Source of the DNA: an uncultured Gammaproteobacteria bacterium
GTDB lineage: Bacteria; Patescibacteriota; Microgenomatia; Daviesbacterales; UBA10151
DNA: 64,000 nucleotides
Assembly: GCA_964500725.1 (NCBI GenBank)
Contig: CAZCNP010000003.1
Span: 59,476-123,475 of the forward strand
Direction: 5' to 3'
A program made the translations under genes and the position numbers. The notes below the pieces were generated by a model, which was not told where the DNA came from, made no database searches, and was given only the letters and a program-made list of their open reading frames with translations. Within the stretch, counting starts at the first letter, position 1. The number at the start of each line of letters is the position of its first letter. This document shows positions 1-64,000 of this stretch, in pieces.

Positions 1-115
1 CAGACTGAGCTCGATCTATAAAGGGATTTATGCATATGGGGAAGACTATACACCTCTGGATATTGCTGCCAAACTTATTCCCCTATCTTATATCTCCTTA
101 TATACCACCAGCCAA

Positions 116-439
116 ATGCATGGACTGACTTTCCAGTATTATCAAACTATTTATTCAATTTCTTTAAAAAGCAAAAAGTATCAGATAGGGAAACAAGGAT
201 ATGTCTATCATAAAATTAAAGAGCCAATCTTTTATAACCAGCTAGGTCTTATCAGTAATGGTAGATATACCATAGCGGATAAAGAACGCACTATCACAGA
301 TTGCCTTTATGTATTCCCAGGGATTGCCTTTGATAATTTAGAAGGGATTGACAAAGACAAACTGCTCACTTTATCTAAGATATATGATAATAAAAGACTA
401 GAAAAAGAGGTAAAAAAACTCATCACCTATGCTGGATAA
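116..439 (+). CDS. Putative AbiEi-like antitoxin/regulator, short form, partner of the downstream AbiEii gene
   Basis: 107-aa ORF overlaps the start of the downstream DUF1814 gene by 11 nt, a TA-like arrangement. It carries a 'TIADKERTITDCL' segment that resembles the conserved C-terminal motif of AbiEi antitoxins. The N-terminus may lie upstream of or beyond the window start. Confidence 0.4.
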   Translation: MHGLTFQYYQTIYSISLKSKKYQIGKQGYVYHKIKEPIFYNQLGLISNGRYTIADKERTITDCLYVFPGIAFDNLEGIDKDKLLTLSKIYDNKRLEKEVKKLITYAG

Positions 440-1103
440 AACAAGACACGAACAAATCTTAAAAAATATTTTAAAGGATATTTATACCAGTACTGAACTT
501 GAGGACAAATTTGCTTTAAAAGGTGGCACATGTTTGTATTTATTCTATAACCTGGACCGTTTTTCAGTTGATTTAGACTTTAATTTAATTGCAGAAGATT
601 TTAATGACAAGAAGCTAAACAGAATTATCAGCGAGCATCTCACCATCGATGATTTTAGAAATAAATATTTTACCTGGATCTTTTTGGGAAGTTATGAAAA
701 AGGGCAACGGAAAATCAAAATAGAAATAAACAAAAGAAATTATCCTGATAAATACACTAACAGAGATTTTTATGGCATTACAATCCCCACATTATCGCCT
801 GAGTGTATGTTTGCACACAAACTTTGCGCTATTGCTGACAGAAAAAAGCTGCAGAACAGAGATTTATATGATGCCCATTTTATGTTTAATAAACAGTTTG
901 ATATCAGTGAGGAGATAATTAAAATACGCACAGGTAAAACATTGAAGGAATATTTTGCTTATTTAGTTCTGTTTATTGAAAAAAAAGCCAACCCTGAACA
1001 TATCTTAGACGGACTGGGAGAACTTTTAAATGACGCGCAAAAAAACCATGTAAAAACCACCCTAGTGAGGAACTTACTATTTGATCTTAAATCACGCATA
1101 TAA
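429..1103 (+). CDS. AbiEii/DUF1814-family nucleotidyltransferase (type IV TA / abortive-infection toxin)
   Basis: N-terminal 'LKGGTCLYLFYNLDRFSVDLDF' matches the GGTAL...R.S.DLDF signature of AbiEii/DUF1814 nucleotidyltransferases. Length is 224 aa. Confidence 0.75.
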   Translation: MLDKTRHEQILKNILKDIYTSTELEDKFALKGGTCLYLFYNLDRFSVDLDFNLIAEDFNDKKLNRIISEHLTIDDFRNKYFTWIFLGSYEKGQRKIKIEINKRNYPDKYTNRDFYGITIPTLSPECMFAHKLCAIADRKKLQNRDLYDAHFMFNKQFDISEEIIKIRTGKTLKEYFAYLVLFIEKKANPEHILDGLGELLNDAQKNHVKTTLVRNLLFDLKSRI

Positions 1104-1117
1104 AATTTTTTGAGGGG

Positions 1118-1147
1118 TTGACAAGGTTTTTAGACTATGCATATTAT
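1118..1147 (+). promoter_or_regulatory. Candidate sigma70-like promoter for the pilin gene
   Basis: TTGACA at 1118-1123 and TATTAT at 1142-1147 are separated by an 18-nt spacer. They lie just upstream of the ATG at 1155 with a very short leader. Confidence 0.35.
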
Positions 1148-1154
1148 TAATTAG

Positions 1155-1538
1155 ATGAAAAAATTAGCAGTTGTAGGCTCTACTATTACAGCTTTATTAA
1201 CACCTATTCAGGTATTGGCACAGGATATAGACATCAAACCTCCCACTCAAGGTTATAGAGATTTGGGACCTTTTATTACCAATCTAATAAGTTTGGCCTT
1301 TATAATTGCCTTGATTCTAGTATTAGTTATGATTATCTGGGGAGCACTTGAATGGATCACTTCAGGCGGAGACAAAGAAAACGTTGGTAAAGCCAGAGGT
1401 AAAATTATTAATGCTTTAATAGGCTTGGCTGTTTTAGCAGTAGCCTTTGCTTTGTTTAGGTTTGCTGGCCAATTCTTAGGATTTAATGTTGGTACTGGAG
1501 GAAGCACGATTAGCCTACCTATACCAAAGCCTAACTAA
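1155..1538 (+). CDS. VirB2/TrbC-like pilin candidate (type IV secretion/pilus subunit)
   Basis: 127 aa with an N-terminal signal peptide followed by two long hydrophobic helices split by a 'TSGGDKENVGKARGK' loop. This is the typical T4SS pilin architecture. The next ORF is a paralog. Confidence 0.5.
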   Translation: MKKLAVVGSTITALLTPIQVLAQDIDIKPPTQGYRDLGPFITNLISLAFIIALILVLVMIIWGALEWITSGGDKENVGKARGKIINALIGLAVLAVAFALFRFAGQFLGFNVGTGGSTISLPIPKPN

Positions 1539-1606
1539 TTTAAGTTCAAAAACTCATTGATCTTCAAAGATATTAGTGGTAAGTTAGAAGATATCTCAAA
1601 ACTCAA

Positions 1607-2032
1607 ATGTCAAAACTGTTAATCATATTTTTTACTTTTTCCTTTTTACTTTTTACCCCTACTTCCCCTGTTTATGCAGTCTGCGACCCTAATGCGCCTA
1701 TCGATAAAAGAAGCGCTGATTGTCCTGCAGGACTTGATCAATTTGAAGCCATGGTTGGACAACTTGTTTTTGTGATTGTAGGACTAGGGTTTATTGCCAC
1801 CCTAGTTATGCTAGTTATGGCTGGGTTTAAATACTTAACATCTGGGGGAGAACCTAAAGCTATCCAAGCTGCCCACCAAACTGCCACCTGGGCTCTTTTA
1901 GGAATACTATTTATGGCTGTTGCCTGGGTGCTCTTGCAACTAATCCAAGGGTTTACAGGAATTCAAGTTACAATATTTGATATTAAAGCTTTGTGCGGTG
2001 TTACTGGAGATCCATTGAAATTCTGTAAATAG
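1607..2032 (+). CDS. VirB2/TrbC-like pilin candidate, tandem paralog
   Basis: 141 aa with a signal peptide (…PVYA) and two hydrophobic helices separated by a 'LTSGGEPKAIQAA' loop. It shares the SGG(D/E) loop with the preceding ORF. Confidence 0.5.
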   Translation: MSKLLIIFFTFSFLLFTPTSPVYAVCDPNAPIDKRSADCPAGLDQFEAMVGQLVFVIVGLGFIATLVMLVMAGFKYLTSGGEPKAIQAAHQTATWALLGILFMAVAWVLLQLIQGFTGIQVTIFDIKALCGVTGDPLKFCK

Positions 2033-2081
2033 ATTATTTAAATGTTTTTCCTGAACCTGGTCTTCATATAAGGGAGGCTGG

Positions 2082-3461
2082 TTATATATTGGAATTTCGG
2101 GAACCTTCCTGAAAAAATTCTTTCCCGTTTAGTATCAACCAGGCCCATAATGGTATAAACTCAATTTTCTTACCCTCTATCTTTTTTACATCAGCATAGT
2201 TTTTAGTGAGCACTATTCCCTGATCGAGATTAAACTCACTCAGTCCCTCAACTAATCCCTCTGCCTCCCTATCATGCGGTTGATCGGTATAACTAACGTT
2301 TACAAATGATAAATTCGGGCTCATCACCACAAAATCTATCTCCCTTTTCCCCCTCCAGTAATATACTGCCGGGTTATTCCTCTTAAGCTCCATATAGACT
2401 ATATTTTCAGCGCATTGCCCGATATCCAGACGGGGAAGCGGTATGTTAAAGTTTCGCAACCCATTATCAACAACATAAATTTTTCTTGGCCGTTGAATAT
2501 CCTGAGTCTCTTTAGTTTTATAGGAAAAATGCCTGCTTTCAAAAAAAAGGTATGCTTTCTCGAAGTACTCAAGATATGATTTTACCGCATCCACTGATAA
2601 CTTTTGCGGCCGGCCTAAACTGCTATAGGTATGTGTTCTGGTAAAATCAGACATTATCTGGAGTCCTAGGACTTCTACCTCTTGAGCGTTCCGGATTGCA
2701 TTTGGCTTTAAAACATCACGGCTGATAATATCGGAATAATAAGCTGCTGCCAGTGTTTTTTTCACTTCCTCTTCCGGGGCTAATATAATTTCAGGATAGC
2801 CACCCTCAAACATATAATTTCCCAAATGGTGAAGGATAGTTGACATTCGGCTAAAATTAGCATCCTGAAGACTTTGTAAAGTATCTCCTCTGACATCTAC
2901 TTTGCGCATTAGAAGGTACTCATAAAAATTGAGGGGATATATATCAAGAACCACATTCCTGCCGGTTAACACCGTAGCTGATTCTGACTCAACCAGCGCC
3001 CGCCTGGATCCTGAAAGAATAAATTTGACAGGTTCCTTCCGTTCATACTTTGAAGCTATCCAGCGATTAAAGTCTTTTATTCCCTGAATCTCATCTAAAA
3101 AAAGATATACTTGTCCCTGAGGATCATATGTTTCCAGATAAAAATTATACAGATCATCTAAGAACTTCCATCCCAAGGAAAGATACTGCTGAGCCAAAAT
3201 ATCCTCTAAAAAGAGAAACAAAATGTTTCTAGCAGGAATGGTTTTTTCTTCCAGCAAATGCTTCACCATCTGTTGCATAAGCGTTGATTTTCCTGCCCGC
3301 CTCACACCGGTTAGAATCAGGACGTGGCGAATATCTAAAAGTTTTTTAAGCCTGGAAAGATACTTTTCTCTTGTCACAGTCCCGATCCAACCCCCTTTTT
3401 GAGGGTTAGTAAAATGAGGGTTCCAGGTATCAATTAATTTTTTCAATATTTCAGTATCCAT
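2082..3461 (-). CDS. AAA+ ATPase of the AAA_14/DUF4143 family
   Basis: Walker A 'LILTGVRRAGKSTLMQQ' and Walker B 'LFLDEIQ' are present. The 459-aa size is typical of DUF4143 ATPases. Confidence 0.8.
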   Translation of the reverse strand: MDTEILKKLIDTWNPHFTNPQKGGWIGTVTREKYLSRLKKLLDIRHVLILTGVRRAGKSTLMQQMVKHLLEEKTIPARNILFLFLEDILAQQYLSLGWKFLDDLYNFYLETYDPQGQVYLFLDEIQGIKDFNRWIASKYERKEPVKFILSGSRRALVESESATVLTGRNVVLDIYPLNFYEYLLMRKVDVRGDTLQSLQDANFSRMSTILHHLGNYMFEGGYPEIILAPEEEVKKTLAAAYYSDIISRDVLKPNAIRNAQEVEVLGLQIMSDFTRTHTYSSLGRPQKLSVDAVKSYLEYFEKAYLFFESRHFSYKTKETQDIQRPRKIYVVDNGLRNFNIPLPRLDIGQCAENIVYMELKRNNPAVYYWRGKREIDFVVMSPNLSFVNVSYTDQPHDREAEGLVEGLSEFNLDQGIVLTKNYADVKKIEGKKIEFIPLWAWLILNGKEFFQEGSRNSNI

Positions 3462-3588
3462 GTACTGTATATCTTACATTAAAAATCACAAACCGTCAAG
3501 TATAACTTAAGGTTTATATATAAAACCTTATGATATAGCTTAGGATTTAAGACTTGCAAAGAAAGACTTTTTGGGTTACTGTTAGATT

Positions 3589-5418
3589 ATGTTTGCCCAG
3601 ATCCTTGCCATACTACTTACTACCAGCTACATACTACTAGCCAGTCCTGTATATGCCCAATCTGCAGCTCCTTCTGCAATACAGTCTACCATCTACAGTC
3701 TACCGACTACAGTAAGTCCTACCTCTCCTCTTTATACTGATCTGCTAGTTAATAATCTATTTCACTCCTTCTCTTGTATTGCTTTAGGGCAATCTGTGAT
3801 TGGACAGCCCTGCTTGACTTACCAGGTTACTCAAAATGCCCAGGGAGTGATTCAAAGTGTACCTATGCTTTCCCAAGTTAATACATCCGGAGGAGCTTTA
3901 GGGACAACCACTTCTTTAATTGGAGCATTATATACTCACCCTCCTGTTAGAACTGCTGATTATTTAGCTTCAGTTAGACAAAATTTTGGGATTGTAAAAG
4001 AAGCTAATGCTCAAGTAGTAGGCTCTGGGGCTCAAGTGTTAAATCCTATTTTAAGCCTCTGGCAGGTATCAAGAAATATTTCTTATGTAATTATGATCAT
4101 CATATTCTTAGTAATAGGACTAATGGTGATGTTTAGGAATAAAATTAACCCCCAAACAGTTATCACAGCTCAAGCAGCTTTACCAGGATTGGTAATTGGA
4201 CTGGTGATGATTACTTTTTCCTTCTTTTTTGCTGGTCTTATTTCTGATATGGCCTTTGTGGGAACTAATGTAGTAGGTTATTATTTTGTGGCAGCTGAAG
4301 GAAAATTAAGCGACTCAACTTTTCAAGACCAACTAAACCTATCACAGAAACTATCAGGCGCTAATATTTTAAACATTATGGGTCCACTCACAGGAATCCT
4401 TGATAATGGAGGCATCTTGCACCTTAACAATCTCGGCGGTGATATATCAAGATTTGCCAGCCTAATTTATGATAATTTAAGCAGCGCAGCACAAGGCGCT
4501 ATTCAGATGTTAGTATTTTGGCTCGCTGCTCAATTTATAGCTCCCATTATACCCACTGATGTTAGTACAAGCCCCTGGATGTTAATACTTAAACCAATAG
4601 TCGGCATAGTAGGAGGGGTAGCTGCAAACCTAGCCTTAGCCCCTCTACTGGGTTTATTCTTAAGTTTTGCTGCTGCTTTAGCCTTAGTCTATCAAATGTT
4701 GAAATTATTCTTTAGGTTAATTATGGCCTGGTTAACCATAATATTTTTGACCATTAGCGCTCCGTTCCAGTTCCTTTTTGCTTCTTTACCAGGCAGACAA
4801 GGAATAGCTACCAGCTGGATTTTACAGATGCTAGGTAATATTTTGATATTTCCAGCTGTTATCGCAGTAATTTATTTTGTGGCTTTCTTACTTGGCCCCC
4901 AAAAGTTCAGCGAGAATTGTCCCAAAGACAACTCTAACCCTAACCAGTGTCTAATCAAAATTTCCGCTGCCAACCAAATCAATAATGGATCATTAATATC
5001 TCCTGTATATGCAACTGATGGCAGAGACATTGTTGGAAGTAATGCTTTTCCTTTATTTGGAGGACTTGATTTAAGTTTTATGAGAATATTATTGGCTTTC
5101 GGAGCTTTAATGGCATTACCGAAAATTCCTGATTTAATAGTTAGTGCTGTAGGGAAGGCCGGACAGGCAGGACAAATGATTGGACAAGAAATTATGGCAG
5201 GTACTGGATTTGGTCAAAGATATACTCAAAGACAATTTGGAGCAGGAATTGAAACTGGCCAAGGTGTTATAAAAGGATCCATAGGTGAAACTACTGTTGA
5301 TGCTTATGGTAATGTAGTACTATCAAGGCAAGGAATACTTCGAAGAGGTGTGGGGTCAAGTATTCCATCAGCAGCAGGTGGTGCTAAAGGCGGAGGTAAA
5401 TGGATATGGAAACCATAG
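3589..5418 (+). CDS. VirB6/TrbL-like polytopic membrane protein (T4SS channel candidate)
   Basis: 609 aa with a signal peptide, a ~150-aa extracytoplasmic N-domain, at least 6 predicted TM helices and a Gly-rich C-terminal tail. It sits next to the pilin-like genes. Confidence 0.5.
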   Translation: MFAQILAILLTTSYILLASPVYAQSAAPSAIQSTIYSLPTTVSPTSPLYTDLLVNNLFHSFSCIALGQSVIGQPCLTYQVTQNAQGVIQSVPMLSQVNTSGGALGTTTSLIGALYTHPPVRTADYLASVRQNFGIVKEANAQVVGSGAQVLNPILSLWQVSRNISYVIMIIIFLVIGLMVMFRNKINPQTVITAQAALPGLVIGLVMITFSFFFAGLISDMAFVGTNVVGYYFVAAEGKLSDSTFQDQLNLSQKLSGANILNIMGPLTGILDNGGILHLNNLGGDISRFASLIYDNLSSAAQGAIQMLVFWLAAQFIAPIIPTDVSTSPWMLILKPIVGIVGGVAANLALAPLLGLFLSFAAALALVYQMLKLFFRLIMAWLTIIFLTISAPFQFLFASLPGRQGIATSWILQMLGNILIFPAVIAVIYFVAFLLGPQKFSENCPKDNSNPNQCLIKISAANQINNGSLISPVYATDGRDIVGSNAFPLFGGLDLSFMRILLAFGALMALPKIPDLIVSAVGKAGQAGQMIGQEIMAGTGFGQRYTQRQFGAGIETGQGVIKGSIGETTVDAYGNVVLSRQGILRRGVGSSIPSAAGGAKGGGKWIWKP

Positions 5419-5445
5419 GCTGTTTTTAAAACATTTTTTAATTTG

Positions 5446-8400
5446 CTACCGGCTCATTTTGTTGAACAACCATTTAGCCCTTGTCATCTCTCGTTTTGGA
5501 TCCAGTATGGTTTTTTCCTTAAGCCTTTTATACCATTGTAGCTCTCCCGGATACGCTTCCCCTCCGCCTCCCTCTGTTTCACTAATAAGCCAATCAATAT
5601 ACGCATTAAAGAATTGCTCCTCTGTATGCCTTGCACTGCCAGTATTTCTATCTTTTGCCAAAGCATTTAGTATCTCTACGTTAGGCTTATCGTCTTTGAG
5701 AACTTCCTTATTTTCCAGATTCAAAGCCCCTTGGGCATTTCTGGTGTCTGATTCCATAGTTCTAACCAGCTTCAGCACAGTCCATAATCTATCAAATGAT
5801 TCTAGTACTAAATTCATAAACTCAATTTCAGCGTTATAATCTTTGAATACTCCTGTCTCGTTTTTTTCCAATCTATCCAAGATTTCTTGTATTTTCCCTA
5901 CCCTCTCTGAATTATTAGTTGGTTTTTCAAACAATCCTTCTATACTAAACCCCTTTTCAGAATCAACATGACCAACTAGAGCACCATAAATCATATTACC
6001 AATCTTCATTTGCTCAACCCATTTAGTTATAGCAAATTGACCGGCTAATCTTTGTTCCGACATCTCTCCAACAGGATCTGCAAACATCTCAATTGCTCCT
6101 AAAACCCCTACCTGCCCCCATTGATCTGGCATCGAGGAAACATTCAAGGGCAAATTAGCAAGTTCCGCAGCATAACGTCTCGCAAATCTTTTAGGATTGC
6201 TGGCCACAAACTGTCTCATCCTAATAATAAATCTTGCTATACCGGAATAATCCTCCAAATTGTAACCTGTACGGAATTTAAAGATATTTCCATCTTTGGG
6301 CATGAAAGCCGCATTTAATTCTCTGACAATTCTCCAATGGCTATAGTTTGATGCCTCAACCGCAGCATCCGAAAGAAGTATCTCAGCCTGCTGAGCACCA
6401 GTACCCTCAGGCATATCAGTATCTTTAAGACTAGGCACCCTATTTAGGGTTGGATCCAAAATTAACCGAATATCAGCCAATTTTTCGTGCTGATCCTCCT
6501 CTGATTCCGGCTCTATCATTAAATCCGGCCTCAATAGCCTCATTCTGCGTCTTTTAGCTGCTTGCACAATATCTGGGTTTATAACCTGATGCCTATTTTC
6601 CGGCTGGTAACTTAAGTAGGAATGATTTAACCATTTGTTTAAAGGATTTTCCGGATCTGTAGCAGTCTCAAAATCTATTATTTCTTCCAGATCTCCATCT
6701 AAACCAATAACATCACCAAAATTAGGTGAATTTTTATCCATATCAAACTTAAGTTTCCCAAACTTAAGTTTAGCTTCATAACCATTAGTTTTTAGTTGTT
6801 GGATGGCAACTGCTCTGGCCTGATCAACTGCTTTTGTTCTAACCTCGGCTGAAGAGTTAGCAAACTGGATCTTAATCCTAGTTTCCACATATTGAATAAA
6901 CATCTCTGCCTCATAAACCGGTATATTATCAACAAACCTGCGCCCATTTCCGTCTTTCCTGTCAATAAAGAATACGCCTCCTCCTCTTCTGGCCTTTTCC
7001 CCTGTTGATCCTACCATTTGAAAAGCTGTAGCAAAATTGGCTTTTGAATGATCATATGCTTCCTCCCAAAACTTTTTATCCCTGTCAGTTAGACGTTTCT
7101 GGGCTATTAATTCATCTATTACATCAATAAGCTGATGTTTTTCTTTTCCATCATGAGGAAGCAATAAAGATTGAACTTTTCCAATAATTACCGATTTTCT
7201 AAGGGCGGGCGAAATTGTACGTAACTCGTCGTCATTCCAATCTCTGTATGTTTGATAATTAATTAGATGAGCATTGCCTGAATCAAATCCATTGTATAAA
7301 CTTTTAAACTCTTCCTTTGGTTGGTGAATACCTATTCTTACCAAATTAGCCGCAATGGCTTTCTCTCTGGCTTGCTCAGCCTCCTCCAGCTTCAACACCC
7401 TGATAGAGTTGGAACCGTATGCAGCTGACTCTACATCCCTTGGGTCATAATTTTTCATCACAACACCCATTCCCTCCTCAATCAAAATTCCTTTAATTTC
7501 AGTATGAAGGTAGTGTTGAGTAACAGTGTCATTTAGTAATTGCCCTCTTGATCCGCCTGGGTTATGCATCAGTTTAATCCTTGGATCATAATCAAATTTC
7601 CATAAATACGCACCAACCGCACCATTACCTGATCTGGCAACCCGTATCCATCTATCGGGGCCTTCGTCCATAGCCATCGCCATCAAAAACTGATGAGCAC
7701 TACTCATATTATAGGTTTCAAATGAATAATCGCCCCCAAATACAAACCCATGACCTTGTAGCTCTTGTCTTAATGCTGTACTAAACCCCTCATCCATATT
7801 TTCTGAAGTGGCTGCTTGACCAACCATTTGTGTAAAATTGTTGAAATGCTCGTAAAGCTCGTTAGGAGATTTACCCAAACGGCCTCCTGTTACCGCACTT
7901 AAGAAGCTATCAACTGCTCTACGAAACTGCTTTGGTGTTTTGGCAAGGATTTCATATGTTTTGGGCCAATGTCCAGGCCTCCAATGAGTTTGTGTGTCAC
8001 CTTCATCATCTATATTCTCACTAACACTAAATTCGCCTTCTATAGGATCAGGCCTCTCACCAGTAAGCATTCTCTCAAGAATATCGCAGGTTCGCTGACT
8101 ATAAGCCTCGGCAATTCCACGCAATGGAGCTGCTCGAGGATCTGTTCTGCGACTCCTTAAAAGCGCTTCAATACTCCCTCTAGCAAAATCCCTAACCCTT
8201 GTTAATTCTTCTTCTACTTGCTGCGGAGGGATATTGCCCTGAGTAATTTGTTTATAAAAGGAAGTAAAAAGGGCATCTGCTCTATCAAGTAAGCCAAAAT
8301 TTCTGGCCTCCTTAAACCAAGTAGCCATATCAACTTCAACCGTTTCTGTATTAGCATCATCTGCGTATTTCTCGAATAATACATTTAGTGATTCTGCAGG

Positions 8401-9123
8401 TAGGACTACCGGTCGCTCGCCTCGATCTCTCTGATTAATTCCAAGCTGATTAGTTTCTGATGATTCTCCTCTAGCTCTCCTCTCTAGCGCTTCTTTTATT
8501 TTATTATATATTCTCCTCGGATCCCAAGGATCCTGTTCGTCTCTTATATTTCTTACCCTGCGAAGTGCCCTGGTGTAATCTTGTAGATCTGCATAGAGTT
8601 GATCTAGGTAAGGACCATTTCTTTCATTATATATTTCAGGCTTGCCAACTGTAGATAGCAAACCACTCACCGTGCGATATCTCTCGGTGTAAGGTAGAGT
8701 TGTTTCCAACCTAAGAATCTCCCTAACAATTGCCCTGCCTCTTTCTGGACTGGTTTCCCATTCTGGACCTCTTTCTGGACCGTTCGGAGATTCTGGACCT
8801 CTTAGCCTATCACCCTCACCACCAACGGCTCCTTGCACAGGTAAGTCATCCTCATCTGACCCTCCGCCTATGTCAGGCATTATTCTTGCTACTTCTTTAC
8901 CAGTTAACGGATCAATAAAGCTAGTTTGACCTCCTTTAAGCGGATTGCTTGTATATTCCTTCGCCCTTCTCGGATCATATCCTTCTAAAGGAAGAAATCT
9001 TTGTCTTAGAACAGAGGATTGATGAGGGCCTGTTTCTACTGGTGTATTATGGGCATGCACTCCTTGAGAACCTATTTCTGAAGATAATCCACCTTCTGAC
9101 ATATTTATTTCTATTCTAGCCAT
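5446..9123 (-). CDS. Large hypothetical protein (1225 aa), no recognisable domain
   Basis: Long uninterrupted ORF with no TM segments and no Walker motifs. The N-terminal region is low-complexity with PERGPE-like repeats encoded by four TTCTGGAC(C) copies at 8743-8799. Confidence 0.7.
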   Translation of the reverse strand: MARIEINMSEGGLSSEIGSQGVHAHNTPVETGPHQSSVLRQRFLPLEGYDPRRAKEYTSNPLKGGQTSFIDPLTGKEVARIMPDIGGGSDEDDLPVQGAVGGEGDRLRGPESPNGPERGPEWETSPERGRAIVREILRLETTLPYTERYRTVSGLLSTVGKPEIYNERNGPYLDQLYADLQDYTRALRRVRNIRDEQDPWDPRRIYNKIKEALERRARGESSETNQLGINQRDRGERPVVLPAESLNVLFEKYADDANTETVEVDMATWFKEARNFGLLDRADALFTSFYKQITQGNIPPQQVEEELTRVRDFARGSIEALLRSRRTDPRAAPLRGIAEAYSQRTCDILERMLTGERPDPIEGEFSVSENIDDEGDTQTHWRPGHWPKTYEILAKTPKQFRRAVDSFLSAVTGGRLGKSPNELYEHFNNFTQMVGQAATSENMDEGFSTALRQELQGHGFVFGGDYSFETYNMSSAHQFLMAMAMDEGPDRWIRVARSGNGAVGAYLWKFDYDPRIKLMHNPGGSRGQLLNDTVTQHYLHTEIKGILIEEGMGVVMKNYDPRDVESAAYGSNSIRVLKLEEAEQAREKAIAANLVRIGIHQPKEEFKSLYNGFDSGNAHLINYQTYRDWNDDELRTISPALRKSVIIGKVQSLLLPHDGKEKHQLIDVIDELIAQKRLTDRDKKFWEEAYDHSKANFATAFQMVGSTGEKARRGGGVFFIDRKDGNGRRFVDNIPVYEAEMFIQYVETRIKIQFANSSAEVRTKAVDQARAVAIQQLKTNGYEAKLKFGKLKFDMDKNSPNFGDVIGLDGDLEEIIDFETATDPENPLNKWLNHSYLSYQPENRHQVINPDIVQAAKRRRMRLLRPDLMIEPESEEDQHEKLADIRLILDPTLNRVPSLKDTDMPEGTGAQQAEILLSDAAVEASNYSHWRIVRELNAAFMPKDGNIFKFRTGYNLEDYSGIARFIIRMRQFVASNPKRFARRYAAELANLPLNVSSMPDQWGQVGVLGAIEMFADPVGEMSEQRLAGQFAITKWVEQMKIGNMIYGALVGHVDSEKGFSIEGLFEKPTNNSERVGKIQEILDRLEKNETGVFKDYNAEIEFMNLVLESFDRLWTVLKLVRTMESDTRNAQGALNLENKEVLKDDKPNVEILNALAKDRNTGSARHTEEQFFNAYIDWLISETEGGGGEAYPGELQWYKRLKEKTILDPKREMTRAKWLFNKMSR

Positions 9124-9271
9124 ATCATTCCTTTCCTAGGAAATTCTATGACTAATTCCAGCATAGAACTTCCGAAATTAAATGTCAAAACATTTGCATC
9201 TTAGCAGTCAATTACAAAATGCGCTTGATTTAAAACTGAGAAAATCCTGACAATATTAGTGCTAAATTATG

Positions 9272-9604
9272 TTATGCAGCTTTCTGAAAAAAAGGCCTTG
9301 ATATAGAAATCATCCCTTTTGTACGACATTGACGGCCAGGGTGCACACCTCGATAACATTCAGGACATCTAGGTCTTCTCATTTTTTTTCTTCTTAACCT
9401 CTCTTTTCCTCTATCATCACCTATTGATAATAAATTGCTTTTTGTAACCTCTTGGTCAACCCCCACTCTATAAGGAAGCTTTTCTTCTTTTACATATGCA
9501 ATCAAATCTGTATTGAATCTGGGAATAAGTGGCGATACAATGCCGCAACTAACTGGCAATTTTATTAATTCTTGAGCAGCTTGAGGAATAATTTCTTTTG
9601 TCAT
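9272..9604 (-). CDS. Small basic protein with a C-terminal zinc-ribbon-like CPEC…C motif
   Basis: 110-aa ORF lying between the 1225-aa and 581-aa genes on the same strand. Its C-terminus reads 'RRKKMRRPRCPECYRGVHPGRQCRTKG'. Confidence 0.4.
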   Translation of the reverse strand: MTKEIIPQAAQELIKLPVSCGIVSPLIPRFNTDLIAYVKEEKLPYRVGVDQEVTKSNLLSIGDDRGKERLRRKKMRRPRCPECYRGVHPGRQCRTKGMISISRPFFQKAA

Positions 9605-9658
9605 ACCAACTTTATAACAAAAGTGTATGATATCCTACCTTTTTTAAAATGACAATAA

Positions 9659-11404
9659 CTAACACTGCCTTACTGCAGAGCATTTTGGACACCTCTCTCC
9701 TCTTCTTACCACACATCTTATTTCTGCCCCACAGGCTCCACATTTTATACAATAATCTTTATCTTTAGAAAACAAACCTGAAATCCCTCGAACTACATCT
9801 GAAGACAAACCACTTGTAACTGCTCCTACCCCTCCGGCAGAGAAATCTCCTGAAAAACCACAACCTACCATAACTGCCTTTACTATCATCTTGCCATAAT
9901 AATGCAATTCTTCTTGGAAACTTCTAAGAACCTCAGCCCCTTTTTGAACTGCGTTTTTAACAATTCCTATCCCTCTTTTTACAAGGTTACTTTCCGTTAC
10001 CTGCTCTCTTAGACTATCAAACTTGTTTATAACTGCTTTGTAAGCCTCTCTTACTTTTTCTGGATTAAAGAATTTAGCACAAATAGTCTCTGCATAATAC
10101 ACAATAAATAATCTACACTCCTCTAAATAATACTTAGTCTTCTCTTCCTCTGTCGCTCCTTCTTGTTTTTTAAATTCTGTTGCAAAAATCTGCTGGACGC
10201 TCCTAGTATCTGACTGATCAATATAAATAGGGTTTATTTTAAAATATAGGTCTATACTCTCCTCCATTGGAGCACTTTCTGAATTAAAGTAATTTCTATC
10301 AAGGCTGGTTGCAATTTTTTTGTACGCTTCATAATTTACCCCTGAGGCAAACCTAGTCATTACCACCACAACCTTGCCTGTAGTAGGATCAATAGTCTTT
10401 GTAAAAATATCAACGAAATTATCTGTAAATGCTGTGCCTTTTTTAAGCCCTGGTCCAGAAATAATAACTGCTTTAGACTCTAGAGGTACCTGCGGATCAA
10501 ATAATCCCTTCATTACTTTTTCCCAGCCTTTAAACTCCTCTGCCTCACGTTCGTAATCCACAAATCCCTTTTGTTTGCTATAAACCAAACCTCTTTGCAA
10601 AACCACATCAAAAGATTCTCCAGGAAATTTTGGGTTATATATTTTACCCTTGCTATCTTGGTAATAAACAACTGTACTTTCTGCTGTATGAGCCCGTTCG
10701 TATAAATGTCTTCGCTTATCTTCAATTATCCCCTGCCTTACTGCTTGCCTTTCTGCATCTGTTTTAGCACGCTCATATCTGGCTCTATCTACTGCCGGAT
10801 CGTACGCCAACCTTGGCCCTCCATATATCCCAAGCGCTTTATGCAACTGCTCAACTCTTCTTAAATCTTTACTAAAATCAATAGAACCAGATGAAGGAAA
10901 AATAGTTTTATCTTCTGCTATATTCTGTGTTATCTGGAGCTCTGCAGGGGGCGAAATTCGGTCAGCAGGTCGAGCAAGAATCAATGTGCTATCAAAAGGA
11001 GAAATTTGTTTATTTATGCTATCTAAACTTGGTAAGGTAATATCTTCATCTGATAAAGGTCTCGTATTTTCTAATGCAGAATTCAGGGAAAAAGTAGTTC
11101 TGGGTTTTACTAAAACTACAGTTGATCTCAAATCTACGTCTGGTTTAAACTTATCGCCTGGATCTACCTTAGTTAAAGTACTAATTTTTCTGGAATCTTT
11201 AAGTTTTAAACCGGTAGTTAAGGTTGTAAAATTTGGAGGTGCTTCTACTGTCATATTACTCCTGCTCGGGATAAAAATTGTGGTCGGTCTCCTGACTTTA
11301 CAGTTGCGGCACAGTCTCTGAATTACACAGAGTTCCCTTTTTGTTTCCTTTCTTGCTTTAAGACAAGACGAAACACCACAATTTGTATAATACCAGGATA
11401 ACAA
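9659..11404 (-). CDS. Hypothetical protein (581 aa) with Cys-rich N- and C-termini (zinc-ribbon-like)
   Basis: The N-terminus is 'CGVSSC…CVIQRLCRNC' and the C-terminus is 'CIKCGACGAEIRCVVRRGERCPKCSAVRQC'. No other recognisable motif was found. Confidence 0.6.
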   Translation of the reverse strand: MLSWYYTNCGVSSCLKARKETKRELCVIQRLCRNCKVRRPTTIFIPSRSNMTVEAPPNFTTLTTGLKLKDSRKISTLTKVDPGDKFKPDVDLRSTVVLVKPRTTFSLNSALENTRPLSDEDITLPSLDSINKQISPFDSTLILARPADRISPPAELQITQNIAEDKTIFPSSGSIDFSKDLRRVEQLHKALGIYGGPRLAYDPAVDRARYERAKTDAERQAVRQGIIEDKRRHLYERAHTAESTVVYYQDSKGKIYNPKFPGESFDVVLQRGLVYSKQKGFVDYEREAEEFKGWEKVMKGLFDPQVPLESKAVIISGPGLKKGTAFTDNFVDIFTKTIDPTTGKVVVVMTRFASGVNYEAYKKIATSLDRNYFNSESAPMEESIDLYFKINPIYIDQSDTRSVQQIFATEFKKQEGATEEEKTKYYLEECRLFIVYYAETICAKFFNPEKVREAYKAVINKFDSLREQVTESNLVKRGIGIVKNAVQKGAEVLRSFQEELHYYGKMIVKAVMVGCGFSGDFSAGGVGAVTSGLSSDVVRGISGLFSKDKDYCIKCGACGAEIRCVVRRGERCPKCSAVRQC

Positions 11405-11445
11405 CCTTAGTCAAGACACCTATTCATAAGGTTGCTTAGTGAGGG

Positions 11446-12126
11446 TTATTTCTTAACTACACTCATACCTAATTGCTTTGCTTTCTCCTTATAAAATTCT
11501 TGCAGTTCTTTTAAAGAAAGAGGCACTAACATTTTTGGCAAATCCTCAAACTTTTCTACCTTTAGGAAGTCGCTTCCCAACCATATTAAATCTAGTTCTA
11601 TTCTGAATTTCTCTTTGACAGCATATATCAAGTCCCACAAAGTAAATTCTTTTAAAAGAAAGTACAAATCTATAAAATCTTTAACTTCATTTCTATTAAC
11701 AATAGTTTGTAATTTATTGGCAGCAATATCAAATAAACTATCTACTTGTATCCCTGAAACAGTTAATCCCTTTTTTAATCTCTTATACGGATAATAAGCA
11801 AAATCCACTTTGATTTCTACTTTATTGGCCCTAAGAAGCTCATAGATTCTAGTATATTCTCTTTGCGTGAGCCTAATCTGCAATTTTTTGAAGGCTGCTA
11901 TCTTCTGGATAAAACGGTCAGGGATATCTTTATCGAAATCAGTTTCAGAAAAAAAATCCAGATCTTCAGAATCACGATGCTTAAGATAAGCACTGCTTAA
12001 TGCTGTACCGCCAGTGAAATAAAATTGTTTAATTAATTTGTTGTTTTTAGCAAACTCAGTAAGAATGAATTTTTGCAGAGGAGTTAAAACTAAATCTTCT
12101 AGCAACAAATTATTTACTTTCCCCAT
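11446..12126 (-). CDS. AbiEii/DUF1814-family nucleotidyltransferase (second copy)
   Basis: 'FYFTGGTALSSAYLKHRDSEDLDFFSE' is the same signature seen in the 429..1103 gene. Length is 226 aa. Confidence 0.75.
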   Translation of the reverse strand: MGKVNNLLLEDLVLTPLQKFILTEFAKNNKLIKQFYFTGGTALSSAYLKHRDSEDLDFFSETDFDKDIPDRFIQKIAAFKKLQIRLTQREYTRIYELLRANKVEIKVDFAYYPYKRLKKGLTVSGIQVDSLFDIAANKLQTIVNRNEVKDFIDLYFLLKEFTLWDLIYAVKEKFRIELDLIWLGSDFLKVEKFEDLPKMLVPLSLKELQEFYKEKAKQLGMSVVKK

Positions 12127-12320
12127 ATTAGAAACTCAAATAATCTTTTTCTTGAAGGCTCAAGATTTAGATCATGCCAATGTTTTTTAACTTCTTTTAG
12201 ATCAATTTTTTCTTTATCAGAAGGATAAATCCCATAATTAATTTGTCTTTCTAAAATAAGCAGTCTGCCGCTTTTGGTTTTCTTTAACTTGTTAATATCA
12301 TAATCCCAGATAAAAGGCAT
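12114..12320 (-). CDS. Putative cognate antitoxin/partner of the AbiEii gene (68 aa)
   Basis: It overlaps the upstream end of the AbiEii gene by 13 nt on the same strand. No recognisable motif was found. Confidence 0.3.
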   Translation of the reverse strand: MPFIWDYDINKLKKTKSGRLLILERQINYGIYPSDKEKIDLKEVKKHWHDLNLEPSRKRLFEFLIWGK

Positions 12321-12484
12321 ATTAAAATTATACCACTTTTCCGTAGAAGTTTTGGAAATTTATGAACCATTATACTAAATAGGTATATTTATCTAGTTTC
12401 ATCCAGAATAGTTGAGATTGCCCATAAATGACCTAGTTTGTACCTCTAGACTATAGTTTTTTCACGAGGTATAAAGGGGATAAC

Positions 12485-13504
12485 ATGGAAGCACATCCTA
12501 TCCCGCAAAATGTGACCTCATTCCAATTTAAACTGGTTGGGGATATGACTTTAAAACAATTTGTTTATTTGGCAAGTGGTGTTGGCATGGCTTACCTAAT
12601 TTTTGTATTGTTTGCTGCCAATCTCCCTTTTATTTCTTGGCCTTTTATTATTCTTTTTACTCTGTTGGGGGTAGCTTTTGCTTTTTTACCAATAGAATCC
12701 AGGCCTTTGGATCATTGGCTGGCAGCTTTTCTGACGGCAATCTATTCTCCGACTAAAAGAATTTGGAAGAAAAATGGCAAAAATTACAAAGAAGATGCGT
12801 TATATGCAAGCCGTCTGGTGACATATTTATCAGGACCAGCAAAAGAAGCCCCTCTTGCTATAAAAACAGCAGAGACAGCTCCGCAAACTGCTGATATTTC
12901 TAAATTACCTACTAAAGAAGAGTTACAAAAAACAGTTGATTTAGCCCGCCAAGCCCAACAGCTGCAGATGAAAATAATTCAAACTGAAAGAGCTTTATCC
13001 CAAATTAAAGATCAGGCCCAAAAACCCACCCCAGTACCAATTGATTATGGCCAAGAGGTTAACAAAATCCTGACTGATTTGCAAAGCCTGGTGAGTCAAG
13101 CCTCTGTTATTAAAGAACAAATCCAATCAATTCAAAAGCCCCAAACAGGAGGAGCAAATGTGACTCCTCCACCATTTCCTAAAGAAAAAGTTAAAGTAGT
13201 TATTCCTATCAAGCCTAAACAAACTACAGTAGCTTTAACCACATTCCCAAATGTCCTCAATGGTATTGTCAAAGATGCTCAAAACAATTACTTAGAAAGT
13301 GTAGTGGCAGTTATTTACAATAAAGACGGACTGCCTGTCAGAGCTTTAAAAACCAACAAATTAGGCCAATTTACAGGATCTACCCCACTGCCAAATGGAA
13401 CCTATAACCTTGAGCTTGAAAAAGATAATTTTTCTTTTGATGTCCTGCAAATTGAACTAAGCGGGACAGTTCTACCGCCATTGATGATTACAGCCAAAAC
13501 ATAA
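12485..13504 (+). CDS. PrgI/VirB3-like T4SS membrane protein with a long coiled-coil and beta-sandwich C-terminal extension
   Basis: The N-terminus 'IPQNVTSFQFKLVGDMTLKQFVYLASGVG' plus two TM helices matches the PrgI-family start (…f.GLtlrQf…). A Pro/Gln-rich coiled coil and a ~90-aa C-terminal domain follow. Confidence 0.55.
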   Translation: MEAHPIPQNVTSFQFKLVGDMTLKQFVYLASGVGMAYLIFVLFAANLPFISWPFIILFTLLGVAFAFLPIESRPLDHWLAAFLTAIYSPTKRIWKKNGKNYKEDALYASRLVTYLSGPAKEAPLAIKTAETAPQTADISKLPTKEELQKTVDLARQAQQLQMKIIQTERALSQIKDQAQKPTPVPIDYGQEVNKILTDLQSLVSQASVIKEQIQSIQKPQTGGANVTPPPFPKEKVKVVIPIKPKQTTVALTTFPNVLNGIVKDAQNNYLESVVAVIYNKDGLPVRALKTNKLGQFTGSTPLPNGTYNLELEKDNFSFDVLQIELSGTVLPPLMITAKT

Positions 13505-13507
13505 ATT

Positions 13508-14245
13508 ATGAACACAACCCAAGGCCATCTGGCCATTGCTGACATTTTTGAAAATATCCTCATCTTAAAAGACGGTGGTGGAGCCTTGGTTTTACAAGTA
13601 TCTGCTGTTAACTTTGGCTTACTTTCATCAAGAGAGCAAATTGCCATTATTTCCAGCTTTGCCCAAATGCTAAATTCCTTATCTTTTTGTATTCAAATCG
13701 TTATTCACTCAGAAAGACTGAATATATCTTCTTACTTGCAACTTTTGGATAATGCCAAAAAAGCTCAAACCAATCCCTTACTTTCTCAGATGATCAGTGA
13801 GTATAAACAATTTATTCAAACTACTATAAAAGAAAATGATGTTTTGGATAAAAAATTTTACCTGGTTATCCCCCTTTCCAGCCTGGAACTAGGATTAACC
13901 CCTTCAAAAGAGAATTTACAACAAAAAATCAAAACTGTGCTTTTACCAAGAAGGGATCAAGTAATTAGGCAATTAAGTAGAGTTAGTCTTAGGGCCACTC
14001 AACTTACCAGACAAAAACTAATTGAGCTTTTTTATGATATTTATAATGGTGAATTTTTGGAAACCCCGGTTGTAGAGCCAGTTAACCCTGAACAACTCAC
14101 TGTTAGGCTTAATTCCCCACAGCAAAATATCGAGAAGCAACCAGTTGTAGCAGCGCCACCTCCTCCTCAAGCTGCTCAAGCAGAACCTATGATAACTCAA
14201 AACACCAGAACCCACCCTTTTGTGGTAGAGGAGCTGGAAGGGTAA
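13508..14245 (+). CDS. VirB4/ConE-like N-terminal domain segment, separated from the ATPase ORF by an in-frame TAA
   Basis: 'ILILKDGGGALVLQVSAVNFGLLSSREQIAIISSFAQMLNSL…IQIVIHSERLN' resembles the N-terminal region of Gram-positive VirB4-family ATPases. It is in the same frame as 14249..16006, with a single TAA plus one codon between them. Confidence 0.5.
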   Translation: MNTTQGHLAIADIFENILILKDGGGALVLQVSAVNFGLLSSREQIAIISSFAQMLNSLSFCIQIVIHSERLNISSYLQLLDNAKKAQTNPLLSQMISEYKQFIQTTIKENDVLDKKFYLVIPLSSLELGLTPSKENLQQKIKTVLLPRRDQVIRQLSRVSLRATQLTRQKLIELFYDIYNGEFLETPVVEPVNPEQLTVRLNSPQQNIEKQPVVAAPPPPQAAQAEPMITQNTRTHPFVVEELEG

Positions 14246-14248
14246 TTT

Positions 14249-16006
14249 ATGAATATTTTTGATAAACTTAAAAAGGCAAAACCAGTTGAGGAGGCCAAAC
14301 CTCAGTTAACCTTAGAAGATGCTATTGCTCCTTCAGAAATTGAAGTTGATTTTAAACATTTAAGGCTAAATAACCACTTTTTCAAAACCTATTTTGTGTC
14401 TGGCTACCCCAGATTTGTTGATCCAAACTGGCTAGAACCTTTAATCTCCTTTGATCACTCGCTTTTGATCTCCATGTTTATTTACCCTTCTGGCTCCCAA
14501 GGAGTCTTGGATGAGTTAAAACGTAAAATTGCTGAGATGGAAGCAACCATCCAAACAGACCTGGAACGGGGCAGAGCCATAGATCCAGCAGTTGAGGTAG
14601 CTTTGGAAGATGCCAGAGGGCTGCAAGACCAACTGGTAAGAGGGGTAGAGAGATTTTTCCAATTTGCTCTCTATATTAGTGTGCCAGCCTCATCTTTAGA
14701 TGAGCTTCGCAACACCTCAAAATTGATTGAGTCTACTTTAGCCTCACTATCTATTACTGCCAAGCAAACCACCTTACAAATGGAAAATGGTTTTAAATCC
14801 ACCCTGCCTCAAGGCACAGATTTATTAAACTTGACCCACAATATGGATACTACCTCTTTGGCAACCACTTTTCCCTTTGCTTCATCAGAGCTAACTGCCA
14901 ATGAAGGAATTATGTATGGCATCAACCAACATAATGATTCTTTAATTCTTTTTGATCGATTCAGTTTAGAGAACGCAAACTCGGTTATATTCGCCAAAGC
15001 TGGAAGCGGTAAGTCCTATTTAGTCAAGCTGGAAGCTTTGAGATCTTTAATGTTTGGCACTGAAATTATCGCCATTGACCCTGAGCAGGAATACTTGCCC
15101 TTAGCCCAAGCTGTTGGGGGAGAGTATATTAACTTTTCCCCCTCCAGCCCAGCCAGGATTAATCCTTTTGACATGTCAGGCATTGCCATCCCTGGAGAAA
15201 ATGAGCTAGGCAGAAAAATCCTCTCTTTAACTGTTTTTTTAAAGATTATTTTGGGCAACTTAACTGCCCAGGAAGCAGCCATTTTAGACAGAGCTTTAAA
15301 GCAAACTTACTATCAAAAAGGCATTACTGATGATCCTAAAACCCAAAATAAAGTGCCTCCTTTGATGGAAGACCTGTATAAAGTTTTAATTGGGATGGAG
15401 GAAGGACCTGCTATGGACTTGGCTGCCAGGTTGGAAAGATTTATTAAAGGATCTCTGGTGGGAATTTTCTCAGCTCAATCAAATATTGATCTTTCCAACT
15501 CCTTTACAGTTTTTTCAGTCAGGGATTTACCAGACCAGCTAAGACCTCTGGCTATCCATCTGATTTTGGACTATGTGTGGACCAAGGTCAGAAGCAAGCT
15601 CAAAAAAAGGATTTTAATTGTAGATGAGGCTTGGTATTTGATGAGAAACCAGGATTCTGCTGACTTTTTGGTAGATATTGCCAAAAGATCAAGAAAATAT
15701 TATTTAGGACTCACAACAATAACTCAAGATGTGGAGGACTTTTTGGCAACTGAAAGAGGCAAAGAGATTATCTCCAACTCTTCTATTCAGATCCTTTTAA
15801 AACAAGCTCCAGCTTCAATTGATTTGCTAACCCAAGTTTTTGATCTATCAGAAGGGGAACAAAGGCTTTTAATGTCTGAGGGTATTGGTGAGGGAATCTT
15901 TTTTGCAGGCAATACTCATGTGGCTATTGGTGTGGTGGCCTCCCCCAAAGAACACCAACTAATCACCACCAATCCAGCTGAAATCTTGGCAAGACAAAAC
16001 AAATAA
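14249..16006 (+). CDS. VirB4/TrbE/ConE-family type IV secretion ATPase (Walker A/B part)
   Basis: Walker A 'FAKAGSGKSYLVK', Walker B 'ILIVDEAWYL' and an upstream 'YFVSGYPRFVDPNWLEPL' VirB4 N-domain motif are present. Confidence 0.85.
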   Translation: MNIFDKLKKAKPVEEAKPQLTLEDAIAPSEIEVDFKHLRLNNHFFKTYFVSGYPRFVDPNWLEPLISFDHSLLISMFIYPSGSQGVLDELKRKIAEMEATIQTDLERGRAIDPAVEVALEDARGLQDQLVRGVERFFQFALYISVPASSLDELRNTSKLIESTLASLSITAKQTTLQMENGFKSTLPQGTDLLNLTHNMDTTSLATTFPFASSELTANEGIMYGINQHNDSLILFDRFSLENANSVIFAKAGSGKSYLVKLEALRSLMFGTEIIAIDPEQEYLPLAQAVGGEYINFSPSSPARINPFDMSGIAIPGENELGRKILSLTVFLKIILGNLTAQEAAILDRALKQTYYQKGITDDPKTQNKVPPLMEDLYKVLIGMEEGPAMDLAARLERFIKGSLVGIFSAQSNIDLSNSFTVFSVRDLPDQLRPLAIHLILDYVWTKVRSKLKKRILIVDEAWYLMRNQDSADFLVDIAKRSRKYYLGLTTITQDVEDFLATERGKEIISNSSIQILLKQAPASIDLLTQVFDLSEGEQRLLMSEGIGEGIFFAGNTHVAIGVVASPKEHQLITTNPAEILARQNK

Positions 16007-16021
16007 TGATAAGTTAAACTT

Positions 16022-18130
16022 ATGGCTGATATACACTTTTTAAATGTTTTAGAATTTGAACGGTTTAAATCGTTGCTGTCTGGAAAAACCCTAACTTTAG
16101 CAGAAAAAATTAGCGCCTTAGACACCCTGCGCGAAAAATTACCTGATTTATTTGCCAATTTAACAGCTGGACTATCACCCCAACAACTAAAAGATAATCT
16201 ATTTTTAATCAGGCATTTAACAAACTCACGCAACATAAACAAAATTAAGCTAGCTTTAAGAAAAGAATCATCCCTTTCTCCAGCCCAACAACTTGCGTTA
16301 GAACTAGCTTTGGAAGAAGCTGCTACAAAAGAACCTTTAGCAGAGCAGGCTACACCAACAGCAGCTCAAACTGAAGAAGCTCCTTTACCCTCCCAACCTA
16401 ACCCTTCTGCTTCAAGCGGATTTGGCGGGATGCCTTCTGCTGGAATGTCTTCTTCCGCCTCAGGTCGGGTTTTTGTAAAAGAAGCACCAACAAGTGGCAA
16501 GGCAGGCGGAACAGGTCAAGGAACAGCAGCCACCAATAAAATAAACCGAGCAAATGTGGGTAAAACAATCCAGTTTCCAAAAGCTCCGGCAAGTTTTGTA
16601 AACACTGCTAAAAATTTTAGCTCAAGTTCTCAGATATTTACCAAAAGATGGGGAGGCAGGATATTTAATGGGCTAACCCAAGTTGCCTTGCCTGGCGGAG
16701 CCAGCCTATTAGGCAAAACAGGACTGGGAGCTATCAATCATGGTGGAAATTTTATTAGTAATTTATCAAACACAAGGCTGCGAATGGTAAATAATATCAA
16801 AGGAGCTGGATCAGGATTGTCTTCTTCTTTGCAAGGAGGCAAAAAATTTGCCTTAGCTTCTGTCTTAGCTTTTTTTCTACTTTTAGGTATTGCTATTTCT
16901 GGAGCTACCAATGGCACTACTCCAACAAGTGAGGCTGCTCCAATTAGTACAGGTGGAACAGATATTTCCAACTGTAAATTTACCAGATCAGGCAAACCCC
17001 AACCTATCAAAAGCTCCATTCTTTCAGGCTGGATTAGTTCTACAGCAGTTTCAGCTGGAATTCCTTCGCAAATCTTGGCAGGTATTGCAATGCATGAGAA
17101 TCCAAATTTCCTTCAAACTAAAGAAAATACAGATGAAGAAATTAAAACTAACCGCTTTTGCAATTCTGGAGCAGACTTTTGTGTAAACCAGGATAAAAGC
17201 AAAAATATTCACATGGGCAAATGCACTGATGCAGAAATTGCAGCAGGCAATAGCAACGCTAGCGCTATTGGGTTAATGCAAATTGTTGATGTACATTATC
17301 CAGAAGTGGATTTATGTAATATTCAAACAAATATTGCCTTAGCAGCCCAAATATTTAAAGGCAAGCTTGGAAGCGGATCAATAAATAGTGAGGCAGATCT
17401 TAAGAAAGCTGTTTGTTTATACTATGGAGCGCAAGATGATACAGAGTGCACATATGAGGAGAAATACCACTATGGCCAAGAGGTGTGGAATGATTACCAA
17501 AACTGTCAAACTACCTCTGCTGTAGCTATTTTGCCTGCCCCTGTAAACGGGGATCACAAAAGTTGGGTAAATGGAAACTTTAATATTGATGTATCAGAAC
17601 TACCAGATCAGTATGCATTGTGGGCATACGAAGTTTTAAATGCCTCAACAAGCAAAGCTCCTAAGTTTCGAGGTCTTATTTATAACAAACCAACTAAGGT
17701 TGTCCCTGCAACAGAAGGCAGCTATACCAGTGGGGATACAATCAATATCAGAGCTGGTTATGATGCTAACTTTTTCAAACAAATATTTATTCATGAGCTA
17801 GGACACAGAATAAAAGGTGCTGCTGGAACAACTTCTCCTCAATGCGGAGGAGAAACCCTAGAACAAATACAAGATAGAGAAAAATACTTAACTTATTATG
17901 CTGAAAATGCTACTCCAGCCAATGTAAAAAGCCCTGCTTGCGGCAGCAATGATCAAGCAACCAAAAGTGATGAGGACTTTGCTGAATCCGTATCTTATTA
18001 TATTAATAATATTCCTGAACTTAATTATGGTTCAGACTGCTCAACATATGGCACAGTAAATCCCTATAATCGAACCGCCCAATCCCGTCCTTTGCATAAA
18101 GCATATATTCAGTGTCTTTTAGGTCCTTAG
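16022..18130 (+). CDS. Membrane-anchored cell-wall hydrolase, VirB1-like lytic transglycosylase domain fused to an HExxH zinc-metallopeptidase-like domain
   Basis: A Gly/Ser-rich cytoplasmic N-region is followed by one TM helix (FALASVLAFFLLLGIAISGA). The SLT-like motif reads '…AMHENPNF…AIGLMQIVD'. 'IFIHELGHRIKG' supplies an HExxH motif. The extracellular part is Cys-rich. Confidence 0.6.
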   Translation: MADIHFLNVLEFERFKSLLSGKTLTLAEKISALDTLREKLPDLFANLTAGLSPQQLKDNLFLIRHLTNSRNINKIKLALRKESSLSPAQQLALELALEEAATKEPLAEQATPTAAQTEEAPLPSQPNPSASSGFGGMPSAGMSSSASGRVFVKEAPTSGKAGGTGQGTAATNKINRANVGKTIQFPKAPASFVNTAKNFSSSSQIFTKRWGGRIFNGLTQVALPGGASLLGKTGLGAINHGGNFISNLSNTRLRMVNNIKGAGSGLSSSLQGGKKFALASVLAFFLLLGIAISGATNGTTPTSEAAPISTGGTDISNCKFTRSGKPQPIKSSILSGWISSTAVSAGIPSQILAGIAMHENPNFLQTKENTDEEIKTNRFCNSGADFCVNQDKSKNIHMGKCTDAEIAAGNSNASAIGLMQIVDVHYPEVDLCNIQTNIALAAQIFKGKLGSGSINSEADLKKAVCLYYGAQDDTECTYEEKYHYGQEVWNDYQNCQTTSAVAILPAPVNGDHKSWVNGNFNIDVSELPDQYALWAYEVLNASTSKAPKFRGLIYNKPTKVVPATEGSYTSGDTINIRAGYDANFFKQIFIHELGHRIKGAAGTTSPQCGGETLEQIQDREKYLTYYAENATPANVKSPACGSNDQATKSDEDFAESVSYYINNIPELNYGSDCSTYGTVNPYNRTAQSRPLHKAYIQCLLGP

Positions 18131-18612
18131 TTTTATATAATAAAAACATGCCTAGACTGGGATTAAAAAAATTTGGGGTAATTATAACTGCTGCAATCAT
18201 CTTGATCTCTATTTTTGGCTATAAACTGTATTCTAAACCCACTCCTCCAACAGCTCAACCTACTGCTCGACCCTCTTTCTCTCCTGGACCAAATGATCCT
18301 CCCCAGATAGTTTCTACCAAACCTGACCCTTTGAATGAAACCATTATTTCTGCTGCTGAAATTATAGAGATTACCTTTAACAGGCCTTTGGAAAATGTCG
18401 GCGAGTTCAAAAGCAGAATGGAACCTAAAATAGAATATAAAGTCGAGCTTATAAATGACCGTAAAACAGCCAGAATCATCCCAGCCAAACCTTATGAACT
18501 TGGAGCTACTTATAATCTATATATTGGCCCTGACAGCAAGTTTGATGGGGTAGGAGAGTGGAAACAAGATAAAAGCTTTCATTTTAGAACCATCCCTTAT
18601 AAAGGGGTCTAA
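18112..18612 (+). CDS. Small membrane-anchored protein (N-terminal TM, Pro-rich linker, beta-rich domain)
   Basis: 166-aa ORF that overlaps the hydrolase gene by 19 nt and is the last gene of the plus-strand T4SS-like operon. Confidence 0.4.
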   Translation: MSFRSLVLYNKNMPRLGLKKFGVIITAAIILISIFGYKLYSKPTPPTAQPTARPSFSPGPNDPPQIVSTKPDPLNETIISAAEIIEITFNRPLENVGEFKSRMEPKIEYKVELINDRKTARIIPAKPYELGATYNLYIGPDSKFDGVGEWKQDKSFHFRTIPYKGV

Positions 18613-19724
18613 CTTAGCCTGACTGGCATAATAATATACTCCAAACCTTCAACACCTACTGGTTTAACCAAAGCAGCAGAAAGAGGTCCGGAGAATTCAA
18701 TCATCAGCTGTGAAGTAGGGGAACTGGCCACAGCATCCAGTAAAAACTTGGTATTAAAAGCCACTTGTAATTGCTCACCTTCAACCTCTCCTTCGATCTC
18801 ATTTTCCTGGCTGCCCAGCTCTTTGGTATGAGACTCCAGTTTAAGCAATCCTTTATTGGTTGTTAAAACCACAATATTGGCCTCATTTTTGGCAAAAATA
18901 GCAGCCAGCTTGATCGCCTTTAACAATTCTTCTTTTTCCAATACTGCTCTGGCTATAAACTTTTGGGGGATAATTTTGCTCCAAGCAGGAAATTGCCCCT
19001 CAATTAGCCTTGAGGAAACTACAGTACTTCCTAGGGTAAAAACAATATGATTTTGATTTTTTGAGGTGGAAATACTAACTTCCTCAACATCTTCCTCAGA
19101 CATAATCCTTAAAACTTCTTCAAAGGTTCTTTTAGGAATCAGGCTTTTGAAGCGCGCTTCACCTTTTGGCAAACTAAACTGACGATGAGCCAATCTAAAA
19201 CCATCAGTAGCCACAAAATCCAGTTTGCCATCTGACATTTCAGTTAGTATTCCTGTTAACACTGGTCTGCCCTCATCAACTGCTGAAGCAAAAAGAATTT
19301 GAGATGAGGTTAAAAATGCTTCTTTGGGAAAATTAATACTGGCATCAGTGGCCAATGGGATTGCTGGAAACTCTGAGGCAGAAATTCCATTGATTGAGGC
19401 TTTTAATTTGCCTGATTGGACTGATAAGATTTCCCCTTCTGACTGTAAAGTGACTTCATTTTGTCCTAAACTGGCAATCAGTTCTACTAAAGTTTTAGCA
19501 GGAACAGTTATTTCCCCAGGCATTTGGGCATTCACCTTCAAAAACTTGATAACTCCAATTTCTAAGTTGGTGGAAGCTATTTTTAATTGCCTTTGTTTAT
19601 CTCCTGAATCTTCTATTGCTAAAAAGATATTATCTAGAACCGGGAGGGTTGATCTAATACCCACAGACCTAGCAACAGCCTGCAGAGAGGGTAGTAAATC
19701 TTGTTGTAAAATAGTAAATTTCAT
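18609..19724 (-). CDS. dnaN: DNA polymerase III beta subunit (sliding clamp)
   Basis: 'MKFTILQQDLLPSLQAVARSV…' is a typical DnaN N-terminus. The ~370-aa size and position downstream of dnaA agree. Confidence 0.85.
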   Translation of the reverse strand: MKFTILQQDLLPSLQAVARSVGIRSTLPVLDNIFLAIEDSGDKQRQLKIASTNLEIGVIKFLKVNAQMPGEITVPAKTLVELIASLGQNEVTLQSEGEILSVQSGKLKASINGISASEFPAIPLATDASINFPKEAFLTSSQILFASAVDEGRPVLTGILTEMSDGKLDFVATDGFRLAHRQFSLPKGEARFKSLIPKRTFEEVLRIMSEEDVEEVSISTSKNQNHIVFTLGSTVVSSRLIEGQFPAWSKIIPQKFIARAVLEKEELLKAIKLAAIFAKNEANIVVLTTNKGLLKLESHTKELGSQENEIEGEVEGEQLQVAFNTKFLLDAVASSPTSQLMIEFSGPLSAALVKPVGVEGLEYIIMPVRLS

Positions 19725-20176
19725 TCCGTTTCTTTTCTGGCAGAAACAAACCTATGAACTTCTTCTTCAGTCACCTTAATCAATCTAAAGTTAACCCTTC
19801 CTGAAACAATAAGATTTTTAATATGTTTTTCCTCCTCTGTCAAGATATGGAAACTGCCTGATTTAACTTCAATAAAATCAATTCGTTCATTATTTTTAAT
19901 CCCTATAAAATCAATTGGCCAACCCAAAGGGATAATCCGGTCGTAGTCATAGCGAAGCTCAGCGTAAGTTAAAAGCTCAGCCATTTTACCTTTTTGTGGA
20001 TTAATAGATCCTTGAATAGTTTGTAAAACCTTTGTTGGCAAATCTTGTACCCCTCTGTAAAGATCAATCAAATCTGTAGGAATATCTGTTTTCCCTTTAC
20101 CGTGAAGCCGACCTAGAAGATATGCAACTAAGAGTACCAATCCTAAGATCCCAGTTATCCACCAATTTATCTCCAT
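19721..20176 (-). CDS. Membrane-anchored PD-(D/E)xK nuclease-like protein inserted between dnaA and dnaN
   Basis: An N-terminal TM helix is followed by 'ELRYDYD…IDFIGI…IDFIEVKSG', an E…D…ExK pattern like YraN/NERD-type nuclease cores. Confidence 0.4.
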   Translation of the reverse strand: MEINWWITGILGLVLLVAYLLGRLHGKGKTDIPTDLIDLYRGVQDLPTKVLQTIQGSINPQKGKMAELLTYAELRYDYDRIIPLGWPIDFIGIKNNERIDFIEVKSGSFHILTEEEKHIKNLIVSGRVNFRLIKVTEEEVHRFVSARKETE

Positions 20177-20348
20177 TGTTGTAGATTATACTCTATCTTT
20201 TAAAATAGTAGTTATATTAATATGCTTGGTGGATATGTTGGTAAGTGCAAAATTCAGCTTCATTTTTTGGTAAATTTTCGTGTTTACAGCCTGTTTACAG
20301 ATAGTGGATAAATTGTGGAAAACTACCACAAGCTTGTGGATAAGTTGC
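20177..20348. promoter_or_regulatory. Candidate oriC, DnaA-box cluster plus an AT-rich stretch
   Basis: A perfect TGTGGATAA lies at 20335-20343, AGTGGATAA at 20303-20311 and TGTGGAAAA at 20314-20322. TGTTTACAG occurs twice at 20281-20300. An AT-rich segment spans 20190-20230. Confidence 0.55.
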
Positions 20349-21692
20349 TCAATTTATCATGCGCTGTTTTACCTCGGTTAACATTCTTTGCACTTCCCTA
20401 TCTGTGCTGACTAGTTTTTTCATCTTATCCCTGCCATGCATGATGGTAGTATGATCTCTGCCACCCAAGATCTGGCCGATTTTTTCCACAGTCAGTCTAA
20501 GTTCCTCAGACAAAAGATACATGGTAAGATGGCGAGGCAGCACCAGCTCTTTTTGTCTTTTGGGTCCAGTCAGATCTTTTAAGCTGACATCAAAAAAGGC
20601 GCAGATGGAAGATAAAACTTGTTTATGATCAGAAATAACAGGTTTTTTAGCAACTTTGCCTAAATAGTTGGCAATATTTTCTGGATCAGTGGATAGGTTT
20701 TGAGCTTTGAGAGCTTGAAGTATTTGTATTAGTTTTCCCTCCAGCTCTCTGGTATTTGATTCCAGAGAAGAGGCAATTAGTTTGAGTGAATCTTCAGGCA
20801 GTGTGGTGCCTTGTTGTATGCACTTTGCTCTTAAAATTGCCACTCTAGTGTCAAAATCAGGCTGTTGGATATCAATCATTAGCCCCCCAGCAAAACGGCT
20901 TTTGAGTCTGTCTTCCAGTTTAGCAATCTCTTGTGGGGGTCTATCTGAGGTTAAAATCATCTGAGAGTTTTTAGATTGCAGATCATTGAAAGTATGGAAA
21001 AATTCTTCCTGAGTTCCTTCCCTGCCAGAGAAAAACTGAATATCATCTATAAGTAAAATATCAGCCATTCTATATCTTCTCCTTAAATCCCCCATTTTGT
21101 GCTCTTGGATGGCTGCCACATAATCATTCATAAACTTTTCTGAAGAACAATAGATTACCTTTAAATTTTTTTTCTTGGCCAGCAAAGCATTACCAATACC
21201 TAACATTAGATGAGTTTTACCAACTCCTGTTCCCCCATATAAAAATAAAGGATTGTAGCTCATGCCAGGGTTTTGAATTACAGCCTGAGCTGCAGCATAA
21301 GCCACATTATTAGAAGGTCCCACCACAAAATTTTCCAAAGTATATCTAGGATTTAAAACAGCGGATACAGTTTGGGCTGGTTGAAAAAAACTGTCTTCAT
21401 CTTCTTGAGTATTTTGTTCTGAGGCTTCTATTTCTTTGACAATAAATTCTACTTTAATTTCCCTGCCCAATAGCTCAGAAAAGGTCTTCTCTATTAAAGG
21501 AAGATGTTTTTGGTTTAATGTTTCTTTGGCAAAAGCATGAGGAGTGGAAATTATGATTTTATCTTCCTCTAATGATTTAAGTAGAGTTCTAGAAAAGAAA
21601 GTTTTGAAGTTAGCAGTGCCAATTGTAGGTTTTATTATTTCTAAAAATTTGTGCCAGAGGCGTAGGTTGTCCATTGTGGATAAGTTATCCAC
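20349..21692 (-). CDS. dnaA: Chromosomal replication initiator protein DnaA
   Basis: Walker A 'GGTGVGKTHL' with AAA+ and C-terminal DNA-binding regions. The ORF as listed begins with GTG; an ATG seven codons in may be the true start. Confidence 0.9.
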   Translation of the reverse strand: MDNLSTMDNLRLWHKFLEIIKPTIGTANFKTFFSRTLLKSLEEDKIIISTPHAFAKETLNQKHLPLIEKTFSELLGREIKVEFIVKEIEASEQNTQEDEDSFFQPAQTVSAVLNPRYTLENFVVGPSNNVAYAAAQAVIQNPGMSYNPLFLYGGTGVGKTHLMLGIGNALLAKKKNLKVIYCSSEKFMNDYVAAIQEHKMGDLRRRYRMADILLIDDIQFFSGREGTQEEFFHTFNDLQSKNSQMILTSDRPPQEIAKLEDRLKSRFAGGLMIDIQQPDFDTRVAILRAKCIQQGTTLPEDSLKLIASSLESNTRELEGKLIQILQALKAQNLSTDPENIANYLGKVAKKPVISDHKQVLSSICAFFDVSLKDLTGPKRQKELVLPRHLTMYLLSEELRLTVEKIGQILGGRDHTTIMHGRDKMKKLVSTDREVQRMLTEVKQRMIN

Positions 21693-21693
21693 A
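21675..21693. promoter_or_regulatory. Inverted pair of perfect DnaA boxes at the dnaA 5' end
   Basis: TGTGGATAA at 21675-21683 and TTATCCACA at 21685-21693 are both perfect consensus 9-mers, consistent with autoregulation or an origin element. Confidence 0.55.
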
Positions 21694-21771
21694 ATTTAAT
21701 TCACCAGGCTATTTTTGACAATATAGAGAAACTATTAAAAACTAGATCAACTTTTATGATATACTTTTTTT

Positions 21772-22173
21772 ATGACAAGCAGCAACCTAGATGAAAAAAA
21801 ATTAGCAAACATATTTAAACTCTTACCTGCAGTTAAACTGGTTTATTTTTTCGGTTCCAAAGCTTTGGGGAAAGAAGGGCCTTTAAGTGATTATGATTTT
21901 GCAGTGTATTTAGATGAACAGGACGCTAAGAAAAGGTTCCAAACCAGAATGGAACTTCTGGGTAAATTATCCATAAGTTTAGGTACTGATAAAATAGATT
22001 TGTCTGTTTTGAATGATATTGAACGCCCTGAGTTAAAATACTCTATCATTACCAGCGGTCATGTAATCTACGAACGGGAACCGTTTAAGATCTTACTTGA
22101 ACCCAAAATCCTTAACGAATATTTTGATTTTATGGATGGTTTAAAGAGGTTTGGATTGACAAGAAACATATGA
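21772..22173 (+). CDS. MNT-type nucleotidyltransferase antitoxin
   Basis: 'FFGSKALGKEGPLSDYDFAVYL' gives the GS…DxD minimal nucleotidyltransferase motif. It overlaps the downstream HepT gene by 4 nt. Confidence 0.7.
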   Translation: MTSSNLDEKKLANIFKLLPAVKLVYFFGSKALGKEGPLSDYDFAVYLDEQDAKKRFQTRMELLGKLSISLGTDKIDLSVLNDIERPELKYSIITSGHVIYEREPFKILLEPKILNEYFDFMDGLKRFGLTRNI

Positions 22174-22589
22174 GTAATATTTCGGTGGTTGAATCTAAGG
22201 CTAGTTCTATCCAAAAATATCTTAGGATTTTAAAGACCTTCCAGCATTTTCCTCAAAACAAATTAGAGAGTGACCTTATCTTAAAAGGGGCAGTGGAGCG
22301 TTATCTTTATCTGCTAAGCCAGGCAGTGATTGATTTGGCAGAAGCCATGATTGCTTTAAAAGACTTCCGCCGTCCTACTACCTACAGCGATACTTTTCAT
22401 ATTTTGCATGAGGAAGAATTTATTGATGTTGATCTTACAGAGAGGTTAATTAAGATGTCGGGATTCCGCAACATCATTGCCCATGATTATGAAGATTTGG
22501 ATTTTGGGATTATCTATGATGTTTTACAAAACCATCTGCAAGATATTGAGGAATTTTTATCGGTTATTAAAGATAAACTGCATTCTTGA
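22170..22589 (+). CDS. HepT/DUF86 toxin
   Basis: 'FRNIIAHDYEDLD' is the Rx4HxY HepT motif. Length is 139 aa. Confidence 0.75.
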   Translation: MSNISVVESKASSIQKYLRILKTFQHFPQNKLESDLILKGAVERYLYLLSQAVIDLAEAMIALKDFRRPTTYSDTFHILHEEEFIDVDLTERLIKMSGFRNIIAHDYEDLDFGIIYDVLQNHLQDIEEFLSVIKDKLHS

Positions 22590-22833
22590 TATTTTGTACA
22601 GATGACTACAGAAATAAAAAGAGGGTATGCTCTGATTGAAGGAAGGGCTAAACGTAGAGATTTTGCCAAAGAGTATGCAAGTACTTTAAGAGACAGAACC
22701 CATTGGTATACAGTTCCTGCAGAATCAGGTGGAGCAGCAAACAGCAGATGTTCAACTACCGGAATCATTTTCAATAATCAGTATTCAAAGATGACTAATT
22801 GTATTTACGTGTCTGATTTAGTAAACTACACAT

Positions 22834-22971
22834 ATGCCAAAACGAACATATCAACCAAAGAAGGTAAAAAGAATTAAAAAGCATGGTTTTAGAGCCAGAA
22901 CACAAACTGCTGGTGGCAGGAAAGTCTTAAAAAGAAGAAGGGCTACAGGTAGAGCTCGCCTCACAGTTTAA
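22834..22971 (+). CDS. rpmH: 50S ribosomal protein L34
   Basis: It translates to [45 protein letters not shown] (45 aa), a canonical L34. It is not in the supplied ORF track, being under the track's minimum ORF length. Its stop overlaps the rnpA start (TAATG). Confidence 0.9.
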
Positions 22972-23306
22972 TGCTTTCAAAAGATAAACGCCTTAACTTA
23001 AAAAAGGATTTCAAATGGGTAGCTGCTGGTAAGAAGCTGGAAACACAGTATATAAAGCTGTTTATAAAACATGGAGACAATAAAATACCAAAGGTAGGAA
23101 TAGCCCTTTCTTCCAAATATTTTAAAAAGGCTACAGAAAGAAACTTAGCTAAAAGATTGGTCTCGGCAGCTTTTGAAAGTTTATACCAAAGTCTTCCTAC
23201 TACTATTAATATTGTGGCTCTTCCCAAACACAGGGTAATTAAGGTAAAATCAACTGATGTGCTTTTGGATCTGGAGGAAGGATTAAAAAAAGCAGAAGTA
23301 TTATGA
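22971..23306 (+). CDS. rnpA: Ribonuclease P protein component
   Basis: A basic 111-aa protein immediately after rpmH with a '…KRLNLKKDFKWV…LAKRL…' RnpA-like sequence, in conserved rpmH-rnpA-yidD-yidC synteny. Confidence 0.8.
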   Translation: MLSKDKRLNLKKDFKWVAAGKKLETQYIKLFIKHGDNKIPKVGIALSSKYFKKATERNLAKRLVSAAFESLYQSLPTTINIVALPKHRVIKVKSTDVLLDLEEGLKKAEVL

Positions 23307-23503
23307 AATCTCTACTAGTAGCTTTAATAAATTATTATCAAACCTATCTCTCCTTTGACAAAGGTATACTAGCTTTATTTGCTCCAGGAGGGGCTTGCAG
23401 GTATAATCCTTCCTGTTCGCAGTATTTAAAACAAATGATTAAAGAATATGGTGCTTTAAAAGGACTTGGGCTGGGTTTGAAAAGAATTTGGAGCTGTAAA
23501 TAA
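23303..23503 (+). CDS. yidD: Membrane protein insertion efficiency factor YidD
   Basis: 'ALFAPGGACRYNPSCSQY' is the YidD signature. Length is 66 aa. Confidence 0.85.
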   Translation: MKSLLVALINYYQTYLSFDKGILALFAPGGACRYNPSCSQYLKQMIKEYGALKGLGLGLKRIWSCK

Positions 23504-24343
23504 ATGGGTCCTATTATTGATATTTTCAACTTAATATTTTTTGGCCCAGTAATTAATTTATTAGTATTAATTTTTCAAGGGTTACAAGCTATTGGTATTC
23601 CAGGGGCTTTGGGTTTTTCTATAATGATTTTAACTGTCTTAATTAGAATCCTGGTTTGGCCTTTTATGTCCTCCCAAATTAAAGCCACCAAAAAAATGGC
23701 TGATTTAAAGCCTCATTTGGATGTTTTGAAAGCTAAACATAAAGATGATAAGCAGGCTTTAGCTGCTGCCCAGATGGCTTTATATAAAGAGCATGGGGTA
23801 AATCCAGCAGGTGGTTGTTTGCCAGCTGTAATTCAGATCCCAGTGTTTATTGCTCTTTATCAGGCCATAATTAATATCTTGCCTGGAGCAGGCGGAAATT
23901 TAAATGTTATAAATTCCTTGCTATATTTTCCCCAGTTTAAGCTGCCTGCAACTTTAGATCCTAATTTTTTTGGACTTAATTTAGGTATTAAGCCTGCAGA
24001 ATTTGGAAAATACGGCGCATTGCTTTTGCTCATACCAATTATTACTGCTTTGCTGACTTTTGTTCAATCCAAGATGACTTTGCCCAAACCTGTAAAGCAG
24101 TACCCATCAGATTCTCCTAAAGAGAAGAAGGAAAAAGAAAGTATAGAAGATAGTATGGGTCAGGTTCAGTCCCAAATGGTATTTTTAATGCCAATTATGA
24201 TTGGTTATTTTGCCTTCTCTTTTCCAGTAGGGCTTGCAATTTATTGGAATACGTATACAATACTAGGCATCTTGCAGCAGCACAGGGTTTCTGGCTGGGG
24301 AGGAATGGCTGATTTGATAGCTAAGTTAAAAAGTAAAAGTTAA
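23504..24343 (+). CDS. yidC: Membrane protein insertase YidC (short form)
   Basis: 279 aa and multi-TM, with 'PFMSSQIKATKKMADLKPHL…LYKEHGVNPAGGCLP' as the conserved YidC/Oxa1 core. Confidence 0.85.
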   Translation: MGPIIDIFNLIFFGPVINLLVLIFQGLQAIGIPGALGFSIMILTVLIRILVWPFMSSQIKATKKMADLKPHLDVLKAKHKDDKQALAAAQMALYKEHGVNPAGGCLPAVIQIPVFIALYQAIINILPGAGGNLNVINSLLYFPQFKLPATLDPNFFGLNLGIKPAEFGKYGALLLLIPIITALLTFVQSKMTLPKPVKQYPSDSPKEKKEKESIEDSMGQVQSQMVFLMPIMIGYFAFSFPVGLAIYWNTYTILGILQQHRVSGWGGMADLIAKLKSKS

Positions 24344-24356
24344 AAAGTAAAAAATT

Positions 24357-24845
24357 ATGGAACAGCAACTATCAGATATATTAGATAACCTACTGGGAAT
24401 GCTTCTTTTGGAAGGCAGCTATGATATTGAAGAAAAGGATGATAACTTTTTAGTTTCAATTGAAACTAAAGATGCTGGAAGGCTTATTGGAGCCAGAGGT
24501 GAGTCTTTAGATTCCCTGCAGCTGCTAGTAAACCAGATGGTTTCTAAAAAGGTTGGAGAGGATGGATACAAAAGAGTGGTGATTGATGTAATGGACTGGA
24601 GAAAACAAAAAGAGGAAGAACTGGTAAAAAGTGCTCAAAGTTGGGCAAAGCAAGTTTTAGAAAGTAAGCAGCCTTTGGATTTGGAACCTCAATCCCCTTG
24701 GCAGAGGAGAATTGTCCATATGACTATTTCTGGGTTGGATGGGGTGGAAAGTGAAAGTGTGGGTGAAGGCAGAGACAGACACATTGTTATCAAGTTAGCA
24801 GATCAAGGTTCAAATGCAAAAGACGACGAAGCTCAAGAAGCTTGA
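24357..24845 (+). CDS. Jag/KhpB-like RNA-binding protein (KH + R3H)
   Basis: It follows yidC, the conserved position. 'KDAGRLIGARGESLDSLQ' is KH-like and there is a C-terminal R3H-like region. Confidence 0.7.
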   Translation: MEQQLSDILDNLLGMLLLEGSYDIEEKDDNFLVSIETKDAGRLIGARGESLDSLQLLVNQMVSKKVGEDGYKRVVIDVMDWRKQKEEELVKSAQSWAKQVLESKQPLDLEPQSPWQRRIVHMTISGLDGVESESVGEGRDRHIVIKLADQGSNAKDDEAQEA

Positions 24846-26046
24846 GGAAATCCTTCTTTTTTTAACCCTGCTTTTTCTTCCTACACAACTCGGTAAACAT
24901 TTTTGGCCAACTTTTTCATATATTTACTCTCTAAAAATAGATTATCTATCCCCCACTGTTTATTTTTGGGATCTGCTAGCAGTAACCCTTCTTTTGGTAT
25001 GGGTTTTGACAAGACCTAAAATAAACAAAGTTGCTTTAAACCTATTTTTTCTTTTCTTGCTAAGCCAGGCGCTCTCCCTGTTTTCTGCAGCTAACTTGGG
25101 GGCAGGACTGGTCAGGATGGAGCAGTACGGGGTTGCAGGATTATTTGGGGTCTTTTTAGCCTCGTCTGATTTTAATAGCTTGAGAAAGAAAATTTACCTT
25201 CCTCTTGCTCTAGGTATTTTAACTGAATCTGTGCTGGCTATTTTGCAGTTTGTTAAAGGAGGGCATTTAGGATTTTGGATTTTAGGGGAAAGAGCTTTTT
25301 CTATTACCACTCCAGCTATTGCTAAATTTGATTTTCAAGGCAGGCAATTATTAAGGCCATATGCAACTTTTCCTCACCCTAATGTGCTAGCAGGTTTTTT
25401 ACTGCTAGGGATATCTGTCTTGTACCAGCTATTAAAAGAGAGGAAGATTTTAATTAGTTTGGTGTCTATTTTGGGAGGGGTAGCTGTTTTTCTTGCTATG
25501 TCCAGAACTGTTATTTTGGCAGGAATTGTCTTGGTGGCAGTTTTGCTAAAAAGAAACTGGTTGATTTTAATAGGTATTGCTCTTTTGGTTGTTTCTCCTG
25601 TTCTGTTTACCAGATTTGCTAGTATTTTAAATTTTGATAATTTAACTTTACTCAGAAGAGAGCAATTGATTGGAAATGCTTGGGAGATATTTTTAAAAAG
25701 CCCAGTTTTTGGGACAGGTCTGAATAGTTTTATTCCCACAATATCCTCTACTTTACTAACTGGCCCCAGCAGATTTTTGCAGCCGGTTCACAATATTTTT
25801 ATGCTATCTTTAGCAGAGACAGGGTTGGTAGGCTTTTTTGGGTTACTATTTTTAATTGGCTACCCTATTTGGAAAATGTACAAGGTAAAATTTACAATGT
25901 ACAATTCATTGCCTTGGTTTATTATCATTTTTCTGGGGATGTTTGATCACTATTTTTTAACTCTGCCACAAGGATATAGACTGCTTTTTTTGGTATGGGG
26001 ATTGTCATTTTCTTTTTTGGCTCTTCATTCTAATACCCGTTCTTAG
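24814..26046 (+). CDS. O-antigen ligase (Wzy_C) family membrane protein
   Basis: A polytopic protein with the 'SRTVILAGIVLV' and 'PVHNIFMLSLAETGLVGFFG' (HN…E.G..G) O-antigen ligase motif. Confidence 0.55.
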   Translation: MQKTTKLKKLEEILLFLTLLFLPTQLGKHFWPTFSYIYSLKIDYLSPTVYFWDLLAVTLLLVWVLTRPKINKVALNLFFLFLLSQALSLFSAANLGAGLVRMEQYGVAGLFGVFLASSDFNSLRKKIYLPLALGILTESVLAILQFVKGGHLGFWILGERAFSITTPAIAKFDFQGRQLLRPYATFPHPNVLAGFLLLGISVLYQLLKERKILISLVSILGGVAVFLAMSRTVILAGIVLVAVLLKRNWLILIGIALLVVSPVLFTRFASILNFDNLTLLRREQLIGNAWEIFLKSPVFGTGLNSFIPTISSTLLTGPSRFLQPVHNIFMLSLAETGLVGFFGLLFLIGYPIWKMYKVKFTMYNSLPWFIIIFLGMFDHYFLTLPQGYRLLFLVWGLSFSFLALHSNTRS

Positions 26047-26061
26047 TATTCTAAATAGTAT

Positions 26062-27276
26062 ATGAATTATTTTTCTAAAATTTTTCAGCAAACTTCTTGG
26101 CAGATTTTGGGAAAAGTTGTGACTTCTTTTTCCACCTTTATTATTCTTGGGATGGTTGCCAGAAATTATGGTAAGGAAGGAACAGGCCTCTTTACCCTAG
26201 CTTTAACTTACCTGGCTATATTTTATATGCTGTCTGATTTTGGTTTTAATGCCCATGTTATAAAAGTATTTAAAGAGCAAAACTCAGATATAAAGTCTGA
26301 ATGGAGACATGTATTAGGTACAAGGCTTCTGTGGTCAGCAGCCTTGGTTATTTTGGCAGTAGGGTTACTGCCTTTTTGGCCTTTTACTAACCCTAATTTT
26401 GCCCAGGCTGTCCTATTTGGTAGTTTGGCAATTGTAGGTTCAGCTGTATTTGTGACTTGTAATTTAATCTTTCAAACCAAGTTAAGATATGATTTGTCAG
26501 TTTTGGCATCAAGCATTGGAGTCTTAGCTAGTCTAATAATTTCTGCTGCCATAGTTTCTTTGGGTTGGCCAGTTACTACTCTTTTAATTGCTCATTTTGC
26601 AGGATGGTTAATAATTGCAATAGCTGCCCTTTTTTTTATAAAGAGATTTATTGGGAATATCAATCCCCTATTTGATAAAAAATATGCCATGAGTTTACTT
26701 AAAAAGACTTGGCCAATTGCAGCTACCCTTTCTTTAAATGTGCTGTATTTTAGGGCAGATGCATTTCTAATTGCTTATTTTAAATCTGTAGCTGATGTGG
26801 GTATTTATAATGTGGCTTATTCAGTTTTTCAATCTGCTTTGGTGCTGCCAACTTTTATAATGAATGCTTACTACCCTTTAATGCTTAGATCCTTAAGCGG
26901 AATAAAGCTTATGATATTGGGTCTGCTGGGGATTTCGATTGCTGGCAGCATGCTTACTATATTTTTTTCTCCACTTATAATCAATCTTTTAACAGGTGGC
27001 GGATTTGAGGGCTCCATTACAACTTTGCAAATTCTCTCCTTAGGTTTTCCAGCATATTTTCTCTCATCGCTGATGATGTGGCTGTTTATTTCCAAAGATA
27101 AATATAAAGTTATGCTTTTGCTTTACACGTCTGGGACGATATTTAATCTAGTTTTAAACTTTGTTTATATACCCAAGTATTCTTTCCTAGCAGCTGCCTG
27201 GACAACGGTAATTTCCGAGTACTTGATTTTACTTTTACAAGCAGCTATCTTAACAAGGGAAAGGTTTAGTAAATGA
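26062..27276 (+). CDS. Polysaccharide/oligosaccharide flippase (MOP/Wzx-type)
   Basis: 404 aa with about 12 TM helices, adjacent to the ligase-like gene. Confidence 0.55.
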   Translation: MNYFSKIFQQTSWQILGKVVTSFSTFIILGMVARNYGKEGTGLFTLALTYLAIFYMLSDFGFNAHVIKVFKEQNSDIKSEWRHVLGTRLLWSAALVILAVGLLPFWPFTNPNFAQAVLFGSLAIVGSAVFVTCNLIFQTKLRYDLSVLASSIGVLASLIISAAIVSLGWPVTTLLIAHFAGWLIIAIAALFFIKRFIGNINPLFDKKYAMSLLKKTWPIAATLSLNVLYFRADAFLIAYFKSVADVGIYNVAYSVFQSALVLPTFIMNAYYPLMLRSLSGIKLMILGLLGISIAGSMLTIFFSPLIINLLTGGGFEGSITTLQILSLGFPAYFLSSLMMWLFISKDKYKVMLLLYTSGTIFNLVLNFVYIPKYSFLAAAWTTVISEYLILLLQAAILTRERFSK

Positions 27277-27680
27277 AACTTGTAATTTACACAGATGGCG
27301 CTTCTCGGGGAAATCCCGGGCCCTCAAGCTATGGTTACACGCTCTCGGACGGAAGTGGAAACTTAATTTACGAGGAAGGTAAATATATCGGTATTACAAC
27401 TAATAATGTGGCAGAATATACCGCGGTTTACGAGGCCTTAAAGTATATAAAAGGAAAGTATGACAGGATGAAAATAGAGCTGGAGCTTTTTGCTGACTCA
27501 AAGTTAGTAGTAGAGCAGCTGTCAGGAAGATTTAAAGTAAAAAGTGAACACCTTAAGCCTTTAATAGAAAAAATCAGGCTACTCAGTCAGCAATTAGGAG
27601 GGGTAGTTCACACCCATGTGCCAAGGGCGCAAAATACTAAAGCTGATAGATTGGCTAATCTTGCCCTAGATTCTCGCTAA
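27273..27680 (+). CDS. rnhA: Ribonuclease HI
   Basis: 'MKLVIYTDGASRGNPGPSSYGY' is an RNase H N-terminus with DEDD-type residues. Length is 135 aa. Confidence 0.8.
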   Translation: MKLVIYTDGASRGNPGPSSYGYTLSDGSGNLIYEEGKYIGITTNNVAEYTAVYEALKYIKGKYDRMKIELELFADSKLVVEQLSGRFKVKSEHLKPLIEKIRLLSQQLGGVVHTHVPRAQNTKADRLANLALDSR

Positions 27681-27719
27681 TTGACATAGATCGTCACCGT
27701 TTATCTCTATTGATTTTAT

Positions 27720-30647
27720 GTGATAGAATGCTACGATTTACGCGTGGACCAAATCACCGAAAATAGCAATAGAAAAAATAGCATTTCCCTTTCGCGAAAT
27801 ACCCCTGTAGCTTTAGTTGTGGGGGCTGCTTCATTTTTAGGGTCCCATTTAGTTGACAGGTTACTGGAGAAGGGTATACAAATAGTAGGAATAGATGACC
27901 TAAAGAAGGGGAAAAGACAAAACCTCCACAAAGCAACAGAAAATAAAGACTTCCATCTTTTAATAGAATCCCCTGAAAGACTGGAAATAGATTTACCTAG
28001 GCTTGATTATATTTTTATAGTTCCTACGGAGGAAGCTGGGTTAAAAAGGGTATTAGATATTGCTGAAAAGTATACTTGCAGGTGTCTTTTGGTTTCCTCA
28101 ATTGATCTTTATGATAAGGAGAAGCAAGGCTCAGCTGGATTGAGGTGGTTAAAGGAAGTGGAAAAAGAAGTTGCCAGGTTTGCCTCGGAGCATAAATTGA
28201 ATGCCAGGATAGTCAGGTTAGGAAGTGTTTACGGGCCCAGGATGGAGTTTGCTGGCAAAGACCCAATAGTTAAGCTAATACAACAGGCTTTAACAGATAG
28301 CTTGCAAAAGGATGTAACTTTAGAGTTTTCATCAAGAGCTCTTTATATATCTGATGCTGTAGATTTATTAATTAAAACTATGCTGGCTGGAAGTACTGCC
28401 CAAAAGATTTTTGATGGGGTAGAGCTTGATCCGATTAAGGTGGCAGAGATAAAGCAGGTGTTGCTGGACCCTATTTGGTATGAAACAAGGGATTTTGCTC
28501 CCACACCATTGCCTCCTTGGCCAACTCCAAACTTGGAAAAGACTGTTCAATTTTTAAATTGGCGCCCCAAATCAAAATTGGTTGCAGGTTTGAGACATAC
28601 TTTAAGTTATTTTAAGGATAACGAGATAGAGGTGCCGGAAATAGAAGTCTCAGGTTTTAAAGATCAGGCTGATGTAGCGCTAGAAAAAGTTGAACCGGAA
28701 AAGGAGGCCTTAGGAGAAGAAAAAAAGAAGCTGCTGGAGGAGCTAAAGCCGGAGAAAAAAGAGGGGACACCTAAAGCAAAAAACAAGATCTTAACAAGAC
28801 TGTCTGTACCTTTGTCCAAAATATATCTAGTTTTGCTTATCTCTCTGGTGACTTATGCCTTAATTTGGCCAAGCTTGCTGCTGGGATGGGGGATTTTGAC
28901 TTTTAGGTCCCAGCTCAGCGCTGGTTTAAAAAGCTTGCAAGAGGGGGAGTTTGAACAAGGTTTACAAAGCATTAAGCAGGCAGAGGAGGGAGTAGAAATA
29001 GCCAAATCGGTTTTTGAAATAGCGCAGCCTATTAAAAGTACAGGGTTATTAAAACAAGAATTTGAAACAGGAGAACGGATTTTGACTTTGTCTAATCTGT
29101 CAATAACTTCTGCCAAAAGCACAATTTTAGGCACAAGGGCGCTTCTGCAAAGCTTGAAAGCGGTAACAGGGGAGTTAAATGAATCTCCGGGTGAATATTT
29201 TGATGAGGCACAAGCAGAGTTATCTGCAGCTACTGAGGATTTGTCTAAGGCCTCAGCTATTTTAAAAAATGAAAATTTTACTAAAAATCTTCCTCAAATA
29301 CTTGCCTTTAGGGTGGCTGGTATTTCTGAAAAGTTAGGTTCTTATACAGATTTGGCAAATAAAGCTCAAACTATGAGCATTTTACTACCCAAGCTGGTGG
29401 CGATGGATGGCAGCAGGAGCTATTTAATACTGCTGCAAAATAATATGGAATTGCGGCCGGCTGGTGGTTTTATTGGTTCATTTGCCAAGGTTTCTTTAGA
29501 GGGCGGTAAATTAAAAAAGCTGGATGTTAATGATATTTATACTATAGATGGACAACTGGGTATTCAGGTTGAACCTCCCAAAGAAATAAAAACTGATTTA
29601 GGGCAAAACTATTGGTATTTAAGAGACTCAAATTGGGAGCCAGACTTTCCTACCAGCGCCAGGCAAGCTGAGTGGTTTTATACAAAAGAAACAGGGGAAA
29701 GGGTAGAGGGGGTAATAGCTTTGGATATTTCTGCGATGGAGGATTTGCTATCTAATATTGGTTCTTTGGAATTGCCGGATTATAAAGAAAAGATTACTAT
29801 TGAAAACCTGTTTGAGAGGGCAATTTCTTATGCTGAGTTGAGTTTCTTTCCCGGGTCACAAGCCAAAAAAAGTTTTCTAACAGCCTTGACTAATGAGCTT
29901 TTTAATAAAATGTTTTTCTTGCCTCAACAGAATTTCTGGCCAAAGATTGTTTCTAGTTTAGGTAAATCTTTAGAGGAAAAACACATTAGTGTTTACCTTA
30001 ATGATCCTAAAGATTTCTCTTTTATACTTTCCCAAAATTGGGCCCAAGCTATGCCTAGGCAATCTGCTCAAAATGAAGACAATGACTTTTTAAGCTTGGT
30101 TGAAGCTAATTTAGGAGCAAACAAAGTTAATTATTATCTAGAAAGAGCCTACAATTTAGAAACAGTAGTAGGAAAATATGGAGAAGTCAAACACAGACTC
30201 AGGGTAAATTATACAAACAGAAGCCCCTCTGATACTTTTCCTGGGGGAAAATACAAAAATAGAATGAGGGTGTATTTGCCATTTGGGTCAGCACTCACCA
30301 GAGTTTTATGGGGGGAGACAGATATCACCAAAGAGGCAACAAGCTTTGTAGATTATGGCAGATCAGGTTATTCTCTGTTGTTAGAACTTGCTCCTAAGGA
30401 GCAGAAGACCCTAGTTTTGGATTATACAGTTCCTATCAAATTAGATTTTAAAGATAGCAGAGCTAATTACAGGTTGGATGTTGTAAAACAAGCAGGGACT
30501 TTAAAAGATCCTTTCAAATGGACAATTACCTATCCATTAAGTTACAAAGTGGTTTCTGGCCAAACTAAAGTAATCGGCCCACAAGAACATACAATTTCTA
30601 CAGATCTATCTAAAGATAGGAGTTTTGAAGTACAATTTAGCAAGTAA
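27720..30647 (+). CDS. Fusion protein, NAD-dependent epimerase/dehydratase-like Rossmann domain plus TM plus DUF4012 extracellular domain
   Basis: The N-terminus 'VVGAASFLGSHLVDRL' is a GxxGxxG motif. A TM segment sits near aa 365-390. 'LLQNNMELRPAGGFIGSF' is the DUF4012 hallmark. Confidence 0.6.
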   Translation: MIECYDLRVDQITENSNRKNSISLSRNTPVALVVGAASFLGSHLVDRLLEKGIQIVGIDDLKKGKRQNLHKATENKDFHLLIESPERLEIDLPRLDYIFIVPTEEAGLKRVLDIAEKYTCRCLLVSSIDLYDKEKQGSAGLRWLKEVEKEVARFASEHKLNARIVRLGSVYGPRMEFAGKDPIVKLIQQALTDSLQKDVTLEFSSRALYISDAVDLLIKTMLAGSTAQKIFDGVELDPIKVAEIKQVLLDPIWYETRDFAPTPLPPWPTPNLEKTVQFLNWRPKSKLVAGLRHTLSYFKDNEIEVPEIEVSGFKDQADVALEKVEPEKEALGEEKKKLLEELKPEKKEGTPKAKNKILTRLSVPLSKIYLVLLISLVTYALIWPSLLLGWGILTFRSQLSAGLKSLQEGEFEQGLQSIKQAEEGVEIAKSVFEIAQPIKSTGLLKQEFETGERILTLSNLSITSAKSTILGTRALLQSLKAVTGELNESPGEYFDEAQAELSAATEDLSKASAILKNENFTKNLPQILAFRVAGISEKLGSYTDLANKAQTMSILLPKLVAMDGSRSYLILLQNNMELRPAGGFIGSFAKVSLEGGKLKKLDVNDIYTIDGQLGIQVEPPKEIKTDLGQNYWYLRDSNWEPDFPTSARQAEWFYTKETGERVEGVIALDISAMEDLLSNIGSLELPDYKEKITIENLFERAISYAELSFFPGSQAKKSFLTALTNELFNKMFFLPQQNFWPKIVSSLGKSLEEKHISVYLNDPKDFSFILSQNWAQAMPRQSAQNEDNDFLSLVEANLGANKVNYYLERAYNLETVVGKYGEVKHRLRVNYTNRSPSDTFPGGKYKNRMRVYLPFGSALTRVLWGETDITKEATSFVDYGRSGYSLLLELAPKEQKTLVLDYTVPIKLDFKDSRANYRLDVVKQAGTLKDPFKWTITYPLSYKVVSGQTKVIGPQEHTISTDLSKDRSFEVQFSK

Positions 30648-31489
30648 TGGAATATTCGGGCATTCTTGCTGCGGTTGGAGCAGCTTTAGCTTGGGGAACC
30701 TTTATGGTTCCTTTTAAAATATCTAAATCAAGTAAGCTGGTATTATTTCAGGCTTTTATGTCTGTGGGGATTTTAATCTCCGGGTTGGTTTTATCTTTAA
30801 TATTAGGTTATCCTTTAAAACCAAATATCTATGGAATCTTTGCAGGAGTAATGTGGGCAATTGCTAATTTACTGGCTTTGAGTGCTATTTCTAATTTGGG
30901 GCTTTGCAGGGCAGTTCCACTACTTTCTTCTTTGGTGGTAATATCTTCCTTTTTATGGGGAGCATTAGTTTTTGGAGAGCTGCCTGCAGGCATATTATTA
31001 GGTGTTGTTGGTGTAATGCTAATTATTTTAGGAGTTGTATTGGTAAGTACAGTTGGAAGCAATCAAGCTTTGAATATAAAAAAAGGATTGCTTGCTGGAG
31101 TAGTGGCTGGTTTAATATTTGGCAGCCAGCTGGTGCCATTAAAAATTGGCCATGTTACAACAGGGGAGGCATTCTTTTCTACAGGGCTTGGTATTTTTGT
31201 TACAGCCATGATGGTTACTATTTTTAGCAGAACCAAATTTTCTAAAGAGATTTTTAAAGCAGGTTTATTAAGTGGTGTAATTTGGAACATGGGTAATTTA
31301 TTATCTTTGATCTCTTTATCCTTAATTGGTTTATCTAAGGCAGGGCCTATCAGTCAAATTGCCACAGCAGTAGCAGTTTTGTGGGGGTTATTTTATTTTA
31401 AAGAGGTTACAATACCAGCAGCAAAACTTCAGGTTTTAATGGGATCAATTATCTTGCTTGTAGGGGTAATTATCTTGGGATTGGCCTAA
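30647..31489 (+). CDS. DMT-superfamily (GRP/EamA-like) 10-TM transporter
   Basis: 280 aa, entirely hydrophobic helices with an internal two-fold repeat. Confidence 0.45.
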   Translation: MEYSGILAAVGAALAWGTFMVPFKISKSSKLVLFQAFMSVGILISGLVLSLILGYPLKPNIYGIFAGVMWAIANLLALSAISNLGLCRAVPLLSSLVVISSFLWGALVFGELPAGILLGVVGVMLIILGVVLVSTVGSNQALNIKKGLLAGVVAGLIFGSQLVPLKIGHVTTGEAFFSTGLGIFVTAMMVTIFSRTKFSKEIFKAGLLSGVIWNMGNLLSLISLSLIGLSKAGPISQIATAVAVLWGLFYFKEVTIPAAKLQVLMGSIILLVGVIILGLA

Positions 31490-31536
31490 CTCTTGCTCCG
31501 CAAGCTCAAATGTGGTAAATTACCTTCACCTAAAAT

Positions 31537-32295
31537 ATGGATAGATTAAGTTTAAATGCTGAGGAACGAAAAATCCTTGGTAAAAAAGTTAAAAGTTTGA
31601 GAAAGAATGGCCAGCTTCCTGGTCATGTGTTTGGTAAGGGGATAGAAACTGAAGCAGTTTCAGTAGATGGTAAAACTTTCCTTAAAACCTTTAAAGAAGC
31701 AGGAGAGACTGGTTTGATTGATTTAAAGATTGGAACAGAGAAGGTAAGACCTGTAATGATAAAAGGAGTCCAGTATGATCCAGTTTCAGGAGATCCTGTG
31801 CATATAGATTTTTACCAGGTTAATTTGACTCAAAAAGTTAAAGTGCCTGTTCCTTTAGTTTTGATTGGAGAGCAGCCAGAATCAGTTCATATGGGCGAGA
31901 CAATTGTCCTGCAAACTTTAAATGAGATAGAAGTAGAAGCTCTGCCTACTGATTTAATAGAAAAGATTGAAGTTGATATTACATCTTTGAAAAATATTGA
32001 TGATGCTATCACTGTTGGGCAGCTGCAATTTGATAGAAGTAAATTAACAGTAAGCGCAGGAGAAGAAGAGATTGTTGTTAAACTTGCTCCAGCCATTACT
32101 GAAGAGATGAAGAAACAAATGGAGGAAGCAGCCGCAGAAGCTGCAGCCGCAGAGGCAGCTGGCGCTGAAGAGGGTGCTGCTGCTCCTGCTGCTGAAGGCG
32201 AAGAAGGTGCTCCTGCAGAAGGTGAAGCCCCAGCAGAGGGTGAACAAGCCCAAGGTGGAGCTACTGAAAGTGATAAAGAAGCTCCAAAAGAATAA
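31537..32295 (+). CDS. rplY: 50S ribosomal protein L25/Ctc with an Ala/Glu/Gly-rich C-terminal tail
   Basis: 'MDRLSLNAEERKILGKKVKSLRKNGQLPGHVFGKG' is an L25 N-terminus. The C-terminal ~60 aa are low-complexity and acidic. Confidence 0.8.
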   Translation: MDRLSLNAEERKILGKKVKSLRKNGQLPGHVFGKGIETEAVSVDGKTFLKTFKEAGETGLIDLKIGTEKVRPVMIKGVQYDPVSGDPVHIDFYQVNLTQKVKVPVPLVLIGEQPESVHMGETIVLQTLNEIEVEALPTDLIEKIEVDITSLKNIDDAITVGQLQFDRSKLTVSAGEEEIVVKLAPAITEEMKKQMEEAAAEAAAAEAAGAEEGAAAPAAEGEEGAPAEGEAPAEGEQAQGGATESDKEAPKE

Positions 32296-32326
32296 GTTGT
32301 TCGGTATTTTTGCGTTAATTCTGCGG

Positions 32327-34432
32327 TTAATTAGCCTCAGGCCATTTTGTTATCATTATAGATTCTCCTTTATGAGGTAACTTCTGCCAAAGTTCCTCTG
32401 TAATATATGGCATAAATGGGTGTAAAAGCTCCAAACAGGTTCTAAAAACATACTCTAAAACAGGTTGAGCTTCTACTCTTCTATCTTTTGAGCTTTCAAT
32501 ATATTTATCTGCAAATTCATGCCAGATAAATTCATATAAAGCATCTGCCCCATCATGAAATCTGTATGACTCTATAGACTGAGAAACTGTTTTAATAGTT
32601 GCAGATAGCTTTTCCAAAATATCTTTGTCATCTTTGTTGGCTATCTTAATGTTTATATTAGGATCTAAATGTTTTGCCTCCTCAGGAGCAAAATCAATAA
32701 TAAACCTGCCTATATTCCACAGTTTATTAGTAAAATTTCTCATAGCCTGAAGTTTTGGGTGAGATAAAGCTTGATCATGTCCAAAAGCAGTTCCATACAC
32801 CAAAGCCATCCTTAAAGCATCTGCTCCATATTGATTGGCAATATCAATAGGATCAACCACATTGCCTTTGGATTTACTCATCTTTTTGCCTTGAGGATCT
32901 AAAACTTTGCCATGCAGGACAATATTTTTGAAAGGTATTTTACCTGTAGTATAGATTCCTAACATTACCATCCTGGCTACCCAGAAAAGTAAAATATCAT
33001 ACATAGTTTCCATAACAGTTGTAGGATAAAACTTCTCAAAATCTTCAGGTTGGCTTGCCCTGAGCGTAGCGAAGGGCCATTGCCCGGAAGAAAACCAGGT
33101 ATCAAACACATCAGTATCTCTTTCTAAGGTAACATTGTCGCAATTGTTGCAAGCCTGGGGAGTTTCTCCTTCTGTAACTGTCCACTGTTTGCATTGCCCG
33201 CAAAACCAGGCTGGAATCTGCATTCCCCAAACAATTTGCCTGGAAATATTCCAATCCCGGATATTTTTGAGCCAATTAAAATAAGTTGATTCCCAGTTTT
33301 TTGGATAAATTTTTATTTCTTTGTTTTTGACTACCTCAATAGCTTTTTTAGCCAAGCCTTCCATTTTAATAAACCACTGCTCCAAAGGTAGAGGTTCTAT
33401 TTCTGTGCCGCATTTATAACAAACACCAACTCTGTTTTTATAATTTTCATCCACTTTTTCAAGCAGGCCCTTGTCCTGCATCTCTTGAGCAATGGCATAT
33501 CTCGCTTCCTTGACTCTCATGCCGGCAAATTTGCCGGCTTTTTCATTTAACCTGCCGTCAAAGCCAATTACCTGTTTTATTTCTAAATTATGTCTTTGCC
33601 CCATTTCAAAATCCACCGGAGCATGAGCCGGAGTTACCTTAATAACACCTGTTCCAAAATTAGGATCAACCGCTTTGTCTGCAATTACTTTAATTTTGGC
33701 AGGGCCTAAAACTGTTTCTATCTCGATGGTTTGTCCAATGTATTTTTGGTATCTTTTATCATCTGGGTGTACAGCCACAGCTGTGTCCCCAAATTTAGTT
33801 TCCGGTCTTACTGTGGCTAAGGTTAATGGTCCATATCTGATGTAATAAAGTGGGGTAGTTCTATCTTCATATAAAACCTCTAAATCAGAAAAGCTGGTGC
33901 CATCTTTAGTGCAGTAATTGACCAGCCTGTTAGCACGGTAAGCCAGACCCTCATCAAACATCTTTTTAAAAGTTTGATAAATAATTTTGACAATATCAGG
34001 GTCAAGGGTATATTTAAGTCTGCTCCAGTCCAGAGAAAAGCCCATTCTTTTCATCTGTACCCTCATATTGCCTCTGTTTTCTTCCACAAAATCCCAAATC
34101 ATCTGATAGAGGGTAGGCCTGTCATAGTCAAAACGGGATTTGCCAATTTTTGCAAGATTTTTCTCAAATACAAATTGGGTTTCAGTACCAGCGTGGTCCT
34201 CACCAGGCAGCCATAAAGCAGCAAAGCCTTTCATGCGGTAGAAACGTATTAAAATATCCTCCACTACATACATAGCATGGCCAAAATGCAAACTGCCATT
34301 AGCATTTGGTGGAGGTAAAATAATAGTAAAAGGCTTGCCCTCCGGGTTTATCTCAGGCTTAAAATACCCCTTATCTTCCCAGAGTTTATACCATTTATCT
34401 TCAACTTTGCTTTGATCATAAATTTTGTCCAT
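32327..34432 (-). CDS. valS: Valyl-tRNA synthetase (compact class I aaRS)
   Basis: HIGH region 'PPPNANGSLHFGHAM' fits the ValRS pattern PPPNVTG.LHMGHA, and KMSKS is present as 'KMSKSKGN'. The 701-aa length lacks the usual C-terminal coiled coil. Confidence 0.7.
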   Translation of the reverse strand: MDKIYDQSKVEDKWYKLWEDKGYFKPEINPEGKPFTIILPPPNANGSLHFGHAMYVVEDILIRFYRMKGFAALWLPGEDHAGTETQFVFEKNLAKIGKSRFDYDRPTLYQMIWDFVEENRGNMRVQMKRMGFSLDWSRLKYTLDPDIVKIIYQTFKKMFDEGLAYRANRLVNYCTKDGTSFSDLEVLYEDRTTPLYYIRYGPLTLATVRPETKFGDTAVAVHPDDKRYQKYIGQTIEIETVLGPAKIKVIADKAVDPNFGTGVIKVTPAHAPVDFEMGQRHNLEIKQVIGFDGRLNEKAGKFAGMRVKEARYAIAQEMQDKGLLEKVDENYKNRVGVCYKCGTEIEPLPLEQWFIKMEGLAKKAIEVVKNKEIKIYPKNWESTYFNWLKNIRDWNISRQIVWGMQIPAWFCGQCKQWTVTEGETPQACNNCDNVTLERDTDVFDTWFSSGQWPFATLRASQPEDFEKFYPTTVMETMYDILLFWVARMVMLGIYTTGKIPFKNIVLHGKVLDPQGKKMSKSKGNVVDPIDIANQYGADALRMALVYGTAFGHDQALSHPKLQAMRNFTNKLWNIGRFIIDFAPEEAKHLDPNINIKIANKDDKDILEKLSATIKTVSQSIESYRFHDGADALYEFIWHEFADKYIESSKDRRVEAQPVLEYVFRTCLELLHPFMPYITEELWQKLPHKGESIMITKWPEAN

Positions 34433-34452
34433 AAATTGCGCTTTTAACTATA

Positions 34453-34773
34453 TTATAGAACAATTATCCGGTTGTTGGTTTGGCTGAGCACCACCCGTAC
34501 TTCCCTATAATTATAAGAAGCCATCCCGTTTTCGCCATGATCATCTTCAAAGACAATATGGACCATGTTTGTTATTGGATTGACAATTACCACCCTCAGT
34601 CTGGTGTCATATACAGAAGGAGGTGTTGTTATTGCCAGGACAGAGGTAACATTTCCTCGTTGTCTCTTGTGGGTGTGATCATATGGAAAATATAACCTGA
34701 TGGTATCAGATCCTGGCAGACCAGGTTGATTCCAGTCTTTGTTGAGACGGTCAAATAGTTCTCTTTCCTGCAT
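34453..34773 (-). CDS. Hypothetical small protein (106 aa)
   Basis: An ORF between valS and tsaD on the same strand with no recognisable motif. Confidence 0.35.
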   Translation of the reverse strand: MQERELFDRLNKDWNQPGLPGSDTIRLYFPYDHTHKRQRGNVTSVLAITTPPSVYDTRLRVVIVNPITNMVHIVFEDDHGENGMASYNYREVRVVLSQTNNRIIVL

Positions 34774-34801
34774 AAACTATAAGTTTACTCCTTTAAGCAA
34801 T

Positions 34802-35797
34802 TTACGTCAAGGATAAGCCAGGATTTGCCTGCAGGATTAAGGGGTTAACCGGATGGTAATTAAAAAAAGCTGCAGCTGCAATCATGGCTGCATTATCTGT
34901 GCAAAGCTCTGGAGGTGGTACATGTAATTTTGTTTTCAATTGTAAATTGTAAATTGTAAATTGTAAATTTCTAACCAGTTTCTGGTTAGCTGCCACTCCT
35001 CCTGCAATCATAATTTGTTCAACTGGGTATATTTTGGTTGCTAAAATAATCTTATCTATTAATGATTTTACAATAGTTTCTTCAATTGCTGCAGCCAAGT
35101 CTGCTTTATCTTTTTCGCTCCGAACTAAATTAGCTACTGCCGTTTTTAAGCCAGAGTAGGAAAAATCCAAGTCTTTACTGCCCTTCATAGGTACTGGTAG
35201 ATTAAATTTGGTTGGGTTACCTTGTTTGGCTAACTTACTAATCTCAGGCCCTCCTGGGTAAGGCAACCCTAAAAGCCTGGCGCATTTATCAAAACACTCA
35301 CCAGCTGCATCATCTCTAGTACCACCAAGGTATTTATATTTTCCGTGATTTTCAAATAAAACCAGGTCAGTATGCCCACCAGAGACGAGGAGTCCAAGAC
35401 AGGGGAATTTAGGTACTTCCTTGCCAATCCAATTTGCATAGAAGTGTCCAATCAAATGATTTACTGGGATTAAAGGTTTTTCCCAGATTAAGCTTAAAGT
35501 TTTGGCAGTTTCAACTCCTACTAAAAGAGAACCGATCAGTCCAGGACCAAAGGTAACAGCAATAGCATTTATATCATTAATCTTAAATCTTGAATCGTTA
35601 ATCGCTGTTTCTATCACTGGAATAATACTTTTGATTTGTTCTCTGGCTGCCTGTTCTGGGATTATTCCTCCATATTTAGCTTGTAAGGTAGCTGATGAAG
35701 CCACCACATTGGATAAAATAGTTATCCGATCTCCCTGTTTTTGCAATACAGCAGCTGCTGTTTCATCACAAGAAGTCTCGATACCAAGAATTATCAT
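34802..35797 (-). CDS. tsaD: tRNA N6-adenosine threonylcarbamoyltransferase TsaD (Kae1/Gcp family)
   Basis: 'MIILGIETSCDETAAAVL' and 'CTDNAAMIA' are present. Length is 331 aa. Confidence 0.9.
   Translation of the reverse strand: MIILGIETSCDETAAAVLQKQGDRITILSNVVASSATLQAKYGGIIPEQAAREQIKSIIPVIETAINDSRFKINDINAIAVTFGPGLIGSLLVGVETAKTLSLIWEKPLIPVNHLIGHFYANWIGKEVPKFPCLGLLVSGGHTDLVLFENHGKYKYLGGTRDDAAGECFDKCARLLGLPYPGGPEISKLAKQGNPTKFNLPVPMKGSKDLDFSYSGLKTAVANLVRSEKDKADLAAAIEETIVKSLIDKIILATKIYPVEQIMIAGGVAANQKLVRNLQFTIYNLQLKTKLHVPPPELCTDNAAMIAAAAFFNYHPVNPLILQANPGLSLT
34937..34970. repeat. Heptanucleotide microsatellite (TGTAAAT x4 plus a partial copy) inside the tsaD coding sequence
   Basis: Read directly as caat|tgtaaat|tgtaaat|tgtaaat|tgtaaat. 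It encodes 'NLQFTIYNLQL' in TsaD. Confidence 0.9.
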
Positions 35798-36207
35798 GAG
35801 AACATTTTAACAGAATGCATCTTTAGCCATTTGGAGATTTGCTCAACTGTATAATCTTGATCGTGGGCTTTTCTGACAAATTTAACAGCCTCTTTTCTTT
35901 TAAATTCTACACTCCATTTATTCTTTTCCAGAAATGTAATAGCAGAAAAAAAGGAAGTTCTTTTGTTGCCATCTAAAAAAGGGTGGTTATTGATTATAGA
36001 ATGCAAAAGTGCAGCAGCTTTATCAAAGATGGATTTATAGGCATCCTGGAATCCAACTGACATTTGAGGCCTACCTACAGCTGATTTGAGTAATGATAAA
36101 TCTCTGACACCATGGATACCACCAAATTGGGAAACCATCTCTTCATTAATAGCAACCACCTCTGCTTCAGATAAATAGTGGATTATATTCTTGCTAAGTC
36201 TTGCCAT
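35794..36207 (-). CDS. doc: Doc (death-on-curing) Fic-family toxin
   Basis: 'HPFLDGNKRTSF' is the Fic/Doc motif HPFxDGNKR. Length is 137 aa. Confidence 0.8.
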   Translation of the reverse strand: MARLSKNIIHYLSEAEVVAINEEMVSQFGGIHGVRDLSLLKSAVGRPQMSVGFQDAYKSIFDKAAALLHSIINNHPFLDGNKRTSFFSAITFLEKNKWSVEFKRKEAVKFVRKAHDQDYTVEQISKWLKMHSVKMFS

Positions 36208-36422
36208 ACCCCTGCATATTTTTTAGAGAGTTTTTTAATAATCTTTGCTACTTCGGGGTCGATATCAGTAGGCTTCTTGATTCTTTTTTCATGAACCAAC
36301 AATAGGCCTTCATTTGTCTGCTTCCACTCTACTTGTGACCCATCCCTGATAGAGAGCTGGTGGGCATAAACTTTAGGCACTGTGACGGCCAAAGAATTAC
36401 CATTTTTAAATACTTTTCTCAT
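36183..36422 (-). CDS. AbrB/MazE/SpoVT-type antitoxin, partner of Doc
   Basis: 'MRKVFKNGNSLAVTVPK' is a swapped-hairpin AbrB-type motif. The start is taken at the internal Met (complement of 36420-36422) rather than the 148-aa track ORF. It overlaps doc by 25 nt. Confidence 0.6.
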   Translation of the reverse strand: MRKVFKNGNSLAVTVPKVYAHQLSIRDGSQVEWKQTNEGLLLVHEKRIKKPTDIDPEVAKIIKKLSKKYAGVWQDLARI

Positions 36423-36479
36423 GTGATTATTATACCACAAATGTACTGACAATGTACTGACATAAAATATTGATCTGGA

Positions 36480-37406
36480 TTGCTCCAGAAGAGAGATCTT
36501 GTAGTATCTATAAAGATAAGCTATTTTAGGTACATGGCTTTTGATAATATCCCCCGTACTCATTGTTTTTCTTTGGGAGATCTTCATGAATATGATAGAT
36601 GTGTATTTTCTTTCTTTGTAAAACACCATTTAGGTAAAAAATATGAACTGGCAGAAGGTAATGCAAATCAAGTTATAGGAACACTTTTGGACATAGCTAT
36701 GAAAAAGCTTCATCAAACACAAGCTTATGATCAGCCCCCAGAATACCTGCAAAATTTAGTAAAAGCTGCAGAAAGAATCATCAGAGAAGATGTGGAAAAG
36801 CGGGGTAAAAATTCCTTTTATGGTGCTCAAATAGAATTTTTGACTGAAGAAACTATCTTAAAGGCTCAGGAAATATTTAAAAAGTATACTGAAAATTTAG
36901 CTGGCAAATATAAAAAATATGTTCAAACTGCTATTTCTCAAAGGCCTAAACCTTTTTGGGAAAGGGTTATAGCTTCACAGCAATCTTTAAAATTATGGGG
37001 AGCCCCGGATGCTATAGAAATGGGTGAAGATGGAATACCTGAGGTGGTTGATTATAAATATTTTGAAGATTTGGAAAGAGCCCAAAAGAATATCGATATG
37101 GATTTGATGCCTAAAGTTTATACCCTTCTTTGTGCTCAAGACCTGCAAGAGTCAGGTTATTCTAGAGTTAGATTTAAAGTCAGGTTCTGGCAAGATCCCA
37201 AAAATGAGTCTTTTTATGAGGAGTTTGATCTTTTAACTGCCCAAAATCTAGAAAACTTTTTAAAAGATAAAATAGAAAGAATTTTAAGGACTACTGAGAT
37301 CTCTTTTTGTGAGAAAGCATATTGTCAAGTTTGTCTTCATCCTGACAGGCCAAAATGGCTGCAGGAATTAGCAGATAAAGGTTTTTCAAAATTATGGAAA
37401 GAGTAA
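36480..37406 (+). CDS. Cas4/RecB-like PD-(D/E)xK nuclease with a Cys cluster (standalone)
   Basis: '…PDAIEMGEDGIPEVVDYKY' matches the D…ExVDYK RecB-nuclease motif III. There is an N-terminal Cys (HCFSLGDL…C) and a C-terminal 'CEKAYCQVC' Fe-S-like cluster. The real start may be the Met at 36534. Confidence 0.5.
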   Translation: MLQKRDLVVSIKISYFRYMAFDNIPRTHCFSLGDLHEYDRCVFSFFVKHHLGKKYELAEGNANQVIGTLLDIAMKKLHQTQAYDQPPEYLQNLVKAAERIIREDVEKRGKNSFYGAQIEFLTEETILKAQEIFKKYTENLAGKYKKYVQTAISQRPKPFWERVIASQQSLKLWGAPDAIEMGEDGIPEVVDYKYFEDLERAQKNIDMDLMPKVYTLLCAQDLQESGYSRVRFKVRFWQDPKNESFYEEFDLLTAQNLENFLKDKIERILRTTEISFCEKAYCQVCLHPDRPKWLQELADKGFSKLWKE

Positions 37407-38053
37407 AAGATAACTTTACAGGTAGAATCAGAAGAGTGTTTTTCCCAACCAGCAGGCCTAAAGTACCAAGTTTAAGATTTCATATTTCTTCAGGTACAGA
37501 TCAAATACCAGGTGATAGAGTAACCAGACTTATAGATAATGATGCCCGGGCCAGGCTGCTTCAGTATGAAGGAAAATATTCACCTAAGGCGGTCATTAGC
37601 GGTCAATCAGGCATATATAATGTATTAGTTTTTGCCCAGGTTTTAAGCTTGTCAGACGCAGAGCGTCTTATTAAGGCAGAATCAAGAGCAGTAGAAGTTG
37701 CTCCTTTGTATACACCAGCTTTAGAGCGTTTCTTGGGAAAGTTCCAAAAAATTGTAGATGAGTTAGATATTAAAAAGGAGCCAAAGATTATGTTAATTGG
37801 GGGAACAGGTACCCAGATTTCTACCACTGAAGAAATTAAAAAGGAAATAGTCAGACAAGCAATAAGGCCTTATGACGAACAATTGCTTGATAATGCGCTT
37901 GGTCTCTTAGGTATTCAACGTCCTCTGGAAATAGGATTGGAGCCTAAGGGTGGTAACATAAAATATGTAATAGGAGCGACTGTAATTGGTATAGGAGGCG
38001 TAATAGCAATCTTGGCATTGCGCAGATACCAATCCAGACGGCGCTCTAGATAA
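37394..38053 (+). CDS. Hypothetical protein with a C-terminal TM anchor, co-operonic with the Cas4-like nuclease
   Basis: 219 aa, overlapping the upstream gene by 13 nt. The C-terminus is 'VIGATVIGIGGVIAILALRRYQSRRRSR'. Confidence 0.4.
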   Translation: MERVKDNFTGRIRRVFFPTSRPKVPSLRFHISSGTDQIPGDRVTRLIDNDARARLLQYEGKYSPKAVISGQSGIYNVLVFAQVLSLSDAERLIKAESRAVEVAPLYTPALERFLGKFQKIVDELDIKKEPKIMLIGGTGTQISTTEEIKKEIVRQAIRPYDEQLLDNALGLLGIQRPLEIGLEPKGGNIKYVIGATVIGIGGVIAILALRRYQSRRRSR

Positions 38054-38606
38054 GCCTTATCTCTGCTAAAGTATTGTGTTTATGAAAGCCTTCAGATGGG
38101 ACTGATTCAAATAGTTTTATTGATGAAATCTGAATTGGCTCAAAGTTTTTAACCATTATTTCTTCCAGGTCCCTTTCAAGGTCTGTATTTATTTGAAAGT
38201 GACTATTTAATTTAGCAATAGAAATATGAGGCACAAACCGTCTTTCATCTGCTGGTAACTTTAAAGCTTTAAGCCCATCTTTAATTCTTTCATGCATCAA
38301 AAATAATTTACCAACATCCCCCTTAACTCCCACCCATAAAACAGAAGGATTATGGATGGTGGGAAACCCATCAATATAGGCAGGAGCAACCTCGAAAGGA
38401 GGAATTTGGAAAGAAGCAGTCTTGATAATATTGATAAGTTGATTTATGAATAGATCAGATTGTTCTCCGATAAAGGCTAAAGTTAAATGAACCTTGTTTA
38501 AATCTGTTAATCTGGTTTGAGGGATTAATGTATGCAAAGATGTCTGGATAGCTTGAAACTGTGCTCTTTTATCACTTGGTATTTCTAAAGCTATAAAGAA
38601 TCTCAT
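38046..38606 (-). CDS. thpR: RNA 2',3'-cyclic phosphodiesterase (LigT/ThpR, 2H family)
   Basis: Two HxT/Sx motifs, 'VHLTLAFIG' and 'PHISIAKL'. Length is 186 aa. Confidence 0.75.
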   Translation of the reverse strand: MRFFIALEIPSDKRAQFQAIQTSLHTLIPQTRLTDLNKVHLTLAFIGEQSDLFINQLINIIKTASFQIPPFEVAPAYIDGFPTIHNPSVLWVGVKGDVGKLFLMHERIKDGLKALKLPADERRFVPHISIAKLNSHFQINTDLERDLEEIMVKNFEPIQISSIKLFESVPSEGFHKHNTLAEIRLI

Positions 38607-38672
38607 ATATTAATATTTTTAAGGTTGATTCTTTGCGATTTTTCAAATCTAAAAAAAGCGCATAATGGTTAT

Positions 38673-39209
38673 TTATACCAAAACTGGTGCAAAAGAGTGA
38701 GCAAGATGATGCTGGACTCTTCCGTTAGTAGATTGAGAATTAACAAAAGGATTATCAGGTTCTATAGGCAAATCTCTGGTAAAAAATAACAGATGTTCTC
38801 CATTAGAACCTCTTATATGACTGATTTGTAAATCAGGTAGTGCAGGTGTCCATAAATAAGTATAACGGCCTAAGCGCTCTCTTAGGTTATATTTAATATC
38901 TTGATTGTTGATATTACCGTTAAGCCAGCCTAATTCAGCAAAAGGTGTAACCCAAACTTGCTCTTGTACAGTTTGGCCTACAGGTGCAGGAAGGAAAAAG
39001 CCATGGACTGGTCCCCAAGTAGTTCCTGCAGTCCAGGCAATATGGCCATCAGGGTGTGTGCACTTTATTGCAATTGCATCCATTAGTCTGGGAATCATTT
39101 CTCCAACTCTTGATAGATTTTCAGCTACCCAAATATCTGCAAAAGGTACACCCCTATCTGCTTCTTTAAGCATACTATTATTAGTATGGTTTTTTGGGAG
39201 CATTGTCAA
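38673..39209 (-). CDS. Hypothetical protein (178 aa)
   Basis: An ORF with plausible coding statistics and no confident family assignment. Confidence 0.4.
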   Translation of the reverse strand: MTMLPKNHTNNSMLKEADRGVPFADIWVAENLSRVGEMIPRLMDAIAIKCTHPDGHIAWTAGTTWGPVHGFFLPAPVGQTVQEQVWVTPFAELGWLNGNINNQDIKYNLRERLGRYTYLWTPALPDLQISHIRGSNGEHLLFFTRDLPIEPDNPFVNSQSTNGRVQHHLAHSFAPVLV

Positions 39210-39392
39210 GACTTGACAGGGGTAAGTGTTTGGTTTAAAGTATCTTTACAATTTAATATTCAAAATCAAGAGTGGTAGATAGAGAATTGGCTCGTTAAGC
39301 TACCCAGCAACCGATCTGAAAAATACGGTGCTACACCCAACCCTTTACAAAGGGAGGATTTGTCCTGAGCGAAGTCGAAGGAAATAAATTTA

Positions 39393-39420
39393 ACCTCTCT
39401 TTTAAAAGAGAGGTTTTTTA
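39393..39420 (+). terminator. Intrinsic terminator-like hairpin followed by a T-tract, directly upstream of the RBS of 39426..39803
   Basis: ACCTCTCTTTT/AAAAGAGAGGT is a perfect 22-nt palindrome followed by TTTTTT. AAGGAGG and the ATG follow within 20 nt. Confidence 0.5.
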
Positions 39421-39425
39421 ATGGT

Positions 39426-39803
39426 TTGAAAGGAGGTGAAAATATGGAATTTCTAACAGAAATTAAACGAGAAATTTTGAATTACGCACCAGTTAAAAGC
39501 GAACAACAAGCAAGACCGCTTGTTAGATTAGGACATATTTATAATGGAACAGAATTAGTGTATGGCATTTTCCCTTATCAGCAAAGAATTGTCAATTTTT
39601 CTGAGCAGCCATTAGTGACTAAGTGGACTGAGCAGCCAGTTTTAGCTTTAGTTGATAAAGAAGGTTATAAAACCTTAGCTTACAATGCTGATCTTGATGA
39701 GGTTGGTAGGACATATGGCGAGACAGTAATCGTGAGCATTCTGGATCGTATTAGGCAACTAAGTAGTTCTGCTGATCGATGGGAAGGAAATGATGATTTC
39801 TAA
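39426..39803 (+). CDS. Hypothetical protein (125 aa) with a strong Shine-Dalgarno sequence
   Basis: AAGGAGGTGAAAATATG. There is no recognisable domain. Confidence 0.45.
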   Translation: MKGGENMEFLTEIKREILNYAPVKSEQQARPLVRLGHIYNGTELVYGIFPYQQRIVNFSEQPLVTKWTEQPVLALVDKEGYKTLAYNADLDEVGRTYGETVIVSILDRIRQLSSSADRWEGNDDF

Positions 39804-39847
39804 AGATAGGTCTTGAATATTGCATACAAAAACTATATAATTGTATT

Positions 39848-40135
39848 ATGCAAAGAGTAATTGTTCAGGTTCCTATGTCTAAAGAATTGAAAAGATCAGC
39901 AGAAGTGGTTTCTGCTGATTTGGGATTTTCCTCCATTCAGGAAACAATCCGGGTGCTTTTGACTAAACTTTCCAAAAGAGAATTTAGTTTGAAAGTTGAG
40001 GAGGTTGAAGAAATAACTCATCTTTCTCCTGCTACTGAGAAGAAGTTTAAAAAAGCAGTTGCAGATATAAAAGCTGGAAGAAATATTACACAAGCTAAAA
40101 ACATTGATGAACTTTTATCTCTCCTGCATTCATGA
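39848..40135 (+). CDS. Putative antitoxin of the downstream RelE/ParE-like toxin
   Basis: 95 aa, overlapping the toxin gene by 4 nt. Confidence 0.5.
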   Translation: MQRVIVQVPMSKELKRSAEVVSADLGFSSIQETIRVLLTKLSKREFSLKVEEVEEITHLSPATEKKFKKAVADIKAGRNITQAKNIDELLSLLHS

Positions 40136-40410
40136 AAGTTCAATTTACTCATGATTTCATCAAGATTTTTAAAAAAAGATTTTCTTCCAAACCTAACATT
40201 CACAAGAAATTTGATGAACGAGTAAAAAAGTTTGCTGAAAATCCAGACGATCCAATTCTGCTCGATCATGCATTAGGTGGTAGATTACAAGGCCACAGAG
40301 CGTTTTCCATAACTGGAGATGTTAGAGTGGTGTATTATGTCTTTGAAGATACAGCCTATTTTGTGGATATTGGTACCCATAATCAACTAAACAAAAATTT
40401 GTGTGGCTAG
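40132..40410 (+). CDS. RelE/ParE-superfamily toxin (type II TA)
   Basis: 92 aa. '…LQGHRAFSITGDVRVVYYVFEDTAYFVDIGTHNQL' fits the RelE/YafQ-like C-terminal pattern (…RiiY.v.d…i..igtH…). Confidence 0.65.
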   Translation: MKVQFTHDFIKIFKKRFSSKPNIHKKFDERVKKFAENPDDPILLDHALGGRLQGHRAFSITGDVRVVYYVFEDTAYFVDIGTHNQLNKNLCG

Positions 40411-40497
40411 ACTGCTTCTAAGGCTGCCAAAATGGGCTTTTCTTATTTACAGGATGCAAGTTAGGGTTACAGCAAGATGATCGATGAAGTAGAATCT

Positions 40498-40589
40498 AAA
40501 ACTACCTAAATTTAGCTTCAAAATTTCTTTAAACTACCTAAAACTACCTAAATTTAGCTTCAAAATTTCTTTAAACTACCTAAAACTCC
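40498..40589. repeat. 43-bp tandem direct repeat (2 copies plus a partial) between convergent genes
   Basis: AAACTACCTAAATTTAGCTTCAAAATTTCTTTAAACTACCTA occurs at 40498-40540 and 40541-40583 with perfect identity, followed by the partial AAACTCC. Confidence 0.9.
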
Positions 40590-40593
40590 TTGA

Positions 40594-42192
40594 TCATTTA
40601 TTAACGAGCATCCAAACACCTTTAGAAGATCGTGGTGTGCCTTCAAAAAAGATTTTGTCTTCTCGTTTTAGCTCTTCCAGTAGATTAGAGATATTTTTGC
40701 TTGATAGCTCAAATTTGAACATTTCAGCGAAATCTCTTTTTGTAGCAGACTCAAAATTACTTAAGTGTTGTAATATTAATTCTTTATTTTTGATTTTAGG
40801 AAGCCCTTTTTTCTTGGTATACTTTACTTTTTGATTGGTATCTGTGTAATACTGTTTTGAAAGCATATATTTTGAAAATCCGATTTTTTCTATTAAACCG
40901 AGTTCCAATAATTGTTCTGTTATGGAGTTTGGTGCTAGTTGCTCATTACTCTTAATTTTATGAAGAATAAGTAGTTCTTCGTCATTAAAATCTTTATTTT
41001 TACTATCAGCAATTTTCAAAACATATTTTGCAAACTCCACGTCTTGAATATTGCCATCTAATTCTAGGACAACCCTTTCATCGGTGGAATTCTTATAATT
41101 TGGAGGATTTTTGCCTAGTGACAGTTGATTCTTATACATTAAATTTACTCCATTCCCAAATTGTTCCACGAGTTCGCATTTGAATAACATATCGGCAATT
41201 AGTTTATTACGAGGTTTCGATTCGGAAATAATATTATGTATGGTAATTCCTTCGGGGAAGCCACCAGGGCTTTTGATGACTATTTTAGTGGGGTATTGCA
41301 TTACAAAACTACTTTCGGAGAGTAAATAATCCCTATGAATAACTGCGTTGTTTAATGCTTCACGGATAGATTGTTCATCGAACGCCCTTCGTTCAATAAC
41401 CCGCATACCTAGAGGTATACTGACGTTTAAATTTCTTGCCTGGATTTTTTCCCAGATTGTATTGTAGTAAAGAAGGTATCCTCCTTTGAATATAACTGTA
41501 TCTTGATTTCTTATTTCAGCCTCGTTAACTTTATATCCAAATCTTACCTCTGCATAGGGCAGTGCTTTGCTTAAAGTAGCCTCTGTAGCTAATAAAATCA
41601 AGGCTGCAATTGTTAGCTTGCCATCCTGCATTAGTAGTAAGTCTTTAAGTAGCTGTTCATCAGAAAGAGTTGTTATATTAACCTCATATCTAGCAGATTG
41701 AATCAAAAGTTTTCTTAGTTCTAAGATAGCTTCAGGAGAAAGATCGGATATGTTAAAATCAGTCAGCGTTGTTGAAGAATAATCTTTATTAGTACTTTTG
41801 TAATACATCAATCGGTACTGGTATTCTTCTTGGGGCATAGACTTAGTACTAGCTCCAATTCTAATGTATGGTTTTTTACGAAAAGTATGATAGGGAGTAG
41901 AACTTTTATCAACTATTACTTTAATTACCTCAAGGCCACCTATATTTTCTTTAGTAACACTTAATATTTTTTGGGGTTCAAGGTTGTCAAAAACAAATTG
42001 AGCAACATCTATAAGAGTTTTCTCTCCAATTGTTTGTATGCCCACTACCTCTCCATCATTTCTAATCCCGAAGTAGAGTGTGCCTCCTTTTTGGTTTGTA
42101 AAACCACAAATAGTTTCTCCGCCTGCGTCTAATTCACTTAATGATACCTTGAATTCGATTATTTCTGATTCAGTAAATCCTATTTTAGCCAT
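40594..42192 (-). CDS. AlbA_2 (Schlafen-like) N-domain plus HATPase_c_4 C-domain protein (annotated elsewhere as 'RecG-like putative regulator')
   Basis: The N-terminus 'SEIIEFKVSLSE…ICGFTNQKGGTLYFGIRNDGEVVGI' is an AlbA_2 pattern. The C-region 'EALNNAVIHRDY' is the HATPase_c_4 hallmark. No helicase motifs were found. Confidence 0.7.
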   Translation of the reverse strand: MAKIGFTESEIIEFKVSLSELDAGGETICGFTNQKGGTLYFGIRNDGEVVGIQTIGEKTLIDVAQFVFDNLEPQKILSVTKENIGGLEVIKVIVDKSSTPYHTFRKKPYIRIGASTKSMPQEEYQYRLMYYKSTNKDYSSTTLTDFNISDLSPEAILELRKLLIQSARYEVNITTLSDEQLLKDLLLMQDGKLTIAALILLATEATLSKALPYAEVRFGYKVNEAEIRNQDTVIFKGGYLLYYNTIWEKIQARNLNVSIPLGMRVIERRAFDEQSIREALNNAVIHRDYLLSESSFVMQYPTKIVIKSPGGFPEGITIHNIISESKPRNKLIADMLFKCELVEQFGNGVNLMYKNQLSLGKNPPNYKNSTDERVVLELDGNIQDVEFAKYVLKIADSKNKDFNDEELLILHKIKSNEQLAPNSITEQLLELGLIEKIGFSKYMLSKQYYTDTNQKVKYTKKKGLPKIKNKELILQHLSNFESATKRDFAEMFKFELSSKNISNLLEELKREDKIFFEGTPRSSKGVWMLVNK

Positions 42193-42290
42193 TAAGATGA
42201 TTGAATTTTAACATAAGTAACTTTAGGATATTTGAATGAATATCTTACCAAAGTAGAGCCATTGTATGTTGTTTTGGCAACATAAGTTGT

Positions 42291-43547
42291 TTATGTTCCT
42301 TCGTTCCAGGAGGCTAGGTATTTCTTTTGGTCTGCTGTTAGAGTATCAATGGAAATACCTAGTGACTCCAGTTTAAGTTTGGCAATCATATCATCAAGTT
42401 CTTGAGGAACAGTATAAACTCCTACTTCTAGTTTGCCTTTATTTTGGACTAAATATTCTGCTGCCAAAGCCTGGTTGGCAAAAGACATGTCCATTACATC
42501 AGGTGGATGGCCCTCTGCTGCACTCAAATTAATCAGTCTTCCTTCAGCCAGCACAAAGATCTTTTTTCCAGTATCCAGGGTAATTTCTTCTAAATGGTCT
42601 CTAAGAATTCTTCTATTTTTGGCAATTTTTACTAAACCTTCATAATCAAACTCCACATTAAAGTGTCCGGTATTGGAAACAACTGTTCCATCTTTCATTT
42701 TTTTGAAATGCTCAACTGAAATTACTGTTTTATTGCCTGTGGCTGTGCAAATTATATCTGCTACTTTAATAGCATCCTCAATTGGCATCACATCAAATCC
42801 ATCCATAACTGCTTCCAAAGCCTTTAGTGGGTCTACTTCTGTTACTATAACCTGTGATCCCATCCCTCTTGCTCTGGTAGCAAGCCCCCTGCCACACCAG
42901 CCATAGCCTACTACCACAAACTTTTTCCCAGCAAGTAAAACATTAGTAGCTCTTATTATTCCATCAATAGTAGATTGGCCAGTGCCATAACGGTTATCAA
43001 ACATATGTTTGGTATTACTATCATTTACAGCAATAACTGGAATTTTTAAGGTTCCATCTTTTAACATAGCCCTAAGCCTTATAACTCCTGTGGTGGTCTC
43101 CTCAGATGAGCCAATTACTTCAGTAAGTTGGGATTTTCTTTCAGTATGAAGCAAAGTTACCAGATCAGCCCCATCATCCATGGTAATTTGAGGTTTAGTA
43201 TCCATAACTTCATTTAAATGTTTATAGTAAGTGTCTTTATCTTCACCTTTGATGGCAAAGGTAGGAATATCAAAATCTTCAGATAAAGATGCTGCTACTT
43301 CATCTTGGGTAGACAGGGGATTGGAGGCACATAAAGCTAGATTTGCTCCCCCTTCTTTTAAAGCGATTAAAAGGTTTGCTGTTTCTGAGGTTACATGTAA
43401 ACAAGCACCAAGAGTAATGCCTTTGAGGGGTTTTTCTTTAGCAAACCTTTCTTTTATCAGATTTAACACCTTCATTTGAGACCCAGCCCACTCAATTCTT
43501 AACTTACCTTTTGGTGCTAAATTAGAATCTTTAATATCTGATTTCAT
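42291..43547 (-). CDS. ahcY: Adenosylhomocysteinase (S-adenosyl-L-homocysteine hydrolase)
   Basis: '[14 protein letters not shown]' and NAD-binding '[12 protein letters not shown]' are present. Length is 418 aa. Confidence 0.9.
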
Positions 43548-43569
43548 AAATTCTTATCTGGGTATAAGT

Positions 43570-45123
43570 ATGACGTTAAGTATAATAGTTACTTTGTATC
43601 TTAAATGCAAGGATTTTGCTAAAATTGGTCTGCGCAACAAAAGTTATTGGGGTAAAAATATGAGTAACGACAAATTAATACAAGATATTTTATCTGTTCC
43701 TTCTGAATCTCGAACAATTGAATTCAAGCGTCTTGGTAGTAGAAACGAAGGAATTGATAAAACGCTCCAATCCATTGTGGCTATGGCTAATACAGATGGT
43801 GGAACGATAATTTTAGGAATAGATGACCCACAAAAAACAAAACTCAGAGGAATAGATAGAATTTTTGGAATAGAGGAAAATATAGAACTTTACGATGAAA
43901 TTGGTCGGTCAGTCAGAAAGATTTACCCTCCAATATCTGGAATTTGGCTGCCTGTTTTAGTAGATGCCGGGAATGAAAAAAGAATTGGGTTACTTTCGAT
44001 ACCAAAGGTTGGAGATGGATTTAGGTATTACGAAAACCATGTATGGATTCGTCTTGAGCGGGGTAATAAGATGCTCAATCCTCAAGATATTTTACATCTT
44101 GCATATGTGAAAGGATTTTCTAGATCAGATAGAGAACTCGTGGAAGTTGATTTTAGTCTGATAAAAACCGATTTTTACGAGGATTGGAGGAGGAAAAGAG
44201 GCATTGCTGAGAACAAAATTGAACTAATTTTGAAAAAAACAGGATTAGCTAGACAAAATGAAAATGGAAAGTTACTTCCAGCTAGAGCTGCCGTATTGCT
44301 ATTTGCTGAGTTTCCAAATGATCTTTTAGAGACAAAGTGTTCTGTGAGAGTTTTCCAAATTGAAGGAAATCGAGAGACAATTACTAAAGAAACATTAAAT
44401 TGGATAGGGACTCCAAAGAACATAAATGGCCCAATTGTAAAACAGATTACCGATGCCCATGAGTATGTTCTTGGGTTGTTGAAATCGGGTATGAGAGTGT
44501 CATCTGGATTTAAAACAACATACAGTATTCCTGAGCGTGCTGTTAAGGAAGCAATAACCAATGCGGTAATCCATCGTGATTATCATACAAAACGAGATAT
44601 TGAAATACGAATTTTTGAAGATCGTATAGAAATTGAAAGTCCTGGATTGTTACCGTTTAACATTACCCCTTCAAATATTGGAATCGAACGCTCACACCAG
44701 TACCGCAACGATTTATTGGTTAAACATCTGCGTGAATTTCCAGATCCGCCTAATCTTGATCAAAATGAAGGTGTGCGGGCAATGCGTCATACTATGAAGG
44801 TAGCAAATTTATACCCACCTATTTTTTGGACATATCCAGATCTTCAGGATGCTGTTAGGGTAATTTTATTAAACGAGCAGGCTCCAAATGAATGGGATAA
44901 AGTTTCTGATTATTTAATTAAAAATAAGTATATTACAAACACTGAAGCTCGAGGAATATTACATACGGAGGATACTGTAAAAGTTTCGAAGAGATTTAAT
45001 AGGTGGGTTAAGCAAGGACTTCTTACGAAAATTACCCCACGGACTGGAGCTAAACGCAATGTTCGATATAGGTTACCAACAGCCGATGAAAGAAGTTTAT
45101 TTACCAACGACAAAAGTAAATAA
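43570..45123 (+). CDS. AlbA_2 (Schlafen-like) plus HATPase_c_4 protein, paralog of 40594..42192
   Basis: 'ESRTIEFKRLGS…MANTDGGTIILGIDD' and 'EAITNAVIHRDY' are present. The probable true start is the Met at 43660 (MSNDKLIQ). Confidence 0.7.
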   Translation: MTLSIIVTLYLKCKDFAKIGLRNKSYWGKNMSNDKLIQDILSVPSESRTIEFKRLGSRNEGIDKTLQSIVAMANTDGGTIILGIDDPQKTKLRGIDRIFGIEENIELYDEIGRSVRKIYPPISGIWLPVLVDAGNEKRIGLLSIPKVGDGFRYYENHVWIRLERGNKMLNPQDILHLAYVKGFSRSDRELVEVDFSLIKTDFYEDWRRKRGIAENKIELILKKTGLARQNENGKLLPARAAVLLFAEFPNDLLETKCSVRVFQIEGNRETITKETLNWIGTPKNINGPIVKQITDAHEYVLGLLKSGMRVSSGFKTTYSIPERAVKEAITNAVIHRDYHTKRDIEIRIFEDRIEIESPGLLPFNITPSNIGIERSHQYRNDLLVKHLREFPDPPNLDQNEGVRAMRHTMKVANLYPPIFWTYPDLQDAVRVILLNEQAPNEWDKVSDYLIKNKYITNTEARGILHTEDTVKVSKRFNRWVKQGLLTKITPRTGAKRNVRYRLPTADERSLFTNDKSK

Positions 45124-45288
45124 CGACAATTTTGATATTTTGAAGCTGAGAATATGACTTTATTTACTTTTATAACTTAATTATGGCATTACATAAAGAT
45201 TTTCCAAAAGATCCATATGTTATTTGCGATCCAGCCCACTCAATTCTTAATTTCCCTTTAGAAGCTAAATTTTTATCTTTGACATCAC

Positions 45289-46254
45289 TCATAGTTTTAA
45301 ATCTTCTCCAAAATTTTCTTTATACCTTTGGGCAAACTGTTCCAGTGTAAAAGTGTGATTAGTTGTACCATATTTTTCTACAGCAAAACAAGCAGCAACA
45401 GAACCCATTTGCCCACAAACCTTCAAATCTAAATTCTTACTGTATCCTGCTAAAAATCCACCCCTATAAGCATCTCCTGCTCCTGTTGGGTCTACTGCTT
45501 TGCTAACTTTACCAGCCTGGATTTGAATATTTTGGTCTTTGGTTTGAATCAAAGAACCCTTTTCTCCTAAAGTAGTAATTAATATATTAACTTGTTCTAA
45601 TAACTTCTCACTTGTCACTTGTAACTTATCGCTTAATAAAGCTATTTCATAATCATTGCCAACTAAAATTGTGGCTCCTTTTAACATATTTTGCAGATCT
45701 TCAGCAGATAAAGCAGGCAGCTGCATACCTGGATCTAGCATAAATGGGGTATTTGTTTTTTGGCACTGAGCGCAAAAATTAATCATAGCCTGAGGATTAT
45801 TAGGGGAAATTACTGCAAAATCACTTTCTGTTTCTTCTAAAGATAATTTATCAGTATAATCCATTGCTCCTGGGTAAAAGGCTGTAATTTGGTTATCAGA
45901 TTTATCAGTCATAATAAAAGCAGAGGAGGTTAAATTATTTTCAACAGTCTTGATGGCTGTGGTATCTACTCCTGTGGCTTGTAAAAACTTGGCATATTCT
46001 AAAAAATCCACCCCGACTGCCCCGATCACACCGACAGGAATTTTGAGTAAAGCTAAATTATAGGCAATATTGCCAGCAGTCCCACCTTTTTGTTTGCTTA
46101 AAGTATTAACTAAAAAAGATAAATTAATCTGATGGATCTTGTCTGGCATGATGTGCTCAGAAAACCTGCCTGGATAATCCATAATATGATCAAAAGCAAG
46201 TGAACCTGTAACTGTTATCATATAGTTAAAATATTGTTGGCGATAAAAATCCAT
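45289..46254 (-). CDS. PfkB-family carbohydrate/nucleoside kinase (possibly adenosine kinase)
   Basis: 'DPTGAGDAYRGGF' matches the PfkB motif (DTxGAGD) and there is an N-terminal GG dipeptide region. It lies next to ahcY. Confidence 0.75.
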   Translation of the reverse strand: MDFYRQQYFNYMITVTGSLAFDHIMDYPGRFSEHIMPDKIHQINLSFLVNTLSKQKGGTAGNIAYNLALLKIPVGVIGAVGVDFLEYAKFLQATGVDTTAIKTVENNLTSSAFIMTDKSDNQITAFYPGAMDYTDKLSLEETESDFAVISPNNPQAMINFCAQCQKTNTPFMLDPGMQLPALSAEDLQNMLKGATILVGNDYEIALLSDKLQVTSEKLLEQVNILITTLGEKGSLIQTKDQNIQIQAGKVSKAVDPTGAGDAYRGGFLAGYSKNLDLKVCGQMGSVAACFAVEKYGTTNHTFTLEQFAQRYKENFGEDLKL

Positions 46255-47407
46255 CTTTTTCTTGGAACTTTTTTGAAATTACAAAGGTTTGAGATATCCC
46301 AAGTTCGGATGATAATGCAGAAAGTTTGGAAAGATCTTGCGGGGTACCAGTTAATTTTATCTCAAAAGCAGTATCTTTATTTAGGATGGCATCAATTTCG
46401 GCAGTATTGCGGATGTTTAAAAAGCTCACTTTGCCATAACCTGAGAGTTGATTGATAACAGCATTTTCAAATACCTGGGCCTCACTTACTTTCCCAATAA
46501 CATTTAAAAGTCCTGTATCAGTAAAATAAACCTTTTTTCCTCCAGCTACAGCCCGATCAATACTTTTGCTAAATTTAGGAAGAAGCTTAATAAAAAACGT
46601 TCCTTGTAAGAATTCAAGAAATCTATATATTTTCATCCTGTCTATACCAAGTTCGCTTGACAGGCGGGTAACATCAAGCATTGATCCGGTCCGGGGTACC
46701 AGAAGCAAGATCATATCGCGGAGCTCCCGGATATCACTGTAATCTGATAAAATCTTAATATCTTTTTCAAAAAAAGATGCAAAGATATTTTTTAAAACCA
46801 TTATTTTAGTGTTTTTGTCTTCTGTGGTTACCACCTCTGGAAAACCGCCATATACAAGAAAGTCCTCATATTCCGCGGTATGCGCTTTATGAGTAAAAAT
46901 ACTATTTTTTTTGATTACGGTTTGTAAATTAGAATCTTGAGCCTCTTTTAGGGAAACAATATCTTTAAAGTAGAGATATTCCTGGAAACTGAGTGGAGGA
47001 AGCTCGTATAAGAATTTACGGCCAGATAATGATTCAGGAAATAGGTTTTTAAGATAAAAGCTGGAAGAGCCTGTTAGGTAAAATTTAACGCTGTGATGGT
47101 CAATAAGATATTTAATAACTTTAGTAATTTCAGGAAAATTTTGAATCTCATCAATAAATACTGATAATTTACCTGTTTTCCCATACATATTAACGAGCCT
47201 TTTATATATTACCTTTATATCCTCATCTTCGAATACTTTTTGATCAAGCGGATTATCAAAGTCAAACCACAATTTAGGTTCCTTTATCTCCTCAAAGATT
47301 TGACGCATGAGGGTGGTTTTCCCAACTTGACGCATGCCTGTTATTAAAAGAGCGTTTTTGTGGTTAAGATATTTTACTAATTCATAATACAGAAGCCTCT
47401 TTTTCAT
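46226..47407 (-). CDS. AAA+ ATPase of the AAA_14/DUF4143 family (second copy)
   Basis: 'LLITGMRQVGKTTLMRQI' Walker A and 'VFIDEIQ' Walker B are present. Length is 393 aa. Confidence 0.8.
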   Translation of the reverse strand: MKKRLLYYELVKYLNHKNALLITGMRQVGKTTLMRQIFEEIKEPKLWFDFDNPLDQKVFEDEDIKVIYKRLVNMYGKTGKLSVFIDEIQNFPEITKVIKYLIDHHSVKFYLTGSSSFYLKNLFPESLSGRKFLYELPPLSFQEYLYFKDIVSLKEAQDSNLQTVIKKNSIFTHKAHTAEYEDFLVYGGFPEVVTTEDKNTKIMVLKNIFASFFEKDIKILSDYSDIRELRDMILLLVPRTGSMLDVTRLSSELGIDRMKIYRFLEFLQGTFFIKLLPKFSKSIDRAVAGGKKVYFTDTGLLNVIGKVSEAQVFENAVINQLSGYGKVSFLNIRNTAEIDAILNKDTAFEIKLTGTPQDLSKLSALSSELGISQTFVISKKFQEKDGFLSPTIF

Positions 47408-47465
47408 GGTTTGATTAGTGTAAATATAGTATTACAAATCTGCGTAAATTTGTAAAGTCCATTCT

Positions 47466-47510
47466 ACAATATGATCAAAAGCAAGCGAGCCAGTTACAGT
47501 TATCATTTAG
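47466..47510 (-). pseudogene. Diverged duplicate of the PfkB-kinase 5' end (encodes MITVTGSLAFDHI…) upstream of the DUF4143 gene
   Basis: acaatatgatcaaaagcaagcgagccagttacagttatcat at 47466-47510 matches ataatatgatcaaaagcaagtgaacctgtaactgttatcat at 46180-46225 at about 88% nucleotide identity. All differences are synonymous for the MITVTGSLAFDHI peptide. Confidence 0.6.
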
Positions 47511-47587
47511 TAAACAGTATATACCAGGACACTTCTTCCTACGAGGTAAATGATGCTGAAATATGTTACTCTAAATAATATCTGCCT

Positions 47588-50500
47588 ATGGCTGTGGAAC
47601 TAAGTGAAATATCGCCCCAACCCAGTATTAAATCTCCAATTAGCCTGGAGAGATGGAAAAATAGAGAACAACTTACCAATGAGTTCGGGAATACTAATAT
47701 CCCTGTACTTAAGCCTTTCAAATCAGTCAATGTTTCAGTAGAGACAGTTGATCAATCAGGCAACCCAGTAACAACTGTTCGTAACTTTGATACTCAAATA
47801 GAAAAAAGTTTTCAATATTACTCAAGAACCCGTAATTTAGAAGTTAATACGCCAAGAACTCAAATTTTACAAAACTTGGTAGATAAAATGACTAATGGTA
47901 CAGGTATTCAAACTAGGGTAATAATTATGAATAAGGGTAAAGAATCTAATGCCTTTGTTACCCCTGATGGAACTATATTTATTTCTCAAGCTATTATTAA
48001 TGACTTAGGCAGTTTAGATGAGATCGGAGCAATACTGGCACATGAAGTAGGACATCTTTATATCCGGACCTTTGAACATAAAGTCCAGGCAGGAAGCTTT
48101 TCAGAACATGTAACAGTGCCATGGGTGCATGAGGGAGTTTCCGATGCTTTAGCTTCTGAGTTTGGAGCGAAGGCTGATTTAAATACCTTCGCCTTTGGAC
48201 CAGCTATTGAGAAGATTTCAGGAGCAGATAGAGGATTTGAACATCAAGGAGGGTATATGCGTTCTTCGCAAAATGTGGCGCAACATTCACTAAAAAATTA
48301 TGAAACTAGTGCTAAAGCGGTTAAGCCAGTTCCAATACTGCTTCTGGGACGAATTAAACCAACTAATTTAGAAATTATCGGAGAAAGGTTGAAAAAACAT
48401 CAAGGTAGGCATCTGAAAGAAGCTCTCAGCAAGCTTCACCCTCAAGACCTGCAAAAAGTTTACCAGGATTTTCTGGGAACTCTAAATGTTGAAGAAAAAT
48501 ATCACACAGAACGTTACCAGCAAACATTTGAATTGCTAGATCAATTTAACCAACTTTTTAAAGGCAGACTAGCTCAGGCAGGCTATTCAGAAGGTCAAAT
48601 TCTGGCTTGGTTAACAACTGCTAGTCACTATCCTAGTTATGTTCGCCATAACCGCTATTTGTTTAAAACCTTACAGGATCCTATGACAGTGGCTCAGGTG
48701 ATGGTAGAAATAAGTGAAAACAGTGATCCTAAGCTTGGAGACCCTCGTATGGCTTTTTTTCGCAACATGTCAGAGGGTCTGTTTGGAGAAGCTGCTGTTT
48801 CTCCTCCCGTAGATACCTTCCTTGGATTACTTCGTGACTACCTTTATGATGAGTCCGCAAACCATCTTGACGGAAGAATACCGGTCAACCGTGACACCAT
48901 CCTGGAGATTGTAAGCAAACTGAGCGTTTTAAATTTATATTCTAATGAACAGAGTAATCTCGGTCATGTGCTGTTATCTTATATTGAGAATACATTTTAT
49001 AATACTGCAACCGAAGTAAAAGAGGAGATAGATGTTTCTCACATTACTGGTTTTTTGGATGAAGCAAAAGAAAGGGGAATTAAGCTTGAAGGATGGATAA
49101 CTGGCGGGCTAGTCGGTTTAGCTGGAGATCATCTTCATGCTTTAAAACGTGGCTCAGAAGAAGGTAGTATCGAGGTCCAAAACTATCAAAAAATAGTTGA
49201 TGTCTTAAAAGATTATTTTGGACTTTCCGAATGGCAACCATTTAGTGATATTAACCAGGAAATTGATGCCTTTTTTCAAAACTTGTCAAATGAGAGGGCT
49301 TATGCAGACTGGACAAACAGAATAAGCCTATTTTTTGGTAACTTGAGAAGGACTTTTAAACATCAGGAATTAGATGATGCCAGTAGAGAAAAGTTTATAA
49401 AATATTTATCTGATAAATTCGATAACTGGTCTGGTTTTAACAAGTACTCAGTGAGAGATATTTTAGAATCTAATCAGGTTATAGAAGCGAGGGGGCAAAA
49501 TATTGATCCAGAGGAGAATGCTGAATTAGCCAAACTACAGATCAAAACTGTCTTGGCTTTAATATTATTTCAGCAAGATGGCGATGAGTTCTACCGGTTT
49601 TTAGAAGATACAATAAATAGCAGCAGCGTTGATCTATCGTCTTTTTCTAAAGTAGGTCTGGCAAATCTTTGCAGTCCTTTATTTTTAGCTTTTAAAGATA
49701 GCATTCCTTATAATGGTTTCTGGGTGTATCACCCTGAGGCTCCTCATATGTCTGTTAGAGCATCTTTTGGTAATTTGAGAATTACCAACTTTGACCGGCT
49801 GGCAAATGTCAGTCTAGTTTCCGAATTTCTGGGAAGAGAGGAAGCAGTGGATCTTTCGTCTTGGGAGAAACTGAGAACATCTGTATTAGGTTTGGTTGGT
49901 AGATTAGGTGCAAATTCCTACGAAGCTTGTGATTTTCCTGATAGAAGTTCTAGTGCGTCACCAAAGGAGCAGTACGATATCTTCTCAGATAATGCTTTAG
50001 CTTTGATTCTTTTTTCCCAGCATCGCCAAGCATTTTTAAATTTGCTAAGTCAGGAAATTACAGAAGCAGATTTAAAGCCGCTTACTGAGGTTATTACTAC
50101 TTTATATCCGGCTGAAACTGGTAGGGATAATTTCTTACGGGCTATTCAAAAAAGATTGCTGCAGTCCAAAAATATCTCTTTGGAGGATAAAACTGAGTAT
50201 TTGCTGGATAATTTAGAAAGTTTGGGACCAGAAGGAGTTTGGATGGTGGCAGATCAAATTACTACCTTAGTTGACTATCAGAAATTTAGAGAAAAATTAG
50301 GAGATAAATTGGTTACTTATCTTGAAGGAGGAGGGGTAGTATTAAAAGCTATGGCAGCAGACTTGGTAACTAGTTTGTTAAGCGAGGGATTTGATAGAGT
50401 TATTCAAACTACTATTGATGACTCGGAGGTTGCCAAAAAAGGTTCTACTGAATTTGCAACACTATGGTTTTTGCGTAATCTAAATTTAGTAAATTTGGAA

Positions 50501-52393
50501 CACATTGGCCGTGCCAGGTATGATAGAGAGGGACAGAAATTTATTACTGGCGAAAAATCAAGAGGTGCTTTCCGAAGCATTAATGATGTATTTTCAATCC
50601 TAAGAAACTTCACTCCTACTCAGAGGTTGTTAACCCTTCATAAATCTTTGGCTGATGTGACGGGTGGGTTATCTTCTCCCAAGCGGCGTGAAAAATTAGC
50701 TGGTTTAGTAAGTAAAGCTTTAAAGCTTAAGCCTGGTTTTGTGGCAGATATTATTCAAACAACATGTTTAATAGGAGAACCAAGACTAATAAGTTTCCCT
50801 GCTGCAAATATGCTCTCGCCGATGCTTTTTCAAAACTTTGCTGTAGGTAATATTGATTATGCTGAGTTGCTGAAGTATCATTCATCTGAACTGGATGAAA
50901 AAACAGATGATGGATTTAGTAAACGTCTGGATTGGAAAGATTTTTTAACTGAACAGGAAGCAAGAAGAATTGCCAGTTCAACTACCAGACAGTTAACAGT
51001 TTTTGGAGCCAGGTTTATCAGCCAGCCTGATTCATACTTTTATACTAATGCTCAGCAATCAGATGGAATTTACTATCAGGTAAGAAATAATTTAGAAAGA
51101 CAATTGTTTGAAGAAACCAATGGGCATATTGTTGATGCAGAAGATGAAAATGGTCCTAAAGTTAATCCAGCGATTGATGCTATTATCCAAGGAGTTGAGA
51201 TGAGTGGAGCTTTAGGTGTTAGATCGCTTCAACTGGCTACTCAGCTTTTAAAATTTTCTCCTGAGGTAGAAAGAAGATTATCCAGAAGTTTAGATGCTAA
51301 TCCTGGCAGGGGAAAGCTAGCATTTTGGGAGAGATTATATGATGAGTCTCAGAAAGATCCAGCCTTATTAGCCTTATTAAGTACTTTAGAAATCGGGGAT
51401 TATTTAGGAGGGGGCAGTTTATTTACCACTTATGCTGCCACCAGGTTTGACGCCAACGGGAGAAGAAAAGAAATAGTAGTTAAGGCTTTAAATGCAAATG
51501 CTATTGGGTTTGTAGAGCAGTATTATTCTCTGGCTGCTGCAGTATTGTCACGGGTTGAAAGACATAGAGGTAATAGTTCTTTTGCTAAAGTAGCAAAGCT
51601 TCTATTAGGTGTTAGTAGGGATTGGTGTCAAGCAGATGTGGAAGATCCTGATTTTGTAACAGATGATGATAATTTTGCCTCTGTAATTCAGGCTTTTAAT
51701 ATGGCTGCTGGCAGAGAGGTTTTTCATGCTCCTCAAAGGGAATTTACCAGCAAAGATATAAAGGCAGAAGATTTAGCCAATGGTCCAACCTTAAACAAAT
51801 TACTAAAAAGTAATAGAGTTTCGCCTGAACAAAAAAAGGAGATAGTTGCTACTTTAATGAAATTTTTTGCCTTTCAGTTTAAGTTTGCTCTAACAGATTC
51901 TCAAGAGAGGCAATTCTACCAGTTCCATTCTGATCCTCATTTAGGTAATTATATTGCTCTAGATACAGAAAATCTGTCTTTATCAGTTATAGACAGGAGT
52001 ATGTATTTAAAGATACAACAAGAGGATGTAGATTTGTTGCAGGGTTTAGTTAGGGGAACAAATAGCACGAAATTTGTTAATCAGTTTATTACTAGAGTGC
52101 TGGATATAAGGGGTGTAACCAGTAAAGTACAAAGAAGGGCAATTTGGCTGCAGACTTGGTCTGCTTTAGGTAGAGAATTAGGCTCACAGGTTATCAATGG
52201 CAAGATTGATAACTTTTTACTACTTAGAACTTTATTTAATCAGTTAGACAGCTTTGGGTTAGATAAGTCAAAAGGGCCAAATGAACCAGCTTCTTCCGTG
52301 CCTTTAAATTTAAGATTAATGATTAGAAATATAGCGGCAATGAAAAAATTAGCTGAAAAATATGGTCTGAAACTAGAAGATTATATAACTTAA
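47588..52393 (+). CDS. Giant multidomain protein (1601 aa) with an N-terminal M48-like HExxH metalloprotease motif and a C-terminal ABC1/UbiB-like atypical kinase domain
   Basis: 'LGSLDEIGAILAHEVGHL' near aa 145-162 has the M48 motif form (…E..aVlAHElgH). 'LGGGSLFTTYAATRFDANGRRKEIVVKAL' near aa 1275 and 'FYQFHSDPHLGNYI' near aa 1445 match the UbiB/ABC1 ATP-binding and catalytic (ffHADpHPGNi) motifs. There are no TM helices. Confidence 0.65.
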   Translation: MAVELSEISPQPSIKSPISLERWKNREQLTNEFGNTNIPVLKPFKSVNVSVETVDQSGNPVTTVRNFDTQIEKSFQYYSRTRNLEVNTPRTQILQNLVDKMTNGTGIQTRVIIMNKGKESNAFVTPDGTIFISQAIINDLGSLDEIGAILAHEVGHLYIRTFEHKVQAGSFSEHVTVPWVHEGVSDALASEFGAKADLNTFAFGPAIEKISGADRGFEHQGGYMRSSQNVAQHSLKNYETSAKAVKPVPILLLGRIKPTNLEIIGERLKKHQGRHLKEALSKLHPQDLQKVYQDFLGTLNVEEKYHTERYQQTFELLDQFNQLFKGRLAQAGYSEGQILAWLTTASHYPSYVRHNRYLFKTLQDPMTVAQVMVEISENSDPKLGDPRMAFFRNMSEGLFGEAAVSPPVDTFLGLLRDYLYDESANHLDGRIPVNRDTILEIVSKLSVLNLYSNEQSNLGHVLLSYIENTFYNTATEVKEEIDVSHITGFLDEAKERGIKLEGWITGGLVGLAGDHLHALKRGSEEGSIEVQNYQKIVDVLKDYFGLSEWQPFSDINQEIDAFFQNLSNERAYADWTNRISLFFGNLRRTFKHQELDDASREKFIKYLSDKFDNWSGFNKYSVRDILESNQVIEARGQNIDPEENAELAKLQIKTVLALILFQQDGDEFYRFLEDTINSSSVDLSSFSKVGLANLCSPLFLAFKDSIPYNGFWVYHPEAPHMSVRASFGNLRITNFDRLANVSLVSEFLGREEAVDLSSWEKLRTSVLGLVGRLGANSYEACDFPDRSSSASPKEQYDIFSDNALALILFSQHRQAFLNLLSQEITEADLKPLTEVITTLYPAETGRDNFLRAIQKRLLQSKNISLEDKTEYLLDNLESLGPEGVWMVADQITTLVDYQKFREKLGDKLVTYLEGGGVVLKAMAADLVTSLLSEGFDRVIQTTIDDSEVAKKGSTEFATLWFLRNLNLVNLEHIGRARYDREGQKFITGEKSRGAFRSINDVFSILRNFTPTQRLLTLHKSLADVTGGLSSPKRREKLAGLVSKALKLKPGFVADIIQTTCLIGEPRLISFPAANMLSPMLFQNFAVGNIDYAELLKYHSSELDEKTDDGFSKRLDWKDFLTEQEARRIASSTTRQLTVFGARFISQPDSYFYTNAQQSDGIYYQVRNNLERQLFEETNGHIVDAEDENGPKVNPAIDAIIQGVEMSGALGVRSLQLATQLLKFSPEVERRLSRSLDANPGRGKLAFWERLYDESQKDPALLALLSTLEIGDYLGGGSLFTTYAATRFDANGRRKEIVVKALNANAIGFVEQYYSLAAAVLSRVERHRGNSSFAKVAKLLLGVSRDWCQADVEDPDFVTDDDNFASVIQAFNMAAGREVFHAPQREFTSKDIKAEDLANGPTLNKLLKSNRVSPEQKKEIVATLMKFFAFQFKFALTDSQERQFYQFHSDPHLGNYIALDTENLSLSVIDRSMYLKIQQEDVDLLQGLVRGTNSTKFVNQFITRVLDIRGVTSKVQRRAIWLQTWSALGRELGSQVINGKIDNFLLLRTLFNQLDSFGLDKSKGPNEPASSVPLNLRLMIRNIAAMKKLAEKYGLKLEDYIT

Positions 52394-52462
52394 ACAAAGT
52401 ATGCATCTAGGAGTAATTTTATTGCGTGCCCACTAGATATACTGCCTGCCAGGGTTTGCAGC

Positions 52463-52882
52463 TTAATTTGAATCTAATATTTGCTGGGGTTTTTTAACTA
52501 CAATTTCCTTGATTTTGGAAAATTCCTCATCAAAAGTTATTAAAATAGTATCTTTTGACAATTGGGAAGCAATCAAGCAGTCTGTAAATTTGATTCCATA
52601 TTTCTTATAATTTGCCAAAGCTTGCTTAGTATTAGTTTTTTCAACAATTGTGATGCCTCTGATTTCAAATGTGGAGTCTAAAATTTTGATTATTTCTTGG
52701 TAAGGGATCTTATAAACACTTTTTAGCACATAACTCATTTCCAAAAAGACAATCCCAGAGGTATAGACGCTAAATTGACCTGCCTCTATTTGAGATATTA
52801 GCTTATGACAATCTTCAAACTGTTGGTTATTATCTTCCAAAAATAATCTAAGCAGAAAATTAGTATCTAAAAATATTTTCAT
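52463..52882 (-). CDS. vapC: PIN-domain toxin VapC
   Basis: 'MKIFLDTNFLLRLF' gives the PIN acidic-residue pattern. Length is 139 aa and it overlaps the upstream antitoxin by 4 nt. Confidence 0.7.
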   Translation of the reverse strand: MKIFLDTNFLLRLFLEDNNQQFEDCHKLISQIEAGQFSVYTSGIVFLEMSYVLKSVYKIPYQEIIKILDSTFEIRGITIVEKTNTKQALANYKKYGIKFTDCLIASQLSKDTILITFDEEFSKIKEIVVKKPQQILDSN

Positions 52883-53118
52883 GCCTTGGAGTAATCAATA
52901 TAATCCCTAATTTTATCCAAGTTAATATTTTTGCCTTTGGCATACTTGGCATATTTTCCAGCCAATTTTAAAATCTTGCTTTCAACAGGGGTAAGCACCA
53001 GTTTATTTCCTTTAGTTTCAACTTCAAGTTGGGTGGGTTTTGTTAATTTCAAAGCTTTTCTGGCAGCTTTGGGGATATGGATTTGCCATTTGCTGGTAAT
53101 TGATATTGTTGTTTGCAT
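52879..53118 (-). CDS. vapB: VapB/AbrB-type antitoxin
   Basis: 79 aa. 'SKWQIHIPKAARKALKL' is a swapped-hairpin-like N-terminus. Confidence 0.55.
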   Translation of the reverse strand: MQTTISITSKWQIHIPKAARKALKLTKPTQLEVETKGNKLVLTPVESKILKLAGKYAKYAKGKNINLDKIRDYIDYSKA

Positions 53119-53164
53119 AACAATACTAATTATACCACAATACTATTATCTAAACAAGGTAATT

Positions 53165-53280
53165 TTACTGTGTTCCTACCAGGAAAACAGCTTGCCATGG
53201 TTTAATGCGAGTCTTCGAGCATCAAGACATGGCATGAATCTTACTGTGTTCCTACCAGGAAAACAGCTTGCCATGGTTTA
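53165..53280. repeat. Perfect 40-bp direct repeat (53165-53204 and 53241-53280) with a 36-bp spacer; the second copy is the 3' end of the VanW gene
   Basis: TTACTGTGTTCCTACCAGGAAAACAGCTTGCCATGGTTTA occurs twice. Copy 2 encodes the …PWQAVFLVGTQ* C-terminus of 53241..55034 on the minus strand. Confidence 0.9.
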
Positions 53281-55034
53281 TAATTAGACCTCCAGGTTTC
53301 ATTGGCAATGGTTTCCCCATTTTTAGTTACAGTTCTTTGAAAAGAAACAGAAGCTCCCCAGGCTGCCCAATCCACTTGTTTTACTGTGCCTTTGGGTAAA
53401 GTTGGATCATCTTGTCTTAACTCTGGAGGAGGTGGAGTTTGGTTTGCAATAACAGGTCTTGTCAAAGTTACTTCTCTGCCATCAGGGCTGCCATATAAAT
53501 CAACATATAAGGTGGTGCCAGAGGTATAAGCTTGAATTAAAATATGAGCTGGGGTATCATTTTTAAATTGAAAATCAACAGAAGGATAAAAAACTGTAGC
53601 ATCCAATCCAGGAGGAAAGCCTTGCTCATAGTAACCAACTCTATAGGCATGGGCAGTTCTTTTCATAACTGGCAGTCCGGCATTTAAAACTGCTCTAAAA
53701 AGAGTGGTAGAATCCTGGCAAACTCCCCCTCCATCATCTAATACTGTTCTTCCTTCTTTAATTACATATGCCTGTTTAAAGCCAGTAGCTGCAGAAATAT
53801 CTCCAACTGTTTGATTAAAAGAAAAAACTTGTCCAGGAGGTATTAAGACCCCATTAATTTTGGAGGCAGTTAAGGCAATATTGTAGATTCTGTTAGGAAT
53901 AGATCCGGCAAAGTTAGAAATACCCCTGCCTAAAAGTTCTTTGATACCTAAACTATTTACATCAGAAGTCTCAATTTTAGGTTTGACTGTTTCAACGGGC
54001 AAGGTAATGGCGTTACGCTCCAGGGCCTCGCCCTGCGAGGCTAAACTATCATTTAGGAGTTGATAAGTTTTATCTAAATCTAGTTTCCTGCCCATCTGTG
54101 ATGGTTTAAAGGCTGTAACTCTTTTGCTAGTAGGGTTAAATTCAAACAGGCCTTCCTGGACTGGTTGGTCTATTTCAGAAGCAATATTTTTAAGATAAGA
54201 GGCTGTTTGCTCTTTGTCTAAAAGTAGACCTTGCCCATCTGTTAGATTGAGTAGAGCTAGAAGCTGTTTTGCATCAATAGCCCAGCTTTTGTTACTGAAA
54301 ACTAATTTAATGGGATTTTGGTCGGTTTTTTCTAAAGCTTTTTTAGCTTGAGTAACATGACTAGTGGTTACTGTGGGGGCAACAACCTTAAGCGACAGCT
54401 GTGATTTATATTTGCCATATATGAGAAAATTAGTTACTGCTTTTTCAACTTGATTTTTGTTTAACTCTAGTCCATTGATTCCATCCACGATTTGGATATT
54501 AGCAGAGGCGCTGCTTTCAGGATTTGGTGTTTCAGAAAAGACAAGTTGAGCATTTTGAGCATCTTTCCCTACAGCATCTGCAATATTATTTAACTGTTTA
54601 TCTAAAGACAGAGTAATTTTAGGAGTGATTAGAGTAGGAAAAAGTAAAGTTTGCAATTCAGTTTTGATTTGGTTCCACAAAGCTGCTTGATGGGTATTAT
54701 CAAAAGCAGATTCTAAAGCAGAATAATCTAGTGATGCTGATGAGGTCGCAAGATCTATGGTGAAAGCTCCTTGCGCCCACTTAAAAGTTAACTTTTGCTG
54801 AGTCCTTTTTTGAAAAATAGAATCAACTTTTTTAATAGCCTGGCCTTCTGTTAAAAAGGAAATATTAATATCTCCAACAGAGGTTTGCGGGTAATATTTA
54901 TTACTTACAAAGTTTTGATAGGCGGTTATAATCAAGGCAAAAAGCAGGGCTGATAAAGCTGTGGGAAGAATCTTTGATTTTAGTCTCTCCATTATGGATA
55001 ATTTTTTGGCTTTAGCCATGCTGGTATTGTACAA
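53241..55034 (-). CDS. VanW-family protein (N-terminal TM anchor plus VanW domain)
   Basis: '…IPPGQVFSFNQTVGDISAATGFKQAYVI…GGGVCQDSTTLFRAVLNAGLPVMKRTAH' is the VanW domain signature. Length is 597 aa. Confidence 0.8.
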   Translation of the reverse strand: MYNTSMAKAKKLSIMERLKSKILPTALSALLFALIITAYQNFVSNKYYPQTSVGDINISFLTEGQAIKKVDSIFQKRTQQKLTFKWAQGAFTIDLATSSASLDYSALESAFDNTHQAALWNQIKTELQTLLFPTLITPKITLSLDKQLNNIADAVGKDAQNAQLVFSETPNPESSASANIQIVDGINGLELNKNQVEKAVTNFLIYGKYKSQLSLKVVAPTVTTSHVTQAKKALEKTDQNPIKLVFSNKSWAIDAKQLLALLNLTDGQGLLLDKEQTASYLKNIASEIDQPVQEGLFEFNPTSKRVTAFKPSQMGRKLDLDKTYQLLNDSLASQGEALERNAITLPVETVKPKIETSDVNSLGIKELLGRGISNFAGSIPNRIYNIALTASKINGVLIPPGQVFSFNQTVGDISAATGFKQAYVIKEGRTVLDDGGGVCQDSTTLFRAVLNAGLPVMKRTAHAYRVGYYEQGFPPGLDATVFYPSVDFQFKNDTPAHILIQAYTSGTTLYVDLYGSPDGREVTLTRPVIANQTPPPPELRQDDPTLPKGTVKQVDWAAWGASVSFQRTVTKNGETIANETWRSNYKPWQAVFLVGTQ

Positions 55035-55049
55035 GTTTGAGGTATAATT

Positions 55050-56372
55050 GTGAAGGCTACTATGAAAAAGATTATCATCATTGTTTTATCTATAAGCATT
55101 GTTTTGGGTTTTATCATCTGGAAATTTGGGCCCAATATCTCCCTTTTTAATAAGCCTAAACCTGCTGGTCCAATAACCTTAACTTATTGGGGTTTATGGG
55201 AAGATGATAATTTAATAAAGCCGGTAATAGCTGCATACCAGCAGCAAAATCCTAATATCACCATTAACTACGAGCGTAAATCTTCAGTAAATTACAGAAC
55301 CAGGGCCCAGACTCAAATTAGAGAAGGAGTAGGGCCGGATGTTTTTAGAATTCATAATTCCTGGTTGCCTATGTTTATTGCTGATCTGGCTCCTGCTCCA
55401 CAGGATATTTTTACAATAACAGACTATAAAAATCTTTTTTATCCGGTAGCTGCTGATAGTTTTACTTCTGGCAACCAAATTTATGGCGCGCCAATGGAGG
55501 TAGATGGTTTGGCTCTTTTTTACAATGAAGAGATGTTGGCAGGGATTGGAGGTAAGCCGCCTAAAAACTGGCAGGAATTTATTGACCTTTCTACTAAAAT
55601 GACAGTAAAAGATGCCACTGGTATTCAAACCGCAGGAGCAGCTTTAGGGACTGCCTCAAATGTTGATCACTGGTCTGATATTTTGGGGCTGTTGCTTTTT
55701 CAGCAGCCAGGAGTGGATTTCAATAATTTAGCCACAACCCAAGTTGCTGAAATTTTTAGCTTTTATACCGGATTTGTGATAGATCCTAGAAAAAAGACCT
55801 GGGATGTGAATTTGCCTAAGTCGACAGATATGTTTGCTGCAGGCAGATTAGGTTTTTACTTTGCTCCTTCTTGGAGGGCTCATGAGTTAAGGATTACTAA
55901 TCCAAACTTGAAGTTTAAAGTGGCACCAGTGCCTCAGCTTCCTGGAAAAACTGTAGGTTGGGCAACGTTTTGGGGAGAGGTTGTTTCTTCGAGATCTCAA
56001 AATGTGTCAGAGGCCTGGAAGTTTGTTAAGTTTCTGACATCTGCGGAGACAGAAAGATTAGCTTACCAGCAAGCTTCTCAAATCAGATTATTTGGTGAGC
56101 CTTATTCTCAGGTTAGTCTTGGGTCAGAGCTTGCTGCTGACCCAATAGTGGGGGCATTTGTGACTCAAGGGCCAAATTATAAATCCTGGTATTTATCTTC
56201 TAGCACTTTTGACAATGGTATAAATGATGAAACGATCAAATATTTTGAAGATGGGATAAATGCCACTTTGGCAGGAACAGATCCCCAAGCTGCTTTGCAA
56301 ACAGTAGATCAAGGGGTAAAACAAGTCCTGGATAAATATACCAGATCTGTACCTACGCCAAGTTCCAGATAA
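55050..56372 (+). CDS. ABC transporter extracellular solute-binding protein (family 1, sugar-type)
   Basis: An N-terminal anchor/signal is followed by 'ITLTYWGLWEDDNLIKPVIAAYQQQNPNITINYER', typical of SBP_bac_1. Length is 440 aa. Confidence 0.7.
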   Translation: MKATMKKIIIIVLSISIVLGFIIWKFGPNISLFNKPKPAGPITLTYWGLWEDDNLIKPVIAAYQQQNPNITINYERKSSVNYRTRAQTQIREGVGPDVFRIHNSWLPMFIADLAPAPQDIFTITDYKNLFYPVAADSFTSGNQIYGAPMEVDGLALFYNEEMLAGIGGKPPKNWQEFIDLSTKMTVKDATGIQTAGAALGTASNVDHWSDILGLLLFQQPGVDFNNLATTQVAEIFSFYTGFVIDPRKKTWDVNLPKSTDMFAAGRLGFYFAPSWRAHELRITNPNLKFKVAPVPQLPGKTVGWATFWGEVVSSRSQNVSEAWKFVKFLTSAETERLAYQQASQIRLFGEPYSQVSLGSELAADPIVGAFVTQGPNYKSWYLSSSTFDNGINDETIKYFEDGINATLAGTDPQAALQTVDQGVKQVLDKYTRSVPTPSSR

Positions 56373-56395
56373 GCAAACTGTGGTAAAATACACTT

Positions 56396-56677
56396 ATGCA
56401 AAAACAGATTTTAAATTACAGAATTATTATTGAACCAGAAAAAATAGGCAAAAAAATTGTCTATAATGCCTATTGCCCAACTTTGGGGCTTGCTGATTAT
56501 GGAGATACTATTGATGAAGCATTCAAAAATATTCAATCATTAGTAAAATTCCATATAGAGAGTTTGTTAAAAGATGGTTTGGAAGTGCCAAGCGAGAATA
56601 CTGAGGAAGAAGTAATTACTTCTACCAAAGTATCCATTAATTCTGCAGGCGAGAATTATCAAGTCGTAGTCGGATGA
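56396..56677 (+). CDS. hicB: HicB-family antitoxin
   Basis: 93 aa and UPF0150-like ('YNAYCPTLGLADYGDTIDEAFKNI'). It overlaps HicA by 4 nt. Confidence 0.6.
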   Translation: MQKQILNYRIIIEPEKIGKKIVYNAYCPTLGLADYGDTIDEAFKNIQSLVKFHIESLLKDGLEVPSENTEEEVITSTKVSINSAGENYQVVVG

Positions 56678-56895
56678 CAAAATTATTTCAAGTTAGACCA
56701 AAAGATTTAGTTAAAGCATTGGAAAAAGCAGGATTTACAAAGAACCGTCAAAGTGGCAGCCATCTTTATCTAAAGCATCCTGACGGTAGATTAACTTCTG
56801 TTTCAATTCATCCTAAACCTGTTCCAACAGGAACTCTGCGGGCTATTTTAAAACAAACACAATTAAAACCAGATGAGCTAAAGAAGTTATTGTAG
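56674..56895 (+). CDS. hicA: HicA-family mRNA interferase toxin
   Basis: 'KDLVKALEKAGFTKNRQSGSHLYLKHPDGRLTSV' is the HicA/YcfA signature. Length is 73 aa. Confidence 0.75.
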   Translation: MTKLFQVRPKDLVKALEKAGFTKNRQSGSHLYLKHPDGRLTSVSIHPKPVPTGTLRAILKQTQLKPDELKKLL

Positions 56896-56900
56896 TAACT

Positions 56901-57224
56901 ATGTTCAAAATTGTTATCTTTGTGCCTATAAAAGATGCCCAAAAAGTTAGAAAAGCTATGGGAGATGCAGGAGCAGGGGTGTTGGGAAATTATACCCATG
57001 CTTCTTTTTCTACAAAAGGAATTGGTAGGTTTTTGCCTCAAGAGGGTGCTCATCCAGCAATTGGAAAGCTAGGAGAGCTTGCAGAGGTGGAAGAAGAAAG
57101 AATAGAAGTAATTTGCCAGAAAGAAAAAGTAAAAGAAGTAATAGCTGCAATTAAGGCAAATCATCCATATGAAGAGGTGCCTTTAGAAGTTTACCAATTA
57201 GTAGGTGAAGAGGAGTTAAACTAA
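56901..57224 (+). CDS. Small PII/CutA-like protein (uncertain family)
   Basis: 107 aa with a C-terminal 'HPYEEVPLEV' reminiscent of CutA-type HPYEVPE. The N-terminus does not match CutA well. Confidence 0.35.
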   Translation: MFKIVIFVPIKDAQKVRKAMGDAGAGVLGNYTHASFSTKGIGRFLPQEGAHPAIGKLGELAEVEEERIEVICQKEKVKEVIAAIKANHPYEEVPLEVYQLVGEEELN

Positions 57225-58112
57225 GGGTGGAAGGTTGATAAGTTGGACTTCAGGTTCCAGGGTAATTCCAAATTTGTCCTTAACTTTTTGAGCATATTCT
57301 TTGGCTAAATCATAAAAGGCCTTAGCTGTTCCAGCGCCTTGGTTGATAAATAAATTAGCATGGTATGGCGCTATTGCTATTCCATCTGAGGACTGGCCGC
57401 GGGCTCCTACCATCTCAAGGAGTGTTCCAGCAGGTAACTTACCATAAACAATTTTATCTTCAGGAATATTTTTTAGGATTTCTTGAGGGATTTCTGAGGC
57501 TACTAAATTTTTGAAAAAGCTGCCAGGACATTTAATTCCAGGAGGGTATTTAACCAATCTTTTGCTGATAGTTTCTTGGGCTTCTTGTTTTAAAATTTCT
57601 GGATTTCCTGATTCAAAAAGGAAACTAGCTTCTAATATTATGTATTTGCTTCTTTTAAAATTACTGTCTCTATAGTTAAAGCCACACTCTGATTTAGTTA
57701 AAGTGGTTATTTTATTACCATCAAAGACTACAACTTCAGAAAGATAATCAGAGATGGTTTGGCCATATGCTCCTGCATTGCCATAAACTGCCCCACCAAC
57801 TGTACCTGGTATTCCTGATAGCTTTTGTAATCCAGATAGACCATGACTTACAGTGTAGTCAACAAGTTCCTGCAAAGGAGTACCGCTTTTGACAGTTACA
57901 ATATTGCCTTTGCTTTCTACACCTGTAATTTCATTTTTTATGACTAAACAATCTACTCCTTCATCAGAAACAAGTAAATTACTGCCTCCTCCAATGATCA
58001 AAAAATCAGGATTGCTTTTAATTAGCTCCAATAATTCTTGTGGCGTCCGGACAACTTTAAAATCTTGAGCTTCCCCTCCAATCTCCAGGGTGGTGATTTT
58101 ACTCATTAACAT
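57216..58112 (-). CDS. murB: UDP-N-acetylenolpyruvoylglucosamine reductase
   Basis: The FAD-binding 'TLEIGGEAQDF…IIGGGSNLLVSDEGV' and 'SGIPGTVGGAVYGNAGAYG' are present. Length is 298 aa. Confidence 0.8.
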   Translation of the reverse strand: MLMSKITTLEIGGEAQDFKVVRTPQELLELIKSNPDFLIIGGGSNLLVSDEGVDCLVIKNEITGVESKGNIVTVKSGTPLQELVDYTVSHGLSGLQKLSGIPGTVGGAVYGNAGAYGQTISDYLSEVVVFDGNKITTLTKSECGFNYRDSNFKRSKYIILEASFLFESGNPEILKQEAQETISKRLVKYPPGIKCPGSFFKNLVASEIPQEILKNIPEDKIVYGKLPAGTLLEMVGARGQSSDGIAIAPYHANLFINQGAGTAKAFYDLAKEYAQKVKDKFGITLEPEVQLINLPPLV

Positions 58113-58127
58113 GTGTAGAATTGTACC

Positions 58128-58988
58128 ATGGAAAAGGCGGTCTTAAAAACTTTAATCTATGCTGATATTTTTGATTATCCTTTGAAAATAAATGAAATTC
58201 ACAAGTGGTTGGTAGGGAAAAAGTCAACTTTAAGGCAAGTAGACAGGACTGTAAAAAAGTTGAATCTTGAATCAAGAATTGGCAATTTTGGGGACTATTA
58301 CTTTTTAAAGGAAAGAAAACAATTAGTTAGAAAGAGATTATACAGAGTAAATCAGTCAGTAATTTATTTTAAAAAAGCAAAGATACTTTCTCAAATCTTA
58401 AAAATTATCCCCTGGATTAAACTGGTAGGAATATCTGGCGGACTATCTATGGAAAATGCTAGTAAAAAAGACGACATAGATTTGTTTATTATCCTAGGCA
58501 AAAACCGTTTATGGATTTCCAGGCTATTTATTTTAGGACTATTGTCTTTGGCAGGTCAAAGAAGAACAAGAGTTGGGAAAATTGCTGGGAAATTATGTGT
58601 CAATATTTTATTAGAAGAAGATAAGCTAGAACAGGTAAATAAGGATATTTTTATTTCTCATGAAGTTTTACAAATGAAGGTTTTATGGCAAAGGGATGGA
58701 ATGTATTCTAATTACCTTGAGGATAATTCCTGGGCTTTTAAATTTTTACCCAATTGGATAACTAATGAAAGCTTTAAAAATCATAAATCATATATCGTAA
58801 ATCATAAATCACCCTTAGATTATATAGAGAATCTAGCTAAATGGTTTCAGTTAAAGATTATGCAAAAACCAAGAGGTCTAGAGAGAATAGAAGATGGGGC
58901 TTTATATTTTCATCCAAAAGATTTAAGGCAGGAAGTTTTAACCAGGTATAAAAAGAGAATTACAAAGCTAAAAAGTATTGCAAATTAG
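58128..58988 (+). CDS. Pol-beta-superfamily nucleotidyltransferase domain protein (hypothetical)
   Basis: 'GISGGLSMENASKKDDIDLFII' fits hG[GS]…DhDh. Length is 286 aa. Confidence 0.4.
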   Translation: MEKAVLKTLIYADIFDYPLKINEIHKWLVGKKSTLRQVDRTVKKLNLESRIGNFGDYYFLKERKQLVRKRLYRVNQSVIYFKKAKILSQILKIIPWIKLVGISGGLSMENASKKDDIDLFIILGKNRLWISRLFILGLLSLAGQRRTRVGKIAGKLCVNILLEEDKLEQVNKDIFISHEVLQMKVLWQRDGMYSNYLEDNSWAFKFLPNWITNESFKNHKSYIVNHKSPLDYIENLAKWFQLKIMQKPRGLERIEDGALYFHPKDLRQEVLTRYKKRITKLKSIAN

Positions 58989-58996
58989 ACTTAAAG

Positions 58997-59302
58997 GTGA
59001 GCATAATATTTCTAAAGAGCATTATTATTATGCCCAAAAAAAGTAATTCCCAACAAGGTCACCTTCTTATATTATTACTACTGGTAATTGGGGTTGCTGC
59101 TGTATTGGTTTTTTTGGGAAGTAAGTATAAAAACCTTTTTTCTAAAGGATCTGTTGCGGGAACAACTTCTGTTTTAAATGTTAGTGGTATTTTTCCTTCC
59201 CTGGCTATGTTTGGGGATGCGAGAAATGCTGAGCCTGAATGTTGTAATGAGACTGGTATTGGAGCTTTAGTGAATTGGGCAGGCCGATTATGGGCGGTAT
59301 AA
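58997..59302 (+). CDS. Small signal-anchor/TM protein, possibly the detached N-terminus of the following large protein
   Basis: 'LLILLLLVIGVAAVLVFLG' is a TM segment. The ORF overlaps the start of 59275..62031 in another frame. Confidence 0.3.
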   Translation: MSIIFLKSIIIMPKKSNSQQGHLLILLLLVIGVAAVLVFLGSKYKNLFSKGSVAGTTSVLNVSGIFPSLAMFGDARNAEPECCNETGIGALVNWAGRLWAV

Positions 59303-62031
59303 CTTATCCTCCGCATAATTGGAACGGTAGTTACGATCCATTATATTCTATTAATCCTAGTACCTGGCAATTAACAAAATATCCATTAGTTTCTGAGAGA
59401 GGTCAGAGTGGCATTAGTGTTGGGGGTACCAATTCTGCCAGAATGATCCATAAAGAGTCTAACCAGCTAATTATTGGACCATATTTTATTAAAAATGATG
59501 GTTCTGTTAGAAAAATTACCCCGGATAAAATGCCAGGCCGCTTAACTGGTGTAGCCCGTCATTTAACAGATCCCAGCAATAAAGTCTACTTTTATACTAT
59601 GGAACAAGGACTTTATGAAGTTAATGTTAATGATTTATCTGTTAGGCAATTACATATAGATGCTAACAAAGAAGCAGGCAGGCTATCTAATCACATTTTA
59701 AGCCCAATTGCTCCTGGTGCCCATGGGAAATCAGCCTACTCTGGTCAAGGAAGATTAATTATTGCCAATAATGGTATTGATCCTGGTAAGCCGGTACCTC
59801 CGGGTGGGGGTTTGGCTGAATGGGATGGATCAGGAGATCCCGGCAGCGCTAGTTCGTGGAGAGTTATAGAAAATAATAAATTTACAGATATTACTGGACC
59901 TGGAGGTATTGAGGGCTCGCCTTCCAGTAATAGTCCAGTTTGGGCAATAGGCTGGGATAATAAATCAAACATTTTAAAGCTGTTGGATCAAGGGAGCTGG
60001 TATACCTATCGTTTGCCTAAATCTACTCATACATTTGATGATTATCATGGTTGGTTAACAGAATGGCCGAGAATTCATAAGCTTAACAATAATTCCTATA
60101 TTATGGATATGTTTGGGATGTTTTATTCGTTCCCGGGAGTTTTAGCAAGAATCATTCAGCGAGGAAAATTTAGATTCCCTAAGCAAGATCTATTTGAAAA
60201 TACCTATTCTGCAGCAGAAAAACCTCGAATAGTTAAACTGGTGGCGGTTGATAGATATTTGATGAACCTTGCAGGTACCTTATATGAACTACCATACCCA
60301 GAATCAGGAGGGGTGGGAAACATTAAGCCTATTTCAACACATAATAAACTAATTTACGATATGGCTTCATGGAGGGGCTTGCTGGTCTTAAGTGGAAATT
60401 TAACTAGCGCTGCAAATGATGGGCACTTTGTTAAATCTGAAGATGGAAAAACTGGATTATGGTTTGGCAGCATTGATGATTTGTGGAAATTAGGTTCACC
60501 AAGAGGGGTAGGCGGACCTTGGGCTAATACTCAGGTAATAGCCAATCAGCCTTCTGATCCATATCTTATGGCAGGTTATGATAGCAAAACTTTGCAAATA
60601 ACGCACAATTCTCAAAGTAATGTATCTTTTACAGTGGAAGTTGATTTAACAGGAAAGGGAGATTGGCAGGTTTATAATAAAGAGCCTTTTGTAGTTTTGC
60701 CAAAACAAACTTTTATACATAAATTTCCAGATGGATTTTCTGCTCAATGGGTGCGATTAAAAGCAAGCAGTGCTGCAACTGTTACAGCTAAATTTATTTA
60801 TTCTTCAGGTAAAGATGCTTTTAATGAAGGGTTTTGTAGTGCAACAGGGTGGGAAGCTCGTGAAGATCTACCTACCCCAGGACAATCATACAACTCATAC
60901 AGTCATGCTGTATTGCCAGATGGCAGGTTAAAACAAGCTGTTTTAGGAAATGATGGTAAAACTTTATATGCTCGATACCTAACTTGGAATCAAAGTAGTA
61001 AATCATGGGGAAATCCAACAAATTGGGAAAGCACGGCTGAGGGTTGGCCAGATCATAACGGCGCTTACTTGTCCTTTGATGAAGTAACCTTTCCTGATAA
61101 AAGGTTAAAACAAACATTCCTCAGCAGTGATGGTAAAAATCTATATTGGCGTTATTTGACTTGGGATCAATCTAGTAAAAAATGGTCTAGTATTGGGAAG
61201 TGGGAAAACAGAGGATCAAAGGATTTACCTAGTAGTATGGATTCTTACGCCTCCTTTGATCATATAGTATTGTCTGATAACCGAATTAAACAAACAGCAC
61301 TTTTATCCAATGGTAAAACTATTTACTATAGATACCTCAGTTGGAATGATCAAAGTAAATATTGGGATAACCTTACTCAATGGTATTCCCAAAGTCTAGA
61401 TTCTGCTGATTCAAACCAAAGATATAGAGGATTTGATAGTGTTGTATTTCCTGACAGTAGATTAAAAGAAACTTTAATAAGTGCTGACGGTAAAAATTTA
61501 TCTTGGCATTACTGGACAGCTTGTTCTGGATCAGGCGCCCCCTCATCTGGATCTGGAAGTGTTTCAACTCAGACAACAGAAGAATATACTACCTCCTATC
61601 AGGTAGCCTATGATAGCAGGCCTACTAATGAGACAGAATGGGGAGCAGAGCAAGTTTACGCAGAAAATATTAAAGTTACCCATACCTTTTCTTCTATCCC
61701 AGGAGATAAATTTATCTTTGTCAGATTTAAAACTAACAAAGGAAATACAGCAGTAAAACAATTAAAGGTAGTGCTTGTTGCTTCTCCTGCTCCTTCTGCA
61801 ACAGTTATACCAACTACAGTTTCAACCCAAGCTCCTGCAACTCAAATTTCTTGCAATAGGTGCAGTGTTATAAATGCTTATCAGCGAACTGAATTTAATT
61901 CAGAAGATTTAACTTGTAAAAGACCCTGGCCTGCTTCCAACCCTGTTACCAGAACTTGTGACTGCAGCTGTCCATCAGCAGGACTTGATGCTTCCTGGAA
62001 CAGTAGCTGTGCAGCAACTTGTGCACAATAA
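59275..62031 (+). CDS. Large secreted/surface-type protein (918 aa) with four ~55-aa tandem lectin-like repeats and a Cys-rich C-terminus
   Basis: The repeats read 'F(D)xVxxPDxRLKQxxLxxDGKxLYxRYLTWxQSSKxW…' four times (DNA about 60890-61530). The C-terminus is 'CNRCSV…CKRPW…CDCSCPSAGLDASWNSSCAATCAQ'. The listed ORF starts with TTG; an ATG lies at 59290. Confidence 0.6.
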   Translation: MGRPIMGGITYPPHNWNGSYDPLYSINPSTWQLTKYPLVSERGQSGISVGGTNSARMIHKESNQLIIGPYFIKNDGSVRKITPDKMPGRLTGVARHLTDPSNKVYFYTMEQGLYEVNVNDLSVRQLHIDANKEAGRLSNHILSPIAPGAHGKSAYSGQGRLIIANNGIDPGKPVPPGGGLAEWDGSGDPGSASSWRVIENNKFTDITGPGGIEGSPSSNSPVWAIGWDNKSNILKLLDQGSWYTYRLPKSTHTFDDYHGWLTEWPRIHKLNNNSYIMDMFGMFYSFPGVLARIIQRGKFRFPKQDLFENTYSAAEKPRIVKLVAVDRYLMNLAGTLYELPYPESGGVGNIKPISTHNKLIYDMASWRGLLVLSGNLTSAANDGHFVKSEDGKTGLWFGSIDDLWKLGSPRGVGGPWANTQVIANQPSDPYLMAGYDSKTLQITHNSQSNVSFTVEVDLTGKGDWQVYNKEPFVVLPKQTFIHKFPDGFSAQWVRLKASSAATVTAKFIYSSGKDAFNEGFCSATGWEAREDLPTPGQSYNSYSHAVLPDGRLKQAVLGNDGKTLYARYLTWNQSSKSWGNPTNWESTAEGWPDHNGAYLSFDEVTFPDKRLKQTFLSSDGKNLYWRYLTWDQSSKKWSSIGKWENRGSKDLPSSMDSYASFDHIVLSDNRIKQTALLSNGKTIYYRYLSWNDQSKYWDNLTQWYSQSLDSADSNQRYRGFDSVVFPDSRLKETLISADGKNLSWHYWTACSGSGAPSSGSGSVSTQTTEEYTTSYQVAYDSRPTNETEWGAEQVYAENIKVTHTFSSIPGDKFIFVRFKTNKGNTAVKQLKVVLVASPAPSATVIPTTVSTQAPATQISCNRCSVINAYQRTEFNSEDLTCKRPWPASNPVTRTCDCSCPSAGLDASWNSSCAATCAQ

Positions 62032-62112
62032 TTAAGATTAATAATCAGTCCTTGACAAGCAGTGCTAGTCTTTGATATAAATCTAACACAAACTGCTCCT
62101 TAGATTTTCAAT

Positions 62113-62433
62113 ATGGCTAAAACTAAATTAAATAACAGTAACAAAGTTTCAATTAAACCCCTCATGGGTTATGTGTTGGTTGCTCCCTCTGAAGCAGAAA
62201 GCAGAACTTCTTCTGGTATAATCCTGCCAGAATCAGCCCAGGAAAAACCAGCCCAGGGAAAAGTGGTAGCTTGCGGTGATGAGATGGTGATGGAAAATGG
62301 CAAGAGTGTTAAATGTCCAGTAAGTGTGGGAGATAAAGTAGTTTACAAAAAATGGGGTGGGGATGAAATAAAAGTTGATGGTAAAGAAATGAAACTAGTA
62401 AAATTTGATGATTTAATGGCAATATTAGAATAA
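62113..62433 (+). CDS. groES: Co-chaperonin GroES
   Basis: 'IKPLMGYVLVAPSEAESRTSSGIILPESAQEKPAQGKVVACGD' is typical of GroES. Length is 106 aa. Confidence 0.9.
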   Translation: MAKTKLNNSNKVSIKPLMGYVLVAPSEAESRTSSGIILPESAQEKPAQGKVVACGDEMVMENGKSVKCPVSVGDKVVYKKWGGDEIKVDGKEMKLVKFDDLMAILE

Positions 62434-62436
62434 ATT

Positions 62437-64000
62437 ATGGCAAAGATATTAAAATTTGATTCAGAAGCACGAGAAAAGCTACTTAAAGGCATTAATACCT
62501 TAACAGAGGCTGTGGCAACAACTCTTGGTCCTAAAGGCAGGAATGTAGCTTTGGATAAAAAATGGGGAGCTCCAAATGTAGTTCATGATGGGGTAACTGT
62601 TGCCAAAGAAATAGACTTGGAAGACCCATTTGAAAACATGGGAGCCCAGCTTTTAAAAGAAGCAGCTTCAAAAACAGCAGATGTTGCAGGAGATGGTACC
62701 ACCACAGCAACAATTCTTGCCAAAGCTATAGTTACAGAAGGCCTTAAAAATATCCAAGCTGGCTCAAACCCAATGATCTTAAAGCATGGGATAGAAAAAG
62801 CAGTAGTGGTTTTGGTAGAAGAGTTAAAGAAAATGAGCAAGAAAATCTCTACTCAGGAAGAAGTAGCTCAGGTAGCAACAATTGCTGCAGCAGATAGCCA
62901 AATTGGTAATCTAATAGCTGAATCCTTACAGAAAGTTGGTAAGGATGGAGTAGTCACAGTGGAAGAAGGTAAAACCATGGAGATGAGTGTAGATTATAAA
63001 GAGGGCATGGAGTTTGATAAAGGTTTTGTCTCCCCTTATTTTGTAACTGATACAGATAGAATGGAGGCGAGTATTGACGAGCCTCATATTTTAATTACTG
63101 ATAAAAAGATTTCCTCAGCTGCTGATTTAGTTCCATTCCTGGAGAAATTTGTCCAGGTTTCTAAAAGCTTAGTTATCATTGCTGATGAAGTAGAAGGTGA
63201 GGCTTTAGCCCTTTTAGTTGTTAATAAATTAAGAAGTACATTCAATGTTTTGGCAGTTAAAGCTCCTGGTTTTGGTGACAGGAGAAAAGAAATGCTGGAA
63301 GATATTGCTGTTTTAACCGGCGGAACAGTTATTTCTGAAGACACTGGCAAAAAGTTTGAATCAGTAGAAGTTACAGATTTAGGCAGGGCTGGCAGGGTAA
63401 CCTCAGATAAAGATAATACCTTAATTGTTGATGGTAAAGGGGTAAAAAGTAAAATTGAGGGAAGAATTGCCCAAATCAGAAGAGAACTTGCAAATTCTGA
63501 TTCAGAATTTGATAAAGAAAAGTTACAAGAAAGACTGGCAAAGCTAACTGGTGGAGTAGCAGTAATAAATGTTGGAGCTGCAACAGAAATAGAGTTAAAA
63601 GAGAAAAAAGAAAGAGTTATAGATGCAGTAGCTGCAACTAAAGCTGCTATTGAAGAAGGAATAGTTCCAGGTGGAGAAATAGCCTTGCTTAGAGCAGCAA
63701 AAGCACTAGATTCAATGGTTGTAGCAGAGGGTGAAGAAAAAGTTGGAGTAGAAATTGTTAAAAAAGCTTTGGAACAACCCTTCAGAATGTTGGTAAAAAA
63801 TGCAGGTATGGATGAGGGGATTGCTTTATCTAAAATTACATCAACTCAAGGGAATATGGGAATTGATGTTTTAGATGAGCAAGTTAAAGATTTGGTCAAA
63901 GCTGGAGTAATTGATCCTGTAAAAGTTACCAGATCTGCTTTGCAAAATGCTGCCTCAGTTGCAGTAATGGTGATGACAACAAATTGTTTAATTACAGACA
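62437..64000 (+). CDS. groEL: Chaperonin GroEL (partial, runs off the window end)
   Basis: It translates from the ATG at 62437 as [59 protein letters not shown]…, a canonical GroEL N-terminus. The end of the window truncates it. Confidence 0.9.

Follow-up and report, generated by a model that had tools for sequence, protein, structure and literature searches.

What do two cysteine-rich proteins do beside T4SS-like genes in a bacterium of the Patescibacteria (CPR)? The question is raised by a 64,000-nucleotide stretch of a Candidatus Daviesbacteria genome, here called the window, whose minus strand carries one ORF of 581 aa and one of 110 aa, where an earlier note on this DNA had placed them. 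That note regarded both products as secretion-locus proteins ending in zinc ribbons, and saw a second cysteine cluster at the start of the larger one. From the sequence, we consider it highly probable that the larger gene is under the control of a cobalamin riboswitch and that the C-terminal ribbon of its product is real.

The riboswitch was identified with the covariance model of Rfam RF00174 (clan CL00101), which places a short-class cobalamin aptamer in the 5' UTR of the larger gene (11265..11395, minus strand). The match covers model positions 1-189 and, at 61.2 bits (E 1e-12), exceeds the gathering score of 31.5 bits; a 71-position internal stretch of the model, which we take to be a peripheral extension, is missing from it. 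The core and B12-box sequences GCCGCAACUGUAA and AGUCAGGAGACC are found in the aptamer, and a hairpin assigned to P4 shows compensatory changes at four of five pairs across nine lineages. Both the aptamer core and this putative P4 hairpin are kept in relatives. The riboswitch core was found upstream of the family gene in all 13 independent lineages examined. Cobalamin-clan matches above the gathering score lie directly upstream of the homologues in L001/L003, L004, L007, L010 and L013, and matches slightly below it are seen in L008, L011, L014, L015, L016 and L019. The core motif YTRTGCCGYWAMNGT occurs once only, upstream and on the strand of the gene, in 17 of 20 loci. In the MFE fold the SD sequence and AUG are base-paired to the stretch flanking the aptamer on its 5' side, in a structure not better than those of shuffled sequences (z = -1.24). 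A promoter-like site at 11414..11387 was considered as the promoter of the riboswitch and rejected because its -10 element falls inside the aptamer. Riboswitch control, the main feature of the locus, went unseen in the earlier note. A cobalamin riboswitch linked to CPR or to T4SS was not found in the literature searched.

The position of the riboswitch also bears on where the larger protein begins. Since the aptamer ends 2 nt before the SD sequence (AGGAG, 11263..11259) and 11 nt before an ATG (11254..11252) on the same strand, the protein is 531 aa long. This RBS and start codon (11252..11263, minus strand) were read directly from the sequence, and their context CCCGAGCAGGAGYAATATG is kept in L001, L004 and L007. 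The NCBI annotation (HY383_01890; 531 aa, P0001) and the alignment of homologues likewise give a true CDS of 9659..11254 on the minus strand. The 581-aa ORF is over-extended at its N-terminus, and its first 50 codons (11255..11404, minus strand), opened by a TTG, are the riboswitch RNA read as protein. The second cysteine cluster described earlier, 'CGVSSC…C…CRNC', lies within these codons and belongs to the ORF, not to the protein; the extension is missing from 14 of 14 homologues. The same translation of the riboswitch into a cysteine-rich N-terminus is seen in P0002. A practical lesson is that cysteine-rich N-termini made from this riboswitch are a recurrent error of gene callers and ORF readers.

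From the true start onwards (residues 51-581 of the large ORF), both genes are coding and under purifying selection, with dN/dS values against the L011 relative of 0.24 for the 531-aa gene and 0.34 for the 110-aa gene. It is scarcely conceivable that the ORFs are non-coding or due to chance, a possibility that the earlier note had raised itself. The first 50 codons are indeed non-coding, and a protein database search with the 110-aa protein returned itself only. Against this reading, the 531-aa protein is conserved along its full length in a family of at least 343 clusters at 50% identity (profile search, E ≤ 1e-3), and the smaller protein has a homologue in L011 (E 3e-16) in which the frame is kept.

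The 531-aa protein belongs to a large, uncharacterised family of the ultra-small Patescibacteria. It has no match in Pfam, NCBIfam, PHROG or PADLOC, and ten diverse members of the family had none in Pfam. A B12-binding motif, a T4SS domain and a secretion signal were all undetected in searches of Pfam, NCBIfam and PHROGs. The fold has no match in the PDB despite a confident model, and PDB sequence searches with the single sequence and with the A4 family profile gave weak ribbon matches only. Searching again with the A4 profile brought up the same 15 proteins, the loci retrieved with alignment A2 (one from a genome, two from metagenomes) were already known, and tblastn against phage and plasmid collections gave no match.

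The architecture of the family is fixed: a disordered N-terminus comes first, then an alpha/beta core and a hairpin bearing C465, and a Gly/Ser tether links these to the zinc ribbon of four Cys at the C-terminus. Residues 1-117 (10904..11254, minus strand) are variable, unalignable among relatives and predicted to be disordered (pLDDT < 50 in both models), and carry no predicted signal peptide or TM segment. The conserved core, with a PAS-like subdomain, spans residues ~120-470 (9845..10897, minus strand) and is modelled as an alpha/beta fold of ~300 aa that is unrepresented in the PDB; E186, R187, R221, G222, R236, E237, E240, G243, S266, D282, R301 and P342 are invariant or nearly so. A beta-hairpin carries G-C465-G at its tip (9857..9865, minus strand; family motif GCGxSGGF). 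C465 is invariant in 127 sequences, and the strands of the hairpin, residues 461-468, are modelled at pLDDT > 90. A Gly/Ser-rich tether leads from this hairpin to the ribbon. A glycyl-radical reading of the GCG hairpin was rejected because the motif is GCG[LMF]S, without Arg or aromatic residue, as opposed to RVxG[FYW]. A lipobox reading of VGC was also rejected, as VGC is internal and there is no signal peptide.

The C-terminal zinc ribbon claimed for the larger protein is supported. The ORF ends in KDYCIKCGACGAEIRCVVRRGERCPKCSAVRQC directly before its stop, with seven Cys within the last 30 residues (cluster at 9662..9751, minus strand). Given a Cys frequency of 0.51% in the 36 other ORFs of the window, the binomial P of such a cluster is ~7e-11, and it is not due to chance, being conserved in 127 diverse relatives. 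Each Cys of C505-x2-C508-x13-C522-x2-C525-x5-C531 is invariant among these or conserved to at least 90% (C505 and C525 invariant, C508 and C522 at least 90%), and the last residue of the protein is usually the fifth Cys of this ribbon. C502 and C514 are extra Cys of the Daviesbacteria subgroup and are not conserved family-wide. Judged by single-residue strand marks, the coordinates not being at hand, the cluster is modelled as four short strands (pLDDT ~80). Only classical zinc ribbons match when the family profile is compared with PDB sequences, from eL43/L37ae (E 0.003) to RPB12, over a range of E 0.003-0.3. The curated zinc-ribbon models fall below their cut-offs (Pfam Zn_Ribbon_1 E 0.065, A2L_zn_ribbon E 0.034). 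So does Pfam Fer4, at 16.5 bits against 21.1 (E 0.0074), for the window's spacing C502-x2-C505-x2-C508-x5-C514, and by its sequence the cluster of the Daviesbacteria subgroup could hold Fe-S instead of Zn. The subtype of the ribbon (pI 8.8 in the window) varies from clade to clade and has been swapped repeatedly.

The smaller gene (NCBI HY383_01895; 9272..9604, minus strand), supported by positional homologues and dN/dS, lies 54 nt downstream of the 531-aa gene. It encodes a small basic protein with a pI of 10.1, rising to 11.4 in the C-terminal half. The terminal zinc ribbon attributed to it is not supported. The cysteine cluster CPECYRGVHPGRQC exists at residues 80-93 (9326..9367, minus strand), but it is made of three Cys and one His in the zinc-knuckle spacing CX2CX4HX4C (CCHC), and not of the four Cys of a ribbon. 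It is also not terminal, as 17 residues follow it, and its spacing is not conserved, being different in the homologues of L011, L004 and L007. Pfam zf-CCHC models stay below threshold (best zf-CCHC_5, E 0.052, 13.7 bits against 27), and Pfam, NCBIfam, PHROG and PADLOC gave no match to the protein. With positional homologues in L011, L004 and L007, the gene is found in four of seven close lineages and is absent from L001-3 and L008/9. The 110-aa protein is a fast-evolving accessory. C-terminal '..KAA' tails recur in its family and in that of the 531-aa protein.

The location of the two genes in a secretion locus is borne out by Pfam matches. A T4SS-like operon at 12485..18612 on the plus strand encodes PrgI, a TraC/TrsD-like protein, a VirB4-type ATPase (14249..16006), a 702-aa protein and a Big_5 protein; it adjoins dnaN and dnaA, and relatives keep this gene order. 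Between the operon and the riboswitch sits an AbiEii toxin-antitoxin module (11446..12320, minus strand; Pfam, PADLOC), composed of the toxin at 11446..12126 and an overlapping 68-aa upstream ORF at 12114..12320, and this insert was not found at the equivalent position in relatives. The only PADLOC matches in the neighbourhood are the AbiEii and AAA_14 (PDC-S01) proteins; the 110-, 531- and 1225-aa proteins have none. These three also lack matches to T4SS profiles (VirB1-11, VirD4 and Prg/Trs in Pfam and NCBIfam), and Pfam detects no coupling protein or relaxase in the locus. The window also encodes an SAH hydrolase.

Downstream of the pair, and co-directional with it, is the gene of the 1225-aa protein (5446..9123, minus strand), a fast-evolving partner in this neighbourhood. 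It has no match in Pfam, NCBIfam, PHROG, PADLOC or the PDB (the last also searched with an A3 profile), and L001-3, L008/9 and L011 are the only lineages in which a homologue can be recognised. The loci of relatives show that the two genes of the pair are not always found together, nor always with the 1225-aa gene, a constant association that the earlier note had proposed to survey. This gene has a conserved upstream region of its own (9160..9251, minus strand; alignment A6 of five lineages and promoter scan), with the block GTCAGGATTTT..AGTTTTAAATCAAGCGC at 9251..9221 and a promoter-like TTGACA-N17-TATGCT at 9188..9160. A 609-aa polytopic membrane protein (3589..5418, plus strand), without a Pfam match, is a candidate VirB6 analogue. 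Its homologues in L014 (phmmer E 1.5e-39) and L020 (1.6e-36) are each encoded directly downstream of the family gene, and the family proteins of these two lineages are ~25% identical to that of the window. Their gene order indicates that the adjacency of the two genes survived rearrangement.

In 9 of the 12 lineages with enough flank (window, L001, L004, L007, L008, L010, L014, L019 and L020), the family gene has T4SS genes at a distance of 10 kb or less, and in most lineages it stays near them even where the local order is rearranged. In L013, L015 and L016 there is no T4SS gene within 10 kb and the riboswitch is still there. B12 control is therefore a more fundamental link of the family than the T4SS, and the adjacency could have been inherited as synteny in the vicinity of oriC.

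Our preferred reading, offered tentatively, is that the 531-aa protein has a T4SS-coupled function under low B12. When corrinoid is plentiful, the aptamer would fold and sequester the adjacent RBS and AUG, so that the 531-aa protein, and possibly the 110-aa protein too, would not be made. Scarcity of corrinoid, such as may prevail prior to host engagement, would lead to production of the 531-aa protein, which would be active in the cytoplasm, either at the T4SS-like apparatus or by way of it, helping to obtain corrinoid or another host-derived supply. The tethered metal ribbon may be a docking or hand-over module, the conserved core would bind a ligand or partner, and the basic 110-aa protein, with its CCHC motif, would be an optional accessory in this interval. 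The invariant charged residues and invariant Cys speak against a docking protein, being more like an enzyme active site, and the six riboswitch matches below the Rfam gathering score also weigh against the preferred reading. A wider proposal, which we regard as improbable, is that the relaxase-less T4SS-like machine of CPR bacteria, which cannot make B12, takes corrinoids, or host goods more widely, out of the host cell, with the family as an adaptor or effector induced by B12 starvation. If true, it would make this family the first T4SS-linked factor under the control of a riboswitch, and the corrinoid level would be a cue for host supply.

Could the family instead be an enzyme? Single genes such as metE are classic targets of short cobalamin riboswitches, and the 531-aa protein might be a B12-independent backup that replaces a B12-dependent reaction, as do metE and nrdDG/nrdAB, with the C465 hairpin as active site and the ribbon as a swinging redox or metal arm. 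We consider this somewhat unlikely. It would account for the riboswitch in every lineage examined, for a gene that stands alone in contexts without T4SS genes (L013 and L016), and for the dozen or so invariant polar residues and invariant Cys of a core predicted to fold confidently; the SAH hydrolase of the window also means that homocysteine must be handled. Yet the family shows no similarity to MetE, NrdD, NrdA or any enzyme family of Pfam or NCBIfam. Searches of Pfam, NCBIfam and folds for MetE (Meth_synt), the glycyl-radical RNR barrel and class I RNR gave no match, the modelled fold being neither a TIM barrel nor an RNR barrel, and the core lacks both an invariant His and an open metal site. 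A backup enzyme also gives no reason why T4SS genes should be near in 9 of 12 lineages, why the N-terminus should be variable and disordered, or why ribbon types should have been swapped repeatedly. The last of the enzymatic options places the protein in the cytoplasmic processing of imported B12, perhaps as an adenosyltransferase of a new type, a reductase of cobalamin or a dealkylase. Either its Cys-rich domain would then be a redox module holding Fe-S or Zn, or a Cys would coordinate cobalt. B12 regulons commonly include salvage and adenosylation genes, so riboswitch control would fit, as would an Arg-rich invariant set suited to a nucleotide or corrinoid ligand and, in the Daviesbacteria subgroup, a CIxCGACG spacing that resembles a 4Fe-4S motif (the Fer4 match above). 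We nevertheless judge it quite unlikely, because no CobA, PduO, EutT, CblC or PduS match was found in Pfam or NCBIfam, the Fer4-like spacing depends on the subgroup's own C502 and C514, and the T4SS adjacency is again unexplained.

The view of the earlier note was that the ribbons serve as recognition, targeting or nucleic-acid-binding elements of two secretion-locus proteins; the riboswitch would then report nutrition or host proximity, and no B12 chemistry would be involved. A ribbon that is conserved while its type is repeatedly swapped behaves as a generic handle might, and the T4SS neighbourhood, the basic C-terminal regions of both proteins (pI 11.4 and 8.8) and their shared '..KAA' tails agree with a targeting role. 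This too is quite unlikely: of the two ribbons that the note saw in the large protein, one is RNA misread as protein, the motif of the 110-aa protein is non-terminal and variably spaced in a gene absent from close relatives, a nucleic-acid-binding domain was undetected in Pfam, and the locus has no coupling protein or relaxase to receive a signal (Pfam; PMC12102498).

At this locus a riboswitch of known ligand class very probably governs a widespread family that lacks domain annotation and a PDB fold match and that tends to be found with T4SS genes. The locus offers a tractable handle through RNA-ligand binding, a B12 reporter, and metal or corrinoid binding by a soluble protein of ~400 aa.

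Several known systems resemble parts of this locus. The C4 zinc ribbons of eL43/L37ae, RPB12 and eS27 share with the family two CxxC/CPxC knuckles 13-17 residues apart and short hairpins, with a weak similarity below any family threshold. Unlike them, the ribbon of the window family is appended to the C-terminus by a Gly/Ser tether, has a fifth, usually terminal Cys and varies in subtype between clades. In class II (B12-dependent) RNR the C-terminus is a flexible, Cys-rich zinc-finger tail, which has a Cys4 zinc site and extra terminal Cys and is proposed to shuttle reducing equivalents to the active site. Its likeness to the ribbon is an analogy only, as there is no relation in sequence or fold and the core is not an RNR barrel. 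The 110-aa protein has the exact CX2CX4HX4C of the retroviral-type zinc knuckle in a very basic segment, but zf-CCHC models remain below threshold and its homologues differ in spacing or Cys order.

The T4SS-like apparatus of Patescibacteria has been described as conserved and essential, without relaxases or nearby coupling proteins, which raises the question of its purpose, and an MPF_FATA-like cluster has been placed near dnaA (PMC12102498). That cluster and the window share PrgI, TrsD/TraC-like and VirB4 proteins, a pilin array and proximity to dnaA/dnaN, and are alike in having no relaxase or coupling protein nearby. The main text of that study mentions no riboswitch, cobalamin or zinc; the unnamed 'CPR profiles' of the study may include the family (PMC12102498). 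The locus joins the purpose of the apparatus to the question of how these cofactor auxotrophs obtain and sense B12. In M. tuberculosis, which relies on its host for B12, the gene ppe2 belongs to a family of secretion-system substrates. A B12-sensing riboswitch has been found in the 5' UTR of ppe2, the function of which is uncertain (PMC11260477). The window resembles it in a proposed OFF-switch logic beside the translation start, and differs in that its protein is unrelated and has no PPE domain, and in the T4SS-like rather than T7SS context. Moreover, ppe2 is a single locus, whereas here the riboswitch is associated with a whole family, in 13 of 13 lineages.

The gene that had been read as a 581-aa ORF is a 531-aa family gene (9659..11254, minus) preceded by a cobalamin riboswitch. 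Its product is 100% identical to the NCBI entry 'hypothetical protein HY383_01890 [Candidatus Daviesbacteria bacterium]', from a lineage within the Microgenomates group of Patescibacteria. Both ORFs of the earlier note, of 110 and 581 aa, are present between 9272 and 11404. The longer reading starts at a TTG at 11404, and the NCBI start lies 50 codons downstream, where AGGAG stands 4 nt 5' of the ATG at 11254. The first 50 residues of the longer reading are absent from 14 of 14 homologues (33-70% identity). When the upstream DNA of relatives was aligned, a conserved block resembling a B12 element was found, and Rfam places a cobalamin riboswitch at 11265..11395 (minus; 61.2 bits vs gathering score 31.5, E 1e-12). 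The riboswitch and its position are firmly established. The element in the window is without a 71-position internal stretch of the Rfam model, which we take to be a peripheral extension of the riboswitch, and for the elements of relatives the short AdoCbl-II model gives the highest scores. The short class of cobalamin riboswitch tends to favour methyl- or aquocobalamin. Since the riboswitch spans 11265..11395 and the residues are absent in homologues, the N-terminal Cys cluster 'CGVSSC…C…CRNC' that had been ascribed to the 581-aa ORF is riboswitch RNA read in frame, not protein. Automated gene calling has made the same over-extension elsewhere: in the related locus L011, the N-terminus called for the family protein P0002 (start L011 718..830) overlaps the riboswitch core (732..746).

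Predicted B12 control is a trait of the whole family. In the related loci examined, cobalamin-clan matches lie directly 5' of the family gene on the same strand, with scores of 56.4 bits in L007, 44.8 in L010, 44.6 in L004, 40.7 in L001 and L003, and 37.2 in L013. Matches under the gathering score were obtained in L016 (42.9 bits against 50), L008 (35.0 bits against 36.5), L019 (33.6 bits) and L014 (32.1 bits). The match in L015 (31.9 bits) is 5' of a 303-aa gene preceding the family gene, and that in L011, where the stretch searched was cut, is partial. A covariance-model search gave no cobalamin match in L020. GGGGAA…CUGUGCCGCAA is present there, and the hairpin between its two parts carries a large insertion. 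A single copy of the core motif YTRTGCCGYWAMNGT was found in each of 17 of the 20 loci, in every case on the strand of the gene and 46-256 nt ahead of it. Of the other three, two are truncated at the 5' end and L013 has the Rfam match in place of the motif. Altogether, the element is present in 13/13 independent lineages, and pairing in the hairpin assigned to P4 is kept by compensatory changes (4 of 5 pairs).

Corrinoid binding would be expected to stabilise the P1 helix. Continuing from P1, a further helix would pair CAGGA of the ribosome-binding site (11264..11260) with UCCUG (11398..11394), and AUGAC at the start codon with GUUGU. Both pairings are found in the minimum-free-energy fold, which is no better than those of shuffled sequences. 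The predicted outcome is a translational OFF switch, by which the 531-aa protein would be made when B12 is scarce. Other cofactor riboswitches were also observed. An FMN riboswitch in L019 (9479..9602, plus; 89.6 bits) is 5' of an EamA-family transporter directly downstream of the family gene, so that two cofactor riboswitches lie side by side there, adjoining the T4SS operon. In the window, a SAM-I/IV riboswitch (RF01725, 39258..39398, plus; 44.7 bits vs gathering score 41.1) is directly 5' of a 125-aa ORF without a Pfam match (39426..39803, plus), near genes for SAH hydrolase (42291..43547, minus) and a PfkB kinase.

The Cys-rich C-terminus described for the 581-aa ORF was borne out, the final residues being KDYCIKCGACGAEIRCVVRRGERCPKCSAVRQC*. 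In 531-aa numbering, cysteines are at positions 380, 392, 465, 502, 505, 508, 514, 522, 525 and 531; the seven C-terminal ones have a binomial P of ~7e-11 (27-residue stretch tested; background Cys frequency 0.51%, from 36 other window ORFs). A search of 1.84 billion cluster representatives with a profile built from 15 close sequences retrieved 343 clusters at E<=1e-3, of which 141 reach E<=1e-30; among the matches listed, lengths are 357-648 aa (mostly ~360-520 aa) with end-to-end alignment. Across a 127-sequence alignment, E186, C465, C505 and C525 are invariant, and R187, R221, G222, R236, E237, E240, G243, S266, D282, R301, P342, G466, C508, C522 and C531 are at least 90% conserved. The C-terminal pattern C505-x2-C508-x13-C522-x2-C525-x5-C531 is found throughout the family. 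C502 and C514 occur as additional cysteines in the Daviesbacteria subgroup, where they yield a ferredoxin-like CxxCxxC spacing (Pfam Fer4, E 0.0074, under threshold). Among 158 near-full-length members, the last residue is Cys in 85, and 109 have Cys in the last three residues. The ribbon is of at least half a dozen sequence types, preceded by GCGxSGGF and, in most clades, NSVxxFG motifs in a Gly/Ser-rich tether. An AlphaFold2 model built on the 127-sequence alignment (mean pLDDT 77) is disordered over residues 1-111, exceeds 90 at ~120-420 and in the C465 hairpin, falls below 50 in the tether and reaches ~80 in the ribbon. A conserved ribbon on a tether and a hairpin with an invariant Cys are well-established features of the family.

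The window cluster is the oriC-proximal, relaxase-less, MPF_FATA-like T4SS cluster known from Patescibacteria (PMC12102498). A Holliday-junction-resolvase-like gene is listed between dnaA (20349..21692, minus) and dnaN (18609..19724, minus). The T4SS-like operon (12485..18612, plus) encodes PrgI, a TraC/TrsD-like protein, a VirB4-type P-loop ATPase, a 702-aa protein and a Big_5 protein. It is followed on the minus strand by an AbiEii module, the 581-aa and 110-aa ORFs and the 1225-aa ORF (5446..9123), beyond which lie a convergent gene for a 609-aa polytopic membrane protein (3589..5418, plus), an AAA_14 ATPase gene and T4SS_pilin genes. Toxin-antitoxin/defence-type genes are dense in the window (429..1103, plus; 2082..3461, minus; 11446..12320, minus; 21772..22589, plus; 46226..47407, minus), comprising two AbiEii modules, an MNT/HepT pair and a pair of AAA_14/DUF4143 ATPases; of these ATPases, the one scanned (2082..3461) matches PADLOC candidate PDC-S01. 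A 1601-aa ORF (47588..52393, plus) is recognisable solely by an N-terminal Peptidase_M48 segment.

In close relatives, the family gene is always divergent from prgI–traC-like–virB4 and co-directional with a ~1,170-1,226-aa gene, followed by a convergent 609-aa-type membrane protein gene and a pilin array. In relatives, toxin-antitoxin modules (PIN/PhdYeFM, AbiEi/Eii, HicB) have repeatedly been inserted between the family gene and the large gene, a hot spot for such events; in L008 nothing lies between the two. The neighbourhood varies among distant members (~25% identity). In L019 the family gene is again divergent from prgI, and in L014 and L020 a homologue of the 609-aa membrane protein is directly 3' and co-directional (E 1.5e-39 and 1.6e-36), followed by a convergent ORF of 1,067 or 1,255 aa. 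T4SS genes are absent within 10 kb of the family gene in L013 (glycolysis neighbourhood), L015 and L016 (within the cell-division/cell-wall cluster, between murG and ftsW). This survey of close and distant loci places T4SS genes beside the family gene in 9 of the 12 lineages whose flanks are long enough; the adjacency persists despite rearrangement, and both genomic associations of the gene, with the riboswitch and with T4SS genes, were observed directly. As a separate observation, the 1183-aa VirB4-type ATPase of L010 (1402..4953, minus) carries Intein_splicing and LAGLIDADG domains, which indicate an intein inside it.

The 110-aa gene (9272..9604, minus) is 54 nt 3' of the 531-aa gene, with a promoter-like match 5' of it and no terminator-like site between the two. 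Its reported Cys motif CPECYRGVHPGRQC is present at residues 80-93 and is not terminal, as 17 more residues run to '..FFQKAA'. With CX2CX4HX4C, the motif is spaced like a zinc knuckle (Pfam score under threshold), and the protein is basic (pI 10.1). A database search matched only the identical protein. Positional homologues are found in L011 (127 aa, E 3e-16), L004 (121 aa) and L007 (136 aa), and were not found in L001-3 or L008/9; what is conserved is R-x-P-R-C and, after it, a Cys/His cluster whose spacing varies. Against L011, dN/dS is 0.34, with dS near saturation. The gene pair does not constantly accompany the 1225-aa gene, recognisable homologues of which are limited to the nearest lineages. 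The 1225-aa gene has its own conserved promoter-like upstream region (9160..9251, minus), with a conserved block GTCAGGATTTT..AGTTTTAAATCAAGCGC and a promoter-like TTGACA-N17-TATGCT, after which comes a conserved 5' leader, GGAATTAGTCATAGAATTTCC..GGAAAGGAA. All three are common to five lineages, which suggests independent, possibly regulated transcription. Endings of the form '..(K)KAA' or '..xAA', like an ssrA-type degron or a common C-terminal signal, are frequent in T4SS-neighbourhood proteins. Among 215 ORFs of at least 100 aa (window and 12 loci), the four ending in AA are all such proteins (110-aa protein, window 9272..9280; L007 12186..12596; L010 7083..8333; L019 12630..17447), and 14 of 158 family members end likewise.

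What might the family protein do? Our tentative preference is for a cytoplasmic factor that would act at or through a T4SS-like machine, obtaining corrinoid or another host supply. Such a factor fits both genomic associations, and it also suits an N-terminus that is disordered and variable and a ribbon that is interchangeable. The enzyme-like invariant residues are accounted for better if the protein is a B12-independent backup enzyme, which we consider unlikely, or a corrinoid-processing enzyme, which seems improbable; either would leave the T4SS adjacency without explanation. A generic targeting or nucleic-acid-binding module, roles that had been put forward for the terminal ribbons, is likewise improbable.

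The family has no Pfam, NCBIfam, PHROG or PADLOC annotation and no PDB fold match. No member tested matches a Pfam family above threshold, and against PDB sequences the family profile matches classical zinc ribbons only (eL43/L37ae, E 0.003). In the literature searched, no report ties cobalamin riboswitches to CPR or T4SS, and the text of a recent survey devoted to T4SS in Patescibacteria has no mention of riboswitch, cobalamin or zinc (PMC12102498). The riboswitch and the zinc ribbon are each an already known kind of element, and the family joins B12 regulons as a new member. The chance that it represents a categorically new phenomenon, the cofactor-gated use of a T4SS, is modest. In Mycobacterium tuberculosis, ppe2 is a member of a secretion-system substrate family. 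This gene, of uncertain function, is reported to be preceded by a B12 riboswitch (PMC11260477), and to that extent offers a partial precedent for the control of the family gene.

What the first reader, a model, noticed from the sequence alone, without database searches (positions are those of the whole stretch)
13508..16006. VirB4-family ATPase interrupted by an in-frame TAA
ORFs 13508..14245 and 14249..16006 are in the same reading frame, separated only by TAA-TTT. The upstream 245-aa product (…LKDGGGALVLQVSAVNFGLLSSREQ…) looks like the extreme N-terminal region of ConE/Orf16-type VirB4 proteins. The downstream 585-aa ORF carries the central VirB4 motif and Walker A/B. The combined 830 aa matches long Gram-positive VirB4s. 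I see three possibilities: a genuinely split gene, a pseudogenised ATPase (hence an inactive system), or a sequencing or assembly error.
Basis: partly seen in the sequence, partly recalled or inferred. Interest (0 to 1): 0.55.

Follow-up and report, generated by a model that had tools for sequence, protein, structure and literature searches.

The report
Naturally two-gene VirB4 secretion ATPase
The "interrupted" secretion-system ATPase is not broken: in this group of ultra-small bacteria (Patescibacteria) it is normally encoded as two adjacent genes, a small TrsD-like N-terminal piece and the ATPase body, and this arrangement has already been published.

Summary
ORF2 (13508-14245, 245 aa) and ORF3 (14249-16006, 585 aa) share a frame and are separated by TAA-TTT. 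Together they cover one VirB4.

The split is ancient and functional, not a lesion:
- All 60 species-level relatives (Daviesbacteria, Microgenomates, Beckwithbacteria, WWE3) keep two ORFs. All three relative frames occur; 27 of 60 have an ATGA overlap and only 6 of 60 are in frame.
- The best 120 homologues of ORF2 are stand-alone proteins of 235-278 aa.
- dN/dS against a 93%-identical relative is 0.056.
- Seven independent assemblies carry an identical junction.

So pseudogene and sequencing error are rejected, and the shared frame is coincidence. ORF1 to ORF4 are all in one frame.

ORF2 is a TrsD/"TraC-like" (PF26593) protein: a VirB4 N-terminal subdomain, a disordered linker, and a conserved C-terminal HPFVVEEL peptide. 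The locus (PrgI, TrsD-like, VirB4, putative hydrolase, next to dnaN and dnaA) matches the Patescibacteria T4SS described in PMC12102498.

Fused versions (738-897 aa) exist in Amesbacteria-type relatives, which argues that the two products work as one unit.

Verdict: already known, low interest. The tail motif and the fused/split switching are minor additions.

The parts
12485..13504 (+). ORF1: PrgI-family (VirB3-like) membrane protein of 339 aa, with a weak carboxypeptidase-regulatory-like C-terminal domain. First gene of the operon.
   Evidence: Pfam PF12666 PrgI, E 7e-9, 36.5 bits against a cut-off of 27. A PrgI gene occupies the same position in the three relatives whose gene maps were read: the independent assemblies of this locus (L061 and others), split L071 and fused L072.
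13508..14245 (+). ORF2: TrsD-like / 'TraC-like' (PF26593) stand-alone protein of 245 aa. It is the detached N-terminal subdomain of VirB4. Folded domain about aa 1-180; disordered Pro/Gln-rich linker aa 181-235.
   Evidence: NCBIfam hits: conju_CD1110 positions 26-169, VirB4_plasma positions 131-276, TrsD/TraD profile positions 16-200 of 201. Precomputed PF26593. AF2 model with Foldseek: the top 14 hits are all TrwK/VirB4. 1994 homologues found, and the best 120 are all 235-278 aa. dN/dS 0.056.
14213..14236 (+). Conserved C-terminal peptide HPFVVEEL (aa 236-243 of ORF2), at the end of the variable linker.
   Evidence: Invariant in alignments A1 and A2. Matches HPF[V/I/L][V/I/L]EEL in 46 of 61 loci, with freely varying synonymous codons, so the constraint is on the protein.
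14243..14248 (+). Junction: TAA stop of ORF2 plus a 3-nt spacer TTT, directly before the ATG of ORF3. A purine-rich stretch GGAAGGG lies at 14236-14242, 6 nt upstream of the ATG (possible ribosome-binding site).
   Evidence: Sequence read directly. Identical in 7 independent assemblies, and TAAtttATG is also present in the 93%-identical relative L068.
14249..16006 (+). ORF3: short-form VirB4 ATPase of 585 aa. It holds the second N-terminal subdomain plus the RecA-like C-terminal ATPase domain. Walker A at 14993-15016, Walker B at 15611-15628.
   Evidence: conju_CD1110 positions 182-733, E 1e-114. Pfam P-loop_TraG, AAA_10 and DUF87. PDB 4AG5 VirB4 C-terminal domain, E 5e-46; TrwK residues 445-741 align with ORF3 residues 243-548. 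Walker motifs.
16022..18130 (+). ORF4: 702-aa protein. It occupies the position of the VirB1-like cell-wall hydrolase of these systems. It contains the motifs GLMQIVD and HELGH. The assignment is inferred only.
   Evidence: No Pfam, NCBIfam or PDB hit. A large ORF sits in the same position in relatives; in L072 it carries Peptidase_M23. PMC12102498 reports peptidase and lysozyme homologues directly downstream of virB4.
18609..21692 (-). Context: dnaN (18609-19724), a Holliday-junction-resolvase-like ORF (19721-20176) and dnaA (20349-21692). The T4SS operon lies next to the replication-origin region.
   Evidence: Pfam hits. The same dnaN/dnaA neighbourhood is seen in L071 and L072 and is described for Microgenomatia in PMC12102498.

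Best explanation
ORF2 and ORF3 are two real, separately translated genes that together supply the VirB4 ATPase of a chromosomal, origin-proximal Patescibacteria type IV secretion system.

ORF2 is a TrsD-like protein. It provides the first, membrane-proximal subdomain of the VirB4 N-terminal domain. In solved Gram-negative systems that domain contacts VirB3, which here would be the PrgI protein encoded just upstream.

ORF3 provides the second N-terminal subdomain and the hexamer-forming RecA-like ATPase domain.

The genes are packed in one operon with a 3-nt spacer, which suggests termination-reinitiation coupling and roughly matched synthesis. The two products then associate non-covalently to rebuild what related bacteria make as a single 738-897-aa chain.

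The disordered linker and the conserved C-terminal HPFVVEEL peptide of ORF2 probably act as a tether or docking motif, either for ORF3 or for another component of the machine.

Shown here: the split is ancient, conserved and under purifying selection; ORF2 plus ORF3 is collinear with full-length VirB4; natural fused forms exist.

Inferred: physical assembly of the two products, the contact with PrgI, translational coupling, and the role of the tail.
For: 1. Collinearity. ORF2 covers positions 26-169 and ORF3 positions 182-733 of one VirB4 profile. TrwK residues 445-741 align with ORF3 residues 243-548. The ORF2 model hits only TrwK/VirB4 before scores collapse (14 hits, probability 0.93-1.0).

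2. A natural fused relative, P0160 (787 aa), models at pLDDT 82. It superposes on full-length TrwK with TM 0.73 over about 800 columns (E 1e-31). Its junction reads ...FFNSY, then a 12-70-aa linker, then IAPQSIxVDF. That is collinear with the end of the ORF2 domain and the head of ORF3.

3. Conservation of the split.
- 60 of 60 species-level loci have two ORFs.
- Relative frames are 38, 16 and 6.
- 27 loci have an ATGA overlap.
- All three stop codons are used.
- The best 120 of 1994 homologues are 235-278 aa.
- 149 of the 150 best 50%-identity cluster representatives lack the ATPase.

4. Selection. dN/dS is 0.056 at dS 0.65, and it is low in both the domain (0.04) and the linker plus tail (0.12).

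5. Not an artefact. The junction is identical in 7 assemblies from separate sequencing runs.

6. Interchangeability. Among the 120 best hits to P0160, 43 carry the N-terminal domain (738-897 aa) and 77 lack it (493-667 aa, plus 9 intein-bearing forms). Split locus L071 and fused locus L072 share the same synteny and are 88% identical over the ATPase part.

7. Literature. TrsD homologues, which have remote homology to the VirB4 N-terminus, are the most abundant T4SS component next to virB4 in Patescibacteria. The TrsD homologue is essential in Ca. S. epibionticum, and the locus often lies near dnaA (PMC12102498). VirB4 N-terminal domains contact VirB3 and VirB8 and the membrane (PMC12857230).
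Against: - No direct evidence that the ORF2 and ORF3 proteins bind each other; a complex prediction could not be run.
- The stand-alone ORF2 model is only moderate (mean pLDDT 62, domain about 70), and its Foldseek E-values are weak (3e-3).
- Sequence searches of ORF2, or of its family profile, against PDB did not reach TrwK.
- The NCBIfam TrsD match (32.8 bits) is far below the curated cut-off of 200.
- The tail motif is specific to the Daviesbacteria-type lineage. It is absent from other split forms such as L071, so it cannot be a general requirement for a split VirB4.
- The ribosome-binding site and the coupling are read from sequence only. The promoter and terminator scan was at chance level.
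Confidence: 0.9

Rival explanations
1. Pseudogene: a recent nonsense mutation cut a formerly single VirB4 gene, leaving an inactive secretion system.
For: The two ORFs are in frame and separated by a single stop plus one codon. Fused full-length relatives exist elsewhere in Microgenomates.
Against: - The stop follows a conserved natural C-terminus. All 60 related species have two ORFs, in all three relative frames.
- dN/dS is 0.056 for ORF2 and 0.07 for the head of ORF3 against a relative at dS 0.65-1.2.
- ORF3 has its own ATG, intact Walker motifs and a full-length match to the profile.
- The fused forms lack the long linker and tail that ORF2 carries, so ORF2 plus ORF3 is not a fused gene with one substitution.
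Confidence: 0.01
2. Sequencing or assembly error created the TAA.
For: None beyond the general possibility in a metagenome-assembled genome. Raw reads could not be inspected.
Against: Seven Logan assemblies from separate runs carry ORF2 with 0 nucleotide differences and the identical gggTAAtttATG junction (SRR12113424, SRR12113429, SRR12113433, SRR12113430, SRR12113385, SRR12113383 and SRR4343430). A 93%-identical relative also has TAAtttATG.
Confidence: 0.01
3. Programmed recoding: stop-codon read-through here, or frameshifting in relatives, produces a fused 830-aa VirB4 in addition to the two separate products.
For: The frame is shared and the spacer is only 3 nt in this genome and in its closest relative. 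Fused proteins are functional in related lineages.
Against: - Relatives would need a different recoding event depending on the locus, because the relative frame differs: 38, 16 and 6 of 60 loci fall in the three possible frames, and gaps range from -89 to +182 nt. No single recoding mechanism could be conserved.
- All three stop codons are used.
- From general knowledge of E. coli, not tested here: TAA followed by T is a strong terminator context.
- No recoding signal was looked for or found.
Confidence: 0.03
4. ORF2 is an independent paralogue. It descends from a VirB4 N-terminus but now acts as a separate adaptor or regulator, for example recruiting substrates or another partner through its HPFVVEEL tail, and is not an integral part of the ATPase.
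For: - Many family members carry very long disordered tails (up to about 400 aa) with lineage-specific terminal motifs (HPFVVEEL, LPPLPEI), which is typical of adaptor proteins.
- TrsD homologues in Gracilibacteria are often not adjacent to virB4.
Against: - ORF3 lacks the first roughly 180-200 residues that every full-length VirB4 has.
- Fused and split forms alternate among close relatives with the same synteny.
- Tight coupling (ATGA overlap) is the commonest arrangement.
Confidence: 0.08

Closest known systems
TrsD plus VirB4 pair of the Patescibacteria T4SS (Quinonero-Coronel et al. 2025, Microb Genom, PMC12102498)
   Same: The same phylum, and the class Microgenomatia is covered by that study. 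The gene order matches: a PrgI/VirB3-like gene, a TrsD homologue directly upstream of virB4, a hydrolase downstream, and the locus next to dnaN and dnaA. That paper states that TrsD shares remote homology with the VirB4 N-terminal portion.
   Different: Nothing essential. Points added here, which turned up in none of the sections of that paper I read or searched:
- the junction statistics (27 of 60 ATGA overlaps);
- dN/dS;
- the conserved HPFVVEEL tail on a disordered linker;
- the fused clade in Amesbacteria-type genomes.
TrsD/TraD plus TrsE/TraE of staphylococcal conjugative plasmids pGO1 and pSK41 (NCBIfam NF041427; MPF-FATA subclass pGO1)
   Same: A small stand-alone protein of about 200 aa, homologous to the VirB4 N-terminus, encoded just upstream of a shortened VirB4-like ATPase. 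ORF2 aligns over positions 16-200 of the 201-position TrsD profile (E 6e-8).
   Different: - The score of 32.8 bits is far below the family cut-off of 200, so ORF2 is a distant relative and not an equivalog.
- The system here is chromosomal and origin-proximal, in a Patescibacterium.
- ORF2 has an extra disordered linker and tail motif.
- I saw no relaxase in the ORFs I scanned, but this was not tested systematically.
Full-length monoderm VirB4 (CD1110 family, PrgJ, TcpF, ConE, Orf16) and R388 TrwK/VirB4
   Same: ORF2 plus ORF3 is collinear with the CD1110 profile (26-169, then 182-733). The fused relative P0160 superposes on TrwK at TM 0.73. Walker A and B motifs and the C-terminal domain fold are shared (4AG5, E 5e-46).
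   Different: Two polypeptides here instead of one. ConE, Orf16 and TcpF sequences themselves were not aligned; only a weak match to the TcpF profile was seen.
Fused VirB4 of Amesbacteria-type Microgenomates (P0160, P0273 and others, 738-897 aa)
   Same: The same synteny (PrgI, VirB4, large hydrolase-like gene, dnaN). Both the PF26593 N-terminal domain and the ATPase are present. Identity over the ATPase part: 65% to ORF3, and 88% to the split relative L071.
   Different: A single chain with a short linker of 12-70 aa, no HPFVVEEL tail and no internal start.

Membership tests
VirB4/TraC/CagE T4SS ATPase (tested on ORF3) | P-loop NTPase domain with Walker A and Walker B motifs | tested here: met
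   AKAGSGKS at aa 249-256 and ILIVDE at aa 455-460. Pfam P-loop_TraG, E 6e-24.
VirB4/TraC/CagE T4SS ATPase (tested on ORF3) | Profile match above the curated cut-off, and homology to a solved VirB4 C-terminal domain | tested here: met
   NCBIfam conju_CD1110: 384.5 bits against a cut-off of 325. PDB 4AG5: E 5e-46.
VirB4/TraC/CagE T4SS ATPase (tested on ORF3) | Complete N-terminal domain in the same polypeptide (about 750-830 aa) | tested here: not met
   ORF3 starts at profile position 182 of 752 (CD1110) and 207 of 792 (TIGR00929). The missing part is encoded by ORF2.
TrsD/TraD, or Pfam PF26593 'TraC-like' (tested on ORF2) | Stand-alone protein of about 200-250 aa encoded immediately upstream of a shortened VirB4 | tested here: met
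   Window and 60 of 60 related loci.
TrsD/TraD, or Pfam PF26593 'TraC-like' (tested on ORF2) | Match to the family profile | tested here: inconclusive
   NCBIfam NF041427: E 6e-8 over positions 16-200 of 201, but 32.8 bits against a cut-off of 200. PF26593 is recorded as a precomputed hit for the identical protein P0001. The local Pfam copy did not return it.
TrsD/TraD, or Pfam PF26593 'TraC-like' (tested on ORF2) | [quoted passage not shown] | tested here: met
   CD1110 positions 26-169 and VirB4_plasma positions 131-276. Foldseek top 14 hits are all TrwK/VirB4. The same domain is found fused in 43 relatives.
Patescibacteria-clade chromosomal T4SS (PMC12102498) | virB4 with PrgI/VirB3-like and TrsD-like genes adjacent, near dnaA and dnaN | tested here: met
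   ORF1 is PrgI. dnaN and dnaA lie at 18609-21692. The identical protein is named as from Candidatus Daviesbacteria.
Patescibacteria-clade chromosomal T4SS (PMC12102498) | No relaxase or coupling protein in the cluster | not tested
   Only the ORFs between 2082 and 21692 were scanned, and none matched a relaxase or VirD4. The remaining 42 kb of the window was not examined.
Pseudogene (disrupted VirB4) | Relaxed selection, a lineage-restricted stop, and an intact single ORF in close relatives | tested here: not met
   dN/dS 0.056. The split is present in 60 of 60 species. The closest relative, L068, has the same stop.

The most novel reading that the evidence does not exclude
The split may have a purpose beyond tolerated fission. 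In the Daviesbacteria-type lineage the detached VirB4 N-terminal subdomain carries a disordered tether that ends in an invariant HPFVVEEL peptide; other lineages end in LPPLPEI. That peptide could be a short docking motif that controls when and where the N-terminal subdomain joins the ATPase body, or that recruits another partner. VirB4 assembly would then be a regulated step in these epibiotic bacteria. The repeated switching between fused and split forms in Microgenomates would offer natural experiments to test this.
Probability: 0.2. Interest if true: 0.4.

Novelty: already known. Interest (0 to 1): 0.14.

Why it matters
For annotation, the two ORFs should be called as two intact genes, a TrsD-like protein and a short-form VirB4. 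They should not be flagged as a pseudogene or merged. The T4SS of this Daviesbacteria genome should be scored as intact.

For biology, the result adds small details to a published picture: tight coupling of the two genes, strong purifying selection, a lineage-specific C-terminal peptide, and easy switching between fused and split forms. The switching is 'Rosetta-stone' evidence that TrsD is a working part of VirB4. TrsD still has no assigned function, although its homologue is reported essential in a cultivated Saccharibacterium.

Tried and rejected
- **PDB sequence searches for ORF2.** The single sequence and a 50-sequence family profile gave only chance-level hits (DciF and a prenyltransferase, E >= 0.02). 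The link to VirB4 therefore rests on NCBIfam profiles and on fold comparison.
- **Read-through model.** I tried to model the ORF2-ORF3 read-through product. The aligner refuses a translation containing a stop, so I modelled the natural fused relative P0160 instead.
- **Internal duplication.** The ORF2 domain and the N-terminal domain of ORF3 show the same order of secondary-structure elements. Protein comparison failed. A local hhalign run gave probability 0.7% and only an 11-residue match, FYLVIPLSSLE against LYISVPASSLD. The idea is not supported at the sequence level.
- **Promoter and terminator scan, 12100-18700.** Counts equalled the shuffled expectation, so no conclusion follows.
- **Plasmid relatives.**
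  - A tblastn of ORF2 against the plasmid collection found 65 weak hits at 23-33% identity.
  - The 'TrsD'-annotated region of the B. thuringiensis plasmid pBMB0558 is fragmented and uninformative.
  - The S. aureus plasmid hit is a fused gene of about 834 aa.
- **Guglielmini 2014 (PMC4027160).** The main text does not contain the word TrsD. The statement on TrsD-VirB4 homology is therefore cited from PMC12102498.
- **Neighbouring large ORFs.** Pfam and NCBIfam scans of 3589-5418, 5446-9123, 9272-9604 and 9659-11404 found nothing.
Full report
**1. The observation**

- ORF2 is 13508-14245 (245 aa) and ends GGG TAA at 14243-14245.
- TTT follows, then the ATG of ORF3 at 14249. ORF3 ends at 16006 (585 aa).
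- The two ORFs share a reading frame (741 nt apart).

The shared frame is not special.
- ORF1 (12485-13504), ORF2, ORF3 and ORF4 (16022-18130) are all in one frame.
- The ORF1/ORF2 junction, TAA-ATT-ATG, has the same form as the ORF2/ORF3 junction, TAA-TTT-ATG.

**2. What the two ORFs are**

Against NCBIfam:
- ORF3 matches the monoderm VirB4 profile conju_CD1110 over positions 182-733 of 752. E is 1e-114 and the score is 384.5 bits, above the cut-off of 325.
- ORF2 matches the same profile over positions 26-169. It also matches a second VirB4 profile (VirB4_plasma, 131-276 of 894) and the TrsD/TraD profile over nearly its whole length (16-200 of 201, E 6e-8, but below the curated cut-off).

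The two ORFs therefore cover contiguous parts of one VirB4.

Further evidence on ORF3:
- Walker A is AKAGSGKS (aa 249-256) and Walker B is ILIVDE (aa 455-460).
- It matches the crystal structure of a VirB4 C-terminal domain (4AG5, E 5e-46).
- TrwK residues 445-741 align with ORF3 residues 243-548.
- About 240 residues of ORF3 lie upstream of the ATPase domain, roughly 200 fewer than in TrwK.

Further evidence on ORF2:
- An AlphaFold2 model gives a folded domain at about aa 9-180 (pLDDT about 70) and a disordered stretch at 181-238.
- Foldseek against PDB returns TrwK/VirB4 chains as the top 14 hits (probability 0.93-1.0, E from 3e-3). After these the probability falls to 0.41 or less.
- Sequence-only searches of PDB did not reach VirB4.

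**3. Is the split real, old and functional?**

*Homologue lengths.*
- A search of 5.8 billion proteins found 1994 homologues of ORF2. The best 120 (63-100% identity) are all 235-278 aa. They carry Pfam PF26593 ('TraC-like') and come from Candidatus Daviesbacteria, Microgenomates and other Patescibacteria.
- An exhaustive search of 50%-identity cluster representatives found 1649 relatives. Of the best 150, only one (P0160, 787 aa) also contains an ATPase.

*Related loci.* I fetched 60 loci from different species: Daviesbacteria, other Microgenomates, Beckwithbacteria and WWE3. In every one, the ORF2 and ORF3 homologues are separate ORFs.
- The relative frame is +2 in 38 loci, +1 in 16 and 0 in 6.
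- 27 loci have the 4-nt ATGA overlap typical of translationally coupled genes.
- Gaps range from -89 to +182 nt.
- Stop codons used are TGA (37), TAA (18) and TAG (5).

A recent nonsense mutation cannot produce this pattern. The in-frame arrangement in the window is one chance variant among many.

*Selection.* Against the closest diverged relative (L068, 93% amino-acid identity, the same TAAtttATG junction), ORF2 has dN/dS of 0.056 at dS 0.65. The value is 0.04 in the domain and 0.12 in the linker plus tail. The first 66 codons of ORF3 give 0.07.

*Artefact check.* Seven assemblies made independently from separate sequencing runs contain ORF2 with zero nucleotide differences and the identical junction.

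The pseudogene and sequencing-error readings are therefore rejected.

**4. Anatomy of ORF2**

- The alignments show a well-conserved domain (aa 1-181). It is followed by a Pro/Gln-rich linker that varies in length and sequence.
- After the linker comes an invariant C-terminal peptide, HPFVVEEL, with 0-3 further residues before the stop.
- The pattern HPF[V/I/L][V/I/L]EEL is matched in 46 of 61 loci. Synonymous codons vary freely at most of its positions.
- The constraint is therefore on the peptide. It is not only on the GAGGAG stretch, which could also serve as a ribosome-binding site for ORF3.
- More distant family members have tails of up to about 400 disordered residues.
- One lineage ends in LPPLPEI. 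Others have no recognisable terminal motif.

**5. Fused relatives**

- P0160 and 42 other proteins (738-897 aa; one cluster is named Candidatus Amesbacteria by its source) contain the TraC-like domain joined to the ATPase body.
- In the same hit list, 77 close relatives lack the domain. They are 493-667 aa, plus nine intein-bearing proteins of 1158-1215 aa.
- In the fused proteins, the last helix of the N-terminal subdomain (...FFNSY) is followed by a 12-70-aa linker. Then comes (D)IIAPQSIEVDF, which corresponds to LEDAIAPSEIEVDF at residues 22-35 of ORF3.
- An AF2 model of P0160 (pLDDT 81.8, pTM 0.73) superposes on full-length TrwK/VirB4 of the R388 system. TM is 0.73/0.72 and E is 1e-31.
- Split locus L071 and fused locus L072 have the same gene order: PrgI, (TraC-like), VirB4, a large ORF, a small ORF, dnaN.
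- L071 and L072 are 88% identical over the ATPase part and 66% over the N-terminal subdomain.
- In L071 the two genes overlap by ATGA. The fused form differs by a short indel that removes the stop/start overlap.

This easy switching is Rosetta-stone-type evidence that the two products act as one unit.

**6. Mechanism (inferred)**

- In solved Gram-negative systems, the VirB4 N-terminal domains link protomers, embed in the inner membrane and contact VirB3 and VirB8 (PMC12857230).
- By analogy, ORF2 would be the membrane-proximal and PrgI-proximal piece. ORF3 would be the motor.
- The 3-nt spacer and the purine-rich GGAAGGG 6 nt upstream of the ORF3 ATG fit coupled translation.
- The tethered HPFVVEEL peptide is a candidate docking motif. 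Its partner is unknown.
- A conserved read-through or frameshift product is unlikely, because relatives would each need a different recoding event.

**7. Comparison with what is known**

- The arrangement is published. Quinonero-Coronel et al. 2025 (PMC12102498) report TrsD as the most abundant T4SS component found in Patescibacteria.
- They found 2272 homologues, 1664 of them next to virB4. No function is assigned, and the homologue is essential in Ca. S. epibionticum.
- They also describe the PrgI/VirB3 neighbour, the peptidase and lysozyme genes downstream, and the closeness to dnaA and dnaN in Microgenomatia.
- The prototype is TrsD-TrsE of the staphylococcal plasmid pGO1.
- The window's locus fits all of this: PrgI, TrsD-like, VirB4, a 702-aa ORF, a Big_5-domain ORF, dnaN and dnaA.

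**8. Verdict**

'Interrupted', 'pseudogenised' and 'error' are not.
- The feature is an ordinary, already described two-gene VirB4 of Patescibacteria.
- Minor additions from this work are the junction statistics, the strength of selection, the conserved tail peptide and the fused/split switching in Microgenomates.
- Interest is low.

Noticed in passing
window 12485-18130: Four consecutive genes (PrgI, TrsD-like, VirB4 and the 702-aa ORF4) all lie in the same reading frame. Their spacers are 3, 3 and 15 nt. The ORF1/ORF2 junction (TAAattATG) mirrors the ORF2/ORF3 junction (TAAtttATG).
   Followed up: partly
window 11446-12320 (- strand): An AbiEii-type nucleotidyltransferase toxin (226 aa, PF08843, E 1e-17) has a small overlapping upstream ORF of 68 aa, a likely antitoxin. 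The pair lies directly upstream of the T4SS operon and is transcribed away from it. The same pair appears in the independent assemblies L061 and L062.
   Followed up: no
L001, L002, L012, L022, L023, L025, L027, L029, L035, L036, L040, L041 (ORF2/ORF3 intergenic region, about 5730-5920 in each locus): In about 15 of 60 related species the gap between the TrsD-like gene and virB4 is 66-182 nt. It contains short AT-rich, near-tandem repeats, for example 'atttacgatttacgaat', 'aatttacaatttacaatttacaat' and 'tagtcgctagaatctagtc'. These could be small inserted repeat elements or regulatory sequences.
   Followed up: no
proteins P0308, P0309, P0312, P0318, P0319, P0360, P0362, P0371, P0387: Nine short-form VirB4 homologues from Microgenomates are 1158-1215 aa. 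They carry intein-splicing and LAGLIDADG homing-endonuclease domains (PF14890, PF14528), so these are inteins inserted in VirB4.
   Followed up: no
window 13508-14062 compared with 14249-14884 (models): The ORF2 domain and the N-terminal domain of ORF3 have the same order of secondary-structure elements: three strands, helix, strand, two helices, strand, helix, strand, helix. This hints that the VirB4 N-terminal domain is an ancient tandem duplication and that the split falls between the two repeats. hhalign found no significant sequence similarity (probability 0.7%).
   Followed up: partly
window 16022-18130: ORF4 (702 aa) has no Pfam, NCBIfam or PDB sequence hit. It does contain an SLT-like motif, GLMQIVD, and a zincin motif, HELGH. 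It sits where relatives have a Peptidase_M23 protein (L072), so it is probably the cell-wall hydrolase of the system.
   Followed up: partly
window 3589-5418 (+), 5446-9123 (-), 9272-9604 (-), 9659-11404 (-): Large ORFs next to the T4SS operon (609, 1225, 110 and 581 aa) have no match in Pfam or NCBIfam. They may be divergent T4SS or surface components, such as VirB6-like proteins or adhesins.
   Followed up: no
proteins P0195, P0209, P0221, P0228 and others: Some TrsD-like family members carry disordered, low-complexity C-terminal tails of 300-400 aa that end in a conserved LPPLPEI(K) peptide. This is a different terminal motif from the HPFVVEEL of the Daviesbacteria-type lineage.
   Followed up: partly

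Follow-up and report, generated by a model that had tools for sequence, protein, structure and literature searches.

Integrase-mediated islands, such as the prophages and islands that target tRNA genes or SXT in the 5' end of prfC, carry a replacement gene end. Homology-facilitated illegitimate recombination (HFIR) during natural transformation was reportedly described by de Vries and Wackernagel in 2002, by Prudhomme et al. in 2002, and by Meier and Wackernagel in 2003, and the experiments are said to have used Acinetobacter, Streptococcus, and Pseudomonas and to have led mostly to deletion of recipient DNA. [quoted passage not shown] Such insertions of RM gene complexes occur mostly in naturally competent species, and their mechanism is unknown (Furuta, Abe & Kobayashi 2010, PMC2853133). 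They are flanked by direct repeats of >30 bp (about 45 to >400 bp) that are often imperfect, overlap gene ends, and are single-copy in an empty-site relative, and double-strand breakage has been proposed as a common factor behind them (PMC2853133). Kirchberger et al. (2017, PMC5361080) have also invoked HFIR to account for displaced gene ends at T6SS and Rhs loci.

The DUF4143 domain has been placed in the PD-(D/E)XK superfamily (PMC3424549), and PDC-S01 (COG1373) is a candidate defense gene that is very abundant, transferred across domains, and experimentally unvalidated (PMC12988326). Our searches of the literature for mobility of DUF4143, COG1373, or PDC-S01, for flanking gene-end duplications, and for target duplications in CPR bacteria found nothing. 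Here, we describe a PDC-S01 gene between two copies of a kinase gene start in the window, the 64-kb stretch of DNA analyzed in this study. The best reading of the locus is that insertion with long target duplication now has a new cargo (PDC-S01) in a new phylum (CPR).

The ATPase cassette and the duplicated kinase start

The first 13 codons of the PfkB-family kinase gene (MITVTGSLAFDHI) occur twice on the minus strand, at 46221..46183 in the functional gene and at 47506..47468 in a remnant, and the ATPase ORF lies between them with its stop codon 4 nt from the kinase ATG (Table 1). This is the arrangement given in the earlier note, whose boundaries (46180-46225 and 47466-47510) were a few bases off. 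The gapless repeat covers 52 nt with 83% identity (46178-46229 and 47463-47514), so that the flanking direct repeat exceeds 30 bp whether counted as the 39 coding nucleotides or as 46-52 nt overall. Alignment of the two segments turned the noted "about five" differences in the 39 coding nucleotides into exactly five, all third-position and synonymous as claimed and located in consecutive codons 3-7, while codons 8-13 are identical. Past codon 13, the remnant runs into unrelated sequence and forms a 24-codon dead-end ORF with its stop at 47432-47434.

Table 1. Positions of the features at the kinase and SAHH loci in the window
Feature	Position	Strand	Basis or remarks
PfkB-family kinase gene, 310 aa	45289..46221	-	Conserved backbone gene; Pfam PfkB 7.8e-48
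Downstream repeat copy	46178..46229	-	ATPase last bases and stop, 4-nt spacer, kinase codons 1-13 (46183-46221) fused to the working kinase
Cargo gene, 393-aa AAA_14 + DUF4143 ATPase with PD-(D/E)XK nuclease domain	46226..47407	-	Pfam; PADLOC PDC-S01
Cassette leader	47408..47467	-	Left edge, -35, palindrome, and extended -10
TG-extended -10 AATACT	47428-47433	-	Promoter scan match
Palindrome TTACAAAT-N8-ATTTGTAA	47432-47455	-	Cassette leader
-35 TTTACA	47451-47456	-	Promoter scan match
Semi-conserved left edge GTAGAATGGAC	47457-47467	-	Cassette leader
Remnant, displaced copy of kinase codons 1-13	47468..47506	-	Five synonymous differences from the functional copy
Putative kinase-type promoter region 5' of the remnant	47507..47560	-	Extended -10-like TGGTATATACT at 47516-47526; within the young block common to L001
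Foreign-type SAHH 5' end	43474-43547	-	Fused to SAHH ORF 42291-43547
Imported promoter region	43548-43636	-	5' of the foreign-type SAHH start
Second insert, Mod-SLFN-Res (type III RM-like) operon fragment	43637..45221	+	Pfam; nucleotide identity to operons elsewhere
Mod last codons	43643-43663	+	Within the second insert
Complete SLFN_AlbA_2/HATPase_c_4 gene	43657-45123	+	Pfam match
Res first 13 codons	45183-45221	+	Joined illegitimately to SAHH codon 24
Second instance, displaced native SAHH 5' end, codons 1-23	45222..45292	-	ATG overlaps the kinase stop (ATGA)

The repeated segment is short (39 nt), its peptide is highly conserved, and it uses AT-rich preferred codons, which would suit an account without any insertion, namely similarity by chance, a recent local duplication, a chimeric assembly, or a real small ORF upstream. 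However, self-BLAST of the 64-kb window returned only two dispersed direct repeats, the kinase pair (E=1e-7) and a neighboring SAHH pair (E=5e-11), and the former value indicates that the kinase repeat is not due to chance. The ATPase gene with the same remnant and the same junction was found in an independent MAG (L001), and the adjoining ATPase-kinase-remnant-SLFN layout in three independent Logan assemblies; the structure at the kinase site is therefore not an assembly artifact. For a local duplication followed by neutral drift of the remnant, five synonymous differences out of five have P ~0.009. In L001, the remnant carries two non-synonymous changes, D11N and H12Q, so that it is not a conserved small ORF. 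Together with the 16 empty-site relatives described below, these results leave such an account hardly credible.

The ATPase ORF matched Pfam AAA_14 (1.6e-33) and DUF4143 (2.1e-18), as well as the PADLOC candidate defense system PDC-S01 (2e-60), and it has the order expected of a PDC-S01 member, AAA_14 followed by the DUF4143 PD-(D/E)XK domain, with motifs intact. Walker A (G24-T31), Walker B (D86/E87), D297, E314, E337, E349, and K351 are invariant, and D339 is conserved in at least 90% of sequences. We regard the gene as a candidate anti-phage gene with a predicted function in defense. An AlphaFold model based on 12 sequences was poor (pLDDT 53, <50 in the C-terminal domain); the helix-strand-strand-strand pattern in this low-confidence model agrees with the PD-(D/E)XK fold. 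No relative of the ATPase was found in the PDB by sequence.

The insert at the kinase gene measures 1.24 kb, well within 20 kb, and holds a single gene, in which Pfam gave AAA_14 and DUF4143 only; the cassette has no integrase, transposase, or other mobility gene. Pfam scans also found no recombinase, integrase, or transposase domain in the 16 ORFs between 38 and 62 kb, so the recombinase in or beside the element that characterizes site-specific elements was absent from both the cassette and these neighbors. The cassette lacks terminal inverted repeats, and the window contains no tRNA genes. The features of transposons and IS elements are likewise missing, given the absence of inverted repeats and of a transposase domain and the presence of duplications of 26 to >250 nt rather than 2-15 bp.

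In 19 loci with differing flanks, conservation of the leader reaches at least 0.9 per column from exactly TTTACA onward, and the palindrome within it is probably an operator. On the other side of the remnant, the extended -10-like element resembles GTGTATACT elements located 8-12 nt 5' of the kinase ATG in the empty-site relatives L002 and L004, which suggests that this region acts as a kinase-type promoter; it is absent from the generic promoter scan list because it has no -35. The functional kinase copy has no promoter of its own at this locus, and a scan of the locus found no terminator between the ATPase and kinase genes. The kinase is most likely transcribed by read-through from the ATPase gene. 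Rfam gave no RNA family match in 45-48 kb.

Empty sites, the age of the insert, and the neighboring SAHH locus

All kinase orthologues in 19 related loci start with MITVTG or MIEVTG. In 16 of 18 related loci SAHH lies next to the kinase gene, within an ancestral gene order of VanW-(PIN)-kinase-SAHH. Sixteen Daviesbacteria loci were found to be empty sites, having one kinase start and lacking the ATPase gene, and L001 is alone in carrying an ATPase homologue among the 19 related loci for which upstream sequence was available. The carriers of the cassette at this site are two genomes only, with a repeat of 39-52 nt, and L001 has the duplicate as well, with the same junction (ATT followed by GTAGAATGG) as the window. 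No strain variants without the inserts came up in exact-protein look-ups of the kinase and SAHH, which gave the same arrangement only. No clear donor candidate for the kinase remnant emerged, the kinase start of L002 being marginally nearest (37/41).

Comparison of the window with L001 gave dS values of 0.165 (ATPase), 1.14 (kinase), and 0.84 (SAHH). At the ATPase stop and kinase ATG, identity falls from ~95% to 70-85% and dS rises from 0.165 to ~1. On the other side, the promoter region 47507..47560 is ~94% identical to that of L001 (92% for promoter and remnant together), homology stops at 47560, and synteny is lost upstream of it. The young block accordingly spans the kinase promoter and the remnant and reaches no more than 11 nt into the functional kinase ORF. 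At this site it is the upstream remnant that moves together with the cassette. Since dS is 0.17 in the block and ~1 in the flanking genes, the block of promoter, remnant, and ATPase moved after the hosts had diverged. The earlier note had taken the ATPase gene for a mobile insertion and had preferred diverged alleles to a recent local duplication, and it had held that relatives carrying the ATPase without a duplicate, together with a remnant lying in a real small ORF, would speak against this. The comparison of related genomes, the dS values, and the substitutions in the L001 remnant bear out both views, and L001, the one relative with the ATPase at this site, shows the opposite of that adverse case.

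A second instance of the same kind of structure is found at the adjacent SAHH gene, where the flanking repeat is 65-71 nt (Table 1). The SAHH start of L001, the empty site for this SLFN insert, has a lineage-specific 3-nt deletion in common with the displaced SAHH start and matches it at 29 of the first 30 nt. The functional SAHH 5' end reads ATGAAATCAGAT..., as in distant Daviesbacteria and unlike L001 or the remnant, and codons 1-60 differ from L001 by dN 0.09 and dS 2.3, above the rest of the gene; a crossover point inside SAHH was indicated by a weak gradient only. The insert is 74-85% nucleotide-identical to operons in Nomurabacteria and other contigs (L102-L109) and constitutes an arbitrary stretch of an RM-like operon whose breakpoints fall inside Mod and Res, without defined element ends. 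It is contiguous with the foreign SAHH 5' end, and its other junction is illegitimate, with ambiguous microhomology. Neither insert includes a full R and M gene pair, as the ATPase lacks a methyltransferase and the SLFN insert, around a middle gene that is neither R nor M, has Mod and Res stubs only.

The dS step exactly at the cassette border and the equal age of remnant and cassette would also be expected if a true long target-site duplication with identical copies had arisen in a common ancestor and a diverged allele had later replaced the functional kinase (and SAHH) up to that border. Along the kinase, identity to L001 is mosaic and reaches 92-97% in some stretches of 60 nt close to the 3' end, which fits such a replacement. 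However, the kinase and SAHH of the window and L001 (82% and 95% amino-acid identity) are each other's nearest among all loci, both with dS ~1, so that the ATPase and not the host genes is the outlier. In addition, the foreign tract of SAHH is confined to the 5' end beside the insert, and the remnant has the native lineage signature. We therefore consider a later allelic replacement quite improbable.

Gene-end repeats at other loci

Roughly 100 related loci were surveyed. ATPase homologues with 85-88% identity were found in Levy-, Woese-, Gottesman-, Roizman-, and Parcubacteria in unrelated contexts, and these sequence comparisons show spread of the ATPase by horizontal transfer across CPR classes. 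Diverged gene-end repeats flank the ATPase gene in 13-17 of 54 loci, or roughly one-quarter to one-third. In a flank-repeat test at a score of at least 22, 17 of 54 ATPase loci and 9 of 69 control genes were positive, a comparison that underestimates the enrichment and is not a clean test because many control genes were cassettes themselves. The suggestion of the earlier note that the duplication hints at how DUF4143 genes spread is supported, and the duplication pattern itself is real. It did not prove specific to the ATPase, as described below, and this type of rearrangement had already been described for RM systems (PMC2853133).

Among the targets are the 5' ends of the kinase gene and uvrC, the 3' ends of secA, groEL, dnaN, uvrB, and a cupin gene, and also intergenic terminators. 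Repeat lengths across loci range from 26 to >250 nt. Remnant and intact copies often differ with dN/dS well below 1; synonymous and non-synonymous differences number 30/4 for the groEL 3' end (dS 0.98), 9/4 for the cupin gene, 10/5 for L035, 4/1 for L097, and 2/0 for the SAHH 3' end. The secA 3' end is used in hosts whose SecA C-termini are just 40-55% identical, the DNA of the SEC-C motif being conserved, and a decayed SEC-C remnant lies directly past the ATPase stop in six loci. The same flanks also surround other cargo, including MazE/PIN, HigB, GNAT, Fic, Bro-N, MNT/HepT, AbiEii, and NYN cassettes and an RM operon fragment. Judged by these sequences, the type of rearrangement is general and not limited to the ATPase.

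Some of these features would suit a non-autonomous mini-element that is moved by a tyrosine, serine, or Xer recombinase encoded elsewhere, with the repeats as attL and attR and a replacement gene end supplied. At their inner end, the kinase repeats agree over a core of 18 nt, the left junction has a conserved palindrome 11 nt away, and multi-cassette arrays with the same repeat unit and identical repeat boundaries occur (L059, L072/73, L063, and L094). The 18-nt core was considered as a diagnostic att site and rejected, GCTTTTGATCATATT being conserved in all Daviesbacteria kinase genes. The palindrome, however, overlaps the promoter spacer and is operator-like, the SLFN insert is without defined ends, and neither the scans for recombinases in the cassette and 16 neighboring ORFs nor the range of repeat lengths conforms to such an element. 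Moreover, close relatives of the cassette sit at many different targets without the shared target and core of site-specific elements, which one recombinase specificity cannot explain. A mini-element of this type seems unlikely.

Alternatively, the cassette might mobilize itself as an autonomous single-gene element, its AAA+ / PD-(D/E)XK nuclease cutting cassette-free gene ends or its own borders and the carried copy serving as a homing or repair arm. The essentially invariant ATPase and nuclease motifs would agree with this, as would the downstream repeat, which begins at most 15 nt from the ATPase stop in 10 of 17 loci, the sharp conservation edges at the -35 and the stop codon in 19 contexts, and the double-strand breakage proposed for RM insertions (PMC2853133). 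The sharp edges, however, may simply mark the limits of selective constraint, since genes whose products share 77-88% amino-acid identity are saturated at their synonymous sites. Non-nuclease cargo (GNAT, Fic, Bro-N, MazE/PIN, and HigB) and the operon fragment show the same flanks, and self-mobilization by the nuclease is, in our view, improbable.

Proposed route and comparison with described systems

The ATPase gene is probably a compact selfish or defense cassette that entered the kinase locus by recombinase-free, homology-anchored recombination with DNA of another Daviesbacterium, as the sequence comparisons suggest. The cassette would comprise a single ORF behind its own promoter and a probable operator, and would carry along a short copy of one terminus of a strongly conserved gene. 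On arrival in another genome, this copy could pair with the corresponding end of the resident gene, and recombination might then proceed by a single crossover with a circularized fragment (Campbell-type) or, for linear incoming DNA, by one homologous and one illegitimate join (HFIR). Either route would leave the cassette between two gene-end copies, one of which would stay fused and keep the gene intact while the other became a decaying remnant, an outcome that would amount to insertion with long target duplication. In the window, promoter, remnant, leader, and ATPase lie directly before the kinase ATG, with the kinase probably transcribed through the ATPase gene. Import rather than duplication is indicated because the two copies are usually orthologous alleles; the route of recombination, whether Campbell-type or HFIR, and DNA uptake by transformation are what we infer.

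A simple, independent Campbell integration at the kinase gene predicts an age pattern opposite to the young block of promoter and remnant, and because of this opposite pattern the transfer of a larger fragment or a very short right-hand anchor must be assumed there. The ATPase stop and the downstream repeat lie closer together than expected from random illegitimate joins, which may reflect a specific end-processing step. No circular or excised form was seen. The arrays with identical boundaries look more site-specific than HFIR predicts.

A further possibility, which we put forward as conceivable but rather doubtful, is that PDC-S01 and perhaps other CPR TA and defense genes are recombinase-free single-gene cassettes that home into the ends of housekeeping genes, with the gene-end copy after the stop as the targeting arm and the nuclease possibly supplying the break. 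If true, this would explain how the fourth most common candidate defense system crosses phyla without plasmids, phages, or integrases.

PDC-S01 is among the most abundant candidate defense genes in prokaryotes (PMC12988326). The footprint found here, a cassette between diverged gene-end copies, ties PDC-S01 to the insertion with long target duplication of RM systems and extends the latter to the CPR phylum and to many cargo types. Conserved gene termini, such as the SEC-C motif of secA, may serve as landing pads across lineages. If general, the process would provide a simple integrase-free route of gene flow in streamlined genomes and a practical signature for finding accessory cassettes and empty sites in metagenomes.

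Compared with integrase islands, the inserts are similar in that the incoming end keeps the gene functional, the displaced end stays as a repeat, and 5' targets receive new upstream signals. Unlike these islands, they have no recombinase gene, are 1.2-1.6 kb in size, use many targets, and have long and diverged repeats without a fixed identical core. The likeness to HFIR lies in the combination of a single illegitimate join with a single homologous anchor inside a conserved gene, with foreign DNA trapped and a resident remnant left. The SLFN/SAHH insert fits HFIR, being an operon fragment that is joined within Res codon 13 and SAHH codon 24 and directly adjoins the foreign SAHH 5' end, whereas at the ATPase/kinase insert the young tract is on the remnant side and the anchor side is ambiguous. 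In contrast to the HFIR experiments, the resident gene end is retained here as a duplicate.

Like the RM insertions with long target duplication, the present inserts are short and without integrase or transposase, and they have target repeats, an empty-site relative, and selfish or defense nuclease cargo. Set against the criteria of Furuta et al. (2010), the repeat length, the empty site, and the small size without a mobility gene all agree, and the R and M cargo does not. The inserts further differ from RM insertions in that the cargo is a single AAA+ / PD-(D/E)XK gene (PDC-S01), with TA modules in neighboring cases, and in that the host is a CPR bacterium. Their two copies show the divergence of orthologous alleles (dS up to ~1, dN/dS well below 1), and their targets are highly conserved ends of housekeeping genes that are reused across classes, as exemplified by the SEC-C motif of secA.

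Kinase and SAHH gene starts duplicated around inserted genes

The PfkB kinase gene, which opens ATG ATA ACA GTT ACA GGT TCA CTT GCT TTT GAT CAT ATT, had a further copy of its codons 1-13 (the remnant) beyond an ORF with AAA_14 and DUF4143 domains (the ATPase), whose stop codon lay 4 nt from the kinase ATG. Past codon 13, the remnant ran into unrelated sequence and reached a stop after 24 codons. The two copies disagreed at the third base of each of codons 3-7, and all five changes are synonymous. Self-BLAST of the window scored this pair at E=1e-7 and yielded one other dispersed direct repeat in the 64 kb, at the gene for S-adenosylhomocysteine hydrolase (SAHH). As the repeat copies, the intervening ORF, and the self-BLAST score were all found, the earlier note's observation of a duplicated kinase start flanking the ATPase gene was correct within a few bases. 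The finding is real, and the note's interpretation (an inserted gene, with the second copy taken from another allele) is supported. Two genes of the locus, the M48 gene and the second insert's SLFN gene, read on the plus strand; the others all read on the minus strand.

Under a model of neutral drift of a remnant left by local duplication, five synonymous-type differences out of five have P ~0.009; the kinase copies are alleles rather than a fresh duplication. Diverged copies would also result if the start had truly been duplicated and the host genes were later replaced by other alleles, but we consider this improbable. For SAHH, the remnant shares with the gene start of L001, the closest related Daviesbacteria locus, a 3-nt deletion and 29 of the first 30 nt, and the working 5' end is of a type found in more distant Daviesbacteria. 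The evidence for allelic copies is direct here, with a native-type remnant and a foreign-type working 5' end.

The upstream SAHH copy starts with an ATG at 45292 that overlaps the stop of the kinase gene in the sequence ATGA. Next come an insert of 1.6 kb, bearing an SLFN_AlbA_2/HATPase_c_4 gene, and the full-length SAHH gene. The inserted DNA is a random fragment of a Mod-SLFN-Res (type III RM-like) operon, intact versions of which occur in Nomurabacteria and other contigs; it retains the last Mod codons and the first 13 Res codons and is joined to SAHH codon 24. Having no element ends of its own, such a fragment speaks for recombination of incoming DNA by the host. As a third instance, the final ~42 nt of a VanW-like gene recur 76 nt downstream, perhaps as the trace of a cassette since lost or as a solo duplication. 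A MazE-like/PIN toxin-antitoxin pair adjoins this repeat.

Positions of the features discussed (in the window, unless a compared locus, L number, is named)
Feature	Position	Strand	Remarks
SAM-I riboswitch-like match	39260-39363	+	39.2 bits, under the gathering score of 44.4; E 5.7e-6
YafQ/RelE-like toxin-antitoxin pair	39848-40410	+	between SAHH and LigT-like backbone gene
Perfect tandem duplication	40496-40587		42-nt period; non-coding, between toxin gene and 532-aa SLFN-like gene
Second SLFN_AlbA_2/HATPase_c_4 gene	40594-42192	-	532 aa; between SAHH and LigT-like backbone gene
SAHH 5'-end repeat	43474-43538 / 45222-45286		E=5e-11 (self-BLAST)
Second insertion	43474-45292		architecture as in kinase/ATPase case; native remnant on one side, imported SAHH start on the other
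PfkB kinase ORF	45289-46221	-
ATPase ORF	46226-47407	-	393 aa
Palindrome TTACAAAT-N8-ATTTGTAA	47432-47455		between -35 and -10 of ATPase promoter; equivalent position in 19 loci
Kinase remnant	47506..47468	-	codons 1-13
M48 gene	47588-52393	+	1601 aa; N-terminal Peptidase_M48 the sole recognisable domain; divergent from kinase promoter
MazE-like/PIN pair	52463-53118
VanW repeat	53161-53204 and 53237-53280		44 nt, 97.7% identical; 34 nt and no gene between copies
918-aa ORF	59275-62031		no Pfam match
Diverged tandem repeats	60886-61517		~180 nt, 59-61% identity; inside 918-aa ORF
secA 3' end (SEC-C zinc motif)	L029:4850-4933, L028:4705-4785, L044:319-384, L023:2891-3132		recurrent ATPase cassette site in very different hosts
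groEL 3'-end copies	L071:755-1006, 6179-6433		last 84 codons
Cassette arrays	L059:3140-6032; L072:1140-3753 (also L073); L063; L094		two to six cassettes (AbiEii, NYN, ATPases, others)

Related loci and the age of the ATPase block

The window corresponds to contig JACQIW010000012 of a Candidatus Daviesbacteria MAG. Scanning species-representative genomes for the kinase gave 21 loci. The conserved backbone order is w58128-MurB-SBP-VanW-kinase-SAHH-LigT, and the accessory genes that fill its gaps vary; kinase and SAHH were adjacent in 16 of 18 loci. Among these loci, only L001 carried an ATPase homologue, with the same remnant and junction (ATT followed directly by GTAGAATGG) as the window; its remnant has drifted (D11N, H12Q). 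Artefact or chance, given this recurrence in an independent MAG, is scarcely credible. L001 lacks the SLFN insert and therefore provides the empty site for it.

Between the window and L001, nucleotide identity was 95% for the ATPase (dS 0.165), 79% for the kinase (dS 1.14), and 86% for SAHH (dS 0.84). Since the kinase and SAHH genes are mutual closest relatives despite their dS, it is the ATPase that stands apart from an old host background: its block is younger than its surroundings. The young block spans 47560 to the ATPase stop and takes in 54 nt of promoter region, the remnant, and the leader (the ATPase promoter region). It ends inside the functional kinase ORF, no further than nt 11, and beyond its other end, upstream of 47560, synteny with L001 is lost. 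Promoter and remnant are thus young and the functional start old. Simple independent single-crossover integration does not fit this pattern, which implies either that a larger block was transferred or that the right-hand anchor was very short.

The native-type kinase promoter would now drive a 24-codon dead-end ORF and read into the ATPase leader. The kinase lacks its own promoter, and there is no terminator ahead of it, so that it probably shares a transcript with the ATPase and its translation is perhaps coupled to that of the ATPase. SAHH presumably gained a new promoter along with its insert.

The M48 gene is absent from all related loci, and the L001 synteny break lies 28 nt from its start. 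The 532-aa SLFN-like gene and the YafQ/RelE-like pair are also absent there, and no flanking repeat was detected around them. Close to the SAM-cycle genes, the SAM-I-like match and then a terminator-like hairpin lie upstream of an unknown 125-aa ORF (39426-39803).

Spread, promoter, and flanks of the ATPase cassette

ATPase homologues at 85-88% aa identity occurred in Levy-, Woese-, Gottesman-, Roizman-, and Parcubacteria, far above the 47-82% of the host kinases (Daviesbacteria and related loci retrieved); the cassette is thus highly mobile. Across 19 loci whose flanks were unrelated, conservation began exactly at the -35 (TTTACA), continued through the palindrome, probably an autoregulatory operator, and a TG-extended -10, and ended at the stop codon. 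At this divergence, synonymous sites are saturated, so these sharp limits may show where selective constraint stops and not where a mobile unit ends.

Flanking gene-end repeats are a family trait: the sequence just past the ATPase stop repeated sequence upstream of the gene in 13-17 of the 54 loci with usable flanks. They measured 26 to more than 250 nt at 70-95% identity and corresponded to ends of conserved genes, namely the 3' ends of secA, groEL, dnaN, uvrB, and a cupin gene and the uvrC 5' end, or to terminators. In 10 of 17 loci, no more than 15 nt separated the stop codon from the start of the downstream copy, but the distance to the upstream copy ranged from 53 to about 4000 nt. Coding remnants often differed from the intact copy mainly synonymously: the groEL copies, which enclose a 5-kb multi-cassette island with the ATPase as its last gene, differed synonymously at 30 codons and non-synonymously at 4 (dS 0.98), and the corresponding counts were 9/4 for the cupin gene, 10/5 in L035, and 4/1 in L097, with more decayed pairs at uvrB and in L100. 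At secA, host SecA C-termini were only 40-55% identical, with the SEC-C motif DNA conserved; six loci had a decayed SEC-C remnant directly past the ATPase stop, and in L023 the intact and remnant motifs were ~80 nt apart.

Route of integration and comparison with known systems

The ATPase matched the PADLOC candidate system PDC-S01 (2e-60), which is reported as the fourth most common defence candidate and is still unvalidated (PMC12988326). DUF4143 is classed in the PD-(D/E)XK nuclease superfamily (PMC3424549), and the Walker A, Walker B, and PD-(D/E)XK residues were conserved; no related solved structure was found, and the predicted structure was too poor for use. Mobilisation of the cassette by its own encoded nuclease is unlikely; self-comparison of all loci revealed like structures around MazE/PIN, HigB, GNAT, Fic, Bro-N, MNT/HepT, AbiEii, and NYN genes, among them insertions at the SAHH 3' end in the related loci L003 and L004, so the flanking repeats are not peculiar to the ATPase.

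Pfam scanning of the cassette and 16 neighbouring ORFs found no integrase or transposase; the cassette ends had no inverted repeats, and the window no tRNA genes. Cassettes in arrays were split by one 100-200-nt repeat unit with constant boundaries, and spacers in L063, L058, and L061 were heptamer/octamer tandem repeats. The arrays look like integrons, but no integrase is in view, and we doubt that a site-specific recombinase acts in trans.

[quoted passage not shown] The kind of rearrangement is thus already known, its mechanism unsolved; the cargo, the phylum, and the allelic nature of the repeats are new. Because signs of a recombinase are lacking and the pattern matches both the restriction-modification insertions and the T6SS/Rhs displaced ends, we favour, with some confidence, recombination anchored by homology: the cassette would bring along a copy of a conserved gene end, which would serve as the landing arm, and would recombine in without a recombinase.
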